NCBI GenBank assembly: GCA_021851065.1
Contig: JAJZJQ010000001.1
Coordinates: forward strand, 9,640 to 73,639
DNA length: 64,000 nucleotides
Source of the DNA: Candidatus Micrarchaeota archaeon
GTDB taxonomy: Archaea > Micrarchaeota > Micrarchaeia > Micrarchaeales > CABMGC01
Direction: 5' to 3'
Shown here: piece by piece, positions 1 to 64,000 of the stretch
Layout: each line of letters starts with the position of its first letter
Position numbering within the stretch: position 1 is the first letter of the stretch
The notes under the pieces: model-generated
Database searches by the model: none
What the model was told of the DNA's origin: nothing
The model's input: the letters and a program-made list of their open reading frames with translations, nothing else
Program-made: the position numbers and the translations under genes

Positions 1-158
1 ACAGTATTGTAATTGATCTTGGTACGTTTCCTGTTTATGGCAGTACTTTTAGCAGTGCGAAGAGACCGTTGGTGGAAGATCTGTGAAGGTCAGTTGCAGG
101 TATTCTGGCTTAACGCGTAAGGCAGTCCATGCAACAGAGCGTATTGCAAGGCTGGCGT

Positions 159-1205
159 CTACTCGACCTTGCTGAATTCCCTTCCGCGATGAGCCTGGCG
201 CTCTATCATCCAGTTGGGATACATAGTCTTTGGCTGGGTCATGGAATTGAGATCGTCAAGCTGCTGCCTGGTCAGGTTTACATCAAGCGCGGCGATATTC
301 TCGTTTAGCTGGTCTATGGTCTTTGCGCCAAGTATGATTATGCTTTTACGGGAGAGCAGCCATGCCAGCGAAATTTGAGAAGGCGTGGCGCCTTGCTCCT
401 TTGCGATCTCCTTGACCTTCTGTACCACCAAAAAGCCTGTCTCGAAGTCGAATGGAGGGAATGTGTCCTTGCCCCATGCCCCGCCCCTGTTTGCCATCCT
501 TGTGCCAGAGGCTGGTGAGGAGTCCTTGTCGTACTTCCCAGACAGAATGCCGCCGTGCAGAGGGCTCCAGACAAGGAGCGTCATGCCGCTGTAGTCAAGG
601 AACGGATAAACTTCATGCTCTATGTCACGATTTAGAAGGCTGTAGTTCATCTGCGCAGTCTGATATCGCGAGTGGCCCGTGGCTTCGCATTTTGCCTGCA
701 GATATGCCATCTGCCAGGCGGAGAAGTTTGACACGCCAGGATAGAGCACTTTGCCCTGGTTCACAAGCCTCTGCATGGCTTCGATTGATTCGTTTATAGG
801 AACATACGGATCCCATGAGTGGAACTGGTAGAAGTCGATCCAGCTTGTCTGCAGTCTTTCGAGGCTCTTCCTTACACTTATCTCGATGTGATGCTTTGAA
901 AGGCCCACCGAGTTTACCCCCTGTCCCATCTTGCCTCTTACCTTTGTTGCAAGTAGCACCTGGTCCCTGTAGTCTTTTAAGGCGTTGCCCAAAAGCATCT
1001 CGCTGCCGCCTTCATCGTATACATCGGCAGTGTCAAAAAAGTTGATGCCTGCGTCTATGCACCCCTTGACCATCCTGTTTGCAAGTTCCTGGTCCACTCC
1101 GGCAAGTTTCATGGTGTTCTTGGTTCCAAACGTCATGGCCCCAAAAGCAAGCACCGAGGAATGTGCACCTGTGTTGCCGACCCTGATATATTTCATGTTT
1201 GTCAT
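159..1205 (-). CDS. aldo/keto reductase family oxidoreductase
   Basis: 348-aa ORF; GAMTFG...INFFDTADVYDEGGSEMLLGNAL...LATKV motifs and length typical of AKR (Kv-beta-like) enzymes. Confidence 0.85.
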   Translation of the reverse strand: MTNMKYIRVGNTGAHSSVLAFGAMTFGTKNTMKLAGVDQELANRMVKGCIDAGINFFDTADVYDEGGSEMLLGNALKDYRDQVLLATKVRGKMGQGVNSVGLSKHHIEISVRKSLERLQTSWIDFYQFHSWDPYVPINESIEAMQRLVNQGKVLYPGVSNFSAWQMAYLQAKCEATGHSRYQTAQMNYSLLNRDIEHEVYPFLDYSGMTLLVWSPLHGGILSGKYDKDSSPASGTRMANRGGAWGKDTFPPFDFETGFLVVQKVKEIAKEQGATPSQISLAWLLSRKSIIILGAKTIDQLNENIAALDVNLTRQQLDDLNSMTQPKTMYPNWMIERQAHRGREFSKVE

Positions 1206-1292
1206 GTAAAAACAGTTAGTTAGTAATTATAGCATATAAAATAGTTGCCATTGGAATCGGTTTACTGGATTGCCATATCTTGAACCGATGGC

Positions 1293-2906
1293 TTAATCCC
1301 TGAACTCATCTCTCATTTTCATCTGTCTTCTCTTCCTGTTGTACCGAATGGAGAAGTTGTGGGTTGCATCCCTTATGCCCCTTATAAGCAGCATCATCTT
1401 GCTGTTGTTGTCAAATCGCCTTGGGATGGACTCGTTGGGAAGGTATATCTCCTCGAGCTTCTTTGCAAGGCCTATGGCAGGTATTTTAAGACCAAGCGAA
1501 GTTAAGGACTGGATGGCGCTATCCAGCTGCTCCATCCCCCCATCTATAAGTATCAGATCAGGCATCTTGGCCTTCTCTTCCAGGAGCCGCTTGTACCTCC
1601 TGTAGATGACCTCCCTCATGCTCGCAAAGTCATCTGTGCCACTGACAGTGCGCATCCTGAACTTCCTGTAGCCGCTCTTGTCTGGTTTCGCGTTTACAAA
1701 GCGCACCATGCCGGAGACTATATGCTCCCTACCAAGGTTGGAAATGTCAAACGATTCTATAACAGCAGGTATTGTAGGGAGATTGAGGGCTTCCTTCAGA
1801 TCTACCAGGGCGCTGTCATGTTCCATGTTTGCCTCTATGTTCTTTGCTGCAAGTTCGACAAGGGCCTTCTTTTCACCTTTTATCGGAATAGTTATGGATA
1901 CTGCGGCGCCCCGCAGTCTTGCAAGAAATTCCTCTAGCGCAGCTTTCTCCTCACCGTCTGTCCAGCATTCCTTTCCAAGTATTATTTCACGCGGGATCTG
2001 GTTTGATGAGTAGAATGCCTTTAGGAACTCCTGCTCGAAGTTCTCCTGGTTATCGGTCTCGAAATCCTTCTTGCCTAGAAGCACGCCTCTCCTGATGCCC
2101 ATCTGCACGGCAAGCACCCTATCGCCGAGCTTCTTGAAGGCCAGCACATCCTGGTCGTAATTCCGCTCATGGTCTACAATCTGCTTGCTTGATAGTGCGC
2201 CTATGCTATAGAGTTTGTTTCTCAGCTCGAGGGCGCGCTCGTATCTTCCTTGCCTTGATTCCTCGTTCATCTGCAACGTCAATTCGCCAACGGTCTTGCT
2301 GGTGTCACCTTTGAGAAATGCCCTTGCACCCTCCACCTGAGCCCCATACTCGACCTCGTTAACCCTGCCTATGCACGGAGCTGTGCAGATGCCTATGTGG
2401 TAGTTGAGGCACGCCCTCTTTGGCATCGTCCTGCAGGTCCTTAGCTTGAATATGCTTACTATCAGTTTTTGTATCTCCCTTCGCTTCCCCGCATCAGTAT
2501 ATGGACCGAATGAGTCAAATGCTGTGCCAGTCTTCCTGCTTGAAAAGACCCTTGGGAACTTATCCTTTGTAAGGGCTATGTACGCGAATGTCTTTGCATC
2601 TTTCAAGTCTATGTTGTACTTGGGGGAATGTAGCTTTATCATCTTGTTTTCAAGAAGCAGGGCCTCGACTTCGCTGCGCACAACTATCCAGTCTATGCTC
2701 CTTATGTTTGACACCAGATGCCTTGTCTTTATCGGAAGTCTTTGCGCACTTGAAAAATAGTTGCTGACCCTGTGCCTTAGGTTCTTGGCCTTCCCGCAAT
2801 ATATTATCTTGCCATCAAGATCCCTGAACAGGTATACACCTGGGTCAGTAGGTACCTGGGTAGAATCGAATCCCGATGCACCGTTTATCTGCATCATTAT
2901 CATCAC
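1293..2906 (-). CDS. uvrC: excinuclease ABC subunit C
   Basis: N-terminal GIY-YIG motif (GVYLFRD..IIYCGKAKNLRHRVSNYF); length and C-terminal endonuclease/HhH-like region fit UvrC; start overlaps the uvrA stop by 4 nt (ATGA). Confidence 0.9.
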   Translation of the reverse strand: MMIMMQINGASGFDSTQVPTDPGVYLFRDLDGKIIYCGKAKNLRHRVSNYFSSAQRLPIKTRHLVSNIRSIDWIVVRSEVEALLLENKMIKLHSPKYNIDLKDAKTFAYIALTKDKFPRVFSSRKTGTAFDSFGPYTDAGKRREIQKLIVSIFKLRTCRTMPKRACLNYHIGICTAPCIGRVNEVEYGAQVEGARAFLKGDTSKTVGELTLQMNEESRQGRYERALELRNKLYSIGALSSKQIVDHERNYDQDVLAFKKLGDRVLAVQMGIRRGVLLGKKDFETDNQENFEQEFLKAFYSSNQIPREIILGKECWTDGEEKAALEEFLARLRGAAVSITIPIKGEKKALVELAAKNIEANMEHDSALVDLKEALNLPTIPAVIESFDISNLGREHIVSGMVRFVNAKPDKSGYRKFRMRTVSGTDDFASMREVIYRRYKRLLEEKAKMPDLILIDGGMEQLDSAIQSLTSLGLKIPAIGLAKKLEEIYLPNESIPRRFDNNSKMMLLIRGIRDATHNFSIRYNRKRRQMKMRDEFRD

Positions 2907-5755
2907 CGGGACAGGATTGGTTTTAGGAACTGGCCGGTGTATGAGCTTTTTGTACTTGCTATCTCCTCAGGTGTGCCTGCTGCAACTACCCTTCCGCCTG
3001 CCTCGCCGCCTTCCGGGCCCAGGTCCAGGATATAATCGCAGCACTTTATGACATCCAGATTATGCTCTATTACAAATACGGTATTCCCTTTATTGACAAG
3101 GCCGTTCAGCACGCTTATGAGTTTTTTGGTGTCATCGAAGTGCAGCCCTGTGGTAGGTTCGTCTAGCATGTAGACAACGTGGCCCTGCTTGTTCTTGCTG
3201 AGTTCGCGGGATATCTTAACCCTCTGGCTTTCGCCACCGGAGAGGGTTGTGGCGCTCTGGCCCAGTTTTATGTATCCAAGACCGACCTCAAGCAGGGTTC
3301 TTAGCTTCCTTTCTATTGAAGGTATGTTCTGGAAGAAGAGGTGGGCTTCTTCCACTTCCATGTTCAGCACCTCGGAAATGTTCTTTCCCTTGTAGAGCAC
3401 TGCAAGGGTCTCCTTGTTGTATCTCTTGCCGTGGCATTCGTTGCACTGGACGTATACATCAGGAAGGAAATTCATCTCTATCTTTAGTACTCCATCGCCC
3501 TGGCATGTCTCGCATCTGCCTCCCTTGACATTGAATGAGAAGCGGCCCTCGTCGTAGCCCCTTACCTGCGACTCCTTTGTAGATGCAAAAAGCTTCCTTA
3601 TATCGTCAAACAGCTTCGTGTATGTTGCAGGATTGCTCCTTGGAGTGCGGCCTATTGGATCCTGGTCTATTACTATTACATTCTGCACGGCCTTTGGGAC
3701 ATCGAAGCTTGAATATTCTCCGATCTTTTCAGTCTGCTCGCCGAATTTCTTCTTGAGAAGGGGCATCGCCGTCTGGTTCATAAGCGTGCTCTTTCCGGAC
3801 CCGGATACCCCAGTTATCCCGCACAGTACGCCTAGTGGCAATTCTACTGAGATGTTCTTTAGGTTGTTTTCCCTTGCACCTTTTATCTTTACGAAGCCTG
3901 AAGGCTTTCTACGAGCTTTTGGCGTCTCTATTTTAAGCTGGCCGGACAGGTAGCTGCCTGTCAGGCTGCTTTTGCTTGACGCTATCTCTTTTGGAGTGCC
4001 CTGCGCGGTGATGTGGCCCCCGTGGGCACCAGCTCCGGGGCCCATGTCAACGATGTAGTCTGCAGCAAGTATGGTATCAAGATCATGCTCTACTACAATT
4101 AGGGTGTTTCCGATGTCCCGCAGCCCGTGAAGCGTGCGGATTAGCTTTGCATTGTCTCTTTGGTGCAGGCCTATGCTTGGCTCGTCAAGGATATATAGTA
4201 CGCCCATAAGATTGCTGCCTATCTGCGTGGCGAGGCGTATCCTCTGGGCTTCTCCCCCTGACAGGGTCTTTGCGCTTCTGGACAGGGACAGGTAGCCGAG
4301 GCCCACGTTCTTTAGGAACCCAAGCCGCTCGTTTACCTCCTTTAGCACAGGTCTTGCTATGGTAAACTCGTCTTCGGAAAGCTTTGAGGGCAGATTGCCA
4401 AAGAACCCTATTGATTCGTCTATGCTAAGGTCAGTCGCATCGATTATGCTCTTGCCCTGTATTTTTACTGCGAGGACTACAGGTTTTAGCTTCTTTGCGC
4501 TGCAGGCTGCGCATGGATCTGATTTCATGAATTTTTCTATTTCCTCTTTGCGCCATTCGCTTTCAGTCTCCCGGTATAACCTCATGGTCTGCGGTATGAC
4601 TCCTTCAAATCCCGCAGCGTGGTTATGCCACCTTCGTGAACCATCCCCCTCAGGTTCCCTGTCACCATAAAGAATTACGTCAAGCTGCTTGCTGCTGAGA
4701 TCTTTTATTGGAGTCCAGACGTCAAAGCCGTGTCTTTTCCCTGCCTCCGCAATCTGCTGCGCGCGCCAGCCAAGGTCAAATTTACCATATATAGCAATTG
4801 CCCCGTCCATTATGGATTTAGCAGGGTCAGGTATGAGCAGGCCCGTAGACAGCTCTGTTATCTCCCCAAGACCATGACAGGAGGGGCATGCGCCAAACGG
4901 GCTGTTGAATGAGAACATCCTCGGCTCAAGGCTTTCGAAGACTATCTCGGGATGCCTTGGGCATGCGCCGAACGTGCTGTACGATGTTTCGCCGGAAAAC
5001 CTGTCCAGCTCTTTTTTCTTGGCGTCATCGGTCTTTTTGCTTATTACAATCATCTTCCCTTTCCCAACAAGAAGAGCCTGCTCTACGGCCTCTGCGATCC
5101 TTGATCTTTCTTCGTCCGCTATCCTTACAGTGTCTATCACCGCCTCTATCCAATGCTTTTCATATCGAGCAAGCTTGACTTCACTGCTTACAGTATCTGA
5201 GGCGTATATTTTTTGGTCAACCCTTATCTTCGAGAAACCCTGCTTTTTGAGGTCGGCAATAACCTGTTCGTGTGTGCCTTTTTGGCCTCTCAAGACAGGA
5301 GCCAGGAATATGAGCGTTTCGCCTTTGGACGCCATCACAAGGCTTGTTATGTTCTCTGCGCTCTGGGGTTTTATAGAGCTGTTGCATTTGGGGCAGTGGT
5401 GCGTTCCCACCCTTGCATACAGCAGCCTTAGGTAATCATAGATTTCGGTTACGGTGCCTACGGTGGAACGCGGATTCTTGTTTGTGGTTTTCTGCTCTAT
5501 GCTGATTGCAGGGGAAAGACCGTCTATGCTGTCTACGTCAGGCTTGTCCATCAGCCCCAGGAACTGCCTTGCATATGCTGAAAGGCTTTCGACATACCGC
5601 CTCTGGCCTTCGGCATAGATCGTATCGAATGCAAGAGTGGATTTGCCGGATCCTGAAAGCCCCGTTATGACTATGAGCTTGTTTCTTGGCAGCTCTACAT
5701 CTATGTTCTTTAGATTGTGCTCTCTTGCACCTTTTATGAATATGTTATCGCGCAT
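2903..5755 (-). CDS. uvrA: excinuclease ABC subunit A
   Basis: 950 aa; two ABC halves (Walker A GLSGSGKSTL and GVSGSGKSTL; signatures LSGGEAQR and LSGGESQR); CxxC zinc modules. Confidence 0.95.
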   Translation of the reverse strand: MRDNIFIKGAREHNLKNIDVELPRNKLIVITGLSGSGKSTLAFDTIYAEGQRRYVESLSAYARQFLGLMDKPDVDSIDGLSPAISIEQKTTNKNPRSTVGTVTEIYDYLRLLYARVGTHHCPKCNSSIKPQSAENITSLVMASKGETLIFLAPVLRGQKGTHEQVIADLKKQGFSKIRVDQKIYASDTVSSEVKLARYEKHWIEAVIDTVRIADEERSRIAEAVEQALLVGKGKMIVISKKTDDAKKKELDRFSGETSYSTFGACPRHPEIVFESLEPRMFSFNSPFGACPSCHGLGEITELSTGLLIPDPAKSIMDGAIAIYGKFDLGWRAQQIAEAGKRHGFDVWTPIKDLSSKQLDVILYGDREPEGDGSRRWHNHAAGFEGVIPQTMRLYRETESEWRKEEIEKFMKSDPCAACSAKKLKPVVLAVKIQGKSIIDATDLSIDESIGFFGNLPSKLSEDEFTIARPVLKEVNERLGFLKNVGLGYLSLSRSAKTLSGGEAQRIRLATQIGSNLMGVLYILDEPSIGLHQRDNAKLIRTLHGLRDIGNTLIVVEHDLDTILAADYIVDMGPGAGAHGGHITAQGTPKEIASSKSSLTGSYLSGQLKIETPKARRKPSGFVKIKGARENNLKNISVELPLGVLCGITGVSGSGKSTLMNQTAMPLLKKKFGEQTEKIGEYSSFDVPKAVQNVIVIDQDPIGRTPRSNPATYTKLFDDIRKLFASTKESQVRGYDEGRFSFNVKGGRCETCQGDGVLKIEMNFLPDVYVQCNECHGKRYNKETLAVLYKGKNISEVLNMEVEEAHLFFQNIPSIERKLRTLLEVGLGYIKLGQSATTLSGGESQRVKISRELSKNKQGHVVYMLDEPTTGLHFDDTKKLISVLNGLVNKGNTVFVIEHNLDVIKCCDYILDLGPEGGEAGGRVVAAGTPEEIASTKSSYTGQFLKPILSR

Positions 5756-7694
5756 TCTTCTTCCCCCCAGATAGCTGCTTCATTTCCTCTATCCTGTCTC
5801 TTAATTCTATCGCCTTTTCGAATTCCAGGTTCTCCGCAAAAAGCTTCATCTGGGCATCCATCCGTATCAGCTCTTTTTGAACATCCGACTTGCCCAGATG
5901 CCTTATGCCCCTTATGGTAGTCTTCTTCTCCCCGACTTTCTTTATTATGGTCTTTGGAATTATCCCGTACTTCTTGTTGTAGCGTATCTGCGCAAGCCTT
6001 CTTTGCAGGGTTATTTGCATTGCGCTCTTTATAGACTTTGTCATCACGTCTGCAAATAGGACTACTCTTCCGTCGACGTTGCGTGCCGCCCTCCCTATTG
6101 TCTGTATAAGGCTCCTTTCGTCCCTGAGGAATCCTTCCTTGTCCGCATCGAGTATGAAGATAGTGCCAACTTCTGGTATGTCCAGTCCTTCCCTTAGCAG
6201 GTTTATGCCGACGAGTACGTCGAATTCGCCAAGGCGCAGCTGGCGTATGAGCTCAATGCGCTCAAGGCTCTCTATCTCGCTGTGCAGATATCTTACCTTG
6301 AACCCCTCCTTTGAAAGAAAGTCAGTGAGGTCCTCTGCCGACTTCTTGGTAAGAGTTGTTACAAGCACCCGGTTGCCGTTGCCTATTGTCTGCCTTGCCT
6401 GCCCCATCAGGTATTTCATCTGGCCTTCCATGGGCCTTACTTCAACAGTTGGATCCAGCAGGCCGGTTGGACGCGTGATTAGATCCACTTTCTGGCCGCT
6501 TTTAGACAGTTCATACTCAGCCGGAGTAGCCGAGACGAATAGGGTTGTGCCCAGCTTGGACTCGAACTCCACGAACTTTAGCGGCCTGTTGTCAAATGCG
6601 CTGGGCAGCCTGAAGCCGAAGTCCACGAGGTTCTTCTTTCGCATGTAGTCCCCGTTGTACATGGCCCTTGCCTGGGGAATCGTCTGGTGGCTCTCATCTA
6701 TTATGGTAAGAAAATCCGAAGGGAAATAATCCAGTAGGACGAATGGGGGCTCTCCAGGAGCCCTTCCGTCAAAATGCCTGCTGTAATTTTCTATGCCGTT
6801 TGTGTAGCCCATCTCGTTTATCATCTCTAGGTCATACTTTACCCTTTTCTCGAGCCTTTGGGCTTCAAGCTCTGCAAGCTTTGGAAGTTGCTGCTGCAGC
6901 TCCTTTTTGATTGATTCTATTGCCACCTGCTGCTTTTCTGGAGGTATCACGAACTGCCGTGCAGGATAGATTACGATGTCGGTTATGCTGCAAACCATGT
7001 CCCCAGTAATCGGATTGATCTCTTTTATGCTTGCGATTTCAGGGCCTTCGAGTTCTATGCGTATTATGTGGTTTTCATATGCAGGTATCACGTCTATCGT
7101 GTCGCCGCGCACCCTAAAGCCCCCTGGCTCCAGGTTCTGGTTGTTCCTTTTGTATTGAATCCCGATGAGAGAGCGCAGCAGGACCTCCCTGCTTGTTTCG
7201 TTGCCCACTTTCAGCACGACAGACATCTTCTTGAAATCCGCGGGGTCGCCTATCCCGTATATGCAGCTTATGCTTGCGACCACTATGGTATCCCTGCGGC
7301 TCACAAGGCTTGATACCGCATGGAGCCTCATATGGTCTATCTGCTCGTTTACTGAAGAATCCTTTTCTATGTATGTGTCGGTAGTGGGAAGGTAGGATTC
7401 TGGCTGATAGTAGTCGTAGTAGGACACGAAGTACTCCACCCTGTTCTGTGGGAAGAACTCCTGCAGCTCTGTGTAAAGCTGTGCTGCAAGCGTCTTGTTG
7501 TGCGCGATTATTAGCGTGGGCTTCTGGAGACGCTCTATGACATTTGCCATCACAAAGGTCTTTCCGCTGCCAGTTATGCCAAGCAGAGTCTGTTTTCCAT
7601 GCTTTGCAAATCCGCTTGCCAGTTGGCTTATTGCCTGCTGCTGGCCCGGAGAAACCTTAAAGTGAGACTTTAGCATGAATCCCATGGTAATCAC
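5745..7694 (-). CDS. uvrB: excinuclease ABC subunit B
   Basis: 649 aa; helicase motif I GITGSGKTF; C-terminal UVR domain (LEFEKAIELRDRIEEMK); overlaps the uvrA start. Confidence 0.95.
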   Translation of the reverse strand: MITMGFMLKSHFKVSPGQQQAISQLASGFAKHGKQTLLGITGSGKTFVMANVIERLQKPTLIIAHNKTLAAQLYTELQEFFPQNRVEYFVSYYDYYQPESYLPTTDTYIEKDSSVNEQIDHMRLHAVSSLVSRRDTIVVASISCIYGIGDPADFKKMSVVLKVGNETSREVLLRSLIGIQYKRNNQNLEPGGFRVRGDTIDVIPAYENHIIRIELEGPEIASIKEINPITGDMVCSITDIVIYPARQFVIPPEKQQVAIESIKKELQQQLPKLAELEAQRLEKRVKYDLEMINEMGYTNGIENYSRHFDGRAPGEPPFVLLDYFPSDFLTIIDESHQTIPQARAMYNGDYMRKKNLVDFGFRLPSAFDNRPLKFVEFESKLGTTLFVSATPAEYELSKSGQKVDLITRPTGLLDPTVEVRPMEGQMKYLMGQARQTIGNGNRVLVTTLTKKSAEDLTDFLSKEGFKVRYLHSEIESLERIELIRQLRLGEFDVLVGINLLREGLDIPEVGTIFILDADKEGFLRDERSLIQTIGRAARNVDGRVVLFADVMTKSIKSAMQITLQRRLAQIRYNKKYGIIPKTIIKKVGEKKTTIRGIRHLGKSDVQKELIRMDAQMKLFAENLEFEKAIELRDRIEEMKQLSGGKKNAR

Positions 7695-7777
7695 TAGTAG
7701 CTTGCCTTTCTTATTTTGATTTCAAGAATTAATAACTTTGTCTTGATAATCGCATGCAGGCCAAAACGGCCATGGGG

Positions 7778-8794
7778 TCAGGAGTGGCCGGCAAGCCTTG
7801 CGCTCTTTCTGCGGTATAGGGCCATCGATATGGCCCATGTTATGACGAATATGCTTACTATCCCGATGCCCAGTATGCCGAAATCCAGGTTTTCGACATA
7901 GCTCCAAAGGCCCCCGTTAAGGTTGAACTCTATTGCCACAGCCTGGATCCACTCTACGCCGCCTATAAAGAAAGCCACAAGAACCGAGGCAGCAGTTATG
8001 GTCATGTTGTAATATATCTTCTTTAGCGCATTGCTGAAAGCCCAGTTGTATGCGTGCAGCATTACCACGCTGTCTGCAGTATCCAGTAGCGTCATTCCGG
8101 CAGTGAACATTATCGGGAGAACCATCACGTATGCTACCGGCATGTTTGCCGCAGCAATGCCGGTAATGGCAATAAGCGCCACTTCTGTAGCTGTATCAAA
8201 GCCCAGGCCAAAAAGGAATCCTACGGGATACATCTGCCAGCTGCGTTCTATGAACTTAAAGCGCTTGCCGAAGATCCTGTTCATAAGCCCCCTTTTGTCG
8301 AGAAGCTCGTTGAGGCGCTCCTGGTCGTATTTCTCCACGCTGAGCTTTCTGTAGAGCCTGTATATGTCTATGAATATCAGTACGTTGAGGATGCCGATGA
8401 CATAAAGAAAGAGCGCGGATACGGTTGTGCCGACTATCGCGCCCATGTTCTCAAGCGATGGTATGCTGTGGGCAACAAGTGTGCTTGCAATTACAAGGCC
8501 AAGTGAGAGAAGCACGACCACGGTAGAGTGGCCCAGTGAGAAGAACAGTCCTACGCCAACGGGCTTCTTTTTTTCCTGGACTAGCTTTCTTGTGGTGTTG
8601 TCTATTGCAGCTATGTGGTCGGCATCAAAGGCATGCCTCATGCCCAGGGTGTATGCTAGTATGCCTAGCCCCAGGAGCTTTGCGTAGAGCCCGCCCACAT
8701 AGAAGAGTGAAAGCCAGGCAGCAATGTTGAATGCGATAAGGAATGCAGCAGTCCATGCAAGCCAGAACCCGTAGGTGCCTTTGTTTGATAGCAT
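7778..8794 (-). CDS. NiCoT-family nickel/cobalt transporter (HoxN/NixA-like)
   Basis: 338-aa polytopic protein with NiCoT signatures RHAFDADHIAAIDNTTRK and GLGFDTATE; TATA-like tataaata at about 8816-8824 roughly 26 nt upstream of the start. Confidence 0.85.
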   Translation of the reverse strand: MLSNKGTYGFWLAWTAAFLIAFNIAAWLSLFYVGGLYAKLLGLGILAYTLGMRHAFDADHIAAIDNTTRKLVQEKKKPVGVGLFFSLGHSTVVVLLSLGLVIASTLVAHSIPSLENMGAIVGTTVSALFLYVIGILNVLIFIDIYRLYRKLSVEKYDQERLNELLDKRGLMNRIFGKRFKFIERSWQMYPVGFLFGLGFDTATEVALIAITGIAAANMPVAYVMVLPIMFTAGMTLLDTADSVVMLHAYNWAFSNALKKIYYNMTITAASVLVAFFIGGVEWIQAVAIEFNLNGGLWSYVENLDFGILGIGIVSIFVITWAISMALYRRKSARLAGHS

Positions 8795-8929
8795 GATAAG
8801 AACGTGCCGTGTAACGTATAAATAGCGCGGGCCCAGTGGCCGTGGATCTGCTGGAAGGCGTGCATGATGGCCGTTTCGCAGGCGTGCTGCCTTTGCCGAT
8901 TCGCGCAGCCGTTAGATGTAACATTTTTA

Positions 8930-8952
8930 TATATATCATAATATGATATATA
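8930..8952. promoter_or_regulatory. perfect 23-bp palindrome (11-bp arms, central A at 8941) overlapping the TATA box and start of the PadR::TRASH gene; candidate operator
   Basis: Checked base by base: tatatatcata-a-tatgatatata, positions 8930-8940 pair with 8952-8942; it sits inside the A/T-rich box tttttatatatat (8924-8936). Confidence 0.7.
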
Positions 8953-9377
8953 GTATGCCGGATATAGAGATAAAGAACTTGGTTAAGCTGTTCACTGTCC
9001 TGCTGCTTAGCGAGGATGGACAGTCGGGGTACGACATAATGAAGAATGTGGGAAGCAGGCTTGGGAGGAAGGCTAGCCCAGGTCAGATATATCCTTTCCT
9101 CAAGCAGCTTGAGCGCCACGGATATGTCACAGCAGGAGAGCGTGCGGGGCGGGACAGGCAGGCTTATTATCTTACTGCAGATGGGAAAAAGTTCGTAAGA
9201 CGGCTCTCTGAGAGGTTCGGCGATGTCTTTGATATGGTCATAAAGCCAAGGCTTACGGTATGTGCGCACTGCAGTTGCGAGATATACAAGGGCGCATATG
9301 TGGAAAAGATAGGAGGCAGGCCGCTGAGCTTTTGCTGTGAGAACTGCGCCAGAGGCTACAGAGCCCTGAATAGATGA
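8943..9377 (+). CDS. PadR-family winged-helix regulator fused to a C-terminal TRASH metal-binding domain
   Basis: PadR-like core (GYDIM...SPGQIYPFLKQLERHGYV...YYLTADGKKF); C-terminal CAHC-x20-CCENC fits the TRASH pattern C-x2-C-x19-22-C-x3-C; the alternative start ATG 8955 would be leaderless relative to the TATA. Confidence 0.8.
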   Translation: MIYSMPDIEIKNLVKLFTVLLLSEDGQSGYDIMKNVGSRLGRKASPGQIYPFLKQLERHGYVTAGERAGRDRQAYYLTADGKKFVRRLSERFGDVFDMVIKPRLTVCAHCSCEIYKGAYVEKIGGRPLSFCCENCARGYRALNR

Positions 9378-9499
9378 TGTTGGCGAGAGCATGGTAAATG
9401 CAATTGCTTTTTACGTCGGCATGGTTTCGGTGCAGGCACAGTGCGATATGCTGCAGGAGGATTGTCAAATAGGCAGGTCGTTTTTGGTATGGTGAATTT

Positions 9500-9640
9500 A
9501 TGAAAGACCCCGTATGCAAGATGGAAGTGGATGAAAAATCAGGAATTAGCAGCAGCCACAAGGGCAAGAGATATGTTTTCTGCTCTGCAGGCTGCAAGCA
9601 GGTTTTCGACAAGAAACCGGAAAACTATGCAAAAGGTTAG
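9500..9640 (+). CDS. 46-aa stand-alone TRASH/YHS-domain protein (putative metallochaperone, CopM-like)
   Basis: Not in the ORF track (below 60 aa). Hand-translated: MKDPVCKMEVDEKSGISSSHKGKRYVFCSAGCKQVFDKKPENYAKG*; same DPVC(K/G)M...YxFCSxxC motif as the CopA N-terminus; GGTGA Shine-Dalgarno site about 5 nt upstream. Confidence 0.75.
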   Translation: MKDPVCKMEVDEKSGISSSHKGKRYVFCSAGCKQVFDKKPENYAKG

Positions 9641-9679
9641 CCATGGCAAAACGCTCTGAGACGTAAGCAGGGAGATGTT

Positions 9680-11749
9680 ATGGCAAATGATCCTGTATGC
9701 GGAATGTATGTTGAGGAAGGTAGTAGCGCGCTTACTAGTGATAAGGAAGGGAAGAGGTATTATTTCTGCAGCGCTACGTGCAAGCTCCAGTTCGATAAGC
9801 CAGAACTTGAGATGAGGATGCTGAAAAGGGCGCTTGCAGTGGCATGGCCCCTCACCATAGCTACAGCAGCGCTAACATATATGTCGCATTCCGTTTATGG
9901 CAGCTGCATGATGCTTGTGTTTGCCAGCATAGTCCAGTTCTATGCCGGGCGCAGATTCTACGCAGGAATAGCCGATGCAGTAAGGAACAGGTCGGCAAAC
10001 ATGGACACGCTTATAGCCATAGGTACCAGCGCTGCATTTGCGTATAGCACAATTGTCGTCTTGTTTCCAGCCGTCTTCCCAACAGGAGGCATCTATTATG
10101 ATACGTCCACGATGATAATAGCGCTTATACTTACAGGGACGTACATGCAAAGGATTGCGGAATCGAAGGCATCTAGCGCAGTTTCGGCGCTTGTGGCCCT
10201 GCAGCCCAGGATGGCGCACAGGATAGAGGAGGAGGACGTAACGGATATACCGCTAGAGCAGATTGCAGAAGGAGACATACTGCTCGTAAGGCCTGGGGAG
10301 AAGATACCTACAGATTCAAAGGTACTGGAGGGTGAAAGCTCTGTTGACGAATCGATGGTTACAGGGGAGAGCATGCCTGCAAAGAAAGGGAAGGGAGATA
10401 GCGTGACTGGCGGTACGACTAATTCCACAGGATCGCTTAGGATAAAGGTAATCAAAGTCGGAGATGATACGGCACTGGCCCAGATAATAAGGGTGGTCAA
10501 GGATGCGGCCTCGAGCAAGGTACCGATACAAAGGCTAGCCGATAAGGTATCATCGTATTTCGTACCTATCGTGGTGCTGACAGGCATTGCAGCCTCTGTT
10601 GCATGGTATTTTGCAGGAGGCGTGGGCCTGAATGCTGCAGTGCTGATCTTTGTGAGTGTGCTGATAATAGCCTGTCCGTGTGCGCTGGGAATAGCAACGC
10701 CTGCAGCGCTTCTTGTAGCATCTGGAAAAGCGGCAAGCGAGGGAATACTCGTAAAGAGCGGGGAGAGCCTGCAGATAGCCAGCAAAGTGAACGTGATAGT
10801 TCTTGATAAAACAGGCACGCTTACAAAGGGCATGCCACAGGTCACAGACATCATAGCGCTTTCGACTTACAGCAAGAGGCAGGTGCTAGCATTCGCAGCA
10901 GCAGCCGAGATAAACTCAGAGCATGCGCTAGGCAAAGCAATAGTATCAAGAGCAAAGGATGAGGGAATAAAAGTGCAGTTCCCAAAGAAGTTCCATTATA
11001 GGCAGGGCCTTGGAGTGACTGCATCTGGCAGAGACGGGAAGAGGATAGTGGTTGGAAGCCCTGAGATGTTTGGCAAGGTCCTTGGCGCAGAGCATAAGAC
11101 GCGGCTTTGGGAATTGGAATCTGATGGGAAGACCGCACTATTAATTGGAGTTGGAGGGAGGGTTGCCGGGATCATAGCGCTTGCAGACATGCTTAAGGAT
11201 GACAGCGCTAAGGCAGTAAAGGCACTAAGGGACTGTGGAAGGGAGATATGGCTTGTTACAGGGGACAATGAACGCGTTGCGCGTGCGATTGCAAGGCAGC
11301 TGGGCATAGACAATGTAATCGCACAGGCCAAACCCGAACAGAAAATGGAGAAGATCGAGCAGCTGCAGAGGTCTGGCAGGGTTGTGGCAATGGTGGGCGA
11401 TGGGATTAACGATGCGCCTGCCCTCACAAAGGCTGACCTTGGGATAGCCATAGGAGCTGGCACTGAGGTGGCAGTGCAATCTGGAGGGATCATACTTGTA
11501 AGAAACAGCGTATACGATGCTTATGTGGCGCTTGAGCTGGGCAGTAGGACGATGGCAAAAATAAGACAGAACCTGCTGTGGGCCTTTGGGTACAACGCTG
11601 TGCTTATCCCTATAGCGGCAGGCATGCTCATACCCTTCTTTGGAATAGGCATCTATAGCTTCCTGCCAATGCTTGCGGCGCTGGCTATGGCCTTTAGCTC
11701 GGTCACCGTGGTGTCTAACTCTCTTTTGCTGACAAGATTCGTGGCGTGA
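9680..11749 (+). CDS. copA: Cu(I)-type P1B-1 ATPase with an N-terminal TRASH/YHS domain
   Basis: [19 protein letters not shown]-terminus; TM CPC motif ([12 protein letters not shown]); DKTGTLT; [10 protein letters not shown]; YN (GYNAVLIP) and MxxSS (MAFSSV) copper signatures. Confidence 0.9.
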
Positions 11750-11790
11750 CCACGCACCGGTTTTTATAGGATTGGGAACATAACAGCAGC

Positions 11791-12462
11791 ATGGATAGGA
11801 AGTTTGGACTCGTCATATTCGATCTTGACGGAACACTCATTGACAACCGGGCTGCAATAGGGGAGAATATCAACTATGCGCTCAAGGCAAACGGGTACAA
11901 GGAAGCTGGTCTGGACGCCATATACAGGACCATAGGGCTGCCCCTTGAGGAGTGTTTTAGGGCAGTAGCCAAGGACATAGATATTGGCACTGCGATGGAG
12001 CTTGCACACGCATACAGGGCCAGGTACAGGGAAACCAGCCACCATGGAGTAGTGTTGCTGAATGGAGTGCCACAGGTGCTGGGCAGGCTTAGGAGCATAG
12101 GCATGAAGCTTGCAGTAGCCACGACCAAGGCGAATGAGGATCTTGGGCCATTGCTTGACAAAATAGGCCTGATTAGATACTTCGACTTGGCATTGGGGCG
12201 CACAGAAGGGCTTAGGATGAAACCTGAGCCGGATATGCTAAACCATATAATGAAGGAGCTGGACATTGGTCCCGAAAGCACGGCCATGGTTGGAGATACA
12301 TACATGGATGTAGCTGCAGGAAGGAATGCGGGGACATTTGCAGTAGGAGTGCTGAGCGGGGTTAGGCTTGGCATAGCTTCGGAAAGCGAGCTTAGGGCAT
12401 CGCATCCTGACGCAGTCATAGACTCTATGAACGAACTTGAGCCGCTGCTTTTGGGAAGGTAA
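11791..12462 (+). CDS. HAD-superfamily phosphatase (phosphoglycolate phosphatase-like)
   Basis: HAD motif I VIFDLDGTLIDN, later GDTYMDVAAGRNAG; 223 aa. Confidence 0.8.
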   Translation: MDRKFGLVIFDLDGTLIDNRAAIGENINYALKANGYKEAGLDAIYRTIGLPLEECFRAVAKDIDIGTAMELAHAYRARYRETSHHGVVLLNGVPQVLGRLRSIGMKLAVATTKANEDLGPLLDKIGLIRYFDLALGRTEGLRMKPEPDMLNHIMKELDIGPESTAMVGDTYMDVAAGRNAGTFAVGVLSGVRLGIASESELRASHPDAVIDSMNELEPLLLGR

Positions 12463-12521
12463 AAGATGGATGTGGTTATAGCCATGGCGCTTGCTGCCCG
12501 TTTGGCAGTTATGCCAACAGA

Positions 12522-12767
12522 TCACAGAAGGCTTTCCTCATCCACTTCGACGTCCTTGACTTCCTGCAGCTTCCTTAGGGCCTCCTCGTAACCAGTGCTG
12601 CCATCCTGGTCCTCATGGATGAACATGACCTTGATGACCTTTATTCCGAACCCTATCTCCTCAAGCTGCACACTGTTTGGCTTGGGCTCCATGGACTTTA
12701 TGCTCTGCAGCACCATGTCGGCGTTGTCAGAATACACCTTGAATACGGTAGCCACCTTCCCCATCAT
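12522..12767 (-). CDS. translation elongation factor aEF-1 beta
   Basis: 81-aa product MMGKVATVFKVYSDN...EEIGFGIKVIKVMF...VEVDEESLL matches the aEF-1beta pattern; start trimmed to the ATG that overlaps (ATGA) the upstream Zn-ribbon stop. Confidence 0.85.
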   Translation of the reverse strand: MMGKVATVFKVYSDNADMVLQSIKSMEPKPNSVQLEEIGFGIKVIKVMFIHEDQDGSTGYEEALRKLQEVKDVEVDEESLL

Positions 12768-12931
12768 GGTCCCTCGGCACCGCATTTTGGGCACTTGTAG
12801 CGCGTATGCTTCTCCCTGCAGCCGTAGCATCTGGTTATCTTCTCATCAAGGCAGTTTGGACACTTGAACTCGACGTACTGCACGCTGAGCCTTCCGCACG
12901 ATGAACACACTTTTCCTTTAAGTTCTGACAT
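12764..12931 (-). CDS. 55-aa four-CxxC zinc-ribbon protein (COG2888-like, translation-associated)
   Basis: Not in the ORF track. Hand-translated: MSELKGKVCSSCGRLSVQYVEFKCPNCLDEKITRCYGCREKHTRYKCPKCGAEGP*; ATGA overlap with aEF-1beta. Confidence 0.75.
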   Translation of the reverse strand: MSELKGKVCSSCGRLSVQYVEFKCPNCLDEKITRCYGCREKHTRYKCPKCGAEGP

Positions 12932-12996
12932 AAGCTCACGGTATTAATATTGTGTTGTTTATAAATGAATGAAAAGCTATATAAAAACCAACGTAT

Positions 12997-13071
12997 GGGC
13001 ACGTGGTGTAACTTGGATAGCACGGCGGCTTGCGGAGCCGTAAGCTGCGGGTTCAAATCCCGTCGTGCCCG
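12997..13071 (+). tRNA. tRNA-Arg (anticodon GCG)
   Basis: Hand-folded cloverleaf: acceptor GGGCACG/CGTGCCC, D stem GTGT/GCAC, anticodon stem GCGGC/GCCGT with loop TTGCGGA, T arm GCGGG-TTCAAAT-CCCGT; no encoded CCA. Confidence 0.85.
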
Positions 13072-13092
13072 CATATTACAAAAGGCGTATCA

Positions 13093-13353
13093 ATGACAAA
13101 CTGTGCGCATCTTAAGGATGCAAAAGAGAGCATAGAGGCAAATACGCCCCAGGGGTGCGAGGAATGCCTCAGGGACGGAACCCATTGGATCCAGCTTAGG
13201 ATATGCCTGGCATGCGGGCACATAGGGTGCTGCGACTCCTCGCTTGGAAAGCATGCCACAAAGCACTTCAAGAGCACTGGCCATCCCGTGATGGCGGAGT
13301 TTCCATCACGATCCTGGAAATGGTGCTATGTGGATAACGACTATGTCGGCTGA
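13093..13353 (+). CDS. stand-alone UBP-type zinc-finger (ZnF-UBP) protein
   Basis: 86 aa; CEEC...HWIQLRICLACGHIGCCDSSLGKHATKHFKSTGHPV...WKWCYVDNDYV matches the ZnF-UBP Cys/His pattern; the 5' part of track ORF 13030-13353 overlaps the tRNA and was trimmed. Confidence 0.75.
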   Translation: MTNCAHLKDAKESIEANTPQGCEECLRDGTHWIQLRICLACGHIGCCDSSLGKHATKHFKSTGHPVMAEFPSRSWKWCYVDNDYVG

Positions 13354-13387
13354 AAGGATCGTGCGCGGCTTTGACTGGTGTAGATAA

Positions 13388-13867
13388 TTGATAACCATTG
13401 TGGTTGCAATGACATGGAGCAGGGTCATTGCAAAAGATGGCAGGATACCATGGCACATCCCTGAAGAATCAAGGCTTTATGAGAGCATAATTGCAAGAGG
13501 CACACTCATAATGGGCAGAAAGGTTTTCGAGGAATACGGCAGGCCGCTGCCACGCAGGCACAATATAATAGTTAGCACGACGCTTGCGCAGGTTCCTGGT
13601 GCGGATGTGTGCCGGACTTTTGGCAAAGCGGTTGAGAAGGCGCGCGAATACAAAGAGGATGTCTTCGTTATCGGCGGCACTAGGATATACAGGGAGGCCC
13701 TTGACATTGCTGACTGCATGCGCATCTCGTACATACGTGAAGCCTACGAAGGCGACACGTTCTTCCCGCAGTTCGACGAAAGCGAATGGGATGTGGCTGG
13801 CAGGAAGGAATATCCTCGATTCGAGCATGTTGTATACGTGCGCAGGAAAAAGCAGGTTTCTGCATGA
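13388..13867 (+). CDS. folA: dihydrofolate reductase
   Basis: 159 aa; IVVAMTWSRVIAKDGRIPWHIPEESRLYE...LIMGRKVFE...VIGGTRIY pattern of DHFR; apparent TTG start. Confidence 0.85.
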   Translation: MITIVVAMTWSRVIAKDGRIPWHIPEESRLYESIIARGTLIMGRKVFEEYGRPLPRRHNIIVSTTLAQVPGADVCRTFGKAVEKAREYKEDVFVIGGTRIYREALDIADCMRISYIREAYEGDTFFPQFDESEWDVAGRKEYPRFEHVVYVRRKKQVSA

Positions 13868-13898
13868 TACGCCAGGTTATTTATCGTTTTATGCACAT

Positions 13899-14204
13899 AT
13901 GCCGATGCAGCAGCTTCTTGATGGTTTGATGATTGCCAGATACGTGGTGCACGGAGTGGTGCAGGGAGTGGGATACAGGGCCTACGTGAAGTCGTGCGCG
14001 CTCAGGCATGGGATCAGGGGGACGGTGCAGAACCAGCAGGATGGCTCCGTGCTCATAGTTGCGCAGGCGCAGAAGGATTCGCTTGAGGCCTTTGAAAGGA
14101 GTATAGACGTCTCTACATTGCATGGCGTGCAGGTTATGAACATAGAGAAGAGCTACGATTCGCATGCCATTGGCGAATTTGAGGACTTCAGGATAGTCAA
14201 GTAG
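13899..14204 (+). CDS. acyP: acylphosphatase
   Basis: 101 aa; VHGVVQGVGYRAYV...GIRGTVQNQQDGSVLIVAQ acylphosphatase signatures; only the 3' third of track ORF 13584-14204 is credible. Confidence 0.8.
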   Translation: MPMQQLLDGLMIARYVVHGVVQGVGYRAYVKSCALRHGIRGTVQNQQDGSVLIVAQAQKDSLEAFERSIDVSTLHGVQVMNIEKSYDSHAIGEFEDFRIVK

Positions 14205-14225
14205 CAGCATTGCAGTGCTGCTGCC

Positions 14226-15536
14226 TCACAGTGCGTGCTCGGAGGCTAGCTGCGGATGGTGCGCCTCGATCTTCTCGCTCAGAGCTTCCTGCAGAGATTT
14301 TGACTTGGACGGCTCGCCGTGCACTATGAATGCCCTCTCGAGCCCGTGTATCTTTCCGACAAAAGAGAGAAGCTGCTGCCTGTCAGCGTGCGCTGAGAGG
14401 TGATATGTTTCGACAGACAGGTTCATCTGGACCTTCCTGCCGTCTATGCTTACAGTCTTTGCATGGTCCTGTATCTGTTTGCCGAGGGTACCCTCGCCCT
14501 GGTATCCCACGAGTATCAGCTTGTTCTTTTGGTCCCTTGACATGTGCTCGATGTATTTTAGCACTGGGCCTCCCGTGAGCATGCCGCTTGTGGTAACGAC
14601 TATGGCTGGCTCCTGGCCGTTCATTATTCTAGAGCGCTGCTGCCTTGTTGTCACATTGTAGAAATTCTCGCTCTTGAACGGGTCGTCGTCGTTCATCAGT
14701 ATCCTTTTTTGAAGCTCGTCCCTGCAGTATATCACATTGTGCCTGTGTATGCGCATTGCCTTGCCTATCATGCCATCCATGTACATCTTGACGCGCGGTA
14801 TGAGCCCTGACTTCATGTAGTCGTCCAGTATGAGGAGCACCTCCTGGGCCCTGCCGACGCCAAAACTGGGCACTATGACAGTACCGCCCTGCTTTATGGT
14901 CTCATTTATGCTTGACACCATGGATTCTATGGATTTCTTCTCCGACTGGAAAGTATCCTGACTGCCGCTGTATGTAGATTCAGTTATGAGAGTGTCTGCC
15001 TTAAGGTCCTCCGTGTATGCAGGGTCTAGAAGCTTTGTGGTCCTCATGTTCATGTCGCCAGTATACAGCAGCGAGTTCCTGGCGTCGCTTACGTGTATCA
15101 TTGCGCTGCCGAGTATGTGGCCTGCGGGAAAGAGCTTTAAGCGAAGCCCCTTTATGCCGAACTCCTTGTGGTACTCCATGAGCCTGTGTTGCCTTGCCAT
15201 CAGCGCAAGGCCCTCCTTTGTGACGTTGCTTGGGCTTGATATGCGCATGTAGTCGCTTATGAGCACGTTGGTTAACTCGAAAGTCGGCTTTGTTGTGTAG
15301 GTGAAGCCCTTGTACCCGGCAGAGTATATGTGCGCAAGGTAGCCGCTGTGGTCAAGGTGGGCGTGGCTGGTCACTATGCCGTCTACCCCCTTAAGCATGT
15401 CGTCGGTTATGAGAGGGTATTCTATCTCCCTGCCAAGCTTAATGCCGGCATCCAGCAGTATGCGCGTATCCCCGCTCTCCAGCATTATGCAGCTCCTTCC
15501 GACCTCCTGGGCAGCTCCGAAGAACGTTAGTTTCAA
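14226..15536 (-). CDS. beta-CASP metallo-beta-lactamase RNase without KH domains (aCPSF2-like)
   Basis: 436 aa; MBL motif SHAHLDHSGYL and beta-CASP layout; TTG start overlapping (TTGA) the upstream gene's stop. Confidence 0.85.
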   Translation of the reverse strand: MKLTFFGAAQEVGRSCIMLESGDTRILLDAGIKLGREIEYPLITDDMLKGVDGIVTSHAHLDHSGYLAHIYSAGYKGFTYTTKPTFELTNVLISDYMRISSPSNVTKEGLALMARQHRLMEYHKEFGIKGLRLKLFPAGHILGSAMIHVSDARNSLLYTGDMNMRTTKLLDPAYTEDLKADTLITESTYSGSQDTFQSEKKSIESMVSSINETIKQGGTVIVPSFGVGRAQEVLLILDDYMKSGLIPRVKMYMDGMIGKAMRIHRHNVIYCRDELQKRILMNDDDPFKSENFYNVTTRQQRSRIMNGQEPAIVVTTSGMLTGGPVLKYIEHMSRDQKNKLILVGYQGEGTLGKQIQDHAKTVSIDGRKVQMNLSVETYHLSAHADRQQLLSFVGKIHGLERAFIVHGEPSKSKSLQEALSEKIEAHHPQLASEHAL

Positions 15537-16195
15537 TTCAACACCGACTCGTCGACCTCGGCAGCGCTGCTCTTCTCCCCTTTCTTGTCCTTCATTATGG
15601 CTATGTCGGCGAGGCTTACCTCTGCCGGCCTCTGCTGCGCCCTCGAGCCTTGTTTTCTTTCGGTCTTGTGAATCTTCCTGGCCTCCCCTGTTAGGGCCCT
15701 TAGCCCCGAATATAATTCGTCAAGCTTCTTGTCCGATTCCTTTATCTTGACCTCGAGCTCGGTTATGCGCTTGCCTATGTTCTCCATGTCCTTGTCTATG
15801 TACTCAAGCTTGCGCCTGAACCTGTAGCTCTTTATTGCTTCCTCAAGCTCCTGCTCTATTTCGCTCTTCTTGCGTATCAGGTCTTTCTCTGCCTCAAGGG
15901 TGAATGCCTCAGTCGCTATCCTGAACTCAAGCTGCTCCTTCCTTCTGCGCAGGTAGCCTATGTTCTTTGTGCGCGACTTGTTAGCCTCTGCCAGCTGTGA
16001 CATTGCCGCCTTGTCAGCGATCTTGTACTGCAGTTTGTTCCTTGCAGCCTTGACCTCGCGTATTATGTCCATGCGCTTCTTGCGTTCCTCGTCTATGCCC
16101 TTGCGCAGCTCGCCCAGCTTGTCTTCCTTGGAATCGCCCTGGCGCTGACGTGCGCCAGCATCCTGTGGCGCTGTGGCCTGCTGTTCCTTCCCCAC
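15533..16195 (-). CDS. archaeal coiled-coil protein (COG1340-like)
   Basis: 220 aa, heptad-rich and highly charged (..RRRKEQLEFRIATEAFTLEAEKDLIRKKSEIEQELEE..); translationally coupled to aCPSF2. Confidence 0.6.
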   Translation of the reverse strand: MGKEQQATAPQDAGARQRQGDSKEDKLGELRKGIDEERKKRMDIIREVKAARNKLQYKIADKAAMSQLAEANKSRTKNIGYLRRRKEQLEFRIATEAFTLEAEKDLIRKKSEIEQELEEAIKSYRFRRKLEYIDKDMENIGKRITELEVKIKESDKKLDELYSGLRALTGEARKIHKTERKQGSRAQQRPAEVSLADIAIMKDKKGEKSSAAEVDESVLN

Positions 16196-16251
16196 ATGCT
16201 CGCTCTGCTTCGTTTTTGATTCCGCAGCTCCAGCATCAGCAATATTATCGC

Positions 16252-17436
16252 TCAGTAAATCCCCTTCTTTGATAAGACTAGGTTATAAATTTCAAGCAGC
16301 CTTTCTGCCACCTTCTCCTTTGAAAACTCCTCTGCCGTCTTTATGGCGCTGTGTTTATAACGCTCCGTATTATTTAAAACCTTTTCTATTTTCCTGGCAC
16401 ACTCGGTATAATCGCCGGGCCTGAACTTTTCGCCGTTCTCCCCGGCCTTTATCATCTCTTTTGTCGCAAGATAGTTTGCACCGACGACAGGAGTGCCTAC
16501 TGCCATCGCCTCTATGAGCACTATGCCCTGTGTCTCGAATGTCGAAGGCAGGCAGAACACGTCGGCAGCGGCATACATCCCTGCCAGCTGCCTCTTGTCT
16601 ACGAATCCAGTGAATAGCGTGTTGCCCATTATCCCAAGCCTTTTCGCAAGATCCATGTAGTGGCGCTCGTACGGGCCCGTACCGGCTATCACGAGCCTTA
16701 TGTTGCCTGACCTCTTCATTAGTATCCTTGCTGCATACAGCAGTGTCTCTAGCCTCTTCTCCTTGCTTAGCCTGCCCAGATAGAGCACGACCTTTTCCCT
16801 GCCCTTTATGCCCAGCTTCTCGCGGATCCTGTCCCCGTCAACCCCTGGATTCATGATTTTTGTGTCTATGCTGTTTGGCACGACGTTCACGTTGCGTATG
16901 CCGTGCCTGCCCAGCATGGATGCCGTGGTGCGGGTTGGAGCGATTACACTGTCTGAGCTGTTGTAGAAGAATTTTAGGTACCTCATCAGGTATGTTGCTG
17001 CAAGCTTCTTGAGGTGCCTGTTCCTTGGATAGTATGCATCCATTATGGGCTTGTTTGTGACCATCGTGTGGAATGAGCTGACAAGAGGATATCCAAACAG
17101 CTTTGCGCCTACAAGCGCCGAGAAGCCCATCACCATTGGAGTATGGGCATGCACAATGTCTATGCCAAGCTCGTTTAGCTTGAATGCGGAGTTATAAGGA
17201 AACAGCGCGACGTTGTACTGCGGATATGGCTTGAATTCCCTTCCGGGATATAGAAATACCTTCTTTGACGAGTATTTCTTGATGTTGCGCGGATACGAGC
17301 TTGCGAAGATATATACGTTATGCCCTCTGCGTTCAAGTTCTGCTTTTGAGTTCAGTATTGAGGTGACCACGCCATCCATGGCCGGAAGATAGGAATCGGT
17401 ATAGAACGCTATGTTCAGATGTTCCATCAAATGCAC
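16252..17436 (-). CDS. GT4-family (GT-B) glycosyltransferase
   Basis: 394 aa; N-terminal FYTDSYLPAMDGV and C-terminal E-x7-E-like region (PSTFETQGIVLIEAMAVGTPVV); start is GTG 17436 or ATG 17427. Confidence 0.8.
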   Translation of the reverse strand: MHLMEHLNIAFYTDSYLPAMDGVVTSILNSKAELERRGHNVYIFASSYPRNIKKYSSKKVFLYPGREFKPYPQYNVALFPYNSAFKLNELGIDIVHAHTPMVMGFSALVGAKLFGYPLVSSFHTMVTNKPIMDAYYPRNRHLKKLAATYLMRYLKFFYNSSDSVIAPTRTTASMLGRHGIRNVNVVPNSIDTKIMNPGVDGDRIREKLGIKGREKVVLYLGRLSKEKRLETLLYAARILMKRSGNIRLVIAGTGPYERHYMDLAKRLGIMGNTLFTGFVDKRQLAGMYAAADVFCLPSTFETQGIVLIEAMAVGTPVVGANYLATKEMIKAGENGEKFRPGDYTECARKIEKVLNNTERYKHSAIKTAEEFSKEKVAERLLEIYNLVLSKKGIY

Positions 17437-17822
17437 TATAGGCGCACTGCCTCCCCGCCTGCCTGCTTTATCTTCTCTTGGGCTTTCTTGGAGAAGGCGC
17501 TCGCTTTTATCTTTATCGGATGTGAAATCGACCCGCCGCCAAGTACTTTGTATCCTGCCAGCTCAAGCTCCTGCCTGCCTGCAGCAGCGTCAGACACCGA
17601 ATCAAGATTTATTTCGCTTAATTTTGACGGTTTCCATGGAGCAAAGCCTTTCTTCCTGACCCTTTCCTTCTCGTACTTGACAAGCCTTGTGAACTTGTGC
17701 TTCTTTCCTGCGCGGCCAACTCCTCCCCTGGAGCCCGATCCTCTGCGATTCTTTATGTTTCCTGCACCCCATCTCCTCGCCCCGAGGAACTTCCTGCTTC
17801 GCTTCTTTGGCCTTAGCACCAT
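17436..17822 (-). CDS. rpl15: 50S ribosomal protein uL15
   Basis: 128 aa; RKFLGARRWGAGNIKNRRGSGSRGGVGRAGKKHKF is a typical uL15 N-terminus. Confidence 0.9.
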   Translation of the reverse strand: MVLRPKKRSRKFLGARRWGAGNIKNRRGSGSRGGVGRAGKKHKFTRLVKYEKERVRKKGFAPWKPSKLSEINLDSVSDAAAGRQELELAGYKVLGGGSISHPIKIKASAFSKKAQEKIKQAGGEAVRL

Positions 17823-17832
17823 GAATATGACC

Positions 17833-18273
17833 TCAAATCATCCTAGATATAAGCTCGTTTATCTTCTCGCCGCGGTACCCTAGCGCGCCGCCGTTCGAGA
17901 ATCCCTCCTTTATGCCCTCGTACCCGTGCCTTGGAGGCTTTAGCCTTATCGGCACGTTCATCACGTCCCTTGCCCTCTTCTTGCCGTCCATTACTGCGCC
18001 GATGTCCTCCTTGCTGACCTTGACCTGCTTGCTGGCAATAACCTTCTCCACTGTCTGTTCGCTAACAGGACCGTATGTTATGAAATCATTGCACTTCTTT
18101 ATCATGCCGATGTTGGACTTGGTGCCAAACATAAGGGAGAGACTGTTGACCCTGCTGCAATTCATCCTGGACAGCGTCTCGTTTATGGATTTGCGCACTC
18201 CTGCAATGCCGCGCACCCTCACTACGGCTATAAGCCTGTTCTCAAGTTCTGACTTCATGTATAAACCTTGCAA
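17833..18273 (-). CDS. rpl30: 50S ribosomal protein uL30
   Basis: 146 aa; LIAVVRVRGIAGVRKSINETLSRMN motif. Confidence 0.85.
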   Translation of the reverse strand: MQGLYMKSELENRLIAVVRVRGIAGVRKSINETLSRMNCSRVNSLSLMFGTKSNIGMIKKCNDFITYGPVSEQTVEKVIASKQVKVSKEDIGAVMDGKKRARDVMNVPIRLKPPRHGYEGIKEGFSNGGALGYRGEKINELISRMI

Positions 18274-18302
18274 GCGATATATATTATCCTAAGAGGACGT
18301 AT

Positions 18303-18602
18303 TTAAGAGTTCTTACTTATCTTTACCAGATACATCTGCGGCACTATGAGCTTGCGGGACGTTGATTTTGATGTCCAGATCTCAACCATGTACGCATCGC
18401 CTCTTCTCTCCTTCACTACACCTATCCTGCCCTTGTACCTTGGATGAGGTATATTCTTGAAGTTGCCAGTGGGCATTATCATGGCCCTCTCTCCGATCTC
18501 GAAGCTTTTTATCAGCTTTGTTATGCCTAGCCTGCTTGGCTTGTGATGCCTTGCCAACTGTCTTGTCCTGCCTACGAAGAGCCCGTGCGACCTCTGTGCC
18601 AT
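18303..18602 (-). CDS. rpl21e: 50S ribosomal protein eL21
   Basis: 99 aa from the internal ATG (MAQRSHGLFVGRTRQL...HPRYKGRIGVVKERRGDAYMVEI...); the upstream 25 codons of the track ORF are A/T-rich promoter sequence. Confidence 0.85.
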   Translation of the reverse strand: MAQRSHGLFVGRTRQLARHHKPSRLGITKLIKSFEIGERAMIMPTGNFKNIPHPRYKGRIGVVKERRGDAYMVEIWTSKSTSRKLIVPQMYLVKISKNS

Positions 18603-18654
18603 GAAAATCATGCCTTCTAAGTCTATTGAATTCATATAAGTCTGAACATAAAGG

Positions 18655-18664
18655 TATATAAATA
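18655..18664 (+). promoter_or_regulatory. TATA box (tatataaata) in the divergent eL21 / TBP-like intergenic region
   Basis: A/T-rich octamer about 25-35 nt upstream of GTG 18686 / ATG 18695. Confidence 0.5.
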
Positions 18665-18685
18665 CCATGCCGCTCATTTTTAAAT

Positions 18686-19015
18686 GTGAGTTTCATGGCC
18701 AAAGAGGTTGGGAGAACGAGATCCGGAAAGAGAGTTGAGCTTAACCCTAAGTTCAAGATAGAGAACATAGTAGCTAGCGCAGATCTGGGCGTCGAGCTGG
18801 ATCTCTACGGCATTGCCAAGGCCTCGCCTGACGTTGACTACGAGCCTGAGCAGTTTCCAGGCGCCATATGCAAGATACACGAGCCGAAGACAGCACTGCT
18901 GCTATTCAAGAACGGGAAGATAATATGCACCGGAGCCAAGACTGAAGCCGACATAAAAAGAGCCATTGACCAGGTAATAAAGATAGTCAAGAACTATATA
19001 CTGGAATCTTCCTGA
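18686..19015 (+). CDS. single-repeat (monopartite) TATA-binding-protein domain protein
   Basis: 106-109 aa; KIENIVASADLGVELDLYGIA...DYEPEQFPGAICKIHEPKTALLLFKNGKIICTGAKTEADIKRAI aligns by eye to one TBP repeat; the ORF stops after one repeat and the convergent DedA gene follows. Confidence 0.8.
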   Translation: MSFMAKEVGRTRSGKRVELNPKFKIENIVASADLGVELDLYGIAKASPDVDYEPEQFPGAICKIHEPKTALLLFKNGKIICTGAKTEADIKRAIDQVIKIVKNYILESS

Positions 19016-19653
19016 GGACGCCTGCCTGCTCCTTTTATCTTCTTAAGCGCTACATGGTATATCAGGTATAACACTATAGCAAATGCGGCTATAGCGGCAA
19101 ATAGGATATCGGCATTGCTCGCTGACAGCGCATAGTATCCGAACGCTATGAGGGCCGCATTCCATATCGCAGACCCTGCAAGAGAGTAGAAAAAGAATTT
19201 TTTAAGGGGCATCTGAGCGAATCCGGCGGGGAAGCTTATAAGGCCCCTAACCACAGGCAGCAGCCTTGAGACGAACACAGCAAAGTCGCCATTAGCGCTA
19301 AACCACCTGTCAAACGAGTCCAGCGTCTCCTTTTTAATGTGAAGGGCGCCAAGGTGTTTGTAGACCACGTCCTTCCCTACAAAGTATGCAATCGCATAAT
19401 CCACGCTTATCCCTATAACTGTGCCTATCATGGTGCATACAAAAGCGACGTATGGATTGAGAAGGTTCTTTGCGGCAAAGCTGCCGATCAGAGGAAGCAC
19501 CACCTCGCTTGGAATGGGCAGCGAGGCAGACTCAAGGCCCATGAGCACTATAACTGCAGCGTAAGCATACCGGATTATGAATGTACTGATCGTAGAGTAT
19601 GTGCCGGTAAGCAGATGCAGCACCGAGGCTGCCGTTACAAGTATGAAATACAT
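18994..19653 (-). CDS. DedA/VTT-family membrane protein
   Basis: 219 aa; LESASLPIPSEVVLPLIG, RLLPVVRGLISFPAG motifs. Confidence 0.85.
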   Translation of the reverse strand: MYFILVTAASVLHLLTGTYSTISTFIIRYAYAAVIVLMGLESASLPIPSEVVLPLIGSFAAKNLLNPYVAFVCTMIGTVIGISVDYAIAYFVGKDVVYKHLGALHIKKETLDSFDRWFSANGDFAVFVSRLLPVVRGLISFPAGFAQMPLKKFFFYSLAGSAIWNAALIAFGYYALSASNADILFAAIAAFAIVLYLIYHVALKKIKGAGRRPQEDSSI

Positions 19654-19656
19654 GCT

Positions 19657-21012
19657 CTACCCGTTGCTGCCAAAATACTTAAGCGTGTCGGTGCTGCCTA
19701 TCTTGTGCGGCGTGCCAGAGAGCACCATATATTTCTTGATTCCGTTCCTCTTGGCTATCTCGGCAACCAGCCCAAACATGCGGTCTGAGGAGTCGTAGTC
19801 CCCTATCTCCCCCACACGCACGCCGTAGTATAGTGCGAGCTTTCTCCTCACGCCAGCGTGCCTGCTCAGGGCCATTATGCTGGATCTCGGCCTCATCGCA
19901 GATAGAGACATTGCAGTTCTCCCGCTCTCGGTCGGGACGAATATGCAATCCGTATTGTAGCTGTCAGCCAGTTCCTTGGCAGCGTATGCTATTCCCTCCT
20001 GGGCGCTGGTTGGGGTGAAGCTCACGTCCTGTGCTGCCTGCTCCTCGGCATTTCTTGCTGTCGTGGCCATGGTCTGCACCGCCTCAACAGGATATTTGCC
20101 TACCGCAGTCTCCTCGCTTAGCATCAGGCAATCTGCGCCCCCAAGCACGGCAGAAGATATGTCGCTGACCTCTGCGCGGGTGGGCATTGGATTATTCACC
20201 ATACTAACCAGCATCTGCGTGGCCACTATGACAGGCCTGTGGAACCTGAGAGCTGCGCGCACAATCCTTGCCTGCATGGTAGGAACCATCTCGACTCCGA
20301 CCTCAAAAGCAAGATCGCCCCTTGCCACCATGAGCGCATCGGATTCCAGAGCTATCTCATCTATGTTGGCCATCGCCTGGGCGCGCTCTATCTTTGAGAT
20401 TATGTAGCAGTCTCCCACCCTGCTGCGCATCTCGCGTATGTTCTGTGCAGACATCACAAAAGACATCGCTATGTAGTCAAAACCGTTTTCCTTGGCGAAT
20501 CGGGCCAGTCGGATGTCCTGCTCTGTTGGAGGGGCTGCCGTGACTTCACCATTGCGTATGCTTATGCCCTTTCGGGCAGATAGCATGCCGTTTCCAGTAG
20601 ATCTGCAGACTATGTCTCCCTCACGGAGCCTTTCGACCTCAAGCGAGAGATAGCCGTCCCCCACGTACAGCACGGATCCCTTCCTCAGATAAGGGCATAT
20701 GTCAAAGTCAAGAGGCACTTTGCCCTGTGCCTGTTTGCCGTACCTTAGCGTTAGAATGTCGCCCTTGGCCACTTTTATCGGCTCTTTGAGCATGCCCAGC
20801 CTTATCTTTGGGCCGGGCAGGTCTGCCATCAGTGCAATCTCCTTGCCAGACGACTTTGCTACGGAAGTTATATTGTCCAGGGTCTCCTGCACCGCTTTCT
20901 CATCCTGATGCGAGAAATTGAGCCTTAGAACATCGACGTGTTTTAGGATCTTTGAAAGCACGTCCCTTTGGGCAATGCTTGGGCCGTATGTTGCTATTAT
21001 CTTGGTCTTCAT
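19657..21012 (-). CDS. pyk: pyruvate kinase
   Basis: 451 aa; MKTKIIATYGPS.., MVARGDLAFEV, SEETAVGKYP motifs. Confidence 0.9.
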   Translation of the reverse strand: MKTKIIATYGPSIAQRDVLSKILKHVDVLRLNFSHQDEKAVQETLDNITSVAKSSGKEIALMADLPGPKIRLGMLKEPIKVAKGDILTLRYGKQAQGKVPLDFDICPYLRKGSVLYVGDGYLSLEVERLREGDIVCRSTGNGMLSARKGISIRNGEVTAAPPTEQDIRLARFAKENGFDYIAMSFVMSAQNIREMRSRVGDCYIISKIERAQAMANIDEIALESDALMVARGDLAFEVGVEMVPTMQARIVRAALRFHRPVIVATQMLVSMVNNPMPTRAEVSDISSAVLGGADCLMLSEETAVGKYPVEAVQTMATTARNAEEQAAQDVSFTPTSAQEGIAYAAKELADSYNTDCIFVPTESGRTAMSLSAMRPRSSIMALSRHAGVRRKLALYYGVRVGEIGDYDSSDRMFGLVAEIAKRNGIKKYMVLSGTPHKIGSTDTLKYFGSNG

Positions 21013-21080
21013 CTTAGCCCCAATCTAACAATCAGCCTGCATAGATAAAGGCATATCCCGACTACCTGCATCCGACGAAC

Positions 21081-21623
21081 TTAGTATTTTGCCAGGGCTA
21101 TTACCTCCCTGTTTCCCAGCTTCTGCCTCCCCTTTAGCCCGGCAAGCTCTATTACGAATGCGTACGCTGCCACGTCGCCCCCTACAGATCTCACTAGCGA
21201 TGCTGCGGCTGCTGCAGTGCCGCCTGTTGCGAGAAGATCATCGACTATGACAGTGCTGCTTCCCTTCTCTATGGCGTCGCTGTGCATTTCTATGGTTTCC
21301 GTACCGTATTCAAGGCTGTACTGCGCGCTCACCTTCTGGTACGGCAGCTTGCCCTTCTTGCGTATGGGCACGAACCCTTTGCCCATTCTGTGGGCAAGAG
21401 CCGATCCTATTATGAAGCCTCTTGCTTCTATGCCCGCTATGTAGTCGAATCTCTTGCCATCAAGCCTGCGTGCAAGCTCGTCTATGCATGCTGCAAATGC
21501 GCCAGGATCCTTTAGCAGGGGAGTTATGTCCCTGAACATTATTCCCTTCTTAGGGTAGTCAGGTATGTCCCGCACTCTCGCCTTTAGCTCTGCTTCGGAT
21601 ATGCGCTGTTCGGTGTTTTGCAT
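21081..21623 (-). CDS. apt: adenine phosphoribosyltransferase
   Basis: 180 aa from the internal ATG; DYPKKGIMFRDITPLL and the PRPP loop VIVDDLLATGGTA; TATA ttataaa about 25 nt upstream of ATG 21623. Confidence 0.85.
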   Translation of the reverse strand: MQNTEQRISEAELKARVRDIPDYPKKGIMFRDITPLLKDPGAFAACIDELARRLDGKRFDYIAGIEARGFIIGSALAHRMGKGFVPIRKKGKLPYQKVSAQYSLEYGTETIEMHSDAIEKGSSTVIVDDLLATGGTAAAAASLVRSVGGDVAAYAFVIELAGLKGRQKLGNREVIALAKY

Positions 21624-21828
21624 ATGTCTATAGTACCAGTAGCCCTTTATAAGGTTGCAAGGAGCAGGGCGGATTTGAGGTGGCTTATGTATATGGCAAC
21701 GGTTCTTTCTGTGCCTGACGGCGCGGCAGGCAGGCCGCACTACGCGCAGGGACGGCTAGCTCCCGTCCAGAGCGCGGATATGCCGCACGGCACATAGCAA
21801 ATAATAATACCATCTGCGTAACAGATGC

Positions 21829-23697
21829 ATGCAGGCTTCTGATCCTCAGTTCATGTTCAGGTTCGACAGGCCCAGGGAGAGCCAGGGCAGGATGATGCAT
21901 GACATATACTCTGCGCTGTCTCAGCGCAGAAGCATCTTCATAAACGCTCCAACTGGGGTGGGCAAGACCGATGCCTCAATATCATCGTGCCTGAAGTACG
22001 CAATGGAGAATGGTAAGCAGGTCTTCTTCCTCACGCCAAAGAACTCGCAGCACAGGATAGCCGTTGAGGTCCTGTGCGGGCTGCGCAAGAAGTTCGGGCT
22101 TGGGATAACGTACGTGGATATGGTTGGCAAGAGGAATATGTGCGTAAACCCAGACGTAAATATGAGGGAGGGCGAGGCGTTCTACATGTCCTGCGAGAAG
22201 CTGATCAAAGGCGCAGGGTGCAGATTCTATGAGAATTCCAAGGAGGCGCAAAAGCCGCAGGAGGAGCTCTATGAAGCCGCAATGGCAGGCCATAACGCAC
22301 TCTTCAGGGAGTCGTTCGATGAGGGCGTGTGCGCGTATGAGATATCTGCCAGGATAGCAAGAGAGTCGAATTTCATAATAGCAGACTATGCACATGTGCT
22401 AAACCCGGTGGTTATGAAATCGTTTATGAGAAAGATAGGGCACGCGATGAGCGACTCGGTAGTTATCTGGGACGAGGCGCACAACATAATGAATACAGCA
22501 TCGTCGTACATGAACATGTCGCTTACTGCAAACGCGATTAAGAGGGCGCAGGCCGAGCTTGCTTCGATACAGCACCCGATGGATCTTGGATACCTGCTGT
22601 ACATGCTCGACAGCCTGTCAGAGTCTAAGATAAGGGGAAGCGCAATGGGCGAGGCGTTCGTGGAAAATAGCGACATACCGCAGGAGGTGTCGGCAGATGC
22701 TGACAAGCTGTGCGGGCAGCTTGACAAGGCAGCCATGGAGTACATAAACAACAAGGGAGCCAAGAGATCCGCGCTGATGCATATCTCCAGATTCATAAGG
22801 CTGCTGTCATCCCACAGCGATTCTGACGTTATCATAGTATCCAGGCAGCCGATGGGAATCAGGCTTTCCATATCGTGCCTATACCCTGCCGCAGCCTTGG
22901 CCGGCATCAGGGAGGCGTATGCAAATGTTTTCATGAGCGGCACCATGCTGCCTATAGAGATGCATAAGCAGATGCTGGGCTTCAAGGACGCGCTGCATGC
23001 GTCATATCCTAGCCCCTTCCCCAGGGACAACAGGCTCTGCCTGCTCGACAGGGGGGTCTCCACGAAATATTCGCAGAGGACGGCTATGCAGTATAAGGCG
23101 ATAGCAGACAGGATAGGGGCGGTTAGGGATAACGTGCACGGCAATGTCGCAGTATTCTTCCCAAGTTTCGGCGTACTCAACGCAACAAGGCGCCACATGC
23201 GTTATCCGGTGAAATTCGCGCAGGCTGCTGACATGCGCAGTTACCAGACAGAGCAGATGATACGCGAGTTCAAAGCGGGCGAGGACAACCTTCTATTCGC
23301 AGTCATGGGAGGCAGCCTTAGCGAGGGCATAGACTATGCCAATAATGTCATAAAAGGCATAATAATAGTCGGCATACCGCTGGAGAGGCCAAACCTTGAG
23401 CTCAGGGCAAAAATAGATTATTTCGACAGGAAATTCAACGGAAAGGGCAACGAATACGCATACCTTGTGCCTGGCGTGGTAAAGGCAGCGCAGGCTGCAG
23501 GCAGGGCGATAAGAGGCGAGACAGACCGCGCATTCATTCTCTTCATGGACATGAGATATGCATGGAGCGCATACAAGTGCATCATATCGGATTTTATGGC
23601 AATTGACGAGACACAGGATTACCTGTCGAAGATATCTGGGTTCATGAAGGCAGAACGCGCATCTGCACGCGCTGCCAGAAGCATGCAGATAGAATAA
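21829..23697 (+). CDS. XPD/Rad3-family (DinG-like) FeS helicase
   Basis: 622 aa; Walker A APTGVGKT, DEAH box (WDEAHN), four Cys between motifs I and II (NMCV, MSCE, AGCR, GVCA), C-terminal helicase motifs (QAAGRAIR). Confidence 0.85.
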   Translation: MQASDPQFMFRFDRPRESQGRMMHDIYSALSQRRSIFINAPTGVGKTDASISSCLKYAMENGKQVFFLTPKNSQHRIAVEVLCGLRKKFGLGITYVDMVGKRNMCVNPDVNMREGEAFYMSCEKLIKGAGCRFYENSKEAQKPQEELYEAAMAGHNALFRESFDEGVCAYEISARIARESNFIIADYAHVLNPVVMKSFMRKIGHAMSDSVVIWDEAHNIMNTASSYMNMSLTANAIKRAQAELASIQHPMDLGYLLYMLDSLSESKIRGSAMGEAFVENSDIPQEVSADADKLCGQLDKAAMEYINNKGAKRSALMHISRFIRLLSSHSDSDVIIVSRQPMGIRLSISCLYPAAALAGIREAYANVFMSGTMLPIEMHKQMLGFKDALHASYPSPFPRDNRLCLLDRGVSTKYSQRTAMQYKAIADRIGAVRDNVHGNVAVFFPSFGVLNATRRHMRYPVKFAQAADMRSYQTEQMIREFKAGEDNLLFAVMGGSLSEGIDYANNVIKGIIIVGIPLERPNLELRAKIDYFDRKFNGKGNEYAYLVPGVVKAAQAAGRAIRGETDRAFILFMDMRYAWSAYKCIISDFMAIDETQDYLSKISGFMKAERASARAARSMQIE

Positions 23698-23757
23698 GCT
23701 CAGGCATATAAAGGAATAGCTTTAAATAGATTATAAAGTACCAAATACAACGAGATT

Positions 23758-24459
23758 TTGATGCAGTTTGCTTCAATACCAAAGACTCTCGCCCTCATAC
23801 CTGACGGCAACAGGAGATGGGCGAATATGCACAGGCTCTCTGTGCTGCAGGGATACAAGCTGGGTGTCCAGAAGTTTATAGATTTCAGCGAATGGTGCAG
23901 GGAGTATGGAGTCAACAACTTGACAGTATGGGCCCTTTCCTCTGAGAATGTGAAGCGCTCGCCTTACGAGGTGAAGGCACTGTTTAGCATATACCGCCAC
24001 GCATGCAAAGACAGGAAGATACTTGGCAGGCTAGAGGAGCTTGGCATACATGTAAACATGATAACCAACAGGAGCATACTCCCAAAGGACCTGGTCGCCT
24101 CGCTCCATGGCGTGGAGAAGAAGACTGAGAACAACAGCGAAGGGGTGATAAACATGCTTATAGGCTACGGCGGAAAGGACGATCTACTATTTGGCGCGAG
24201 GAAATTTGCTGGGCTTGTGCGTCGTGGATATGATGCAAGCGCAGAGGCGTTCAAGAACTGCCTTCTTTCTTACCAGGTGCCAGACATAGATTTTGTTATA
24301 AGGACATCGGGAGAGAGAAGGCTCTCGGGATTCATGCCATGGCAGTTGAATTACGCGGAGCTTTACTTCTCTAGGAAACTGTGGCCCGACTTTGCCAGGG
24401 CGGACCTTCAGCGCGCCATGGCCGAGTACAACAGGAGATCGAGAAGGTTCGGCAGGTAA
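23758..24459 (+). CDS. uppS: cis-prenyltransferase (undecaprenyl/di-trans,poly-cis polyprenyl diphosphate synthase)
   Basis: 233 aa; IPDGNRRWA, IRTSGERRLSGFMPWQ motifs. Confidence 0.9.
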   Translation: MMQFASIPKTLALIPDGNRRWANMHRLSVLQGYKLGVQKFIDFSEWCREYGVNNLTVWALSSENVKRSPYEVKALFSIYRHACKDRKILGRLEELGIHVNMITNRSILPKDLVASLHGVEKKTENNSEGVINMLIGYGGKDDLLFGARKFAGLVRRGYDASAEAFKNCLLSYQVPDIDFVIRTSGERRLSGFMPWQLNYAELYFSRKLWPDFARADLQRAMAEYNRRSRRFGR

Positions 24460-24468
24460 AGTGTTCTA

Positions 24469-26292
24469 ATGCCTAAGAGGAACTTGACAGAATACTCTGA
24501 CTACTTTACGCTCAGAATCCCAAGCAGCGTTGTCCAGGTTGCAATAATAATCACCATAGGCATGTTTGCAGGTACGGTTGCAAGCGCCATAACTCATCGC
24601 GGATTTGCAATAGACCCATACAGTGTCGTCATGCTTGGCATGAGTTCAGGGATACTGGTTGTGAGCGTTCCGGCTCTTCTTACGGTCCTCATACTCAAGC
24701 TCATAAAGCGCGGCATGAAGGTAAAGCATGCTCTATTCGCGGTGCTAGCTGTATCTGCGGCGTATTCGGTCTTCATAATGGCTGGCGCAGCAGCATATTC
24801 GGTGACCTCGAACGGAGTCCTTGCATATGTCATATTATTGCTTGGCAATGCAAGCATATACGGATACTGGTTCATAATCAACAAGGTGGCAGTTGGGCAG
24901 AGGAGAATAGCCATACTGACCGCAGAGATACAGCCCATACTCAACCTTGTGCTATACTTCCCGTTCGGTGGCTATCTGCTTAAGCTGGTGGTTCCAGTGG
25001 AGTCTGCGCTTATAAAACTGTATTCAGGCATGTTCGTGTTCCTGCTTATGGGATATGCTGTGCTTTACCTTCTGGACAGACCTGCTAAAAAGAACCTGTC
25101 TGTAAGCAGTGTGGAGCTGTTTAGCACAATGGTAGGCCACTGGCTCTATGATATAACCTCGGATACTAAGGTGCTTGGCAACGGAGGAGTGAGGCGCAAG
25201 GTCAATGTCGATTTGGCGTCGCTGTACACTGGTGGGAAGCTCAAGGCAGTGTTCGTGCGCCCAGACATACACTATGGTCCTTTTGGCAACGTAGGAGGAA
25301 GCATATTCACCGCCGAGATGGGCAGCATGATAGCGTCAAAGTTCGGTGCAAGCCCATTCATAATACACGGAGCAGTCAACATAGAGGACAATCCGATGAG
25401 CACTTCGGATGTGCGCATGCTGGCGAGGAAGATATGCAACAGTGTAAGCGCCGCAGGCAGATCGCATGATGCTTACGGGTACATAAGGAAAGGGGATGAT
25501 GCGCCATGCAGGGCCATAAACATAAAGATAAACGACACCAACATCCTCACGTTGTCGAAGGCTCCGCTTGTTACTGAGGACATAGACAGGCAGGTAGGGC
25601 TGGAATTTGAGGCCATTGCAGACAGGAATGCATCGCGCACCATCCTGATAGATGCACACAACTCCAGATTTGAGAGCGCTGGAGAGGATGAGCTAAGGGG
25701 CATATACAGGGAGAGCAAATACGTGGCAAAATACCGTAATGCTATAATGGAGGCTACGCAGAAAGGCAGAAAGGCGAGGATGGAGTTCGGTGCAGCATGC
25801 GCTAGGCTCGCAAAAGTGGCTCCTAACCCGGACCTCGGCCCGGGGTATTCAAGCGTGGGCATATTCGGATTTGGCAGAAGCAGGTTCTGCATGCTGTATA
25901 TTGATGCCAACAACGTGCTGCCAGGATTCAGAGGCGAGGTCATAAAGCACCTTAAGGATAAGTTCGGAGTAGACTCTGAGCTATACAGCACCGACACTCA
26001 CGCCGTGAATTCCATAGCCAGGTCTGCAATGAACGCGCTGGGCAGGCATACAAGAGCCGGAGCGGTGCTGCCTGCAATAGATTCAATGGTGGAAAAAGCG
26101 CTAAATGATATGGGCCCTGCCAGTTTCTCGAGGAAGATGGTAAGCGTCGATAATTTTAGAGTGTGGGGAAAGGGTTCAGAGGAACTGCTCAATAAAGTCG
26201 GCATGGACATAATAAGGACGGGAAAGAGGGCGGTGCCGCTGGTAATAGTGGCCGCATATATAATTGCGGCATGGATAATATACGCGATATAG
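24469..26292 (+). CDS. large archaeal membrane protein, DUF2070-like (N-terminal polytopic domain plus soluble domain plus C-terminal TM)
   Basis: 607 aa; hydrophobic first ~200 aa and last ~25 aa; family name from memory of architecture only. The CDS is certain, the family is tentative. Confidence 0.6.
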   Translation: MPKRNLTEYSDYFTLRIPSSVVQVAIIITIGMFAGTVASAITHRGFAIDPYSVVMLGMSSGILVVSVPALLTVLILKLIKRGMKVKHALFAVLAVSAAYSVFIMAGAAAYSVTSNGVLAYVILLLGNASIYGYWFIINKVAVGQRRIAILTAEIQPILNLVLYFPFGGYLLKLVVPVESALIKLYSGMFVFLLMGYAVLYLLDRPAKKNLSVSSVELFSTMVGHWLYDITSDTKVLGNGGVRRKVNVDLASLYTGGKLKAVFVRPDIHYGPFGNVGGSIFTAEMGSMIASKFGASPFIIHGAVNIEDNPMSTSDVRMLARKICNSVSAAGRSHDAYGYIRKGDDAPCRAINIKINDTNILTLSKAPLVTEDIDRQVGLEFEAIADRNASRTILIDAHNSRFESAGEDELRGIYRESKYVAKYRNAIMEATQKGRKARMEFGAACARLAKVAPNPDLGPGYSSVGIFGFGRSRFCMLYIDANNVLPGFRGEVIKHLKDKFGVDSELYSTDTHAVNSIARSAMNALGRHTRAGAVLPAIDSMVEKALNDMGPASFSRKMVSVDNFRVWGKGSEELLNKVGMDIIRTGKRAVPLVIVAAYIIAAWIIYAI

Positions 26293-26302
26293 CTGCATTA
26301 GT

Positions 26303-27244
26303 ATGATAGGATTCCAGGCAGGCATATGGCTTTATGCAACAGTTATCCTATGTGCATCCCTTGTCGTTATATCTGCAATAAGGATATCGAAATTCAAGAA
26401 GAAGGATGTGGTGCCTGTCTTGGCTGCAATGGCCGCAGGCGCTGTGCTGTTCTATCTGGAGAGAGAGCCAGGCGTAGTTATCGCCGCTCTTGAAATAGGC
26501 ATAGTTACTTTCAATGGTCTGCTTTCGGAGCGCAGGCCGGTGGGAAGGAATGCTTACGTAGTGCTAAGCCTTCTTTACATAGCTCTGATACACTGGGTTG
26601 GTCTTGAGCCCATTGCACAGGCGCTTCTCATCGGACTTCTCAGCGGCATATCCAACCTCAAGGAAAGCAGGAGCAGGGTTGTCAACAGGAAAGTCGAGAT
26701 AGAGAGGGATGTATTCCACATATGCGCAGGCATAGCGCTGATATCTGTATTCTTTTTTGCCAGCACCCCTCTTGCCATAACGCTCCTGTTGGTCATAGTC
26801 CTAGGCGGCATATTCATAATAAGCATAGCAGAGATATACGGCAAAAAAGGGCGCTCGGGATTCTTCTACAGGCTGGAGCGCAATGGATCCTCACTGGGTA
26901 GGGGCGCCATGTGGCTTGCGCTTGGCTCCCTTCTGCCCGCATCATTTCTTGGGATCACAGGCATACTGGTGGTATTCTTCGCCATATTCATAGGAGATCC
27001 GCTAGCCACCATTGTTGGCATAAGGACGGGCAGGCACAAGCTGCCGTACAATAAAAGCAAGAGCGTGGAGGGTGCGGTGGCTTATTTCGCAGCTGCAGCG
27101 GCAATAGCATACATGCTCGTAGGCCCGTATGCAGTAGTCGTAGCAGCAGTGGCTGCCCTTGTAGAGAGCATGGACCTTGGAGTAGATGATAATTTCACGG
27201 TATCAGCGGCGCTTACTGTTATGCTCCTTGTGCTGGGAGTATAG
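26303..27244 (+). CDS. CTP-transferase/CDS-family membrane protein, probable polyprenol (dolichol) kinase
   Basis: 313 aa polytopic; C-terminal FIGDPLATIVGIRTGRHKLPYNKSKSVEGAVAYF motif shared by CdsA/dolichol-kinase enzymes; same operon as uppS. Confidence 0.65.
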   Translation: MIGFQAGIWLYATVILCASLVVISAIRISKFKKKDVVPVLAAMAAGAVLFYLEREPGVVIAALEIGIVTFNGLLSERRPVGRNAYVVLSLLYIALIHWVGLEPIAQALLIGLLSGISNLKESRSRVVNRKVEIERDVFHICAGIALISVFFFASTPLAITLLLVIVLGGIFIISIAEIYGKKGRSGFFYRLERNGSSLGRGAMWLALGSLLPASFLGITGILVVFFAIFIGDPLATIVGIRTGRHKLPYNKSKSVEGAVAYFAAAAAIAYMLVGPYAVVVAAVAALVESMDLGVDDNFTVSAALTVMLLVLGV

Positions 27245-27245
27245 G

Positions 27246-35392: not shown

Positions 35393-36202
35393 TACGGCAT
35401 ATGCCACAGACGGAGCGCGAATGGTCCTTGTGCGGATGTATCGCTTTGAGAGCGCGAAGCCGATGTTGCCAACAAGCAAGGCGGTGAGTGTTGGAGATGG
35501 CAGCCTCAGAATCCCAAACGCCACCAGCAGTATTGCAATACTTGCGCCGAAGACCGCCTGCTGGAGCCTGCCCGAAGGCGAGGTTTTAGGATCTGCCATC
35601 ATTACAAACGCCAGATAGAAGTTGATGCTGAATATGATGGCATCGACAGATGCCACGGATAAGCTGAGCGAAGATGGAGATAAGAATACGCTTAAAAGGA
35701 TGGATGCTATGACGAACGAAAATGACGAGGTAAGCCTCTTTGAGAGGTATGCCAGTATCAACATAACAGGAGTTATCGATATGAAGATGCCTGCCAGGTT
35801 GTATGCACTAGATGCCCACCATTCGTCGCTTGTGGAAAACAGAAGTATGGCCACAAGAAGCCCAAGTGCCGCTGGATTGAACACGTTCACGCTTTTTATA
35901 CGTATGAATGCCTTGGATCCTATGGCTACCACGCAAGCCAGGATTATTGCGGTAAGAGGCGTTGTAGTAGCCGCAACCGAGCCCAGTATGATACCTGTTA
36001 TAATGCCTGAGAAAGGTACCCTTAACTTTCGCCTGAAATAAAACTTCGTGATCAGGATATCTGAGATGGTGCATGTTGTTACAGATACTAGCAGATCCAA
36101 AGGCACCATATGCATTGAGTAGCTTGATATGAATGCCATGGCACAGAGTAGCGCTATTGCCCATACATACATGCCCGCAACAGGTTGGCCCAGTAGCTTC
36201 AT
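35378..36202 (-). CDS. RnfD/NqrB-family-like polytopic membrane protein, stand-alone
   Basis: 274 aa; VNVFNPAALG and FVMMADPKTSPSGRLQQAVFGASIAIL resemble the conserved (I/V)FNPA and TDPxT(S/A)P..G..iyG motifs of RnfD/NqrB. Confidence 0.55.
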   Translation of the reverse strand: MKLLGQPVAGMYVWAIALLCAMAFISSYSMHMVPLDLLVSVTTCTISDILITKFYFRRKLRVPFSGIITGIILGSVAATTTPLTAIILACVVAIGSKAFIRIKSVNVFNPAALGLLVAILLFSTSDEWWASSAYNLAGIFISITPVMLILAYLSKRLTSSFSFVIASILLSVFLSPSSLSLSVASVDAIIFSINFYLAFVMMADPKTSPSGRLQQAVFGASIAILLVAFGILRLPSPTLTALLVGNIGFALSKRYIRTRTIRAPSVAYAVSPNP

Positions 36203-36218
36203 CTACACCAGCACCATG

Positions 36219-36707
36219 TCAGACAACGTACCCCGACTGATTAACCACTACAAAACCGTCGTCCCCGAGGGAGGCGTCAAAACTGTAGCCGTCGTCCCCA
36301 AGAGTAGCCTCTATTATGTATAGACTATAACCAGGCTTTAGCATTATGGTCTCGCTCTGAGTTGTACCCTTTAGCATTATCGTTACCTTGCTTGTGCCGT
36401 TGGCGAGCAAATTGGTGGTCATGTTGAACCCGCTGAGCGCTGACTTTGCTTGCTGCGAGAGCGGCTGGCTTGAGATCAGGTAAGAATATGGATAATAAGG
36501 GGTACTGGAAAACAATGTGGCTGATGAATTTGGCCTTGAATATGCAGTTGGAGCTGCTGAAGTGGCTTGGGAAGTTGCTAGTGGAGCCGAGCCGGCAGTA
36601 CCATTATGGCTTGAATAGTATATGGCAGCTAGACCTGTAACAACTAGAAGACCGGCTACAGCATATGCTTGTGTCTTAAGGCCCACAATATCACCTAAGG
36701 CAAGCAC
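36219..36707 (-). CDS. hypothetical membrane-anchored/secreted protein (N-terminal TM, Ser/Thr/Pro-rich linker, beta-rich C-terminal domain)
   Basis: 162-aa ORF 17 nt upstream of the RnfD-like gene on the same strand; no recognisable family. Confidence 0.55.
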   Translation of the reverse strand: MLALGDIVGLKTQAYAVAGLLVVTGLAAIYYSSHNGTAGSAPLATSQATSAAPTAYSRPNSSATLFSSTPYYPYSYLISSQPLSQQAKSALSGFNMTTNLLANGTSKVTIMLKGTTQSETIMLKPGYSLYIIEATLGDDGYSFDASLGDDGFVVVNQSGYVV

Positions 36708-36770
36708 TATATAATGCCTACTACATATTAATATGCTTTGTACAGTTTACAAACCAGTTATGCTGAGATT

Positions 36771-37304
36771 ATGGTACGGATAGCAGTTGGTTCTACGAAC
36801 AGGGCAAAGATAGAGGCAGTCAGGCGTGTGTTCGTGGAGCGGTATCCGGTAGTAGATATAGTAAGCCTTGGTGTAGCAAGCTCAGTACCTAGCCAGCCTG
36901 TTAATGGGCAGACATTCGAGGGCGCGCAGCATAGGGCAGAGGAGCTCAGGAAGCTTGACAAAGACGGCTCATGCAGGTATTATGTCGGCATAGAAGGCGG
37001 CATAGTGAGCATGCATTCCAGATGGTTTCAGGTTGACGCTGCGTGCATAATCGACAGCGAGGGGGGAATGGCATTTGGCATGGCCCCTTCATTTGAGGTG
37101 CCGCCAAGGATAGTGGATAGACTCAGGAAGGGAGAGGAGCTAAGCTGCGTGCTTGACGAAATTCTCTCGCAGACAAATACCAAGGAGACAGGAATGATAA
37201 AATTCCTGTCCAAAGGCAAGGTAGACAAGACAGCGCATCTGGCGCAGGGAGTTGAGATGGCTCTTTTCCAGCTCATGAACAAGGGTTTTTATTCCTCAGA
37301 CTGA
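36771..37304 (+). CDS. inosine/xanthosine triphosphatase (YjjX / NTPase_I-T family)
   Basis: 177 aa from MVRIAVGSTNRAKIEAVRRVF; SSVPSQPVNGQTFEGAQHRA motif. Confidence 0.75.
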   Translation: MVRIAVGSTNRAKIEAVRRVFVERYPVVDIVSLGVASSVPSQPVNGQTFEGAQHRAEELRKLDKDGSCRYYVGIEGGIVSMHSRWFQVDAACIIDSEGGMAFGMAPSFEVPPRIVDRLRKGEELSCVLDEILSQTNTKETGMIKFLSKGKVDKTAHLAQGVEMALFQLMNKGFYSSD

Positions 37305-37328
37305 ATATATGACTATCGTGGAGGTATC

Positions 37329-37781
37329 ATGCGCGAACTTAGGCAGGCCGTAATAGAGTATCTGGAGCAGGCAAAGCTGATGCAGGTAGCTACGTCATCT
37401 GCCAATAGGCCATGGGTTTGCAGTGTGTGGTTTACTTTTGATGCAGACCTTAATCTATACTGGTTCTCCTGGACTGGAAGGAGGCACTCCCGGGAACTTG
37501 AGAGCAACGGCAAGGTTGCAGGCGCAATAGCACTCCCACAGAACCCCGAAGACATGCCCAAGGGGCTACAGTTTGAGGGAGATGCAAAGATGCTGACTAA
37601 CAAAGAAGATATAGATTTCGCCATTGGCATCTACTCCAGGATATATTCAAGACACAGCGTGGAGGAAAGGATCAATTCTAAGGAGCGCCCCCATCGTTTC
37701 TACATGATAAAACCTACGAAGTACGTCATGTTCGATCCGTCAGGATTCCCAGACGAACCCCTGCAGGAAATGATTATGTAG
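37329..37781 (+). CDS. pyridoxamine 5'-phosphate oxidase-like FMN-binding protein
   Basis: 150 aa; LMQVATSSANRPWVCSVWFTFD...LYWFS pattern of the PNPOx/GSP26 split-barrel family. Confidence 0.65.
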   Translation: MRELRQAVIEYLEQAKLMQVATSSANRPWVCSVWFTFDADLNLYWFSWTGRRHSRELESNGKVAGAIALPQNPEDMPKGLQFEGDAKMLTNKEDIDFAIGIYSRIYSRHSVEERINSKERPHRFYMIKPTKYVMFDPSGFPDEPLQEMIM

Positions 37782-37789
37782 CAGCGGTT

Positions 37790-38359
37790 TTGCACATGGC
37801 CGAGGCAGATATTTCGCATAGTGTCAACATACGCAAAGCAAGCCAGGACGACATAAAGGCATATACGCGCCTTCTGCAAAGAGTATACGAGGACGCATAC
37901 GCAGATGAAGGCATAGGCCTTGGGAGGGAATATTTTTCAATGAAGCTCTTCCTTACGGAAGATACGCAGGAATACTTAAGGTCCAACTTGGCTCAGAGCA
38001 AGGAACAGCTTGCGCTTCTGGCATTCTACAGGAGGAGGCTTGTGGGATCAATAACCATAAAAGATATGAGAGGAAGATTCAAGCTGAGCGGCTTTTATGT
38101 GGATACTAAGATGCAGGGGAAAGGGATAGGCAAAAGGCTTCTAGGACTGGCACTTGGATTCGCAAGAGGAAAGGAGATCTATCTCACTACTTACGCCCAT
38201 AATAAGAGATCAATAGAATTGTACAGTAGATGGGGCTTTAAGCGCTATGGATGGCAGTGGCGCCTGCGTTGGAAGGTATGGCCCAGGGGCGTTTATGCCA
38301 GGATGATCAATATGCGCCTACCTAGTGGGAGTTATGCATATCTTGTTCGGAATGAATGA
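37790..38359 (+). CDS. GNAT-family N-acetyltransferase
   Basis: 189 aa; acetyl-CoA motif MQGKGIGKRLLGLALGFA, then NKRSIELYSRWGFK. Confidence 0.8.
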   Translation: MHMAEADISHSVNIRKASQDDIKAYTRLLQRVYEDAYADEGIGLGREYFSMKLFLTEDTQEYLRSNLAQSKEQLALLAFYRRRLVGSITIKDMRGRFKLSGFYVDTKMQGKGIGKRLLGLALGFARGKEIYLTTYAHNKRSIELYSRWGFKRYGWQWRLRWKVWPRGVYARMINMRLPSGSYAYLVRNE

Positions 38360-38379
38360 TGCCCAGCATGCCAGGCGGC

Positions 38380-39900
38380 CTACTCCCATTCTATTGTGCC
38401 TGGCGGCTTGTCAGTTATATCGTAAGTAACACGCACTATCTCGGGCACTTGGTTTGTTATCAGTGTTGATATGCGTCTTAGCAAAGGCCAGTCAAGCTCT
38501 GCAAAACTGGCAGTCATGGCTTCCCTGCTTTCCACGGCCCGTATTGTTATGACATAACCATATGCCCTGGAATCGCCCTTCACTCCGGTGCTTTTTATAC
38601 CTGGAAAGACGGCAAAGTACTGCCATAGCCTTTTATTGGCCTCTGATTTTGAAAGCTCTGCGGTTACTATGGCGTCTGCCTTTCTCAATATGTCGAGTTT
38701 GTGAACTGTGACATCGCCCAGCACCCTCACTGCAAGGCCGGGGCCTGGAAACGGCTGCCTGTGCACCATCTCCTCAGGCATGCCCAGCGACGTTGCCACC
38801 TTCCTCACCTCGTCTTTGTACAAGTCCCTAAGGGGCTCGACAATCCCCTTGAACTTTATCTCTGTCGGCAGCCCACCAACATTATGGTGGGTCTTTATCA
38901 CGCTTGATTTCTTCGAGTGTCCTGATTCGATCCTGTCAGGGTATATTGTACCTTGTATCAGGTACTGGGCATTTATGCCGCTTGCGACCCGCTCGAATGT
39001 ACGTATGAACTCCCTTCCTATTATCTTTCTCTTTTGCTCAGGATCCGACACGCCGCTAAGTGCGCCAAGAAATTCCTTGCTTGCATCCACGGATACCAGG
39101 TTTATGTTAAGATTCTTGGCCATTGCAGCTATGCTTGCAGCTTCGCCCTCTCTCATAAGACCATTGTCCACGAAGACTGCAGTGAGGTTCTTGCCGATGG
39201 CTCTTGAAGCAAGAAGCGCTGCGGTGCTGGAGTCCACGCCTCCGCTGAGAGCTATTATCGCCTTGCTGTCGCCTATAGCTGCCTTTATGTCATCGACATA
39301 CTTTGGAACTGTCTTCTGTGCATTCCACGTAGGCCTGCACTTGCAGACATCGAAGATGAATGCGCTTAGTATCTTGTCGCCATGCTTGGTATGTACGACT
39401 TCGGGATGCCACTGGACCCCGAATATAGGAAGCGATTCGTGCATGAACGCCGCTACTGGGCAGTTTTCAGTGGTAGCCATGACTTTGATGTGGTTTGGCA
39501 CGCTGAGCACGGTGTCTCCGTGGCTCATCCATATATCCTCCTTGGCAGACATGTCCTTTAATACACCCTCCCTGAGCTTTATGTTGGCGTAGGACGAACC
39601 GTATTCCTGCTTGTGCGCACGTACGACATTGCAGCCCAGATAGCTAGCGAGCAGTTGGTGGCCGTAGCATATGCCAAGTATAGGTATGCCACTGTCAACT
39701 ATCTGCCTGTCCATCTTAGGGGCACCATCCTCGTATATGCTGGATGGGCCTCCCGAGAGTATCAGCCCGCGTACGTTAAGCCTTGATTTGAGGCCTTCCA
39801 GATCCCCTGCAGTGATGTCGTTGGCAACTATCTCCGAGTACACGCCGTTTTCCCTCACCCTGCGGGCTATCAGATGGCAGTACTGTCCGCCGAAATCCAT
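38380..39900 (-). CDS. guaA: GMP synthase (glutamine-hydrolysing), fused GATase + ATP-PPase
   Basis: 506 aa; DFGGQYCHLIARRVRE, GICYGHQL, SGGVDSS, C-terminal PPGTIEWE. Confidence 0.9.
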   Translation of the reverse strand: MDFGGQYCHLIARRVRENGVYSEIVANDITAGDLEGLKSRLNVRGLILSGGPSSIYEDGAPKMDRQIVDSGIPILGICYGHQLLASYLGCNVVRAHKQEYGSSYANIKLREGVLKDMSAKEDIWMSHGDTVLSVPNHIKVMATTENCPVAAFMHESLPIFGVQWHPEVVHTKHGDKILSAFIFDVCKCRPTWNAQKTVPKYVDDIKAAIGDSKAIIALSGGVDSSTAALLASRAIGKNLTAVFVDNGLMREGEAASIAAMAKNLNINLVSVDASKEFLGALSGVSDPEQKRKIIGREFIRTFERVASGINAQYLIQGTIYPDRIESGHSKKSSVIKTHHNVGGLPTEIKFKGIVEPLRDLYKDEVRKVATSLGMPEEMVHRQPFPGPGLAVRVLGDVTVHKLDILRKADAIVTAELSKSEANKRLWQYFAVFPGIKSTGVKGDSRAYGYVITIRAVESREAMTASFAELDWPLLRRISTLITNQVPEIVRVTYDITDKPPGTIEWE

Positions 39901-40230
39901 GACTAGTATAGTATCCTGGCATGGATCTTGTTTGGCGCTTTTTTCAGGTATAGACTCACCAGCAGCACTAGGGATTAAGAGGCAGTGGGTTATAAAACCA
40001 TTGCGCTAAAATGCAGTAGATTCCGGTTAGCTTGTGGTTTTATGGTTGTTAGGAAGATTTATATAGGTGGGCTGTAAGATAATAAGTGCGGTAACACAGG
40101 GCGCAATAGGGAAATCGGAAGAGAAATTCAGAAGACGGAACGTTTGGCTCTGATGTTAACGCCAATGCTATTTTTCAAGGCACTCGCGACAATGTAAAAT
40201 TATTTATACCATAAGCCTATCATCAGTACC

Positions 40231-40518
40231 ATGCACTCTTCTGTAAAGAGTAATTACATAAGGAATGCGCAGAAAACAGCATATGATATACGTGGACTGG
40301 AATACACGCGTGCGGTAAGGCTAGAGTTTCTTGACAATATACACAGAAACAGTGGCAGGGCGCATTTTCTAGAAGCACTATCAAGCAACAGGAGCATATG
40401 GGCAGTGGAATATGATGGTGCAGTATATCCGGTCGTATACGATAAGAGAAGTAAAGAGATAGTTGCATTCCTTTCTGGCTACTATCTGAACATATACTCC
40501 AGCCTGCTCAGGATGTAG
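40231..40518 (+). CDS. hypothetical protein (95 aa)
   Basis: ORF preceded by TATA attatttata about 27 nt upstream (leaderless geometry); no family recognised. Confidence 0.45.
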   Translation: MHSSVKSNYIRNAQKTAYDIRGLEYTRAVRLEFLDNIHRNSGRAHFLEALSSNRSIWAVEYDGAVYPVVYDKRSKEIVAFLSGYYLNIYSSLLRM

Positions 40519-40562
40519 TGCGATGTGCACCATGGCATAAGCAAATGTGTGCTGTGCTGATG

Positions 40563-43500
40563 TCACTTGCCTCTCTTCCTCGCAAGGTACGCTGCAATCA
40601 GCGCTATTATTATTGCAGTGGCTACGCCAATGGCGAAGGTTCCGATGCCAGAGTTAGACTGCGTCCGTGTGGCCTTGATAGTTGTAGTCTGGGTGGAGGC
40701 TGTTGTTGAAGCAGTAGAGTTAGCTGCAGGCACGCCGCCACCGCTGTAGTTTGAGAGTATCTCGATTGTTGGCTCTGTGGGCACCGCGAATGTGACGGTG
40801 CATGCCTTCTCGTCTAAAATTGTGTTTGAGATTGTGCTCCAATTGCCATTCTTTAGCATATATACGGAAATGTCCTGAGCAGGTATTGAGCAATTGTACT
40901 TTGTTGTTTCTGTTATGCTCAGATTGTATGCAGGCACAATGCTGATATTAAGACCCAGCACGAGTTTGCTGCTTGACGGGGGCATGGGCGCCTTGGAAGT
41001 AATGTTTGTAATCGAGATATGGAATCCTTCTGCTGCCTTTGATAGCGAACTGATTAAGAGCGTTGTGCCTGAACTGGTGAGGCTTATAAGATAAGGTGTT
41101 GAACGGGATATCGTGGAGTTGTAGCTTATTGAGGAATTGGACGCAGCGGATGAGACAACCGTAGGGCCCGATATGGTTGTTGTAGGCATAGTTGTCGAAT
41201 TTGTAGACTGAGTGGGGAGGATTGTAGTGGTGGGTAAACCGCTGTGCACCCCTGAGCCAGCTGAGCCGCATACCGCCTGGTTGCATCCTGCTGAGGTGGA
41301 CGTAACATTTCCGGATGGAGATGAATAAGCAACATACCTTGCAGTCGAGCTGTCGGTTGCAGTAACCTGGGAATATACTATGCTGCCTACAGGCGCATGG
41401 AAAGTAAAGCTGTTTGATGATGAAAAATAGTTGCCGGACTGCCGCCCTGTAAAACTGTCGTATACGATGAAGTTGTAAGTATATGGCGGGGTGCCGCCTG
41501 TTGCATAGGCAGTGAAGACTGCAGGGAAGGTGGACGATGACCCTGGAACCCATATAGTCTGCTGGGATGATGGGGATATTGCAACATTTGGCGTTGAACC
41601 CAGGCTGAGTGCTATAGGGGATGATGCCAGCATCTCGTTGGTCGGCGAGCTGTCTGTTATGACAGCGTTTGCCTGGACCGTATTTCCAAGCATCCACGAG
41701 GGCAGGTAAAAGGTGGCAGATGGAGATGTGGAGGTTTCAACAATGGAGTTTATTACAGTGCCTGTTATCTGGTTGGATATTATAAAATTCGCAGAGTACG
41801 GGCTTACACCACCGGTTATGGTTGGAGTTATAGTTACATACTGGCCTGCATCGACTATGGAATTTGATGCGGAGACGGACACGGATGAGAGTGGTGAGTC
41901 TATGCTTAAGGCACTGTTGATGCTGTTTGCTATGTTTGCACCGGTATTGATTACAAGCACGTTGTCTGCATCGTAGTTGGTCACATAGGCATAGGTACCA
42001 GACGGGGAGAATGCAACTTGCTTTGGATTGTTGAGTCCGGAGGTTATTGAATCCGCTATCGTATTTGTTGCAGTATTGATTATGAGCATATTGTTTGTAT
42101 TATCGTTTAGCACATAGGCATAGGTACCAGACGGGGAGAATGCGGCGCCTGGGGGGAAGCTAAAGCCCGAGGTTAGGGAGCCTGTTATGGTGTTGGTAGC
42201 CGTATTGATTATTACAACATTGTTCGCATAGCCATTAGGAACATAGGCTTCTGTGCCTGATGGATTTATCGCTACGCCAACATTGAAGTAAAAACCCGAA
42301 GTTATTGCCCCTGACACCGAATTAGCTGCAGTGTTTACTATTACCACGTTGTTGGCTCCTGTATTGGCAATATATGCATATGTGCCTGATGGCGAGAAGG
42401 CTATGCCGCGTGGGCTGTCTAGCCCTGCGCTGATTGAGCTTATTACTGCGTTTGTGGCAGTATTGACAATTAGCACATCGCTGGTAGCTGTGCCTATGTA
42501 GGCGTAGGTGCCTGATGGGGAGAAGGCTACGCTGAAGGGATTAGTTATCCCGGATGTAATTGAACCTGTCACTGTGTTAGTGGCCGTGTCGATGATAGCC
42601 ACATCATTTGAGAAGTAGTTGTTAACGTATGCGTATGTGCCGGAAGGAGAAAACGCTATGCCGAAGGGAATGCTGAAGTTGCCGGTTATCGAGGCGGCTG
42701 CTGAAGGATCCAGCGCATTGTCAGTTACATAGACACAGTAGTTGGTGTTAGCGCTTGGGTATATTGCGGCGAATGTTGCTGATGGGGAGGTTAGGCCAAT
42801 CTGCTGCTGCACTAGAGCCGACTGCTGGTTGCAGTTATCCGTTGGCGAGGAATATAGTGACGCACCGTAGACAGGTGTGCCGCCTGACCACGAAGCCGAA
42901 AAAGCTATAGGCTGCCCGCTATCTATCGCTGGATTTGACGGTGTTAGGATGGGCGCAGTCATTGGTGGATTTATGGTTAACGTTCCTGTATAGATGCTGT
43001 TTGCCGTTGCCGAATCCGCATCGGTGATTATGACATTTGCTTCTATGGTATTTCCTGCATATGCAAGTGGAATGTCCCATGCCAGCGTATTGGTCAGGGA
43101 TGATATGCCAGTATATCGCTGCGATAGTATTACATTGCCGGTCACTGTATTTGTAAGCAGATATTGGTAGGTATACGGAGGCGCTCCGCCAGTAACCTGT
43201 GCTGTGAATGATATCTGCTGGCCTGCATCCAGCTGGTATGGAAGCCCAGGCAAAGTGCTTAGAGGAGCCTCTGAAAGCTGCCACTGGCCACCGGAATACA
43301 CTGCGCTTGCAACTGCTACACTGCCTGCTCCGCTTAGTAGTATGTTGGCGTTGTATGTTGTCTGGCCTACCTGGTTGCATAGGGCCAGTGCAATTGACTC
43401 GAAACCATCTATGCCGGATTGAAGGAATTGCTGTGTGCATCCGCTGGGCCAGGTTATGGAGCTGCATTCGTAAAAACCGCAGGAAACCATGAGTGCTACG

Positions 43501-44042
43501 GCTGCAGGCTGACCTGAGGCTATCCCATTTGTCGAGTAGTAATAAGAATAGACAGGAGCGTATGCAGACGTAGCTCCAGCTGCGACTGCGTTGAGTATGG
43601 GGGAGCCGCCGATAGCATTCACTTCAAGGCCTGCTATAACTATGGAAGATTTTGATGATGAATCGTTGCAGGTTGATGAGCTGTAAGTGTTGCTTACCTC
43701 TGCATACTGTCCTGGACCGGAGGACCCAAGCACAGGCCATGATGGGGTATTGAGGACGCCATTTCCATCTCCTCCCCAGCAGAAATCACCCGGAGAGATC
43801 ACTGCAGGCAGGGTGCAGGATGCACTGGTAGATCCTGTTGCAGTGCACGTATTTGCGTAATAGACTAGGCTTGCATTAACATTTCCTGAGAGCGCTGCGA
43901 CAATGAGAAGCATGGTAAATACGCCGGCAAGGCGCACATGATGATTGATGTGCAGTTTGATCGGCATTGTAGGGCTGGAATTCGCTGGTCCTACTTTTTT
44001 TGCAACCATGTTACTACGCAGGAAAAATTTCTCGGCATACAT
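40563..44042 (-). CDS. giant surface protein: signal peptide, Ig-like modules, six YVTN beta-propeller repeats, Ser/Thr stalk, C-terminal TM anchor
   Basis: 1159 aa; six ~43-aa repeats (AFSPSGTYAYV.N...N.V.VINTATNTV.GSITSG); four GG(A/T/V)(P/S)PY(T/S) modules; C-terminal GIGTFAIGVATAIIIALIAAYLARKRGK; start may be an internal Met (44009 or 43967). Confidence 0.85.
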   Translation of the reverse strand: MYAEKFFLRSNMVAKKVGPANSSPTMPIKLHINHHVRLAGVFTMLLIVAALSGNVNASLVYYANTCTATGSTSASCTLPAVISPGDFCWGGDGNGVLNTPSWPVLGSSGPGQYAEVSNTYSSSTCNDSSSKSSIVIAGLEVNAIGGSPILNAVAAGATSAYAPVYSYYYSTNGIASGQPAAVALMVSCGFYECSSITWPSGCTQQFLQSGIDGFESIALALCNQVGQTTYNANILLSGAGSVAVASAVYSGGQWQLSEAPLSTLPGLPYQLDAGQQISFTAQVTGGAPPYTYQYLLTNTVTGNVILSQRYTGISSLTNTLAWDIPLAYAGNTIEANVIITDADSATANSIYTGTLTINPPMTAPILTPSNPAIDSGQPIAFSASWSGGTPVYGASLYSSPTDNCNQQSALVQQQIGLTSPSATFAAIYPSANTNYCVYVTDNALDPSAAASITGNFSIPFGIAFSPSGTYAYVNNYFSNDVAIIDTATNTVTGSITSGITNPFSVAFSPSGTYAYIGTATSDVLIVNTATNAVISSISAGLDSPRGIAFSPSGTYAYIANTGANNVVIVNTAANSVSGAITSGFYFNVGVAINPSGTEAYVPNGYANNVVIINTATNTITGSLTSGFSFPPGAAFSPSGTYAYVLNDNTNNMLIINTATNTIADSITSGLNNPKQVAFSPSGTYAYVTNYDADNVLVINTGANIANSINSALSIDSPLSSVSVSASNSIVDAGQYVTITPTITGGVSPYSANFIISNQITGTVINSIVETSTSPSATFYLPSWMLGNTVQANAVITDSSPTNEMLASSPIALSLGSTPNVAISPSSQQTIWVPGSSSTFPAVFTAYATGGTPPYTYNFIVYDSFTGRQSGNYFSSSNSFTFHAPVGSIVYSQVTATDSSTARYVAYSSPSGNVTSTSAGCNQAVCGSAGSGVHSGLPTTTILPTQSTNSTTMPTTTISGPTVVSSAASNSSISYNSTISRSTPYLISLTSSGTTLLISSLSKAAEGFHISITNITSKAPMPPSSSKLVLGLNISIVPAYNLSITETTKYNCSIPAQDISVYMLKNGNWSTISNTILDEKACTVTFAVPTEPTIEILSNYSGGGVPAANSTASTTASTQTTTIKATRTQSNSGIGTFAIGVATAIIIALIAAYLARKRGK
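41975..42700 (-). repeat. about six tandem ~129-nt coding repeats (YVTN blades) inside the surface-protein gene
   Basis: Near-identical stretches, e.g. cacataggcataggtaccagacggggagaatgc at about 41983 and about 42111; the others are diverged. Confidence 0.7.
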
Positions 44043-44113
44043 ATAAATAGTTTATTATTACTCGGTTTTGCGCGCCAGCAAGAACGTGGAATGTTGCAGA
44101 TGCGCTTGCGCGC

Positions 44114-46054
44114 TCACTTGAACCTCATCGTGTCAAGATCCATGGGTGACCTGGATTCCACGTGCATCATGTTTCCAAGGGCCCTTGCCAAGTCCTCGCA
44201 TTTGGATTCTTCGCCGTGCATAGTAAATATCTTGCGCGGCGAGGGCCTTAGGTTCCTTACAAAATCAACTATCTGCCTCCTGTCACTGTGGCCTGAGAAT
44301 CCTTCCACTGTCTTGATCTGCGCGTTTATCTTTATCTGCTGCAGCTTTCCATCCTCGCCTGGCAGAGCAACTTCGCTGAGCTTGTTCTGCACCCTCCTAC
44401 CAAGCGACCCTGAGCTGTTGTATCCGACGAATATCACCATGTTCTTGGGATCCTCTGCCATGGCCTTGAAGTATTCCAGGCTTACACCCCCGTTAAGCAT
44501 GCCGCCGCTGGCAAGTATCACTGAGGGGCCTTTGTCAAGTATCTCGCTGCGCTCCCCCTTGGCCACTTCGAATATCTCGCTCTCGAACGGGGAATTGTTG
44601 CTCAGTATGCGCTGCTGCACGCCCATGCGAAGATACTCAGGATATGCAGTATGTATTGCGCTGGCCTCGAGTATCATCCCGTCCAGGTATATGGGGCACT
44701 CCAGCTTGTACTGCGGATTGTTGGTTATGTAACTCTCGAGCGTAAGCTGGAGCTCCTGGCTCCTGCCTACTGAGAAGAGCGGTATGAGGACCTTGCCTCC
44801 GCCCTGCACTACCCTCTTTATGTTCTCCATGAGCTCAATCTCTGCCTGCTTCCTGTTGACAGTTATGTCATTAGGGCCGCCATAGGTGCTCTCTATGAAC
44901 AGGGCATCGATTCTCGGATACCTTGTATCGGCCTCGTCCAGCAGCCTGTTGAAGCCATACTTCATGTCGCCTGTGCTGACTATGTTGTACATGCCCTCGC
45001 CTATGTGGAGGTGCACAGTGCCGCTGCCGAGTATGTGGCCTGCATTATGGTAAGTAAGCTTTATCTCATCAGTGACGTTTGTGACTTCGCCGTAGTCCCT
45101 TGTGACCATATGTGTTAGCATTGTACGTATGTCCTTCTCGCCGTACAGAGGCGTGCCGCCGGACCTCATCACAAGCTTCGTGTAGTCGTAGTGAAGCAAG
45201 GCCACCAGATCCCTTGTAGGAGGAGTGCAGTATACCGGGCCATTATACCCAAATTTGTATAGGTATGGTATGAATCCAGAGTGGTCCATGTGGGCATGAG
45301 TAAGTATGACTGCATCAAGGTCGTTTATAGTTATGTTCATGCTATCCAAGTATGGATAGGCCTTGTTCTCGCCGTTGGAATTTGCCTCGGCCCCTTTCGA
45401 TCCTGGTTCCGGGCTTATGCCGCAGTCTATCAGTACCTTTGAGTGGTTGGTCTCTATCAGCAGGCTGCTCCTGCCGACTTCCTTGAATCCGCCAAGCGCA
45501 GTGGCCTTTATCCACTCACTTTTGTGCCCAGTGCTATTGATCTTCTTGCCAAGGCTGCCAAGAAACTTCTTCCTGAAAGCGCTCTCCTTGAATATGAGCT
45601 GTCTTACCCCTTTGATGACATCGCTGTTCATGGTAGGCTGCCGAAGCACCCTTGGCATCCAGTTTGTCTCCCTTATTATCTGCATCAGAGTCGATCCGCC
45701 CTTGCCTATCACAAGACCAGGCTTGAGAGCTTCTATGTATACCTCGCTGAACTCCGGCACAAACCTTATTCCCTCAGGCTGCACTCCGGCATCGGCAGGA
45801 AGCAGCGCCCTTATCTTCTCGGCAGCTGCCTCGGCATCCATGAGTTTTGACTGGTTGCTGCGCACTATCAGCCTCTTTTTTACCGCAGCGGATATGCCCT
45901 TGATTATAGATTCGTCACGATATATTGCGGAGATGTTGTCCACATATATGGCAACATCTGGACCCTCGAATTCCACAGTTGAGGTGCCTGCATCGCTTGG
46001 TATGAGACCCTTCACCTTATCAAGGATCTCTTTGTTATACTCCTCTTCAATCAC
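44114..46054 (-). CDS. aCPSF1/FttA (KH-KH-MBL-beta-CASP ribonuclease, archaeal transcription termination factor)
   Basis: 646 aa; N-terminal KH region (VIGKGGSTL), MBL motif THAHMDHSGFIP, C-terminal beta-CASP. Confidence 0.9.
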   Translation of the reverse strand: MIEEEYNKEILDKVKGLIPSDAGTSTVEFEGPDVAIYVDNISAIYRDESIIKGISAAVKKRLIVRSNQSKLMDAEAAAEKIRALLPADAGVQPEGIRFVPEFSEVYIEALKPGLVIGKGGSTLMQIIRETNWMPRVLRQPTMNSDVIKGVRQLIFKESAFRKKFLGSLGKKINSTGHKSEWIKATALGGFKEVGRSSLLIETNHSKVLIDCGISPEPGSKGAEANSNGENKAYPYLDSMNITINDLDAVILTHAHMDHSGFIPYLYKFGYNGPVYCTPPTRDLVALLHYDYTKLVMRSGGTPLYGEKDIRTMLTHMVTRDYGEVTNVTDEIKLTYHNAGHILGSGTVHLHIGEGMYNIVSTGDMKYGFNRLLDEADTRYPRIDALFIESTYGGPNDITVNRKQAEIELMENIKRVVQGGGKVLIPLFSVGRSQELQLTLESYITNNPQYKLECPIYLDGMILEASAIHTAYPEYLRMGVQQRILSNNSPFESEIFEVAKGERSEILDKGPSVILASGGMLNGGVSLEYFKAMAEDPKNMVIFVGYNSSGSLGRRVQNKLSEVALPGEDGKLQQIKINAQIKTVEGFSGHSDRRQIVDFVRNLRPSPRKIFTMHGEESKCEDLARALGNMMHVESRSPMDLDTMRFK

Positions 46055-46117
46055 TTACATCACAAAATGTATTCTAGCAACCGTAATTCCAACCAAAGTT
46101 TGTCTGCCTTCTAAGAA

Positions 46118-46753
46118 TTATCTGGCAAACTTCTCCATCTCGTCCTTCGTATACTCTTTGTAGCCTTTCTTTGTTATGGTGACTATGCGGGTGCTGTCGC
46201 CTGTAGCAGAGTCCCTCTTCATAGCTATCTTTAGCGCCTTTGCTATATGCTTTGCTGCCTCCTGCACAGTCAGAGCAGGGTCGTATATGCCCTCTATGTA
46301 CCCAAGCGCTGTCAGTGAACCGCTACCAGTAGCGGTGAACTTTGATTCCTTGGTATAGCCACCCACTGGATCTATGTTGTATATTTCATAGGCATTCTTG
46401 TTTATGCCGCCAAGCACAAGCTGCACCAGGAACGGAAACATCTTATTCTCCTGCAGCACTATGGACAGCAGAGATGTTGCGGAGGTCGGAGTGAGGTTCC
46501 TCTTCTCCTCCATGCCGTACATCTCGTCCTGCATCTTGATAAGCTTGACAAGATACTCCGCATCGCCTACTCCGCCTGCTATGGTCATTGCCAATCCTTC
46601 GTTGATCCGGTGTATCTTAACGGCCTCGGTACTGGATATAAAGGTATCCATAGTGGCCCTAGAGTCGGAGCCCATGGCGACACCGTCGCTACAGACTATG
46701 CCGATAGTCGTTGTTCCCTTCTTTACAGCTTCATAGAATTCTCTATCTACCAT
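46118..46753 (-). CDS. psmB: proteasome subunit beta
   Basis: 211 aa; propeptide then the active-site G/TTTIGIV; GSDSRAT motif. Confidence 0.9.
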   Translation of the reverse strand: MVDREFYEAVKKGTTTIGIVCSDGVAMGSDSRATMDTFISSTEAVKIHRINEGLAMTIAGGVGDAEYLVKLIKMQDEMYGMEEKRNLTPTSATSLLSIVLQENKMFPFLVQLVLGGINKNAYEIYNIDPVGGYTKESKFTATGSGSLTALGYIEGIYDPALTVQEAAKHIAKALKIAMKRDSATGDSTRIVTITKKGYKEYTKDEMEKFAR

Positions 46754-46801
46754 AGATAATACCCAAAATCAAGAGAGTTAAAATAAAAACTGGAATGGCT
46801 T

Positions 46802-47038
46802 TCACAGTATTAAACTACCATTACCTATAAAAGGCTTGCTGTTGTCTATCGGCTCGGCGTATGCAAACGTCTCATGCAAGTTTGTTATGCGCACCTTGTA
46901 GGTCTTTCCTAACCTTGACTTTGCGTTCCTAACGAACACAACTACGTCGTTGATCTTCCCGATGCCTTCGCCTCGGGGATCTTTTGCTGCAATTCTCATG
47001 TCGTATGTCTCGCCTACGACTAGCTCTTCCATTCCCAT
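46802..47038 (-). CDS. stand-alone TRAM-domain protein
   Basis: 78 aa; GETYDMRIAAKDPRGEGIGKINDVVVFVRNA..GKTYKVRITNL typical TRAM beta-barrel pattern; GGTGA Shine-Dalgarno site upstream. Confidence 0.75.
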   Translation of the reverse strand: MGMEELVVGETYDMRIAAKDPRGEGIGKINDVVVFVRNAKSRLGKTYKVRITNLHETFAYAEPIDNSKPFIGNGSLIL

Positions 47039-47149
47039 CTAGTTTCACCCAACCCTGTATCCCAAAAAGGGGGTCGCAGTATATTCTCTCACGGCATCTA
47101 TTTAAAGGTTATCTACAGTTTGCGGTTTTCGAAGGTGCTGCGCTATAAT

Positions 47150-47914
47150 TCAGCGGCCATTTATGTCGTCGAAATATCTGTCAAGATCCGCCCTTGATGC
47201 AGATGCCCAGAGTGCACTGCCTCCAGCAGCTATCTCGTATCGGTCTGCCTTTAGTCCGCTTATTACGACGTCAGCCATCTCTGCAGAGGATATGCTCCAC
47301 TTGGTCTTCTCCATAGGCATGCCTTTTAGCCCAGTGTCATGTACCGTCGGCGGGATGACTTCAAACACCCGTATTGTCGTCGTTTTAAGCTGGTGCCTCA
47401 GGGACATTGTGAGGGAGTGCACTGCTGCCTTGGTTGCCGAGTATATTGGGAATACTGCAAGAGGAACTATCCCAAGTCCAGACGACACGTTTATTATTGC
47501 CGCCTCTTTCCTTTCTGAAAGCAAAGGTATGAAAAGCGCAGTGAGGTATATCTGGGATTTCAGATTTATCTCGATTTCGTCATCAGTATGAAGCAGGTCT
47601 TCTACGCCTTTCGTAAAATCTATCCTGCGCTGTATGCCTGCGTTGTTTACAAGCACGTTAAGGTCCTTGAAATCTGAGGCTATGCAGTCATGAAGAGCCT
47701 GCCTGTCTTCCGCATTTGAGATATCACACCGCAGGGTGTGCAGGCCGGGGATCTTCTTTGCAGCCTCTTCCAATTTACCCTGTCTCCTGCCGCATATTAT
47801 CACAGTATTGCCAAGGTCGCTGAAACGTTTGGCTAGTGCAAGACCTATACCAGTGGCCCCGCCGGTTATTAGTATCGTATTGCCGCTCTCCTTCATGGTT
47901 GCGCCGCTAAACAA
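47150..47914 (-). CDS. short-chain dehydrogenase/reductase (SDR)
   Basis: ITGGATGIGLA cofactor motif, NNAG, catalytic YSATKAAV. Confidence 0.85.
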   Translation of the reverse strand: MFSGATMKESGNTILITGGATGIGLALAKRFSDLGNTVIICGRRQGKLEEAAKKIPGLHTLRCDISNAEDRQALHDCIASDFKDLNVLVNNAGIQRRIDFTKGVEDLLHTDDEIEINLKSQIYLTALFIPLLSERKEAAIINVSSGLGIVPLAVFPIYSATKAAVHSLTMSLRHQLKTTTIRVFEVIPPTVHDTGLKGMPMEKTKWSISSAEMADVVISGLKADRYEIAAGGSALWASASRADLDRYFDDINGR

Positions 47915-47960
47915 TTCGCTGGCAGAATTATTATTTGCTCCGTGCTTTTGGCATGTAATG

Positions 47961-48353
47961 CTAGTAGTAGCGCAGCAGCTCGATGTATGGGGGCGTACCC
48001 CCTACAACCACATCCCCCCTTCCGATGTCGTATAGCAGGCGGGTTGCAGTATCCATTGCCTTTGGGACGCCATGGTCGTCGAGTATCACCACCCTGCCGC
48101 TTATCCAGTACGAAGGCGATGCGTAGATTATGCGCCCGGTGGCTACTCCGTCAGGCCTGCTGGTCCACATCATTTCGACTATCCTGAATCTGAAGGAGGA
48201 GCTGCCTGCCTTATTTAGCGCCTCAGGTATGCTTGCACAGGAGAGTGATTTCTCCGTGGACCCGATCCGGGGCCAGTTGTTGTATTGCGCCAGGAATTCG
48301 TGCCTGTGGGTTGGCGGCTGCGGCATTTTGAGCATAAAGGTAGTATCCCACAA
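47961..48353 (-). CDS. hypothetical protein (130 aa)
   Basis: Longest ORF in an otherwise empty 500-nt gap, same strand as the SDR; no family recognised. Confidence 0.4.
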   Translation of the reverse strand: MWDTTFMLKMPQPPTHRHEFLAQYNNWPRIGSTEKSLSCASIPEALNKAGSSSFRFRIVEMMWTSRPDGVATGRIIYASPSYWISGRVVILDDHGVPKAMDTATRLLYDIGRGDVVVGGTPPYIELLRYY

Positions 48354-48419
48354 AGAGATATAATAAAGATGGGCAACAGGCCAGCTATTATTAAATTAAT
48401 ATTGCGCAATAAGTAGAAT

Positions 48420-50000
48420 ATGTCTGGAGAAATAAAGGAGGAGTGTGCAGTAGCCGCAGTAAGCCTCCCTAGTCCTGTCGACACCTACCCCCATGGAGCA
48501 GCGGCATTTTATCTCTACCACATGCTCCTGCGCATGCAGAATAGAGGCCAGCTTGCAGCAGGCATAACCACCTACGATCCGAACAGACCCCAGCTTCTTG
48601 ACACCAGAAAGAGGCTAGGCACAGTAAATAACATGTTTGCAATGGATTTCAAGCCAAAGGCAGACGCGATAATGCAAAGGTATTCCGGAACAAGGGGCAT
48701 TGGGCACACAAGATACAGCACCACAGGCGGTGATGACGAGGGATCTGCACAGCCTTTCGAACGCCACCACGGAAGAAGATGGAAGTGGTTTGCATTTTCA
48801 TTCAACGGCAACATAGCCAACTTCCTAGACCTCAAGGCAGAACTTGAGAAGGAGAGCTATCATCTTGTCAGGAACCTGGATACCGAGGTCATACTCCATT
48901 TTCTGGAGAAGTCGCAGATAGGTGCAAGCAAAGTTGATATGAAGGACGTGTTTGCTGACCTGACAGAAAAATTCGATGGTGCATACAACATCGCATACAT
49001 AAACGCCGAGGGCACAACCGCGGTGATGCGGGATCCGATGGGCATACGCCCGATGAGCTACGCCATAGGGGACAGCTTTGCCGGAGCTGCTTCTGAGAAT
49101 ATTGCGCTTGAGAACTTCGCAAACCCGGATTCGCAGATCAAACCGCTACGGCCGGGAGAGATGCTTATATCCGAAGGGGATAGTGTGGAGGTGAAGAGGT
49201 TTGCAAAGTCCCCAAGGAATGCGCACTGCATGTTCGAGTATGTATACTTCTCCAATCCAACATCAATCCTCGATGGACGATCAGTATACGAAACGCGGTG
49301 GAATCTTGGCGTGGACCTTGCAAGGCACGAAACCCTTGATGTAAATGACAGGGATTACGTGGTAGTTCCTGTGCCTGATACTGCCAAGCCAGCTGCTGAC
49401 GGATATGCAAAGACGCTAGGCCTGCCATCCATGGAGGGGCTCATGAAAAACAGGGGATATACAGGCAGGACATTCATAGAGAGCGGAGAGAGGATGGACA
49501 AAGTCAAGCAGAAATACAACATAAATAGGCCAGTGCTAAAGGACAAGAAGGTCATACTGATAGATGACTCGATAGTTAGAGGCACAACTTCAAAATTCCT
49601 TGTCAGGTACGTGAGATCTGCAGGCCCTGCCCAAGTGCATATGAGAGTCACCTGCCCTCCGGTAAGGAGTCCGTGCTTCTATGGAATAGACATGTCCACT
49701 GCAGGCGAACTTATAGCAAACAGGCATTCTAACGAAGAGCAGCTTTACAGGACAGGATGGACTGATCTTGACGATGAAGTAGTGCAGAAGATAGCAAAGG
49801 AGATAGGCGTAGACTCGCTAAGCTACATCGGCTTTGACGGGCTAGTAAACTCAATAGGATTCGAGAACGGCAAAAAGGACATGTGCGCAGCATGCCTGAC
49901 AGGAGAGTACCCAACCGCATGCGGGCAGAAGCTCAGGGACAAGGCGCTTGCAATGTATAAGAAGAATGGAGAGGCAAGGAGGACTTACGATTCTGCTTAG
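48420..50000 (+). CDS. purF: amidophosphoribosyltransferase
   Basis: 526 aa; Ntn Cys after a short propeptide (KEECAVAAV), RGQLAAGI, PRPP loop ILIDDSIVRGTT, C-terminal Cys cluster. Confidence 0.9.
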   Translation: MSGEIKEECAVAAVSLPSPVDTYPHGAAAFYLYHMLLRMQNRGQLAAGITTYDPNRPQLLDTRKRLGTVNNMFAMDFKPKADAIMQRYSGTRGIGHTRYSTTGGDDEGSAQPFERHHGRRWKWFAFSFNGNIANFLDLKAELEKESYHLVRNLDTEVILHFLEKSQIGASKVDMKDVFADLTEKFDGAYNIAYINAEGTTAVMRDPMGIRPMSYAIGDSFAGAASENIALENFANPDSQIKPLRPGEMLISEGDSVEVKRFAKSPRNAHCMFEYVYFSNPTSILDGRSVYETRWNLGVDLARHETLDVNDRDYVVVPVPDTAKPAADGYAKTLGLPSMEGLMKNRGYTGRTFIESGERMDKVKQKYNINRPVLKDKKVILIDDSIVRGTTSKFLVRYVRSAGPAQVHMRVTCPPVRSPCFYGIDMSTAGELIANRHSNEEQLYRTGWTDLDDEVVQKIAKEIGVDSLSYIGFDGLVNSIGFENGKKDMCAACLTGEYPTACGQKLRDKALAMYKKNGEARRTYDSA

Positions 50001-50007
50001 TGGTTGT

Positions 50008-51276
50008 ATGAAGGTGCTTGTAGTAGGTTCTGGTGGCAGGGAGCATGCGATATGCTGGAAGTTCTCGCAGAGCAGGAATGTGGAGCGGATCTTCTGCGCC
50101 CCAGGCAATGCTGGAACCGGAACCATAGCGCGGAATATACAAATTGCGGCAGACGACGTAGCCGGGCTTGCCCAGTTCGCAGAGAATGAGGGAATTGACC
50201 TGACATTCGTAGGACCTGAAGCGCCGATGGAAAAGGGAATAACTGACGAGTTCAATAGGCGCGGGCTTGTGATATTTGGTCCCAGTGCAGCAGCTGCAAG
50301 GCTAGAGACCTCGAAAGAATTCGCAAAGGAGGTAATGGCTGGAGCAGGAGTGCCCACTGCAAGATACGAGATAGTACATACTGCAGATGATGCCAAAAGG
50401 GCTGCAGAACATTTCGGGAGAGCCGCAGTGAAGGCAGACGGCCTGGCCGCAGGCAAGGGGGTGATAATATGCACAAGCAGTAGCGAGATACTGGATGCTG
50501 TGCGAACATTGAAGGACCAGTCGCTCTTCGGCAATGCAGGGGATAGGATAGTGGTGGAAGAGCTCCTTGAAGGAGATGAAGCCAGCATACTTGCATTTTG
50601 CGATGGCAAGACAGCAACGATAATGGTGCCAAGCCAAGACCACAAGAGGATATATGATGGAGATGCTGGCAAGAATACTGGCGGCATGGGAGCATACGCA
50701 CCAACGCCTGTTGTGCAGGGACTCGAGAAGGAGATACATGATAAGGTGTTTGTCCCGGTTCTCAGGGAGATGTCAAGGCGCGGCACGCCGTATGTTGGCG
50801 TGCTGTACGCCGGACTTATGGTAAATGGCAGTGAGTTCAGGGTTCTTGAGTTCAATGCACGCTTTGGGGATCCTGAAGCCCAGCCCGTGCTCTCCCTTCT
50901 TGAGACGGATCTATTGGATATTTCGCAGGCGTGCATAGATGGAAGGCTTGGAGATATAGATATAAAGTGGAAGGCAGGAGCGTCATGCTGCGTCATTGCA
51001 GCGTCAAAGGGCTATCCGGACAGGTATGAGAAAGGTAAGATAATAGAAGGCATAGAAGACGCACAGAAGCTGGATAGCGTAGTGGTGTTCCATTCAGGCA
51101 CTAAGACCGAAGGCGGCAATATAGTAACAGACGGGGGACGGGTTCTTGGTGTAACTGCAACAGGAGCCTCCATAAAAGAGGCCATAGCAAGCGCCTATGA
51201 TGGAATAAAGCTGATACGGTTCGACGGCATGCACTATAGGACAGACATAGGCAAGGCAGTGACAGGCAGGAGCTGA
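50008..51276 (+). CDS. purD: phosphoribosylamine-glycine ligase
   Basis: 422 aa from MKVLVVGSGGREHAICWK; ATP-grasp motifs. Confidence 0.9.
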   Translation: MKVLVVGSGGREHAICWKFSQSRNVERIFCAPGNAGTGTIARNIQIAADDVAGLAQFAENEGIDLTFVGPEAPMEKGITDEFNRRGLVIFGPSAAAARLETSKEFAKEVMAGAGVPTARYEIVHTADDAKRAAEHFGRAAVKADGLAAGKGVIICTSSSEILDAVRTLKDQSLFGNAGDRIVVEELLEGDEASILAFCDGKTATIMVPSQDHKRIYDGDAGKNTGGMGAYAPTPVVQGLEKEIHDKVFVPVLREMSRRGTPYVGVLYAGLMVNGSEFRVLEFNARFGDPEAQPVLSLLETDLLDISQACIDGRLGDIDIKWKAGASCCVIAASKGYPDRYEKGKIIEGIEDAQKLDSVVVFHSGTKTEGGNIVTDGGRVLGVTATGASIKEAIASAYDGIKLIRFDGMHYRTDIGKAVTGRS

Positions 51277-51295
51277 TTTTCTGGACAAGACTGCA

Positions 51296-51835
51296 GTGCG
51301 CTCAATTATGCTTGCCAAGAGAAGGGCGATGCCTGCCCATGTAAGAGAGAGGCTCAGCGCGAGTATCTGCTCCAGACTTCTTGGTATGCCACAGGTAGCT
51401 GAAGCTGCGGCAATAGGCATCTACATGCCTTTCGAGAACGAGGTGGACGTAGATGCACTCTTGATGGCCTTTTTTGCAAATGGAAAGAAGGTCTTTGTGC
51501 CAGTCATGCACAGGAATGGCGGCATGAAGTTCGCTGTGCTGAAATCGCGGAAAGATACGGCAGTGGGATATGGAAGCATACGCATACCGAGGAGTTTATC
51601 TTTTGCAGGAAGCATGACAATAGGGGTCTTTGTAGTTCCTGGAATTGCCTTCGACCGAAGGGGCTTTAGAATAGGATTTGGTGGTGGCCACTATGACAGG
51701 TTCTTTTCCAGGGGCAGTGGCGCAGTGAAGATAGGAGTCGCATACGATTTCCAGGTAGTTGGAGAGGTAGACGCCAAGGCGCATGATGTCAGGATGGATT
51801 TTGTAGTGACTGAGAAAAGGATTATAAAAACCTGA
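51296..51835 (+). CDS. 5-formyltetrahydrofolate cyclo-ligase
   Basis: 179 aa; VPGIAFDRRGFRIGFGGGHYDRF motif. Confidence 0.8.
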   Translation: MRSIMLAKRRAMPAHVRERLSASICSRLLGMPQVAEAAAIGIYMPFENEVDVDALLMAFFANGKKVFVPVMHRNGGMKFAVLKSRKDTAVGYGSIRIPRSLSFAGSMTIGVFVVPGIAFDRRGFRIGFGGGHYDRFFSRGSGAVKIGVAYDFQVVGEVDAKAHDVRMDFVVTEKRIIKT

Positions 51836-52441
51836 TTATGCGCCTATGTGCAGCCTGCCATCGCTTGCCATGCTTATGGCCTCAAGGAAGCATTCCTGTT
51901 CCAGCTTCTGGACCTTGCCCTTTAGGGTTTGAACAGTATCAGCAGACAGAACGGGGCACCTCTTTTGAAGGATTATCCTTCCTGCATCCACTTCCTCCGT
52001 GACTTCGTGCAAGGTGCACCCGGTCTCAGTTTCATGGTTTTCTAGGACAAGTTTATGGACATCCAGATTAAATCCGCCTGCGTATTTTGGCAACAGGCTT
52101 GGATGTATATTCCATATTCTGCCCCTGAACTGCCCTACGAGGTATGGCGTTAGTATCTTGGCAAACCCTATGAGAAGGATAAGATCTGCGCCTCCTTTGC
52201 TTTTCAGCTCTTCTGTGAGGAGCCGCTCAGTGTTGGCACGGTCATTAGAGCCGCCGTAGTCCATCACAAAGACAGGTATTCCGTGATCCGAAGCCCTTTT
52301 GAGAATGAGTGCATCCTTTCTGTCGGATGCGACAAGGGTCATATGGGCGTTAAGCTTACCTGCGTCTATCGCATCGATTATGGCCTGCATGTCGGTCCCT
52401 TTGGTGGAACCTAGCACTGCTAGCCTGATTTTTGCGGCCAT
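51836..52441 (-). CDS. purN: phosphoribosylglycinamide formyltransferase (folate-dependent)
   Basis: 201 aa; IWNIHPSLLPKYAG and D-containing loop (EVTEEVDAGRII). Confidence 0.85.
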   Translation of the reverse strand: MAAKIRLAVLGSTKGTDMQAIIDAIDAGKLNAHMTLVASDRKDALILKRASDHGIPVFVMDYGGSNDRANTERLLTEELKSKGGADLILLIGFAKILTPYLVGQFRGRIWNIHPSLLPKYAGGFNLDVHKLVLENHETETGCTLHEVTEEVDAGRIILQKRCPVLSADTVQTLKGKVQKLEQECFLEAISMASDGRLHIGA

Positions 52442-53295
52442 TCTATATCACGACATGCGGCAATAGTATTGCACATCAGACTTGCAATGGTCATGGGCCC
52501 AACTCCCCCGGGCACGGGAGTTATCCACGATGCCCTTTTTGAAACTTCTTTGAAGTCAACATCCCCGGAAAGCTTCCCGTCCTTTAGCCTGCTTATGCCA
52601 ACATCTATCACTATGGCGCCCTTCTTGACCATCGGACCTTTTATAAGGTTAGGTTTGCCTACCGCGCACACGATTATGTCGGCGTCCTTTGTGAAGCGCC
52701 CAAGGTCCGTGGTCTTGCTGTGGCAGATGGTAACTGTGCATCCTTTGTTCAGAAGCATTACTGCGACAGGCTTACCGACTATGTTGCTTCTTCCCACAAC
52801 AACGGCGTTCTTGCCTTCCAGTTTGGCTCCGGTGGATTCTAGGAGGGTGATTATGCCGGTTGGGGTTGCAGGTCTCATCCCGCTCTTTGCCAGCAGGTTC
52901 CTGCCGTGGTTGTATGGATGCAGGCCGTCTACATCCTTTGATATTGCCACTGTCTCAAGCACCTTCTTGTGGTTCAGATGCTCTGGAAGCGGTAGCTGAA
53001 CAAGTATACCGTGAACCGTCTTGTCTTCATTAAGCTCCCTGATCTCCCCAAGTATCCTGCCATATGAGACGCTGCTTGGAAACCTTCTTACTTCAGACTT
53101 CATTCCCAGTTCTATGCAGGTCTTGTGCTTCCTGTTAACGTATATGGTAGATGCTGGATCGTTGCCCACCTGGATTACAACGAGCTTTGGTATGACCCCT
53201 TTCCTCTTCATGGTTGCAACCTCTCTTTTCACACTGCGCAGCATGGAGTCAGCGATCTTCTTGCCATCCAAAATATGTGCTACCATGATAACCAC
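52420..53295 (-). CDS. folD: bifunctional methylene-THF dehydrogenase / methenyl-THF cyclohydrolase
   Basis: 291 aa; ILDGKKIA, GILVQLPLP, VVVGRSNIVGKP, PVPGGVGPMT. Confidence 0.9.
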   Translation of the reverse strand: MVIMVAHILDGKKIADSMLRSVKREVATMKRKGVIPKLVVIQVGNDPASTIYVNRKHKTCIELGMKSEVRRFPSSVSYGRILGEIRELNEDKTVHGILVQLPLPEHLNHKKVLETVAISKDVDGLHPYNHGRNLLAKSGMRPATPTGIITLLESTGAKLEGKNAVVVGRSNIVGKPVAVMLLNKGCTVTICHSKTTDLGRFTKDADIIVCAVGKPNLIKGPMVKKGAIVIDVGISRLKDGKLSGDVDFKEVSKRASWITPVPGGVGPMTIASLMCNTIAACRDIEWPQKSG

Positions 53296-53420
53296 AAGCT
53301 CGTCTGGGAGGCCGTTGATTAGGTTATATAGACAAAGCTTTATAAGGCAGGATATTGAGATAAAAGCAGTCGGTTAGCAGAAGCGCAAATGTCTTCCTGC
53401 CGACGCCAGACGGTGGAGAT

Positions 53421-56400
53421 ATGCCAAGTCGCATAATAGTCGGATTCAGAGATGGGGAATCTGATCCGCTGGGCAGCAGCCTTGAGAAGACCATCAGAAA
53501 CTTCCTTGGGATAAATGCAGAGTCGGTCAGGACAAGGAGAGTATATACAATATATGCAGACCTTGGCAGGGAAGAGATAGAATCGCTTGAGAAGGATCTC
53601 TTCGTGGATCCAGTGACTGAGTGCTCAGTGAGGGATATCGATGGCAGATTTGACTGGCTCATAGAAGTGGAATATAAGCCTGGAGTCACAAACCCTGTCG
53701 GCAAGACTGCAGCAGAGGCTGTCAGCAGAATGGTAAACAAGGAGATAGACATAGAAGGAGGGGTGTCTACTTCGCTGCAATATCTGATTAGCGGAATAGG
53801 CAGAGGCGAGGCGCAGGCAATTGCGGCAAGGCTGCTCTCAAACCAGGTCATAGAGAATGCAAGAGTATTGGGCAGGGAAGAGATAGGCGCAGATGGCATA
53901 CCAATACTGCAGCAGGACATGGGCATGGAGCATAGGCCGGAAGTGAAGGCAGTGGACCTAGCTGTGAGCGATGAGAAGCTCATGGAGATAAGCAGGAATG
54001 GGGTGCTGGCACTAAGCCTTGCTGAAATGAAGGTGATACAGAAGTACTCGCAGTATGGCAGTGTGATAAAGGAGAGGGAAAGCATAGGCATGGACAGCCA
54101 GTTCCTAGGTAAGCTTACTGATGTGGAGCTCGAAGTAGTTGCACAGACACAATCAGAGCACTGCAAGCACAAGATATTCAACGGGATAGTAAATTATGCA
54201 GAGCAGAATGGTGTTGTTGAAGTCATAGACGGTCTGTTTGGGACGTGCATAAAGGCGCCTGCAAGGGAGTTAATGGGCAGGTATAAATGGATAATATCCG
54301 CTTTCGATGACAATGCAGGGATAGTTGATGTGGGTGGCGGAATAGTCGTAGCGGACAAGATAGAGACGCACAATGCGCCTTCTGCCCTAGACCCATATGG
54401 TGGTGCAATCACAGGCATACTTGGCGTGAACAGGGATATACTTGGGGCAGGAATAGGTGCAAGACCAATGTTCAATGTTTTTGGATACTGCTTTGGAGAC
54501 CCATTCCACAGCAAGGCGCTGATGGGAGGAGTGCTGCATCCCGCAAGGATACGCAATGGGGTTCACAGGGGCGTTATAGACGGGGGGAACCAGAGCGGCA
54601 TTGCCTTGATGGATGGATTTGAGGTGTTCGATGAGCGCTTCGGATTCAGGCCACTTGTGTACTGCGGCACGATAGGAACAATGCCAAAGACGGTAAACGC
54701 AAGACAGTCTGACCTGAAGAAGGCCATGCCAGGTGACCTTGCCGTAATGGTCGGAGGCAGGATAGGCAAGGATGGAATACATGGGGCAACATTCTCATCG
54801 GCAGAGCTCAACAAGGACTCCCCAGTGCAGGCAGTACAGATAGGGGACTCCATAACTCAAAAGAAGATGCTTGATTTCCTGATAGAGGCCAGGGACAGAG
54901 GGCTTTATAGCAGCATAACCGACAATGGAGCTGGAGGGCTGTCGTCTTCTATTGGGGAAATGGCCAAAGACACCAACGGATGCATAATAGATCTCAAGAA
55001 GGCTCCGCTTAAGTACCGTGGGCTTATGCCATGGGAGATAATCGTATCTGAGTCGCAGGAGCGCATGACAGTTGCAGTGGATCCCTCCAAGATAGGTGAG
55101 TTCACAGAACTAGCGGGACTGAGGGGAGTCGAAGCTACTGCCCTTGGAAGGTTCACAGATAGCGGCAGATTCCATGCAATGTACGGGGACATGACGGTGG
55201 CTTACCTGGACATGGATTTCATGCACAAGGGTTTCCCCAGAATGGAGCTTGTGGCCAGATGGAAAGAGGTGGCCAGAGAGGAGCCGCGGTTCCTGCAGCC
55301 AGATGACCTTGGAAGCGTTCTGGAATGCATGCTTGCAAGGCTCAACATATGCTCAAAGGAGTATAAGATGAGGCAATATGATCACGAAGTCAAGGGCCTT
55401 AGCATTGTGAAGCCTTTCGTAGGAAAGCAGGCAGATGTTAGCAGCGATGCTACAGTAGCGCTTCTGGGATACGCAAGAAAAGATGGGCTAGTAGTCTCAC
55501 ACGGTATAAACCCGCACTATTCAGACATAGATACTTATTGGATGGCTGCTTCGGTGATAGACGAAGCCATACGCAGGGCCATTGCAACAGGATGCAAGCT
55601 GCCTGATGAGGACAACATAATGTATGCCCTTGACAATTTCTGCTGGAACCTTTCATCGCTGGATTCTGATGACGGGCACTTCAAGATGGCGCAGCTTGTG
55701 AGGGCAAACAAAGCCCTTGCAGAGTATTGCAGGGCGTTCAAGGTGCCGTGCATCTCGGGCAAGGACAGCATGAAGAATGTATGGAGAGGGGAAGAGACGA
55801 TAGATGGCAAGACCGTTGAAAAGACAATATCCATACCCCCGACATTGCTATTCTCTGTAAGAGCGAGGATCGAAGATGTAAGCAAGGCGGTTACAATGGA
55901 CGTGAAGAATGATGGAGACGCAGTATACGTTCTTGGAGAGACATACGATGAGCTTGGCGCCTCGGAGTACTTCGCATATGTCGGGGAGAAGGCAGCAGAG
56001 AAGATGGTGGGAAATAATGTGCCAAAAGTGGATGCTGTCAAGGCAATTAAGACGTACTCTGCATTGAGCGCTGCGATAGAAAAAGGACTCGTGTCCTCTG
56101 CACATACGCCCACCCTGGGAGGCCTGGGTGTAGCTATGGCGCAATCGGCTTTCGCAGGAGGATACGGAATTGAAGCAGACCTGCGCAAGGTGCCGTATCT
56201 TGGGGAGAGGCGCGATGACTATATTCTGTTCTCGCAGTCGAACAGCAGGTTCATCGTAACAGTACCAAGCACAAAGTGCAGCGAATTCGAGGGCATGATG
56301 GATGGCACGGCATATGCGAGGATAGGGACTGTGACTCGGAGCACGAGGCTCAAGGTTACTGGCCTTGGAGGCACAGTGGTGATAGACTCAGACATACAAG

Positions 56401-56441
56401 CGCTCAAGGAATCGTGGAAGGGAACATTGGAGGGGATGTGA
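53421..56441 (+). CDS. purL: FGAM synthase PurL with two N-terminal PurS-like repeats (PurS-PurS-PurL fusion)
   Basis: 1006 aa; the PurL core starts near QSEHCKHKIF; ~170 extra N-terminal aa form two ~75-aa PurS-like units (IIVGFRDGESDPLGSSLEKTI... and IEVEYKPGVTNPVGKTAAEAV...). Confidence 0.85.
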   Translation: MPSRIIVGFRDGESDPLGSSLEKTIRNFLGINAESVRTRRVYTIYADLGREEIESLEKDLFVDPVTECSVRDIDGRFDWLIEVEYKPGVTNPVGKTAAEAVSRMVNKEIDIEGGVSTSLQYLISGIGRGEAQAIAARLLSNQVIENARVLGREEIGADGIPILQQDMGMEHRPEVKAVDLAVSDEKLMEISRNGVLALSLAEMKVIQKYSQYGSVIKERESIGMDSQFLGKLTDVELEVVAQTQSEHCKHKIFNGIVNYAEQNGVVEVIDGLFGTCIKAPARELMGRYKWIISAFDDNAGIVDVGGGIVVADKIETHNAPSALDPYGGAITGILGVNRDILGAGIGARPMFNVFGYCFGDPFHSKALMGGVLHPARIRNGVHRGVIDGGNQSGIALMDGFEVFDERFGFRPLVYCGTIGTMPKTVNARQSDLKKAMPGDLAVMVGGRIGKDGIHGATFSSAELNKDSPVQAVQIGDSITQKKMLDFLIEARDRGLYSSITDNGAGGLSSSIGEMAKDTNGCIIDLKKAPLKYRGLMPWEIIVSESQERMTVAVDPSKIGEFTELAGLRGVEATALGRFTDSGRFHAMYGDMTVAYLDMDFMHKGFPRMELVARWKEVAREEPRFLQPDDLGSVLECMLARLNICSKEYKMRQYDHEVKGLSIVKPFVGKQADVSSDATVALLGYARKDGLVVSHGINPHYSDIDTYWMAASVIDEAIRRAIATGCKLPDEDNIMYALDNFCWNLSSLDSDDGHFKMAQLVRANKALAEYCRAFKVPCISGKDSMKNVWRGEETIDGKTVEKTISIPPTLLFSVRARIEDVSKAVTMDVKNDGDAVYVLGETYDELGASEYFAYVGEKAAEKMVGNNVPKVDAVKAIKTYSALSAAIEKGLVSSAHTPTLGGLGVAMAQSAFAGGYGIEADLRKVPYLGERRDDYILFSQSNSRFIVTVPSTKCSEFEGMMDGTAYARIGTVTRSTRLKVTGLGGTVVIDSDIQALKESWKGTLEGM

Positions 56442-57263
56442 ATGGCAGATAAGAGGCCTAGAGTTCTTGTGCCCACTGGATATGGGCTTAACTGCGAAGA
56501 AGAGACAGCATATGGATACAGGCTTGCCGGTGCTGATGCAGATATAGTACACATAAATGATGTGATATCCAGCCCCAAGATGCTGGAGGACTACCACATA
56601 CTTGCACTGATAGGCGGCTTTGCTGATGGAGACCATATAGCTTCTGGCAAAGTCCATGCGAACAGGCTCAAGTACAGGCTTGGCGGGGCAATCGAGGAGT
56701 TCATAGAAAACGGAAAGCTGGTGATAGGGGTCTGCAACGGATTCCAGACTATGGTAAAGTATGGTCTCCTGCCAGCTATTGACAATAGGTATAGAACCGA
56801 AACTGTGACCCTTACTTACAATGACTCCGGTAAGTTCGAGGACAGATGGGTGCACCTTTTGGCCAATTCGGATTCTAAGTGCGTGTGGACAAGGAACGTG
56901 GGCGCCATCAGCCTCCCGGTAAGGCACGGAGAGGGCAAGCTTAGGGCTGGGAGCGGGGATGTGATGGAAACGATAGTAGAGGAGAAACTCGATGCGCTGC
57001 ACTACATAAACCCACATACGCAAGAGATTGCAAAGGAATCAGATTACCCATATAACCCAAATGGCTCTGCCATGTCCATCGCAGGCTTATGCGACCCGAC
57101 TGGCAGGGTGTTTGGCATGATGCCCCACTGGGAGGCATATCTGTCGCCGTACAACCATCCGCTCTGGCAGAGGCTTAGGGCAGCCGGAAAGCTCCCTGAG
57201 CAGGGCCTGGGCCTTAAGATAGGTATGAATGGAGTTGAATATGCGCGTGAGAAACTTCTATAG
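56442..57263 (+). CDS. purQ: FGAM synthase glutaminase subunit
   Basis: 273 aa; catalytic Cys in GVCNGFQ and His in MMPHWE; ATG abuts the purL TGA. Confidence 0.9.
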   Translation: MADKRPRVLVPTGYGLNCEEETAYGYRLAGADADIVHINDVISSPKMLEDYHILALIGGFADGDHIASGKVHANRLKYRLGGAIEEFIENGKLVIGVCNGFQTMVKYGLLPAIDNRYRTETVTLTYNDSGKFEDRWVHLLANSDSKCVWTRNVGAISLPVRHGEGKLRAGSGDVMETIVEEKLDALHYINPHTQEIAKESDYPYNPNGSAMSIAGLCDPTGRVFGMMPHWEAYLSPYNHPLWQRLRAAGKLPEQGLGLKIGMNGVEYAREKLL

Positions 57264-58889
57264 TTGATCTATGTGGCAAGGGAGCTAACCTATCTTGATG
57301 TCGTACCTGAAGCAGCGAAGGAACAGCTCTCTAGGACATGGGGGGATGCAAAATCCAGGACATTCGCAGTTGCTAAAAAGCATGGCATAAAAATAGAGCA
57401 GGAAAAGTCATTCAATAAGGCAGTGGTTTTCACGCTTGGCGCAGGTTACTATCACCTCGTGTCTGGAGCAGCATCCATGGAAGACGCCGCGCAGACGGAG
57501 GATGTCGTCAGCAGGGTAAACGGGCTCATAGAGCATATGGCAGGCAGTGAGAGGAGGCGTGGACTTGTGCCTTTGTTCGGATCCAATATCTGTGACTGGG
57601 ATTCGGCATATGCGCAGCGGGTTGGAGCAAGCGCGAAAATGAGGGATGAGATAATCAGGTCATGCACTGCAAATGATATCGTGCTGGTAGGTGGAGAAAC
57701 GGCGAACATCGGTGAACAGTTGCGCAAAAAGGGAATAGGATGGACATTCACCCTGCTAAGCAGATATGATGGCGAGGTAGGCCGAGCTGTTGCGTATGGC
57801 GGAATGGACCTTGAACTTGAGAGTACATTTGGCTTCATAGAGGAGAAGGAGTTCTTCGAGGTGGTGAACGCAGGCGGCATGCCCCTGCTGCATGTTAGGA
57901 AACCGTCCAGGTTTATGATAACTGCAGACGGATCCGGATCAAAATCAATAGTGTGCGACCTCATCGGCAATAGAACGGATATAGAGGATACTCTTGCAAG
58001 CGCAGGGGATGATCCCACAAGGGATGGTGCCTTTCCTGTGATAGCGAGCATATGCGTCCATGCCCACGGCCCAGAGGGCAAGATACAGATGGTAGAGCAT
58101 ATGAACAAGGCAGGCATGAAGTACCGAATACCGCTTGTGGGATCGCTTTTCCATGAAGCGAAAACGGTTTATACCTACACAATGAACGGCACGGTACTTA
58201 GCAGGGTGAAGGCGGACTACAGGCAGGAAGAGCTTTGCGCAGGGCTGCGCCTTGTGCTTCTCTACGAGGAGCAGAGATCCAACGGCATAACGCTTCAAAG
58301 GAGGGTGTTAGAGAACGCATTCGGACAAGAATGGTACAGCGTCAAGGCATCTGACGCATTGGACAGGATAAAAAGCGAACTGGGATATGGAGAGAGTTTG
58401 CCTAAGACAGACAAGACACTTGGCGAACTTGTAGCCAGGCCCCCGACCCCGTATTTCAGGATAGACTCGCTGATGCCAGATAGCCTGCTTGCTTCGATAA
58501 GACTCAGAATAAATGTCTCCAGCGGAGGCATTGTAGGCAAGACCAGAAGAGTGCTTGAGCCGCTGGGTCTTGGCGCAGAATACGACAACATCTTTGATGC
58601 GCCTATGCTTATATTGCTCCTTCAGATGTCTAGCAGGCTAGGCAACTCGAAAGGAGTTGTTACTGATAGAGTAAGCTACCATACATGGGGATGTGGAACA
58701 GGTGCAGTGATAGCCACCACTGAGCCTGAAAGAATTGCGGATTACTACAGGAAAAACGGGGTGGATGCAAAGGTCGGGGGCAGGATAACAGATGATGATG
58801 GCATCAGGTTATGGTCAAGATGCTTCGACTCCATGCACAGCAAGCCGCATGTTCTGGATTACAGGTACTCCGAAAGCCCGATAGGATGA
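57264..58889 (+). CDS. divergent AIR synthetase (PurM-like) with an apparently duplicated N-domain
   Basis: 541 aa (PurM is usually ~340); TTG start abutting the purQ stop; aa ~215-541 align by eye to PurM (ADGSGSKS, SNGITLQRRVL, SSGGIVGKTRRVL, WGCGTGAVIAT); aa ~5-200 look like a second PurM N-domain bearing VGGETANIG. Confidence 0.65.
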   Translation: MIYVARELTYLDVVPEAAKEQLSRTWGDAKSRTFAVAKKHGIKIEQEKSFNKAVVFTLGAGYYHLVSGAASMEDAAQTEDVVSRVNGLIEHMAGSERRRGLVPLFGSNICDWDSAYAQRVGASAKMRDEIIRSCTANDIVLVGGETANIGEQLRKKGIGWTFTLLSRYDGEVGRAVAYGGMDLELESTFGFIEEKEFFEVVNAGGMPLLHVRKPSRFMITADGSGSKSIVCDLIGNRTDIEDTLASAGDDPTRDGAFPVIASICVHAHGPEGKIQMVEHMNKAGMKYRIPLVGSLFHEAKTVYTYTMNGTVLSRVKADYRQEELCAGLRLVLLYEEQRSNGITLQRRVLENAFGQEWYSVKASDALDRIKSELGYGESLPKTDKTLGELVARPPTPYFRIDSLMPDSLLASIRLRINVSSGGIVGKTRRVLEPLGLGAEYDNIFDAPMLILLLQMSSRLGNSKGVVTDRVSYHTWGCGTGAVIATTEPERIADYYRKNGVDAKVGGRITDDDGIRLWSRCFDSMHSKPHVLDYRYSESPIG

Positions 58890-58895
58890 TCAGTC

Positions 58896-60281
58896 CTAAA
58901 GCTCATCCATGCGCCTTGCCCACCTGTCAGCTACATGCTCGGCTTTCTTCGATGCTATGCCAACGTACCTTGACGGGTCCCTCACAACGGCCATCTGCCT
59001 TTCTGTGAATTTCTTCAGGTAAGGCTGCAGGCTCCTGTCATTAAGCACTATCTCTGTAAGAGGCCTGCCTGTTTTATAGGACTCGTCTGCAAGCCTGCCG
59101 ACATATTCATGAGAATTTGGATGGCCGTATGCAGACAACAGCAGGTGCAGCGGCTCGGCAAGAGCCTTGTCAGACGACATATTGAAGTTCCTTAGCATGT
59201 TCTGGCGGTGAGCCTGAAGGCTGGCGGATATCCTTATGGCCCTTCTCACAGAGTAGTCGAACTGGTCCAGCACCTGAGGTATGTAGCGCTGCGATGCAGA
59301 GTTGGTAAGGTCGCGCTGGTGATCTGATATCTGGTCCAGGCTCACCATTACAAGGTATGGCATCGTCGCCTTCCAAAGACTCTTGATGTTCTCAAGGCCC
59401 ACGGGATTTGCCTTGTGGGGCATTGTCGACGACCTTGATATGTCCTTGCCCCTGGGTTGCCCTACCTCAGCTATCTCTGGCCTCTGCAGGTTCCTTAGAT
59501 CATCAGCCCAGTTGGCCAGTATGGTGAAGCTGCTTATTGTGTGGTGCATCAGGTCCGCCATTGGCTCCTGCTGCACTATCTGGGTGGATATCTCCGTAGG
59601 CTTCAGGCCCAGTTCACTTAGCACCTCGCCCTCGAACTTTTCAGGATCGTCGACGAACAGGGACGATGCGTTGTATGCGCCAACTGCGCCTGAGAACTTG
59701 CCGCACAAACTGGCTGAGGCCTCCTTTATCTTTAGTATCTGGCTTCCAAGCCTGCTTACATACCATGCAACCGCAAACCCGAAAGTTATTGGTTCTGCAT
59801 GCTGCAGGTGAGTCCTGCCTATCTGAAGCGTGTCTTTCTCCCTTCTTGCAATATCTATCCAGGCCCGCTCAAGAGCCACCATGTCGGGCAGTATAACGCT
59901 GTCAAATGCGTCCCTGTATCGCAGCACGTTGGCGGAGTCAACTATGTCATATGAAGTTGCAGTCCTGTGCACCCCGGCAGCGGCCTCCTTGCTCACTCCT
60001 TTTCTGATAACGTTTACCTGCGCTATTATGTCGTGGCCTACCTTGGCCTCCTCCTCGTATACGTCCCTTGCCCTGACGTGCTCGGATGCCTTCTTTATCT
60101 GGGCTGCGGATTCGCTGCTTATTATGCCCCTGCTGGCCAGCACAGATGCAAGCGCGGCCTCTACCTTGGATTTGTATTTGACATATGCCTCCTCAGACAG
60201 GTATGGGGAGAGCTCCTTGACATGATACCTGTAGTCGGATGGAGAGACGAGATCGTATATCGAGATATTCTCCTCTGTCAA
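58896..60281 (-). CDS. purB: adenylosuccinate lyase
   Basis: 461 aa; fumarate-lyase signature SSTMPHKANP. Confidence 0.9.
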   Translation of the reverse strand: MTEENISIYDLVSPSDYRYHVKELSPYLSEEAYVKYKSKVEAALASVLASRGIISSESAAQIKKASEHVRARDVYEEEAKVGHDIIAQVNVIRKGVSKEAAAGVHRTATSYDIVDSANVLRYRDAFDSVILPDMVALERAWIDIARREKDTLQIGRTHLQHAEPITFGFAVAWYVSRLGSQILKIKEASASLCGKFSGAVGAYNASSLFVDDPEKFEGEVLSELGLKPTEISTQIVQQEPMADLMHHTISSFTILANWADDLRNLQRPEIAEVGQPRGKDISRSSTMPHKANPVGLENIKSLWKATMPYLVMVSLDQISDHQRDLTNSASQRYIPQVLDQFDYSVRRAIRISASLQAHRQNMLRNFNMSSDKALAEPLHLLLSAYGHPNSHEYVGRLADESYKTGRPLTEIVLNDRSLQPYLKKFTERQMAVVRDPSRYVGIASKKAEHVADRWARRMDEL

Positions 60282-60285
60282 TGGA

Positions 60286-61194
60286 TCACCTGAATTGCTG
60301 CCCGGTAATGGCCTCGAATAGAGCTACATACATATCGCTGACCTGCTTTACCATATCTTGCGGGAGCGCAGGTATTGGAGGCTCCTCGCCTTTTTCCTGC
60401 CTTGCCCTCATGAGCTGCGCGTGGTATCCCGAATTTCTGTAGAATTGCCTTACGAATTCCTTGCTCCTCTCAACATACCTGCCCTGCTCGAACTCCTTTG
60501 CGTCCCAGAACCTGTCCTCGTCTGCGGTGCCAAACGTGTCTATGACCATAAGCTTCCTGTCCTTATCGAATGCGAACTCCTTCTTGCCGTCCACATGCAT
60601 AAGGCCGCGTTTCGCCACTCTTGAACTTATGTGGCCGTCGATCTTCAGGCACAGCTCCTTCATGTCGGCGTACTCAGTCTCAGTCAGCCCGGAGATTTTA
60701 AGCGCCTCGTCTTTTGACAGATTCCTGTCCACCTTCTCCAGCTTTGTAGTGACCTCGAAGAAAGGCTCCGCAAGCGGCTCTGCCTGTTTCACCTGGTGCC
60801 CCGTAGCGAAACCAAGTTGCTCGGGCTTTATCTGTGCGCTCTTCACCCTGTCCCATAGCGAGCCGTACACGTAGTAGCGCGTTATGACCTCGAGAGGTAT
60901 GAGGTAGTTTCTTGTGTCCGGACCCAGCGTGGAATAGTCGCGTATCACATCCACCTTCTTCACCCGCATCCGGTTGGGCGGGTCGAGCCTTAGAAAGTGC
61001 ACGGGTATGCCATTCTCCTTTAGCACGTTGAACCAGTAAGCGCTGGTGCGCGCAAGAGTCTCCCCTTTGTGCGGTATGCTGCTTGGTATTATCTTATCGA
61101 ATACAGATACCCTGTCCGAGAATACGAATTCGAGCTCGTCGGTGCTTATGTCATACACGTCCTTGACCTTGCCGGATCTTATCAGGTTTGCCAT
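60286..61194 (-). CDS. purC: SAICAR synthetase
   Basis: 302 aa; GKVKDVY N-terminus, long-form PurC. Confidence 0.85.
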   Translation of the reverse strand: MANLIRSGKVKDVYDISTDELEFVFSDRVSVFDKIIPSSIPHKGETLARTSAYWFNVLKENGIPVHFLRLDPPNRMRVKKVDVIRDYSTLGPDTRNYLIPLEVITRYYVYGSLWDRVKSAQIKPEQLGFATGHQVKQAEPLAEPFFEVTTKLEKVDRNLSKDEALKISGLTETEYADMKELCLKIDGHISSRVAKRGLMHVDGKKEFAFDKDRKLMVIDTFGTADEDRFWDAKEFEQGRYVERSKEFVRQFYRNSGYHAQLMRARQEKGEEPPIPALPQDMVKQVSDMYVALFEAITGQQFR

Positions 61195-61198
61195 ATTA

Positions 61199-61771
61199 TC
61201 ACTTTTGCGCCTTGGATTTGCGTGAGAGGTATTCCTTGTGCCCCAGCCTCTCTAGCGTTTGGGCTTTTGCCTCCACAGAAGATGCCAGCTCCTTTTGGTG
61301 CTTCTCTAGCTTAATTTGGACCGCCCTGTCGCTGGAGCCTATGATTCTTGCGGCGAGTGTTGCGGCATTTCTTGCTCCGTCTATAGCCACAGTGGCAACA
61401 GGTATGCCGGCAGGCATCTGGACTATGGACAACAGGGAATCGAGGCCATCAAGAGTCTTGAGCTGACGCGGCACGCCTATAACAGGAAGAGCGGTCAGCG
61501 ATGCAACCATCCCAGGAAGATGAGCGGAGCCGCCTGCACAGGCTATAATGACTTTCAACCCCCTTCCTGCTGCGGCCCTTGCGTACTGGTACATCCGCTC
61601 AGGGGTCCTGTGCGCAGATACAACGGTAAGCTCGTAGGGGATGCCAAGCTCCTCGAGCTCATTTGCTGCATCCTGCATGAGAGCGAGGTCTGAATCAGAA
61701 CCCATGATTATGCCAACGATAGCTTTGTCCATACGATCACTATTATTGAGTGGCTCTATATTGATATGCAT
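61199..61771 (-). CDS. purE: N5-CAIR mutase (class I PurE)
   Basis: [28 protein letters not shown]; likely start at the internal Met (61732); ~40-aa charged C-terminal tail. Confidence 0.9.
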
Positions 61772-62883
61772 TGCCTTGCCATCATGGCCTTTTTAAGCGC
61801 TTCGCTGCGGGTTCTTCCTATGGCTGTAACGTGGCCCATCTTGCGCTCTGGCCTTGTAGCTGCCTTGCCATATATGTGCACAGTTACCCCCGGAATGCGC
61901 AGGGCCTTGTCCATGCCCCTGACTTCTGCCGTGCCAGTTCTTTCGCCAAGGATATTGACCATGACTGCATTTCGGGCTATCATTTCAGTGCTGCCAAGAG
62001 GCAGGCCGGTGACTGCCCTTATGTGCTGCTCGAACTGTGACGTAGCGCATGCTTCTATGGTGTAATGGCCTGAGTTGTGTACCCTTGGAGCTATCTCGTT
62101 TATAAGTATCCTCCCGTCCCTTGTCAAGAACATCTCTATTCCGAAAACGCCGGCGCCTTTTAGGTGGCGCATGGCATTTATCGCAACCCTCTGCGCCCTC
62201 GACCTGGAGGCCATGCTTATGCGCGCCGGAGCTATGGTTGTGTGAAGGATGTTGTTCTCGTGGATGTTCTCGACTACAGGATATGCCGCTATGTCGCCAT
62301 CCATACCCCTGGCCACCATCACAGACAGTTCTTTTGCAAATGGAATGAACTTTTCTGCATACAGCCCATGTCCATTAAGTTTTTCCATTCCTGACTTTAT
62401 CCGTTTTTCGGATCTGATAAGCGCATTGCCGCGGCCGTCGTAACCGCCGTATCTTGCCTTGAGCAGCATTGGATATCCAAGCTTTCGCCCTGCAGATACT
62501 GCATCTTCGCCAGAGCCCACTTCGAGGAACTCGCCCACAGGCAGTCCGCTTCCCTTAAGGAAGCGTTTTTGCACAAGCTTGTCTTTTATTATGCCAAGCG
62601 TACTTGCCGAAGGGTTTACTGGCACGCCCCTGCCAGCCAGGCGCTCTAGGAGTTCTGCGTCGGCCAGCTCCCATTCTATGGTTATGTAGTCTGATCTTCT
62701 TGAGAGTTCCCGCATTGCCTTGCCATTGCCCAGTTGCGCTACAATCTGGCAGTCTGCCACCTGGCCGCCTGGCGAGTTCTGCGTCGGATCAAGCACAGTT
62801 ACTACAAACCCCAGCTTCTTTGCATCGTATGCAAGCATGCGGGCCAACTGCCCACCGCCTACTATCCCTATCCTGTTCTTCAT
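61756..62883 (-). CDS. purK: N5-CAIR synthetase
   Basis: 375 aa; [17 protein letters not shown]-grasp. Confidence 0.9.
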
Positions 62884-62907
62884 GTGAATCAGTTTTATTT
62901 TAAACTG

Positions 62908-64000
62908 CTATGATGGCGTTATAGTTATGTTGTCGATGCCGTATGGGATAGACGTAGTGCCGCCCTGTTGGCTGTAGAATACTATTTCATTGAGTCCCTG
63001 GGACAGGGTCATGTTTACCGCATAGCGCGATGGGACTGCAGATAGCTTAAGCGAAGATGTGGGCGACTGCACATTGTTTAGGTATAGATCCAGGGTAGGG
63101 CTGCCGGTGTAGCTCATCGCCTCAAAGGCCATGGCCACATTCTGGTCCTTTGGCGAGAACACAACAAGCCCAAGAGGACCTTGGCCCCACCACATGTTTC
63201 CCAGAGTCGCATTGCACTGCCCTGGCGCGCACAGCGAGTATCCTGGCGTCCAGTTCCCGACAGTGTAAGAGGCTATGGATTTACCGGCATTCTTGGATAC
63301 TGCCGCCGTAGTGGAGAACATGAACGTAGAGTTTGACTGGTATACGGGCTGGCCGTATGCGCTGCTCAAAAAGCCGTATAGCTGCTCCTGTTCCGTTAGG
63401 TTGTACGCATCCCTTTGCACTGCTATGAACCCTATGTTGTCCTCCGCCATGAAGAGTGTTGTGATGTTAGTGAAATTCTGCTTTATAGGAGAAGGATATA
63501 CTAGCCCGGCACCCTGCTCAAGGTACCACGCAGCAGTTGCTATCGGCACGGAGCTGACAGACATTACCTGGGTAGCGTTCTCCCTGCTGGTATATCCGCC
63601 TACGAGCGGCTTTTTCATTGCAGTAACGTAGTATGTGGCTGTGCCTGTGTATAGGCTTGGAAGAGCAGAGGTATTTGTGAGCGCGGGGAGTATAAGGACT
63701 GAGAAATTGCCTGAAAGCTTGCCTATCTCGCTGTATGCGCTTGGTATGGCCGTTGGAATCGATGAGCTGCCTATATAGGATGGTGTGAGCGGCATGCCAT
63801 TGTATTCTATAAGTATCAATAGGGACACCACCGCAAGATACTTGTAGGTGGTGTTTCTGTCCTTGCCCTCGGTGAGCTTGGCAAAGCCAAAGGCCGCCAT
63901 GATGGCCAGGGCTATTGTGAGCGCGAAGTCGAATCTTCCAGGTTCTCTTATTATATTGAGTATGGGTATGTCTTTATACAGCATGTAGATGGTAGGTATG
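62908..64000 (-). CDS. C-terminal part of a large membrane protein with an extracytoplasmic domain (possibly a GT-C-like glycosyltransferase); 5' end outside the window
   Basis: The reading frame stays open to the window edge upstream of Met 63984; two TM segments, then a ~300-aa Ser/Thr/Tyr/Asn-rich domain with many N-x-S/T sequons. Confidence 0.5.
   Translation of the reverse strand, partial: IPTIYMLYKDIPILNIIREPGRFDFALTIALAIMAAFGFAKLTEGKDRNTTYKYLAVVSLLILIEYNGMPLTPSYIGSSSIPTAIPSAYSEIGKLSGNFSVLILPALTNTSALPSLYTGTATYYVTAMKKPLVGGYTSRENATQVMSVSSVPIATAAWYLEQGAGLVYPSPIKQNFTNITTLFMAEDNIGFIAVQRDAYNLTEQEQLYGFLSSAYGQPVYQSNSTFMFSTTAAVSKNAGKSIASYTVGNWTPGYSLCAPGQCNATLGNMWWGQGPLGLVVFSPKDQNVAMAFEAMSYTGSPTLDLYLNNVQSPTSSLKLSAVPSRYAVNMTLSQGLNEIVFYSQQGGTTSIPYGIDNITITPS

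What the first reader, a model, noticed from the sequence alone, without database searches (positions are those of the whole stretch)
8943..9377. PadR-type winged helix fused to a TRASH metal-sensing domain
SEEN: the N-terminal ~95 aa match the PadR pattern (GYDIM.., SPGQIYPFLKQLERHGYV, YYLTADGKKF). The C-terminal 40 aa carry CAHC-x20-C-CEN-C, which satisfies the TRASH spacing C-x2-C-x19-22-C-x3-C.

ESTABLISHED: TRASH domains were defined in archaeal metal trafficking and sensing proteins. The characterised Sulfolobus copper regulator (CopT/CopR) couples TRASH to a different DNA-binding fold.

INFERENCE: this protein may be an independent domain-shuffled solution, with a PadR DNA-binding head and a TRASH sensor, for copper or other thiophilic-metal sensing.
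Basis: partly seen in the sequence, partly recalled or inferred. Interest (0 to 1): 0.55.

Follow-up and report, generated by a model that had tools for sequence, protein, structure and literature searches.

The report
PadR-TRASH copper regulator of cop operon
A small gene in a mine-drainage Micrarchaeota genome joins a PadR-type DNA-binding domain to a cysteine-rich TRASH metal-binding tail; it sits first in a copper-export operon behind a palindromic DNA site conserved across many archaeal phyla, so it is very probably an unstudied type of archaeal copper switch.

Summary
The ORF at 8943-9377 is real, although its true start is probably ATG 8955 (140 aa). Its N-terminus is a PadR winged helix (Pfam E 1.8e-13; fold matches PadR, LmrR and RosR).

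Its C-terminus is a TRASH-fold module. It carries six invariant cysteines, C-x2-C-x-C-x18-C-C-x2-C, which contains the canonical TRASH spacing.

- A CopA-type P1B ATPase lies within 5 kb in 66 of 80 related loci from DPANN, Hadarchaeota, Bathyarchaeia and other archaea.
- The palindrome ATATC-N7-GATAT lies within 200 nt upstream of the regulator in 65 of 80 loci, against 0.014 expected.
- In this window the palindrome spans the TATA box to the leaderless start. This suggests that the regulator represses its own operon (regulator, YHS chaperone, CopA) and that Cu(I) relieves the repression.

The characterised archaeal CopR/CopT is Lrp/AsnC plus TRASH. This is the same sensor domain on a different DNA-binding scaffold.

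No paper describing the architecture was found, and databases call it only "PadR family". It is not rare: relatives occur in 316 species genomes and form 58 clusters at 50% identity. This scan had already noted it about 100 times on other DNA, mostly from Asgard archaea.

Verdict: a new variant of a known kind, of moderate interest and directly testable. Metal binding, metal specificity and the direction of regulation are untested.

The parts
8955..9377 (+). Regulator gene, PadR-TRASH. The probable true start is ATG 8955 (140 aa); the listed ORF starts at 8943 (144 aa).
   Evidence: ORF listed. Homologues start at the residue aligned to M5, and the database copy is 140 aa. 8943 lies inside the operator, too close to the TATA box.
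9003..9200 (+). PadR winged helix-turn-helix domain (residues 21-86 in 144-aa numbering). The recognition helix SPGQIYPFLKQL is nearly invariant.
   Evidence: Pfam PF03551, E 1.8e-13. Foldseek matches PadR, LmrR and RosR at E 1e-5 to 1e-4. Invariant S45, Y50, P51, F52, L53 and L56.
9252..9368 (+). C-terminal TRASH-fold module (residues 104-142) with C107, H109, C110, C112, C131, C132 and C135. It follows a low-confidence linker at residues 100-106.
8930..8952 (.). Perfect 23-bp palindrome TATATATCATAATATGATATATA, with core ATATC-N7-GATAT at 8933-8949. Predicted operator of the regulator.
   Evidence: Read directly. It is the only exact core match in the window and one of 3 in the 1.13-Mb genome; the other two lie inside ORFs. 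The same core, with at most 1 mismatch, lies within 200 nt upstream of the regulator in 65 of 80 related loci, against 0.014 expected.
8924..8933 (+). A/T-rich box TTTTTATATA, the probable archaeal TATA box. It lies about 25 nt before ATG 8955, which implies a leaderless transcript. Its 3' end overlaps the operator.
   Evidence: Sequence. The block ACATATTTATATAT-operator is conserved in Micrarchaeota loci L001-L033. Promoter function is inferred, not tested.
9500..9640 (+). 46-aa YHS/TRASH-type mini-protein, a probable Cu(I) chaperone (CopM/CopT-like).
   Evidence: Pfam YHS PF04945, E 2.5e-16. It lies between the regulator and copA in most Micrarchaeota loci.
9680..11749 (+). CopA, a P1B-1 type Cu(I)-exporting ATPase with an N-terminal YHS domain.
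   Evidence: TIGR01511 at 568.7 bits, cut-off 397, and YHS E 6.4e-11. Motifs CPC, N-x6-YN-x4-P, M-x2-SS and DKTGT are present.

Best explanation
The gene encodes a metal-responsive transcription regulator of a cop operon (regulator, YHS chaperone, CopA).

Shown:
- It has a PadR-type winged helix and a six-cysteine TRASH-fold tail.
- Across many archaeal phyla it sits beside a copA-type ATPase.
- In the same loci it sits behind one conserved palindrome, GATATATC-N7-GATATATC (here TATATATC-ATAATAT-GATATATA).

Inferred:
- A PadR-like dimer binds this palindrome. The ATATC and GATAT cores are 12 bp apart centre to centre.
- In this genome the site spans from the TATA box to the leaderless start. 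The bound protein would therefore block TBP/TFB/RNA polymerase and repress its own operon.
- When Cu(I) rises, possibly handed over by the YHS chaperone, the thiolates of the TRASH tail bind it. This may form a multinuclear Cu(I)-thiolate centre or displace a structural Zn.
- The dimer then changes shape and leaves the DNA, and the chaperone and pump are made.

The logic resembles the bacterial CopY operon. The sensor domain is that of archaeal CopR/CopT.
For: - Domains: PadR at E 1.8e-13. PadR, LmrR and RosR folds are the top matches. The TRASH assignment rests.
- Conservation: six Cys are invariant in 29 proteins. C-x2-C-x-C is in all 80 loci, and all six Cys are invariant in the 40 C-termini aligned.
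- Context: a CopA-type ATPase lies within 5 kb in 66 of 80 loci. 38 are co-directional downstream and 28 are divergent. Several of the other 14 loci are cut by contig ends.
- Pump specificity: the local CopA carries the P1B-1 Cu(I) signature motifs and passes TIGR01511.
- Operator: the palindrome is upstream of the regulator in 65 of 80 loci, against 0.014 expected per 210 nt. Its consensus is given. The genome holds only 3 exact cores, and the other two lie inside ORFs.
- Recognition helix: nearly invariant, which fits the conserved operator.
- No alternative regulator: no canonical Arc_trans_TRASH (Lrp-type CopR) was found in this genome, which is 87.5% complete.
- Habitat: mine-drainage metagenomes.
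Against: - No experiment exists. Metal binding, metal identity, DNA binding and the direction of regulation are all inferred.
- The window protein's own TRASH hits are below Pfam cut-offs (best 21.7 bits against 27).
- Structural matches of the 45-residue domain are statistically weak (Foldseek E >= 0.037, VIA Z <= 5).
- In the distant lineages the operator lies 40-60 nt before the start codon, apparently upstream of the TATA box. That position could equally serve activation, as reported for Lrp-type CopR in Pyrococcus and Saccharolobus (PMC7830388).
- Co-transcription of the three genes here is not shown. The 122-nt gap after the regulator contains two T5 runs.
- Cysteine-rich TRASH-like modules such as eL24 and MYM fingers often bind structural Zn.
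Confidence: 0.65

Rival explanations
1. It is a copper-responsive activator or dual regulator, like Lrp-type CopR in Pyrococcus and Saccharolobus. It stays on the DNA and stimulates the promoter when Cu(I) binds, rather than acting as a simple repressor that falls off.
For: In the distant loci the palindrome is centred 40-60 nt before the start codon, upstream of an A/T box. That position is typical of archaeal activators. PMC7830388 reports that CopR binds directly upstream of the BRE and activates copA.
Against: In this window and in about 35 Micrarchaeota loci the site is centred only 12-25 nt before the start codon. There it overlaps the TATA-to-start interval, a position that occludes the pre-initiation complex. 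PadR-family proteins characterised so far are mostly repressors; this point is from my own knowledge, not tested here.
Confidence: 0.15
2. The TRASH tail is a structural Zn module, for folding or dimerisation, or a thiol redox sensor. The protein then responds to a signal other than copper, such as oxidative or disulfide stress.
For: The best structural matches, eL24/Rlp24 and MYM, are not metal sensors. The closest solved sequence relative, Ta0938, has no known function. Six Cys could form disulfides.
Against: Linkage to copA/YHS is conserved in 66 of 80 loci over several phyla and in two gene orders. The domain aligns to the TRASH domain of a canonical Lrp-type CopR-like protein at E 8.4e-6 and to YHS chaperones at E 1.5e-4.
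Confidence: 0.1
3. It senses another thiophilic metal (Ag, Cd, Zn, Hg, or Ni/Co) rather than copper.
For: A NicO nickel/cobalt transporter gene lies divergently next to it. Cys-rich sites are promiscuous, and P1B-1 pumps also export Ag(I).
Against: NicO is absent from all 80 related loci, so that neighbourhood is local. The conserved partner is a pump with the Cu(I)/Ag(I) P1B-1 motifs, not the Zn/Cd type.
Confidence: 0.1

Closest known systems
Archaeal CopR/CopT copper regulators (Saccharolobus solfataricus SSO2652, Pyrococcus furiosus PF0739, Thermococcus onnurineus TON_0836)
   Same: - It has a C-terminal TRASH metal-sensing domain with the same C-x2-C...F-C-C-x2-C pattern. hhalign to a canonical Lrp/AsnC-TRASH protein gives E 8.4e-6.
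- It sits in a cop cluster with a TRASH/YHS chaperone and CopA (PMC7830388).
   Different: - The DNA-binding part is PadR (PF03551), not Lrp/AsnC HTH plus a RAM domain. A PadR-like dimer is therefore expected, rather than the CopR octamer.
- It has one extra invariant Cys (C112).
- The operator is different: GATATATC-N7-GATATATC, against TTNNCAWWWTGNNAA for P. furiosus CopR.
- Here the operator overlaps the core promoter.
CopY of Enterococcus hirae and Lactococcus (repressor of copYZAB); comparison from my own knowledge, not tested here
   Same: - It is a small winged-helix repressor with a Cys-rich C-terminal tail.
- It is encoded as the first gene of the copper operon it would control.
- A chaperone gene lies next to it.
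- It has a palindromic operator at its own promoter.
   Different: - The DNA-binding family is unrelated: CopY is BlaI/MecI-type, and no such Pfam hit appears.
- CopY's metal site is a short C-x-C-x4-C-x-C tail, not a folded TRASH domain.
- CopY is bacterial.
PadR family regulators (B. subtilis PadR 5X11, L. lactis LmrR, H. salinarum RosR)
   Same: - The wHTH fold and family HMM match.
- The size before the tail resembles the short, roughly 110-aa subfamily.
- The target is palindromic, with half-site cores about 12 bp apart.
   Different: - Known members sense phenolic acids, drugs or oxidative stress through the dimer interface or a helical C-domain. None of the PDB matches carries a TRASH domain.
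- No paper held in the library links PadR to a TRASH domain.
Ta0938 of Thermoplasma acidophilum (PDB 2FQH, Pfam PF11494)
   Same: It is the closest solved sequence relative of the C-terminal domain (profile E 4.9e-4). It shares C-x2-C ... F-C-C-x2-C-A.
   Different: Ta0938 has no DNA-binding domain and lacks the C-x-C extension. Its function is unknown.

Membership tests
PadR family (Pfam PF03551) | Match to the family HMM above the curated cut-off | tested here: met
   50.7 bits against a cut-off of 27, E 1.8e-13, residues 21-86.
PadR family (Pfam PF03551) | Winged helix-turn-helix fold followed by a C-terminal helix, as in solved PadR proteins | tested here: met
   AF2 model with pLDDT 79.7 shows H13-24, H29-40, H46-58, a β-wing at 62-77 and H79-99. 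Foldseek's top hits are PadR-family chains, TM about 0.65-0.73 on the target.
PadR family (Pfam PF03551) | Dimer that binds a palindromic operator | not testable with these tools
   There is only indirect support: a conserved palindrome upstream in 65 of 80 loci.
TRASH domain superfamily (Arc_trans_TRASH, YHS, zf-FCS, eL24, PF24273, Ta0938) | Cys pattern C-x2-C-x19-22-C-x3-C | tested here: met
   The regex matches residues 107-135. The four positions are invariant in the family.
TRASH domain superfamily (Arc_trans_TRASH, YHS, zf-FCS, eL24, PF24273, Ta0938) | HMM match to a TRASH-type family above the curated cut-off | tested here: inconclusive
   The window protein's best hit is 21.7 bits (Ta0938), and PF24273 gives 18.6 bits, both below 27. 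All 40 family C-termini hit PF24273, best E 4.7e-8, and many relatives carry a precomputed PF24273 hit.
TRASH domain superfamily (Arc_trans_TRASH, YHS, zf-FCS, eL24, PF24273, Ta0938) | TRASH fold (β-hairpins plus a C-terminal helix, as in eL24 or the MYM finger) | tested here: met
   The domain model has pLDDT 87.5. The Foldseek list is dominated by eL24/Rlp24 and includes 2das, 'TRASH domain of ZMYM5', at TMq 0.58-0.72. VIA's top hit is eL24 at Z 5.0, rmsd 2.4 Å over 44 residues. The statistics are weak because the domain is only 45 residues.
TRASH domain superfamily (Arc_trans_TRASH, YHS, zf-FCS, eL24, PF24273, Ta0938) | Binds a heavy metal through the cysteines | not testable with these tools
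   This needs ICP-MS or spectroscopy on purified protein.
Archaeal CopR/CopT (Lrp/AsnC-TRASH copper regulators) | N-terminal Lrp/AsnC-type HTH with an AsnC/RAM oligomerisation domain | tested here: not met
   There is no HTH_24, HTH_AsnC-type or AsnC_trans_reg hit. A true member from genome G204 shows all three.
Archaeal CopR/CopT (Lrp/AsnC-TRASH copper regulators) | C-terminal TRASH domain | tested here: met
   hhalign of the C-terminal profile against the canonical protein gives E 8.4e-6 over 40 columns.
Archaeal CopR/CopT (Lrp/AsnC-TRASH copper regulators) | Encoded in a cop cluster next to copA, with or without a TRASH/YHS chaperone | tested here: met
   Window gene order. 66 of 80 related loci.
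Archaeal CopR/CopT (Lrp/AsnC-TRASH copper regulators) | Copper-dependent change in DNA binding or transcription | not testable with these tools
   No RNA run holds the locus. No experiment is available.

The most novel reading that the evidence does not exclude
PadR-TRASH is a second major class of archaeal Cu(I) sensor, unrelated in its DNA-binding scaffold to CopR. It would be the main copper switch of DPANN archaea, and by this scan's earlier notes also of Asgard archaea.

It would recognise one operator word, GATATATC-N7-GATATATC, conserved across phyla. It would use a six-thiolate TRASH site, possibly a multinuclear Cu(I) cluster or Zn/Cu exchange, to release a PadR dimer from DNA.

If so, copper regulons of uncultured archaea could be read directly from sequence.
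Probability: 0.5. Interest if true: 0.6.

Novelty: new variant of a known kind. Interest (0 to 1): 0.5.

Why it matters
Copper sensing in archaea is known experimentally only for the Lrp-type CopR. Transcription regulation in DPANN archaea such as Micrarchaeota is almost unexplored.

This family offers a compact regulator of about 140 aa, a sharply defined operator conserved across phyla, and an obvious target operon. The hypothesis can therefore be tested directly with EMSA, metal titration and reporter assays.

A homologue exists in the cultivated Ca. Micrarchaeum sp. A_DKE (locus L055).

The family also shows the TRASH sensor module reused on two different DNA-binding scaffolds. Finally, it would improve annotation: these genes are now labelled only "PadR family transcriptional regulator".

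Tried and rejected
- RNA evidence: no RNA holder was listed for the locus. Only mine-drainage DNA runs hold it.
- Identity of HVO_1752, the seed of PF24273: the one paper that mentions it is unrelated, and I could not reach a Haloferax genome. PF24273 also hits a canonical Lrp-type protein, so it does not mark PadR fusions specifically.
- Halobacteriota sampling: I tried to reach this phylum through a MAG labelled Methanosarcinales. The sampled genomes were 0.7-1.6 Mb, evidently a DPANN group, so the result is uninformative for haloarchaea.
- Ferroplasma CopY: I could not determine whether it is PadR-type or Lrp-type. The original papers are not held, and the review gives no domain detail.
- Plasmids: tblastn found only PadR-only bacterial hits.
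- NicO as part of the system: rejected, because it is absent from all 80 related loci.
- Extra operator copies: the other two exact cores in the genome lie inside ORFs. No convincing second site lies before YHS or copA in the related loci; only 3 of 45 background hits do, and each has a mismatch.
- Bacterial sigma-70 promoter and terminator scan: not used, as it does not apply to an archaeon.

Full report
**What is there**

The window holds an ORF at 8943-9377 (+) of 144 aa. Pfam assigns residues 21-86 to PadR (PF03551, E 1.8e-13, 50.7 bits, cut-off 27). NCBIfam gives only sub-threshold PadR paralogue hits. PDB sequence matches are all PadR-family proteins.

An AlphaFold2 model built on 29 homologues (pLDDT 79.7) shows three helices, a β-wing and a C-terminal helix. 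A low-confidence linker at residues 100-106 and a small β/α module follow. Foldseek against the PDB returns PadR, LmrR, Rv3488, TA0346 and the haloarchaeal RosR at E 1e-5 to 3e-4.

**The tail**

The cysteines sit at 107, 110, 112, 131, 132 and 135. The canonical TRASH pattern C-x2-C-x19-22-C-x3-C matches residues 107-135.

In 29 homologues down to 34% identity, C107, C110, C112, F130, C131, C132, C135 and A136 are invariant. C-x2-C-x-C is present in all 80 related genomic loci, and H109 in 77 of them. The F-C-C-x2-C-A half is invariant in the 40 C-termini aligned.

The window protein's own Pfam hits on the tail are sub-threshold: Ta0938, TRASH_HVO_1752_C, ATPase-cat_bd and Arc_trans_TRASH. Across 40 family C-termini, however:
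- 40 hit PF24273 (best E 4.7e-8)
- 38 hit Ta0938
- 38 hit ATPase-cat_bd
- 18 hit Arc_trans_TRASH
- 12 hit zf-FCS
- 12 hit Ribosomal_L24e

These are all TRASH-type models. A profile of the tail finds Ta0938 (2FQH, E 4.9e-4), then eL24 and a MYM finger in the PDB.

The tail folded alone (pLDDT 87.5) matches eL24/Rlp24 and 'TRASH domain of ZMYM5' (TMq 0.58-0.72, but E >= 0.037). With VIA-align the top hit is eL24 at Z 5.0, and the copper chaperone NosL scores Z 4.2. The scores are weak because the domain has only 45 residues, but the hit lists are consistent.

Profile-profile comparison gives two results:
- E 1.5e-4 to the YHS chaperones of the same loci.
- E 8.4e-6 (probability 83%) to the TRASH domain of a canonical Lrp/AsnC + AsnC_trans_reg + Arc_trans_TRASH protein from genome G204. 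In that alignment C107, C110, C131, C132 and C135 align to cysteines, and C112 is extra.

**Surroundings**

Downstream lie a 46-aa YHS protein (9500-9640, Pfam YHS E 2.5e-16) and a 689-aa P-type ATPase (9680-11749). The ATPase has an N-terminal YHS domain and passes TIGR01511 at 568.7 bits against a cut-off of 397. It carries the CPC, N-x6-YN-x4-P, M-x2-SS and DKTGT motifs. From my own knowledge of the Argüello classification, these mark Cu(I)/Ag(I) P1B-1 pumps.

Upstream, in divergent orientation, is a NicO/NicT transporter. NicO is absent from all 80 related loci, so it is not part of the conserved unit.

The genome is a 1.13-Mb Micrarchaeota MAG, 87.5% complete. The DNA occurs in mine-drainage metagenomes.

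**Relatives**

A 90%-cluster search finds 51 full-length relatives, all about 140 aa and named at most 'PadR family'.

Searching longer proteins with the tail profile finds 2069 proteins at E <= 0.01. Nearly all of the best 120 are PadR fusions, many with PF24273 precomputed. In the 50%-identity library, 58 clusters reach E <= 1e-30.

In one genome per species, 316 candidate stretches encode a relative. The best 80 come from Micrarchaeota, Marsarchaeota, Aenigmatarchaeota, Woesearchaeota, Nanohaloarchaea, Iainarchaeota/Diapherotrites, Hadarchaeota, Hydrothermarchaeales, Bathyarchaeia and a MAG labelled Thaumarchaeota. They also include the cultivated Ca. Micrarchaeum sp. A_DKE.

Within a sample of 201 genomes of the phylum, about 29 carry a full-length copy (two of the sampled genomes, G197 and G029, are unpublished and have only PadR-only matches). 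The gene is therefore accessory.

A CopA-type ATPase lies within 5 kb in 66 of 80 loci, 38 co-directional downstream and 28 divergent. Several of the remaining loci end at contig edges.

**The operator**

Positions 8930-8952 form a perfect 23-bp palindrome with core ATATC-N7-GATAT. The same core, allowing one mismatch, lies within 200 nt upstream of the regulator in 65 of 80 loci. The background rate is 0.014 per 210 nt in the rest of those loci. The consensus in distant lineages is GATATATC-N7-GATATATC.

The own genome has three exact cores. The other two lie inside ORFs.

In Micrarchaeota the site is centred 12-25 nt before the start codon and directly follows, or overlaps, a TTTATATA box. 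In other lineages it is centred 40-60 nt upstream.

With the TATA box at about 8924-8933, transcription should start near 8955. That fits a leaderless mRNA starting at the ATG used by all homologues (MPDIE...), and it argues against the listed start at 8943.

**How it most likely works**

Two things are shown: the architecture, and the conserved regulator-operator-copA association.

The rest is inferred:
- A PadR-type dimer occupies the palindrome and, in this genome, blocks assembly of the transcription machinery on its own operon.
- Cu(I) binding to the six-thiolate tail releases or remodels the dimer and derepresses the chaperone and the pump.

The layout resembles the bacterial CopY operon (my own knowledge). 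The sensor domain is that of archaeal CopR.

Three rivals remain open: an activator or dual role as reported for Lrp-type CopR (PMC7830388), a purely structural or redox role for the tail, and a different thiophilic metal.

**Comparison with what is known**

Characterised archaeal copper regulators are Lrp/AsnC-TRASH proteins. They form octamers and bind TTNNCAWWWTGNNAA upstream of the BRE (PMC7830388). This protein fails the Lrp/AsnC criterion and has a different operator. It works like a CopR but is not a member of that family.

Genome G204 carries both types: the PadR form directly before copA (L080), and the Lrp form beside a YHS gene (L098). This genome has no canonical Arc_trans_TRASH match.

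Literature searches gave the following:
- 'TRASH domain' with PadR: no paper.
- Related term sets: nothing relevant.
- A Halobacterium proteome paper mentions copper-induced PadR regulators, but without TRASH domains.

This scan's own notes already record the PadR-TRASH architecture about 100 times in at least 67 other genomes, mostly Asgard. Those are unchecked AI notes and are not independent evidence, but they show the family reaches further than my 80 loci.

**Verdict**

The feature is a new variant of a known kind: a TRASH-based archaeal copper regulator on a PadR scaffold. It is widespread, unstudied and easy to test. Interest is 0.5.

Noticed in passing
window 7778-8794 (-): A NicO/NicT-type Ni/Co transporter gene diverges from the regulator. 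A TTTATA box lies about 25 nt before its ATG, which suggests a leaderless transcript. NicO is absent from all 80 related loci, so the 'metal island' pairing looks local.
   Followed up: partly
L024, L033, L041, L042, L056, L066, L077, L078 (upstream of the regulator): The 8-mer GATATATC is itself self-complementary. Several loci carry a second, overlapping operator offset by exactly 15 bp, giving three 8-mers in a row. This suggests cooperative or tandem binding.
   Followed up: no
L098:1027-1659 and L080:5001-5420 (both genome G204): One genome carries both a canonical Lrp/AsnC-TRASH regulator, next to a YHS gene at L098:790-924, and the PadR-TRASH regulator directly before copA. The two classes can therefore coexist.
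   Followed up: partly
P0234 (309 aa), P0226 (227 aa): These are longer relatives in which the PadR-TRASH unit is preceded by about 130-200 extra residues, so they are fused forms. An earlier scan note mentions a nuclease fusion in Asgard archaea.
   Followed up: no
L048, L054, L056, L026, L034; G201: These MAGs are labelled 'Methanosarcinales' or 'bacterium'. G201 (L048) is 1.1 Mb, and the sampled genomes of its phylum are 0.7-1.6 Mb, so the deposited labels are probably wrong and these look like DPANN-type archaea.
   Followed up: partly
row 16: The protein atlas lists a bacterial cluster of 93 members with ArsR-type HTH_5 fused to a YHS domain. This would be a third DNA-binding scaffold joined to a TRASH/YHS-type sensor.
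   Followed up: no
L033:1485, L069:917, L074:6609 and 9042: These are perfect extra copies of the operator core away from the regulator promoter in some related loci. They may mark further regulon members.
   Followed up: no
window 9378-9499: The 122-nt gap between the regulator and the YHS gene contains two T5 runs, which could be archaeal termination or attenuation signals, and no clear TATA box. In close relatives such as L007 the gap is only 34 nt.
   Followed up: no

What the first reader, a model, noticed from the sequence alone, without database searches (positions are those of the whole stretch)
18686..19015. Half-size TBP: a stand-alone single TBP repeat
SEEN: the 106-109-aa product contains exactly one TBP repeat (KIENIVASADLGVELDLYGIA...YEPEQFPGAICKIHEPKTALLLFKNGKIICTGAKTEADIKRAIDQV). 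By eye it aligns along its whole length with either repeat of archaeal TBP. The ORF terminates after the repeat, and the downstream DNA belongs to a convergent DedA gene, so a frameshifted second repeat is excluded. It has its own TATA box (18655-18664), divergent from rpl21e.

ESTABLISHED: canonical TBP is a pseudo-dimer of two such repeats. Comparative genomic reports have noted monopartite TBP-domain proteins in a few Archaea, but I know of no assigned function.

INFERENCE: it may homodimerise into a symmetric, TBP-like saddle resembling the presumed ancestral state, or it may act as a TBP competitor or regulator.
Basis: partly seen in the sequence, partly recalled or inferred. Interest (0 to 1): 0.65.

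Follow-up and report, generated by a model that had tools for sequence, protein, structure and literature searches.

The report
Single-repeat TBP, probably a homodimer
A large clade of tiny archaea (Micrarchaeota) carries, at the place where its relatives keep the normal two-lobed TATA-binding protein, a highly conserved one-lobed version that most likely pairs with itself, which would be a natural example of the long-hypothesised ancestral form of this universal transcription factor.

Summary
ORF 18695-19015 (+), 106 aa, is exactly one TBP repeat (Pfam PF00352, E 1.8e-30). It has its own conserved TATA box, lies divergent from rpl21e, and ends against a convergent DedA gene.

It is not an artefact or a one-off. 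All 76 with both ends readable are 94-134 aa single-repeat ORFs, some on long-read contigs and on contigs up to 727 kb.

The gene sits where related Micrarchaeota keep their two-repeat TBP, next to rpl21e. It evolves under strong purifying selection (dN/dS about 0.07) and is more conserved than the adjacent ribosomal protein. The positions that by my recall contact DNA and TFB in solved TBP complexes never vary.

Inside the clade, one sublineage has tandemly duplicated and fused this gene, at the same locus, into a 196-aa TBP that models as a canonical saddle.

My best reading (about 0.7) is that it is these organisms' general TBP, working as a symmetric homodimer and derived by loss of one repeat.

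Not tested: whether a canonical TBP exists elsewhere in these genomes. I found no prior report in the searchable literature.

The parts
18695..19015 (+). Coding sequence of the 106-aa single-repeat TBP. It has a short basic N-terminal tail (residues 1-18), one TBP repeat (about residues 19-101) and a 5-residue C-terminal tail. The stop codon is included.
   Evidence: Pfam PF00352, E 1.8e-30, covers the full profile. The exact protein is P0121 in the public collection. The AF2 model has pLDDT 82.7 and its top 44 Foldseek PDB hits are all TBP. Homologues start with MAK.
18655..18666 (+). TATA box of the TBP gene (TATATAAATACC), centred about 35 nt upstream of the ATG.
   Evidence: Read from the sequence. 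The motif TATATAAATACCTTTC recurs upstream of the gene in many of the 74 aligned upstream regions.
18677..18690 (+). Second conserved A/T box (TTTTTAAATG, near the likely transcription start), followed by a Shine-Dalgarno-like GTGAG. The GTG at 18686 lies inside this element and is therefore not the start codon.
   Evidence: Position-specific base composition of 74 upstream regions aligned at the ATG.
18303..18602 (-). Ribosomal protein L21e gene, transcribed divergently. Its probable start is MAQRSH at 18602. Its own TATA-like box is at about 18631-18640. This is the conserved neighbour that marks the orthologous TBP locus.
   Evidence: Pfam PF01157 on the called gene in identical contigs. 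L21e lies divergently upstream in 68 of 80 species loci. It also lies next to full-length TBPs of relatives.
18994..19653 (-). Convergent DedA/VTT-domain membrane protein gene. Its 3' end overlaps the 3' end of the TBP gene by 22 nt, which leaves no room for a second repeat.
   Evidence: ORF list. Pfam PF09335 on the called gene. DedA lies within 400 nt downstream in 54 of the 80 species loci.

Best explanation
This is the general TATA-binding protein of a large clade of Micrarchaeota, reduced to one repeat.

Proposed mechanism (inferred): two identical 11-kDa subunits associate through the same central beta-sheet interface that joins the N and C repeats of canonical TBP. This makes a perfectly two-fold-symmetric saddle. 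The saddle binds and bends the TATA box using the conserved Asn/Val/Thr minor-groove contacts and the two Phe pairs. It presents two identical acidic stirrups (YEPEQFPG), and TFB can dock on either. Promoter polarity is then set entirely by TFB reading the BRE.

Proposed origin (inferred): one repeat was lost from a two-repeat ancestor. The likely route is recombination between repeats that intragenic gene conversion had already made nearly identical, as still seen in relatives.

The change is reversible: at least one sublineage duplicated and fused the single-repeat gene back into a two-repeat TBP.
For: Shown here:
1. It is a true TBP repeat, about 50% identical to each repeat of Pyrococcus TBP. 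In an alignment of 28 family members the invariant positions include N24, V26, F54, F71, T79 and Y49-E50-P51-E52-Q53-F54-P55-G56. By my recollection of the TBP-DNA and TBP-TFB structures, not checked here against a structure, these correspond to the DNA-contacting Asn/Val/Thr, the two intercalating Phe and the TFB-binding stirrup.
2. It is widespread and intact. The genome scan kept its best 80 of 407 related loci. All 80 (79 assemblies) are 75-95% identical to the query. All 76 that could be evaluated are 94-134 aa single-repeat ORFs, with no second repeat within 10 kb on either side. They include long-read MAGs and contigs of 727, 658 and 587 kb.
3. The locus is orthologous. The gene is divergent from rpl21e in 68 of 80 loci. 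Most full-length TBPs of related Micrarchaeota that I checked sit in the same place: P0015/L005, 11 of 11 close metagenomic relatives with enough upstream sequence, and P0295. One, P0013, does not.
4. Constraint is strong. dN/dS is about 0.065 while synonymous sites are saturated. The core averages 88% pairwise identity against 65% for the adjacent L21e, and it is the more conserved of the two in 99.8% of genome pairs.
5. Origin is single and inheritance vertical. The half-size repeats form a clade with 100% bootstrap support. So do the L21e genes next to them.
6. Re-fusion occurred. P0284, P0282, P0285 and P0283 (195-196 aa) consist of two half-size-type repeats joined by C-tail plus N-tail minus the Met. 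P0284 lies in the same synteny as the 98-aa P0104 and is nested in the half-size clade by L21e. It models as a canonical saddle: pLDDT 90.2, TM 0.85-0.92 to TBP crystal structures. L028 and L122 show the same junction.
7. A route for repeat loss exists. The two repeats of relatives' TBP genes share identical nucleotide runs of up to 116 nt.
8. The other single-repeat types found (P0155, P0199, P0195) are also at the rpl21e locus in other genomes. They are orthologues, not second paralogues.

From established knowledge, not tested here: in Archaea the polarity of the pre-initiation complex is set by TFB-BRE rather than by TBP asymmetry (Bell et al. 1999, recalled from memory).
Against: - I could not scan any whole genome of this clade, so a canonical TBP elsewhere is not excluded.
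- The closed genome of Ca. Mancarchaeum acidiphilum Mia14, a Micrarchaeon, is listed with 2 members of the TBP arCOG (PMC5498576, supplementary data 4). I could not establish their lengths, or whether Mia14 belongs to this clade.
- No homodimer model was computed and no binding data exist.
- The AF2 monomer model is only moderately confident (pLDDT 82.7; the other four models score 61-73).
- One MAG (JAJZKU01) carries two half-size copies on contigs of different coverage. This is probably mixed strains but could be paralogy.
Confidence: 0.7

Rival explanations
1. It is an accessory half-TBP. A canonical two-repeat TBP encoded elsewhere in the genome does the general job. The half-size protein modulates it, for example by capping one TFB or by forming mixed, inactive assemblies, acting as a competitor or regulator.
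For: Absence of a second TBP could not be tested. Precedents exist for non-essential monopartite TBP-domain proteins that coexist with full TBPs, namely Halobacterium TbpA and the Thermococcales proteins (PMC3597702). Mia14 is listed with 2 TBP-arCOG members.
Against: - The gene sits at the locus that holds the (apparently single) full-length TBP in relatives.
- It is more conserved than L21e.
- The positions I take to be DNA and TFB contacts are invariant.
- Among the top 120 hits of each of three protein searches, the only two-repeat TBPs more than 70% identical to it are the four re-fused ones.
- No full-length TBP in those lists shares a contig length with any half-size contig.
- The two full-length TBPs traced to NCBI assemblies (JBGGHI01, JAJRYS01) come from assemblies that are not among the 79 half-size assemblies.
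Confidence: 0.15
2. It is one half of a split TBP. A second, more divergent single-repeat gene elsewhere supplies the other lobe, and the functional saddle is a heterodimer.
For: Split genes are common in DPANN archaea (general knowledge). Mia14 has 2 TBP-arCOG members. One MAG has two half-size loci.
Against: - Every distinct single-repeat type found (main family, P0155/P0318, P0199, P0195) lies next to rpl21e in a different genome. They are therefore orthologues of one another, not partners.
- The re-fused proteins are made of two copies of the same gene, which argues that like-with-like pairing works.
- The repeat shows no N-type or C-type signature.
Confidence: 0.1
3. It is an artefact: an assembly collapse of two near-identical tandem repeats, a truncated gene call, or a decaying pseudogene.
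For: Related two-repeat genes do contain long identical stretches that can break or collapse short-read assemblies. L028 and L122 end at contig edges. The single 746-bp contig carrying P0195 could be such a collapse.
Against: - The same single-repeat ORF, with promoter, start, stop and flanking genes, occurs in 76 species loci.
- These come from SPAdes, MEGAHIT and long-read assemblies, inside contigs up to 727 kb.
- dN/dS is about 0.065.
- The exact window protein occurs in independent ENA, JGI and NCBI assemblies.
Confidence: 0.02

Closest known systems
Canonical archaeal TBP (two-repeat TATA-binding protein; e.g. Pyrococcus woesei 1PCZ/1AIS, M. jannaschii 2Z8U)
   Same: The repeat fold is the same and the sequence is about 50% identical to each repeat. 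The positions corresponding to the DNA-contact residues and the YEPEQFPG stirrup are conserved. The genomic locus matches that of the TBP of related Micrarchaeota.
   Different: There is one repeat per polypeptide instead of two, so a saddle needs two chains and would be exactly, not approximately, symmetric. It scores far below the NCBIfam TBP cut-offs (99 bits against 181-347), and NCBI annotation calls it a hypothetical protein.
Halobacterium NRC-1 TbpA, a truncated single-domain TBP paralogue (as described in PMC3597702)
   Same: It is a stand-alone protein with a single repeat that clusters with true TBP repeats.
   Different: According to PMC3597702, TbpA is very similar to the full-length TBPs of its own species and is not essential for viability. 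The protein here sits at the orthologous chromosomal TBP locus, defines a clade of at least 79 assemblies, and is under very strong constraint.
Thermococcales monopartite TBP-domain proteins (e.g. P. furiosus NP_578195, about 95 aa; PMC3597702, Table 3)
   Same: They are about 95-aa proteins consisting of one TBP-like domain.
   Different: They are only distantly related to TBP, form their own sequence cluster, coexist with a canonical TBP and have no known function. The protein here is a bona fide TBP repeat (E 1e-30).
Highly symmetric two-repeat TBPs of other Micrarchaeota (e.g. P0001, P0002, P0015)
   Same: These are the closest sequence relatives (55-69% identity). Most of those checked share the rpl21e-adjacent locus. 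Both stirrups are YEPEQFPG.
   Different: They keep two repeats in one chain. The repeats are 60-90% identical to each other and are kept alike by intragenic gene conversion, with up to 116 identical nucleotides.

Membership tests
TBP (Pfam PF00352; arCOG01764) | Contains the TBP repeat (helix-grip fold, S1-H1-S2-S3-S4-S5-H2) | tested here: met
   Pfam E 1.8e-30, full profile 1-85. The AF2 model's top 44 Foldseek PDB hits are all TBP.
TBP (Pfam PF00352; arCOG01764) | Two tandem repeats in one polypeptide forming a pseudo-symmetric saddle | tested here: not met
   There is one repeat only. The stop codon comes 5 codons after the repeat, and the window holds no second repeat. The same is true in 76 of 76 species loci that could be evaluated.
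TBP (Pfam PF00352; arCOG01764) | DNA-binding determinants: minor-groove Asn/Val/Thr and the two intercalating Phe per repeat | tested here: met
   N24, V26, F54, F71 and T79 are invariant in 28 family members. Their assignment to the yeast N69/V71/F99/F116/T124 positions is from my memory of the yTBP structure plus the alignment to Pyrococcus TBP. It was not checked against a structure.
TBP (Pfam PF00352; arCOG01764) | Acidic stirrup that binds TFB/TFIIB (YEPE[QL]FPG in the C repeat) | tested here: met
   Y49-G56 (YEPEQFPG) is invariant and is identical to the C-repeat stirrup of Pyrococcus TBP. Binding itself was not tested.
TBP (Pfam PF00352; arCOG01764) | Reaches the curated full-length TBP score (NCBIfam PRK00394 models) | tested here: not met
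   The best score is 99 bits against a cut-off of 278. All ten models fall below their cut-offs.
TBP (Pfam PF00352; arCOG01764) | Is the general initiation factor of the organism (the only or main TBP; binds TATA, recruits TFB) | not testable with these tools
   Whole genomes could not be scanned and there is no biochemistry. Indirect support comes from the orthologous locus, the strong constraint and the re-fusion.
Halobacterial TbpA-type truncated paralogue | A recent truncated copy of a full-length TBP resident in the same genome, at a secondary (plasmid or paralogous) locus | tested here: not met
   It sits at the rpl21e-adjacent locus that holds the full-length TBP in relatives. The nearest two-repeat TBPs, apart from the re-fused derivatives, are at most 69% identical. 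Co-residence with a full TBP was not testable.
Thermococcales monopartite TBP-domain family (PMC3597702) | A single TBP-like domain that is strongly diverged from TBP repeats and forms its own sequence cluster | tested here: not met
   It is about 50% identical to the TBP repeats of Pyrococcus and 55-69% identical to Micrarchaeota TBP repeats.
RNase HIII / DNA glycosylase TBP-like domains | A TBP-like domain fused to a catalytic domain, with sequence closer to those families than to TBP | tested here: not met
   There is no other domain in the 106 aa. Every significant Pfam, NCBIfam, PDB and Foldseek match is TBP. The best glycosylase hit (4ejy) has E 0.14.

The most novel reading that the evidence does not exclude
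A large clade of Archaea (at least 79 assemblies, mostly labelled Micrarchaeota) runs all of its transcription with a homodimeric, perfectly symmetric single-repeat TBP. In this phylum the two-repeat architecture, thought to be fixed since before the archaeal-eukaryotic split, is evolutionarily fluid. It is homogenised by gene conversion, lost by recombination between the repeats, and regained by tandem duplication and fusion.
Probability: 0.6. Interest if true: 0.9.

Novelty: new variant of a known kind. Interest (0 to 1): 0.8.

Why it matters
TBP is the textbook case of a protein thought to have arisen by duplication and fusion of a homodimeric ancestor. Every functional general TBP known so far, to my knowledge, has two repeats in one chain.

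A natural, strongly conserved single-repeat TBP at the orthologous locus would make that ancestral-type state directly testable. It comes with closely related re-fused forms that serve as built-in controls. The questions it opens are these:
- Does a symmetric dimer bind and bend TATA DNA?
- How is promoter direction set when both stirrups are identical?
- What does covalent linkage of the lobes add?

There is also a practical point. Annotation pipelines label these proteins as hypothetical, so such genomes can appear to lack TBP.

The gene conversion seen between the repeats of related TBPs bears on evolutionary studies that use the divergence between the two repeats as a measure of age.

Tried and rejected
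1. The direct test for a second TBP in the same genomes failed. Loci are limited to 10 kb on either side, so whole contigs could not be read.

2. Supplementary tables of papers on closed Micrarchaeota genomes gave little. The Mia14 tables give only a count of 2 for the TBP arCOG, without lengths. The A_DKE tables held as text contain no TBP entry. The ARM-1 paper has no supplements held.

3. I asked whether the single repeat descends from the N repeat, the C repeat, or an N/C chimera, as recombination between repeats would predict. A column-by-column comparison with 169 N and 169 C repeats found no diagnostic pattern, because the relatives' repeats are too homogenised. This stays undecided.

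4. The first tree attempt with Biopython timed out. I redid it with my own neighbour-joining code.

5. A motif search for a TFB gene in the window found nothing.

Only its first 14 or so loci were informative.

7. Multi-repeat representatives were set aside after reading their sequences. P0132 and P0202 (four repeats) look like eukaryotic TBP artefacts, and P0133 (three repeats) looks haloarchaeal. These assignments were made by eye.

8. Four further literature searches found no report of a single-repeat TBP in Micrarchaeota or DPANN.

Full report
**1.

The window holds an ORF at 18686-19015 on the plus strand. The GTG at 18686 would give 109 aa. The ATG at 18695 gives 106 aa and is the better start. 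Homologues begin with MAK, and the GTG lies inside a conserved Shine-Dalgarno-like element a few bases upstream of the ATG.

Pfam finds exactly one TBP repeat. It covers the whole profile (positions 1-85 of 85) with E 1.8e-30 and 105 bits against a cut-off of 22.9. All ten NCBIfam TBP models match with only one of their halves, and all fall far below their full-length cut-offs, for example 99 bits against 278. phmmer against PDB sequences aligns the protein about equally to the N repeat (75.9 bits) and the C repeat (78.7 bits) of Pyrococcus TBP.

tblastn with the repeat finds nothing else in the 64-kb window. The gene ends 5 codons after the repeat, and its last 22 nt overlap the 3' end of a convergent DedA/VTT gene.

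The exact 106-aa protein, with identical neighbours, is present in independent ENA, JGI and NCBI assemblies. This is not a mis-assembly.

**2. It is a large, intact and very conserved family**

A protein search returned 52 single-repeat proteins of 95-130 aa, 75-94% identical, among the best 120 hits. The rest were 175-191-aa two-repeat TBPs of Micrarchaeota and Diapherotrites at 43-69% identity.

A scan of one genome per GTDB species found 407 related loci. The 80 it kept were all 75-95% identical to the window protein. They come from 79 assemblies, nearly all labelled Micrarchaeota and a few labelled Micrarchaeales or Micrarchaeaceae. They include contigs of 727, 658 and 587 kb and long-read assemblies.

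In all 76 loci that do not run off a contig end, the ORF holds one repeat, is 94-134 aa long, and stops 0-25 codons after the repeat core. No second repeat lies within 10 kb on either side.

Synonymous sites between species are saturated (median pS 0.72). dN/dS for the unsaturated pairs is about 0.065. The repeat core averages 88% pairwise identity, against 65% for the ribosomal protein L21e encoded next door in the same genomes. The TBP is the more conserved of the two in 99.8% of genome pairs.

Among 28 diverse members the invariant positions include N24, V26, F54, F71, T79 and the whole stirrup Y49-G56, YEPEQFPG. From what I recall of the solved TBP-DNA and TBP-TFB complexes, these correspond to the minor-groove Asn/Val/Thr contacts, the two DNA-kinking phenylalanines and the TFB-binding stirrup.

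A promoter-like arrangement recurs upstream of the gene in many of the 74 aligned upstream regions: TATATAAATACCTTTC, then TTTAAATAG, then GTGGTA, then ATG.

**3. It occupies the orthologous TBP locus**

In 68 of the 80 species loci the gene is divergent from rpl21e, and in 54 a DedA gene follows within 400 nt. Several exceptions show local rearrangement. One has a transposase-like ORF inserted just upstream of the gene. Another has Spt5 and L11 upstream instead of rpl21e.

Full-length two-repeat TBPs of related Micrarchaeota mostly lie in the same position:
- P0015, on a 496-kb contig, is divergent from rpl21e beside RpoF/Rpb4, DUF655 and KsgA.
- So are all 11 close metagenomic relatives that have enough upstream sequence.
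- So is P0295.
- One lineage, P0013, has its TBP elsewhere.

A tree of the L21e proteins serves as a rough species proxy. It puts all 70 L21e genes that neighbour a half-size TBP into one clade with 100% bootstrap support, apart from the 21 L21e genes that neighbour full-length TBPs. The half-size repeats themselves also form a clade with 100% support, separate from both the N and the C repeats of relatives.

The simplest reading is a single origin in an ancestor of this clade, followed by vertical inheritance. More divergent single-repeat proteins are also next to rpl21e, each in a different genome: P0155/P0318 (117-118 aa), P0199 (118 aa) and P0195. They are therefore orthologues rather than candidates for a second subunit. 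P0195 rests on one 746-bp short-read contig, and I do not trust it fully.

**4. The unexpected part: the repeat number is fluid in this phylum**

Two findings support this.

First, the two repeats of the full-length TBPs of relatives are unusually alike, at 60-90% amino-acid identity (P0001 90%, P0002 87%). The central 40 or so residues are identical within a protein but differ between proteins. At the DNA level the two repeats of the P0015 gene share 116 of 117 central nucleotides. Other relatives share identical runs of 87, 63, 46 and 41 nt, against 8-14 nt in the more distant TBP genes at the low end of the same comparison. That is the signature of ongoing intragenic gene conversion. It also supplies long direct repeats 279 nt apart, and recombination between them would remove exactly one repeat in frame.

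Second, the reverse step has happened. P0284, P0282, P0285 and P0283 (195-196 aa) consist of two half-size-type repeats, both carrying VDYEPEQFPGAIYKIK. The repeats are joined by what is plainly the C-terminal tail of one copy followed by the N-terminal tail of the next without its Met, as in ...YILSENKS-AKRIKLHTEFKIEN....

P0284 lies in the same gene order as the 98-aa P0104: MoxR, Rpb4, DUF655, L21e, TBP, DedA, Pelota, KsgA. Its neighbouring L21e is 82-86% identical to those of the P0104 group, against a clade mean of 64%. It is therefore nested inside the half-size clade. Its two repeats are 93% identical in protein and 87% in DNA, so this is not an assembly artefact.

Two further contigs, L028 and L122, show the same junction and break at the repeat. 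L122's neighbouring L21e is identical to L172's, so it likely belongs to the same lineage as P0284. AlphaFold models P0284 as a canonical saddle with pLDDT 90.2. Foldseek gives TM 0.85-0.92 and rmsd of about 2 Å to crystal structures of TBP.

**5. What this means for mechanism**

A tandem copy of the single-repeat gene, fused in place, yields a protein that models as a normal TBP and has persisted long enough for its repeats to diverge. That is what one expects if the unfused protein already worked as a dimer of identical lobes.

Three further points fit this reading: the orthologous locus, constraint stronger than on a ribosomal protein, and full conservation of the positions I take to be the DNA and TFB contacts. 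I therefore conclude, at about 0.7, that this is the general TBP of these organisms and acts as a symmetric homodimer.

A symmetric TBP is mechanistically tolerable in Archaea. There, promoter polarity is set by TFB reading the BRE rather than by TBP asymmetry. This is established knowledge (Bell et al. 1999), recalled from memory and not checked here. Dimerisation, DNA binding and TFB recruitment are all inferred and none was tested.

The single-repeat state is derived, not a relic. The relatives checked here have two repeats, and to my knowledge so do nearly all other archaeal and all eukaryotic TBPs. I could not tell which repeat survived, or whether the survivor is an N/C chimera.

**6. 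What remains open**

I could not read whole genomes, so a canonical TBP elsewhere in these genomes is not excluded. The indirect evidence against one is limited to what the capped searches showed:
- In the listed hits of three protein searches, the only two-repeat TBPs above 70% identity are the re-fused ones.
- None of the listed full-length TBPs sits on a contig with the length of a half-size contig.
- The two full-length TBPs I traced to NCBI assemblies come from assemblies outside the half-size set.

On the other side, the closed genome of the Micrarchaeon Mia14 is tabulated with two members of the TBP arCOG (PMC5498576). I could not find out what they are. One MAG has two half-size copies on contigs of different coverage, probably from mixed strains.

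The rivals are an accessory or competitor role (0.15), a heterodimer with an undetected partner (0.1) and an artefact (0.02).

**7. Comparison with what is known, and novelty**

The known stand-alone TBP-domain proteins are of two kinds (PMC3597702). One is the Halobacterium TbpA, which is very similar to the full-length TBPs of its own species and is not essential for viability. The other is a group of roughly 95-aa Thermococcales proteins that are only distantly related to TBP and coexist with it.

The protein here is neither. It is a bona fide TBP repeat at the orthologous locus, and it defines a clade of at least 79 assemblies. Searches of the available literature found no report of it. 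NCBI's pipeline names several of these proteins "hypothetical protein", presumably because they miss the full-length TBP cut-offs.

I class it as a new variant of a known kind. A specialist in archaeal or eukaryotic transcription would be surprised by it. It would also make the homodimeric-ancestor hypothesis for TBP experimentally approachable, with natural fused and unfused forms available for comparison.

Noticed in passing
L005:10001-10576 (P0015 gene); also L098, L104, L172, L094-L097: The two repeats of full-length Micrarchaeota TBP genes share long stretches of identical nucleotides: 116 of 117 nt in L005, and runs of 87, 63 and 59 nt elsewhere, against 8-14 nt in the more distant TBP genes of the same comparison. 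This indicates ongoing intragenic gene conversion, which keeps these TBPs unusually symmetric (N-to-C repeat identity 60-90%).
   Followed up: partly
L172:5001-5591 (P0284); L122:574-1005; L028:1-415: These are two-repeat TBPs made by tandem duplication and in-frame fusion of the single-repeat gene. The linker is the C-tail plus the N-tail without its Met. They sit at the same locus and are nested inside the half-size clade. L028 and L122 end at contig edges, where the repeat breaks the assembly.
   Followed up: yes
L176 (746-bp contig, P0195); L175 (P0199); L091 (P0155): These are further, more divergent single-repeat TBPs, each also divergent from rpl21e. P0195 has the sequence type of the full-length group and an L21e of that group, which suggests an independent loss of a repeat. 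It rests on one short MEGAHIT contig, so a collapsed repeat cannot be excluded.
   Followed up: partly
window 18303-18677 (-): The rpl21e ORF is called as 124 aa from the ATG at 18677 in public gene calls. Homologues are 87-96 aa and align from MAQRSH, so the real start is probably 18602. That leaves a 92-nt divergent promoter region with two TATA-like boxes, at about 18631-18640 and 18655-18664.
   Followed up: partly
window 31513-31622 (+): Rfam reports a tRNA spanning 110 nt (55.9 bits, full model) that ARAGORN did not report. It is probably an intron-containing archaeal tRNA.
   Followed up: no
L084 (DATJMH010000022.1), L090 (JAKBPE010000013.1): Contigs carrying this archaeal single-repeat TBP next to rpl21e belong to MAGs labelled 'Candidatus Saccharimonadales bacterium' and 'bacterium'. 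They are probably mis-binned or mislabelled. Several others are labelled Marsarchaeota.
   Followed up: no
L045 and L047 (both JAJZKU01, MAS1.bin53): One MAG has two different half-size TBP genes on two contigs, with coverage of 111x and 57x. This is probably two strains in one bin, but true paralogy is not excluded. L047 starts at a contig edge, so its upstream neighbour is unknown.
   Followed up: partly
L077:8036-9463; L059:7952-9821: Some genomes have a rearranged locus. L077 has a 475-aa ORF that looks like a transposase (judged by eye) directly upstream of the TBP gene. L059 has Spt5/NusG, L11 and a membrane protein upstream instead of rpl21e.
   Followed up: no
window 18695-19015 and homologues: NCBI annotation names several of these proteins 'hypothetical protein' (for example KGI00_00905, M1354_02540, QXD23_01440), presumably because they score below every NCBIfam TBP cut-off. 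Genomes of this clade can therefore appear to lack TBP in automated annotation.
   Followed up: partly
window 1293-7685 (-): Three large adjacent ORFs of 536, 950 and 646 aa look like bacterial-type UvrC, UvrA and UvrB. This was judged by eye from their N-terminal sequences only and not checked with any tool.
   Followed up: no

What the first reader, a model, noticed from the sequence alone, without database searches (positions are those of the whole stretch)
57264..58889. 541-aa PurM-like protein with what looks like a tandemly duplicated N-domain carrying complementary motif losses
SEEN: this is the only PurM candidate in the cluster, and it is ~200 aa longer than normal PurM. It starts at a TTG abutting the purQ stop.

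My by-eye alignment to E. coli PurM gives three segments:
- Residues ~8-200 follow the PurM N-terminus and N-domain: LTYLDVVPEAAKEQL ~ LSYKDAGVDIDAGNAL; YYHLVSGAAS ~ PVLVSGTDGV; RRGLVPLFGSN ~ QGAEPLFFLDY; IVLVGGETANIG ~ SLVGGETAEMPG. This segment lacks the DGVGTK motif.
- Residues ~215-320 form a second N-domain-like segment that has ADGSGSKS, but VGSLFHEAK in place of GGETAEMPG.
- Residues ~325-520 match the PurM C-domain: SNGITLQRRVL ~ SNGYSLVRKIL; SSGGIVGKTRRVL ~ TGGGFWENIPRVL; WGCGTGAVIAT ~ FNCGVGMIIAL.

ESTABLISHED: PurM-superfamily enzymes dimerise through their N-domains, and PurL is an internally duplicated pseudo-dimer of the same fold.

INFERENCE: this may be an A1-A2-B pseudo-dimeric AIR synthetase in which each N-domain copy kept a different half of the active-site motifs. 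If so, it would be a new variant of the fold, or possibly an enzyme with altered function.
Basis: partly seen in the sequence, partly recalled or inferred. Interest (0 to 1): 0.6.

Follow-up and report, generated by a model that had tools for sequence, protein, structure and literature searches.

The report
Single-chain PurM with duplicated N-domain
This archaeal gene most likely encodes the purine-pathway enzyme AIR synthetase in an unusual single-chain form: its dimer-forming N-terminal domain is present twice, each copy keeps a different half of the catalytic motifs, and standard annotation models miss it.

Summary
ORF 57264-58889 encodes a 541-aa protein, conserved at full length (44-61% identity) in more than 40 Aenigmarchaeota-type assemblies.

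Residues ~211-520 are a complete PurM (N plus C domain). Residues ~17-157 are a second, very divergent PurM N-domain with its N-terminal leader. The evidence for the second domain:
- A profile of canonical short PurMs hits twice in 57/57 long-form proteins.
- The N-terminal 205 aa, modelled alone, matches only PurM-superfamily structures.
- A colinear sister family in Woesearchaeota, Pacearchaeota and Nanoarchaeota has Pfam AIRS above threshold on its first domain.

The motifs are complementary and invariant. A1 keeps N108..D111 and GGETAN, and has lost DGxGTK and the DX4GAXP Asp. A2 keeps DGxGxK and DX4GAXP, and has lost the other two.

The gene follows purL-purQ in a purine cluster that lacks only purM, and this linkage recurs in distant relatives.

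Best reading: a single-chain pseudo-heterodimeric AIR synthetase with one composite active site, resembling PurL but with only one C-domain.

Verdict: a new variant of a known kind, of moderate interest.

The parts
57264..58889 (+). Long-form purM ORF: 541 aa from TTG 57264. The public annotation uses GTG 57273 (538 aa). Stop codon at 58887-58889.
57264..57401 (+). N-terminal leader, residues 1-46 (helices 16-33 and 35-39). It corresponds to the N-terminal helix region of canonical PurM. E16, K19, S23, W26, K30 and T33 are invariant.
57402..57773 (+). A1, the first divergent PurM N-domain (residues 47-170), with beta-alpha-beta-alpha-beta-beta topology. S49-F50-N51 sit at the G1-loop position. 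DGxGTK and the DX4GAXP Asp are lost (position 95 is variable).
57585..57602 (+). A1 motif N108-I-C-D111-W-D113. This is the N..D motif of the RSNG-type PurM clade, in the region of E. coli D107. D111 is invariant; N108 is conserved in 98%.
57690..57707 (+). A1 motif G143-G-E145-T-A-N148 (GGETA). All six residues are invariant in 42 homologues.
57774..57905 (+). Linker between A1 and A2 (residues 171-214). It is the least conserved segment and contains a predicted beta-hairpin at 198-211.
57906..58223 (+). A2, the second PurM N-domain (residues 215-320). It has no leader of its own. V-G293-S-L-F-H-E-A-K stands in place of GGETA, and S262..V265 in place of N..D.
57927..57944 (+). A2 motif D222-G-S-G-S-K227 (the DGxGTK or G2 loop; E. 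coli D65). D222, G223, G225 and K227 are invariant.
58011..58037 (+). A2 motif D250-PTRD-G255-A-F-P258, the DX4GAXP signature of the PurM superfamily (E. coli D94). D250 and G255 are invariant.
   Evidence: PMC13013826
58224..58886 (+). PurM C-domain (residues 321-541).
58272..58286 (+). Q337-R338-S-N340-G341. Arg replaces E. coli His190, as it does in the nearest short-form PurM relatives.
   Evidence: PMC3261824
58512..58529 (+). N417-V-S-S-G-G422, equivalent to E. coli H247-LTGGG. The H247N change is already known in Thermoplasma and Caldivirga PurM.
   Evidence: PMC3261824
53421..57263 (+). purS-purL fusion (53421-56441) and purQ (56442-57263), immediately upstream on the same strand. The purQ stop abuts the start of the target ORF.
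48420..53295 (.). Upstream purine and folate genes: purF, purD and 5-FTHF cyclo-ligase on the + strand; purN and folD on the - strand.
58896..62883 (-). Convergent purB, purC, purE and purK genes.

Best explanation
**What it is.** The gene most likely encodes this organism's AIR synthetase (PurM, purine step 5, FGAM + ATP -> AIR), built as one chain with the layout leader-A1-linker-A2-B. Canonical PurM is a homodimer of A-B subunits. The two A (N-terminal) domains form the dimer interface, and each active site uses residues from both A domains.

**How it probably arose.** An ancient partial duplication placed a second copy of the leader plus A domain in front of a complete PurM. The two A copies then diverged asymmetrically.

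**What each part keeps.**
- A2, with the single C-domain, keeps the DGxGxK loop (D222-K227), the DX4GAXP aspartate (D250), RSNG (R338-N340) and N417.
- A1 keeps only the elements a partner subunit would supply: the GGETA loop (G144-E145), N108..D111, and the N-terminal leader with the SFN loop.

**Inferred mechanism.** A1 packs against A2 as an intramolecular pseudo-dimer and completes one composite ATP/FGAM site. The symmetry-related second site has no C-domain and has decayed. This follows the same logic as the PurL synthetase domain, but with three subdomains instead of four.

**Shown versus inferred.**
- Shown: the two-domain homology, the motif pattern and its conservation, and the gene context.
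- Inferred: the A1-A2 packing, which residue lies in which site, the monomeric state, and the catalytic activity.
For: **Segment 211-520 is a PurM**
- The family profile matches solved PurMs at E 6e-11.
- The full-length AF2 model is confident (pLDDT 89.4, pTM 0.90). Its 31 best PDB matches are all PurM.

**Segment 17-157 is a second PurM N-domain**
- The beta-alpha-beta-alpha-beta-beta pattern occurs twice in the model.
- The segment modelled alone returns only the PurM superfamily, with PurM first.
- A short-PurM HMM gives two hits in the window protein, 23.1 and 136 bits.
- The same two-hit result holds in 57/57 long forms with a clean HMM and in all related loci.

**Sister long family**
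- It has more than 110 clusters from Woesearchaeota, Pacearchaeota and Nanoarchaeota.
- It is colinear with this family: hhalign 99.9%, 404 columns.
- Pfam AIRS scores above threshold on its first domain, up to 53 bits.

**A1 is under strong selection**
- 35% of A1 positions are at least 90% identical, against 34% for the C-domain and 28% for A2. GGETAN is invariant.

**The complementary motifs are shared by both families**.

**Gene context**
- The window cluster holds purF, D, N, L(S), Q, K, E, C and B, and no other purM.
- purL-purQ-long-purM order, or adjacency, recurs in L007, L008, L015 and L017. purD-long-purM-guaA occurs in L014.

**Published structures of the superfamily**
- In ThiL, the nucleotide pocket lies between the two subunits and includes the N-terminal helix. 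The second substrate binds within one subunit, between its two domains (PMC6416309).
- In PurM, GVGTK lines the FGAM site and the N-terminal G1 loop lies near ATP (PMC2978367).
Against: - Curated models do not call it PurM: TIGR00878 gives 22.6 bits against 236, and Pfam AIRS 16.9 against 24.
- E. coli His190 is Arg and His247 is Asn here. His190 was 100% conserved in the archaea surveyed in PMC3261824.
- Within the family, A1 and A2 show no detectable similarity to each other (hhalign). A profile of the N-terminal segment alone (A2) finds nothing in the PDB, and none of its member sequences hits a Pfam AIRS model.
- One published residue-to-subunit assignment (PMC8449271) places the DGVGTK Asp on the same monomer as GGE. 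That does not fit the pattern seen here. My alternative assignment rests on strand topology and on my recollection of PurL structures.
- Absence of a canonical purM elsewhere in the genome is not established.
Confidence: 0.75

Rival explanations
1. It is a PurM-superfamily paralogue with a changed function, for example another ATP-dependent cyclisation or phosphorylation. The true AIR synthetase would then be a canonical purM elsewhere in the genome.
For: - The protein scores far below the curated PurM cutoffs.
- The His190->Arg and His247->Asn substitutions are present.
- Several homologues are not next to pur genes: L009-L013 and L016.
- Only 64 kb of the genome could be examined.
Against: - The gene occupies the purM slot of a cluster that otherwise lacks only that step.
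- Linkage to purL-purQ is conserved across distant DPANN lineages.
- RSNG is the norm in the closest short relatives. These are full-length homologues of solved PurMs and are annotated as PurM.
- H247N already occurs in accepted archaeal PurMs (PMC3261824).
- The closest folds are PurM, not ThiL, SelD or HypE.
Confidence: 0.12
2. A1 is a non-catalytic pseudo-domain with a structural or regulatory role. The enzyme would still dimerise through A2 like ordinary PurM, or form a larger assembly with four N-domains.
For: - A1 has lost the DGxGTK and DX4GAXP aspartates.
- The oligomeric state is unknown.
- The domain packing could not be inspected.
Against: - A2 lacks GGE and N..D, so an A2-A2 dimer would have no copy of these conserved elements at its sites.
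- The same elements are invariant in A1, in two families that diverged long ago.
- A1 is as conserved as the catalytic C-domain.
- pTM 0.90 indicates one compact, confidently placed arrangement of the three domains.
Confidence: 0.1
3. It is an artefact: two ORFs fused by a frameshift or misassembly, or an unrelated N-terminal domain that merely looks PurM-like by eye.
For: - Pfam sees only one weak AIRS hit in this protein.
- The within-family profile of the N-terminus finds nothing on its own.
Against: - The identical ORF is found on 8 contigs from several samples.
- More than 150 full-length homologue clusters exist in two families.
- There is independent fold and HMM evidence for the N-terminal domain.
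Confidence: 0.02

Closest known systems
Canonical PurM / AIR synthetase (E. coli 1CLI, Pyrococcus 9JZY/9K00, T. thermophilus 5AVM; TIGR00878; Pfam PF00586 + PF02769)
   Same: - Residues ~211-520 have the same N plus C domain fold.
- They carry DGxGxK, DX4GAXP, xSNG and xxSGG at colinear positions.
- PurMs are the best structural matches.
- The gene has the same place in the purine gene cluster.
   Different: - The protein is ~200 aa longer, with an extra leader plus N-domain in front.
- GGE and the D107-region motif are missing from the domain attached to the C-domain and are found only in the extra domain.
- His190 is Arg and His247 is Asn.
- It scores far below the curated family cutoffs.
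- It is presumably a single-chain pseudo-dimer with one site, rather than a homodimer with two.
PurL / FGAM synthetase synthase domain (A1-B1-A2-B2 pseudo-dimer of the PurM fold; T. maritima 2HS4, human FGAMS)
   Same: - It is an internally duplicated member of the PurM superfamily.
- Symmetry is broken, and only one of the two potential sites is catalytic.
- The active site is formed by three subdomains (PMC13013826).
   Different: - The protein here has no second C-domain (A1-A2-B, not A1-B1-A2-B2).
- By sequence and fold it is nearer to PurM than to PurL.
- There is no glutaminase partner logic.
- The duplication is independent of the one in PurL.
Short 'RSNG-type' PurM-like proteins (~340-400 aa, metagenomic; annotated phosphoribosylformylglycinamidine cyclo-ligase)
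   Same: - These are the nearest single-N-domain relatives.
- They share Arg at the His190 position and the N..D motif after GAxP.
- They are full-length homologues of solved PurMs.
   Different: They have one N-domain that carries all four motifs in the canonical order.
Long-form PurM of Woesearchaeota/Pacearchaeota/Nanoarchaeota (470-530 aa; 'AIR synthase related protein')
   Same: - It has the same leader-A1-A2-B layout and the same complementary motif split (NGENA in A1; NSDGVGTK and DDxxKxGA in A2).
- It is colinear with this family at 99.9% hhalign probability.
- It is also linked to purL-purQ.
   Different: - It aligns with the window's family at only ~23% profile identity.
- It has a shorter linker.
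- It retains His at the H247 position.
- Its A1 is less diverged, so Pfam AIRS reaches threshold there.

Membership tests
PurM superfamily | DX4GAXP ATP-binding signature in an AIRS-type N-domain, followed by an AIRS_C-type C-domain | tested here: met
   - D250-PTRD-G255-A-F-P258 is invariant or nearly so.
- The fold matches PurM, ThiL, HypE, SelD and PurL.
- The signature is defined in PMC13013826.
PurM / AIR synthetase (EC 6.3.3.1) | Score above the curated model cutoffs (TIGR00878 236.35 bits; PF00586 24 bits; PF02769 23.1 bits) | tested here: not met
   - TIGR00878 scores 22.6 bits.
- PF00586 scores 16.9 bits.
- PF02769 gives no hit.
PurM / AIR synthetase (EC 6.3.3.1) | PurM, rather than another superfamily member, is the closest relative by profile and by fold | tested here: met
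   - The profile against the PDB returns PurMs at 6e-11 to 1e-9.
- Foldseek ranks 1-31 are all PurM.
- The N-terminal domain alone also matches PurM best.
PurM / AIR synthetase (EC 6.3.3.1) | DGVGTK (E. coli D65) and GGETA (E141) present in the same N-domain | tested here: not met
   - DGxGxK is found only in A2 (222-227).
- GGETA is found only in A1 (143-147).
- A2 has VGSLFHEAK at the GGE position.
PurM / AIR synthetase (EC 6.3.3.1) | Proposed catalytic residues Asp65, Asp94, His190 and His247 (E. coli numbering; PMC3261824) | tested here: inconclusive
   - D222 and D250 are present and invariant.
- His190 is replaced by R338, as in the nearest short PurM-like clade.
- His247 is replaced by N417, a substitution known in Thermoplasma and Caldivirga PurM (PMC3261824).
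PurM / AIR synthetase (EC 6.3.3.1) | Homodimer formed by the four-stranded sheets of two N-domains | not testable with these tools
   - Two N-domains in one chain and pTM 0.90 suggest an intramolecular equivalent.
PurM / AIR synthetase (EC 6.3.3.1) | Sole candidate for step 5 in a genome that encodes the rest of the pathway | tested here: inconclusive
   - It is the only PurM-like ORF in the 64-kb window and within +-10 kb of 12 related loci.
- The cluster has purF, D, N, L, Q, K, E, C and B.
- Whole genomes could not be searched.
PurM / AIR synthetase (EC 6.3.3.1) | Catalyses FGAM + ATP -> AIR + ADP + Pi | not testable with these tools
   This needs a complementation test or an enzyme assay.
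PurL-type internally duplicated pseudo-dimer (A1-B1-A2-B2) | Two N-type (A) subdomains in one chain | tested here: met
PurL-type internally duplicated pseudo-dimer (A1-B1-A2-B2) | Two C-type (B) subdomains, with the second half holding an auxiliary nucleotide site | tested here: not met
   - There is only one C-domain, at 321-541.
- The segment between A1 and A2 is a 44-residue linker.

The most novel reading that the evidence does not exclude
The long-form protein may be a monomeric, three-subdomain AIR synthetase. It would be the minimal catalytic unit of the PurM fold, in which a half-gene duplication replaced homodimerisation and the two N-domains subfunctionalised into "donor" (A1) and "acceptor" (A2-B) halves of a single active site. 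It would be the standard PurM of a large part of the DPANN archaea: Aenigmarchaeota, Woesearchaeota, Pacearchaeota and Nanoarchaeota. It would also be a route to broken symmetry independent of the one taken by PurL.
Probability: 0.5. Interest if true: 0.65.

Novelty: new variant of a known kind. Interest (0 to 1): 0.55.

Why it matters
**Enzyme evolution.** This would be a clean natural example of an obligate homodimeric enzyme converted into a single-chain pseudo-heterodimer, with the catalytic motifs split between the two copies. It parallels PurL but keeps only the three subdomains that build one site. That makes the question "which subunit supplies which residue in PurM-fold enzymes" directly testable by mutating one chain.

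**Annotation.** Pfam and NCBIfam thresholds miss the Aenigmarchaeota form. NCBI records call it "hypothetical" or "AIR synthase related". Automated metabolic reconstructions will therefore tend to score step 5 of purine synthesis as absent in these DPANN archaea, whose supposed nucleotide auxotrophy is often taken as evidence of host dependence.

Tried and rejected
**Searches that found nothing**
- hhalign of residues 1-205 against 206-330, 206-541 and 331-541 within the family gave no signal. The duplication is too old to see directly. Evidence had to come from outside profiles.
- A profile of the N-terminal 205 aa found nothing relevant in the PDB. The individual N-terminal sequences found nothing relevant in Pfam.
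- Literature searches for a described duplicated-N-domain or single-chain PurM, and for PurM gaps in Aenigmarchaeota or DPANN, found nothing relevant. The library is incomplete, so this is weak evidence of novelty.
- The listing of cluster members on the nearest short relatives gave no useful taxonomy.

- As a result, neither the A1-A2 barrel nor distances between residues could be checked.
- Foldseek of the full model against PurL gave an uninformative alignment: rmsd 14 A, TMq 0.49.

**Alternatives rejected**
- Circular permutation of one N-domain. Rejected because both segments contain a complete beta-alpha-beta-alpha-beta-beta unit, and both align to the same profile positions.
- Frameshift fusion. 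Rejected.
Full report
**Observation**

ORF 57264-58889 (+) is real: 541 codons, with a TTG start directly after the purQ TAG stop. The public annotation of the identical gene starts three codons later, at GTG 57273, giving 538 aa.

The same protein occurs on eight contigs from several samples, including MAGs GCA_027333685.1 and GCA_027333715.1. It has more than 40 full-length homologues of 545-570 aa at 44-61% identity. Where these carry a name, they are mostly from Candidatus Aenigmatarchaeota. A frameshift or assembly fusion is therefore excluded.

- Pfam gives a single sub-threshold AIRS hit at 216-312: 16.9 bits against a cutoff of 24.
- NCBIfam purM gives 22.6 bits against a cutoff of 236.

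**The C-terminal two-thirds are a PurM**

- A profile of the 42-member family (A1) matches solved AIR synthetases over residues ~219-361 at E 6e-11 to 1e-9, and weakly over the C-domain.
- The AlphaFold model built from that alignment is confident: pLDDT 89.4, pTM 0.90.
- Its 31 best Foldseek matches in the PDB are all PurM. PurL, ThiL, SelD and HypE follow.

**The N-terminal third is a second PurM N-domain**

Four independent lines of evidence support this.

1. Secondary structure. The predicted pattern of strand, helix, strand, helix, strand, strand occurs twice, at 61-168 and at 215-315.
2. Fold. Residues 1-205 were modelled alone from their own alignment (pLDDT 80). All 50 best PDB matches are PurM-superfamily structures, with PurM first at E 5e-6.
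3. Profile hits.
   - An HMM built from 79 short (330-400 aa) PurM-like proteins hits only this ORF in the six-frame translation of the window. It hits as two domains: residues 17-157 to profile 13-160 (23.1 bits) and residues 211-520 to profile 58-360 (136 bits).
   - The same two-hit result holds for every related locus.
   - With a stricter HMM of 27 proteins that have the canonical motif order, all 57 long-form proteins tested give a separate N-terminal hit of 13-55 bits.
4. Sister family.
   - A family of 470-530 aa proteins, with more than 110 clusters, occurs in Woesearchaeota, Pacearchaeota and Nanoarchaeota.
   - It is colinear with this one over 404 columns (hhalign 99.9%).
   - Its first domain aligns with residues 51-167 of the window protein (95%, E 3.6e-8).
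   - In that family, Pfam AIRS scores above threshold on the first domain (up to 53 bits) and sometimes hits twice.

Directly comparing the two halves within the family gives no signal. A profile of the N-terminal segment finds nothing in the PDB, and its member sequences find no AIRS match in Pfam. The duplication is therefore old and the first copy very divergent. A circular permutation is excluded, because both segments are complete units that align to the same profile positions.

**Motif anatomy**

This section rests on the alignment, the conservation figures and the E. coli numbering.

| Part | Keeps | Has lost |
|---|---|---|
| A1 (residues 47-170), with the leader | S49-F50-N51 at the G1-loop position; G100..P103; N108..D111 (the N..D motif that the RSNG-type PurM clade has in the E. 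coli D107 region); invariant G143-G-E-T-A-N148 | DGxGTK (VSGAAS in its place); the DX4GAXP aspartate (position 95 is variable) |
| A2 (residues 215-320) | Invariant D222-G-x-G-x-K227; D250-x4-G255-A-x-P258 | N..D (S262..V265 in its place); GGE (G293-S-L-F-H in its place) |
| C-domain (residues 321-541) | Invariant Q-R338-S-N340-G; N417-V-S-S-G-G | - |

- Arg at the His190 position is the rule in the nearest short relatives. Those relatives are full-length homologues of solved PurMs.
- Asn at the His247 position is already known in accepted archaeal PurMs (PMC3261824).
- The Woesearchaeota-type family shows the same split: NGENA and N..D in A1; NSDGVGTK and DDxxKxGA in A2.
- A1 is not decaying. 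35% of its positions are at least 90% identical across the family, against 34% for the C-domain and 28% for A2.

**Context**

The window carries the following purine genes:
- purF, purD, 5-FTHF cyclo-ligase, purN and folD;
- a purS-purL fusion, then purQ, then this gene;
- convergent purB, purC, purE and purK.

Step 5 is the only one of steps 1-9 without another candidate in the cluster.

The linkage recurs in relatives:
- purSL-purQ-long-purM-purE-purK-purB-purC in L007;
- long-purM near purSL-purQ in L008;
- purD-long-purM-guaA in L014;
- purL-purQ-long-purM-purC-purO in a Woesearchaeota MAG (L015);
- long-purM-purL-purQ in L017.

Other copies are unlinked to pur genes (L009-L013, L016). No short purM lies within 10 kb of any copy examined.

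**Mechanism**

Established background from the literature:
- In PurM-fold enzymes the nucleotide pocket lies at the interface of the two subunits and includes the N-terminal helix. The second substrate binds within one subunit, between its N and C domains (ThiL, PMC6416309).
- In PurM, the GVGTK loop lines the FGAM site and the N-terminal G1 loop lies near ATP (PMC2978367).
- In PurL, an internal duplicate of the fold, the active site sits in a cleft of three subdomains. The symmetry-related site holds only a structural ADP (PMC13013826).

Inference for this protein:
- A2 and the C-domain form the "acceptor" half: the FGAM site plus the DX4GAXP aspartate.
- A1 and its leader form the "donor" half: GGE, N..D and the leader loop and helix.
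- Together they build one composite active site.
- The second potential site has no C-domain and has lost all four of its motifs.

My argument that DGxGTK and DX4GAXP of one N-domain face the same site rests on strand topology. Two helices lie between strands 1 and 2, and one helix lies between strands 2 and 3. On that topology, GGE and D107 of the same domain face the other site. The argument also rests on my recollection of PurL structures. One published list (PMC8449271) instead assigns the DGVGTK aspartate to the same monomer as GGE. This step is therefore unconfirmed.

- pTM 0.90 for the full-length model;
- the A1 GGE strand (145-148) forms, and has higher confidence, only in the full-length model.

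**Comparison and novelty**

The protein works like, and is most closely related to, PurM. It fails the curated family thresholds and the "all motifs in one N-domain" criterion, so it is best described as a new architectural variant of PurM rather than a plain member. It resembles PurL in being an internally duplicated, symmetry-broken PurM fold, but it has a single C-domain.

Some IMG records already call members "AIR synthetase". NCBI records say "hypothetical" or "AIR synthase related". The likely function is therefore partly recognised. I found no description of the architecture, although the searchable library is incomplete.

**Verdict**

I put 0.75 on [quoted passage not shown]. I put about 0.6 on the specific one-composite-site mechanism. 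Interest is moderate (0.55). It is a tidy case of enzyme symmetry breaking that appears to be the normal PurM across several DPANN phyla, and it bears on claims that these archaea cannot make purines.

Noticed in passing
window 62908-64000 (- strand; gene continues beyond the window end); full gene in L001:15636-17888: A 750-aa gene lies directly downstream of purK, at the edge of the purine cluster. It has no Pfam domain at E<=1, either for the full length or for the 357-aa part inside the window. No homologue was seen in the corresponding position of L007.
   Followed up: partly
window 48420-50000 (purF) vs L001:1148-2728: purF is an intact 526-aa ORF in the window. In the otherwise near-identical MAG contig DAHWYY010000008.1 it carries a premature stop (G90*). 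That contig shows 2 differences in 16.7 kb, and purF is annotated there as two genes. The stop may be a population variant or a consensus error.
   Followed up: yes
window 53421-56441: PurL is a 1006-aa protein with a PurS-like segment (residues ~81-149) and the FGAR-AT linker fused in front of the synthetase domain. purQ remains a separate gene. The Woesearchaeota loci have similar purL genes of 1027-1075 aa.
   Followed up: no
window 51296-53295: Folate one-carbon genes sit inside the purine cluster next to purN: 5-formyl-THF cyclo-ligase (+) and folD (-). No purH, purP or purO was seen among the ORFs scanned between 38 and 64 kb. A Woesearchaeota relative (L015) has purO (IMP cyclohydrolase) after purC.
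   Followed up: no
window 44114-46753: A proteasome subunit gene and an FttA/aCPSF1-type beta-CASP ribonuclease gene confirm that the window is archaeal. GMP synthase (guaA) lies at 38380-39900.
   Followed up: no
L007 and L014 (genome contigs records JAJZNA010000006.1, CAZFUA010000069.1): Two genomes that carry the Aenigmarchaeota-type long PurM (57% and 50% identity) are labelled Candidatus Micrarchaeota in their record titles. This could be a taxonomic mislabel or a wider distribution of the family.
   Followed up: no
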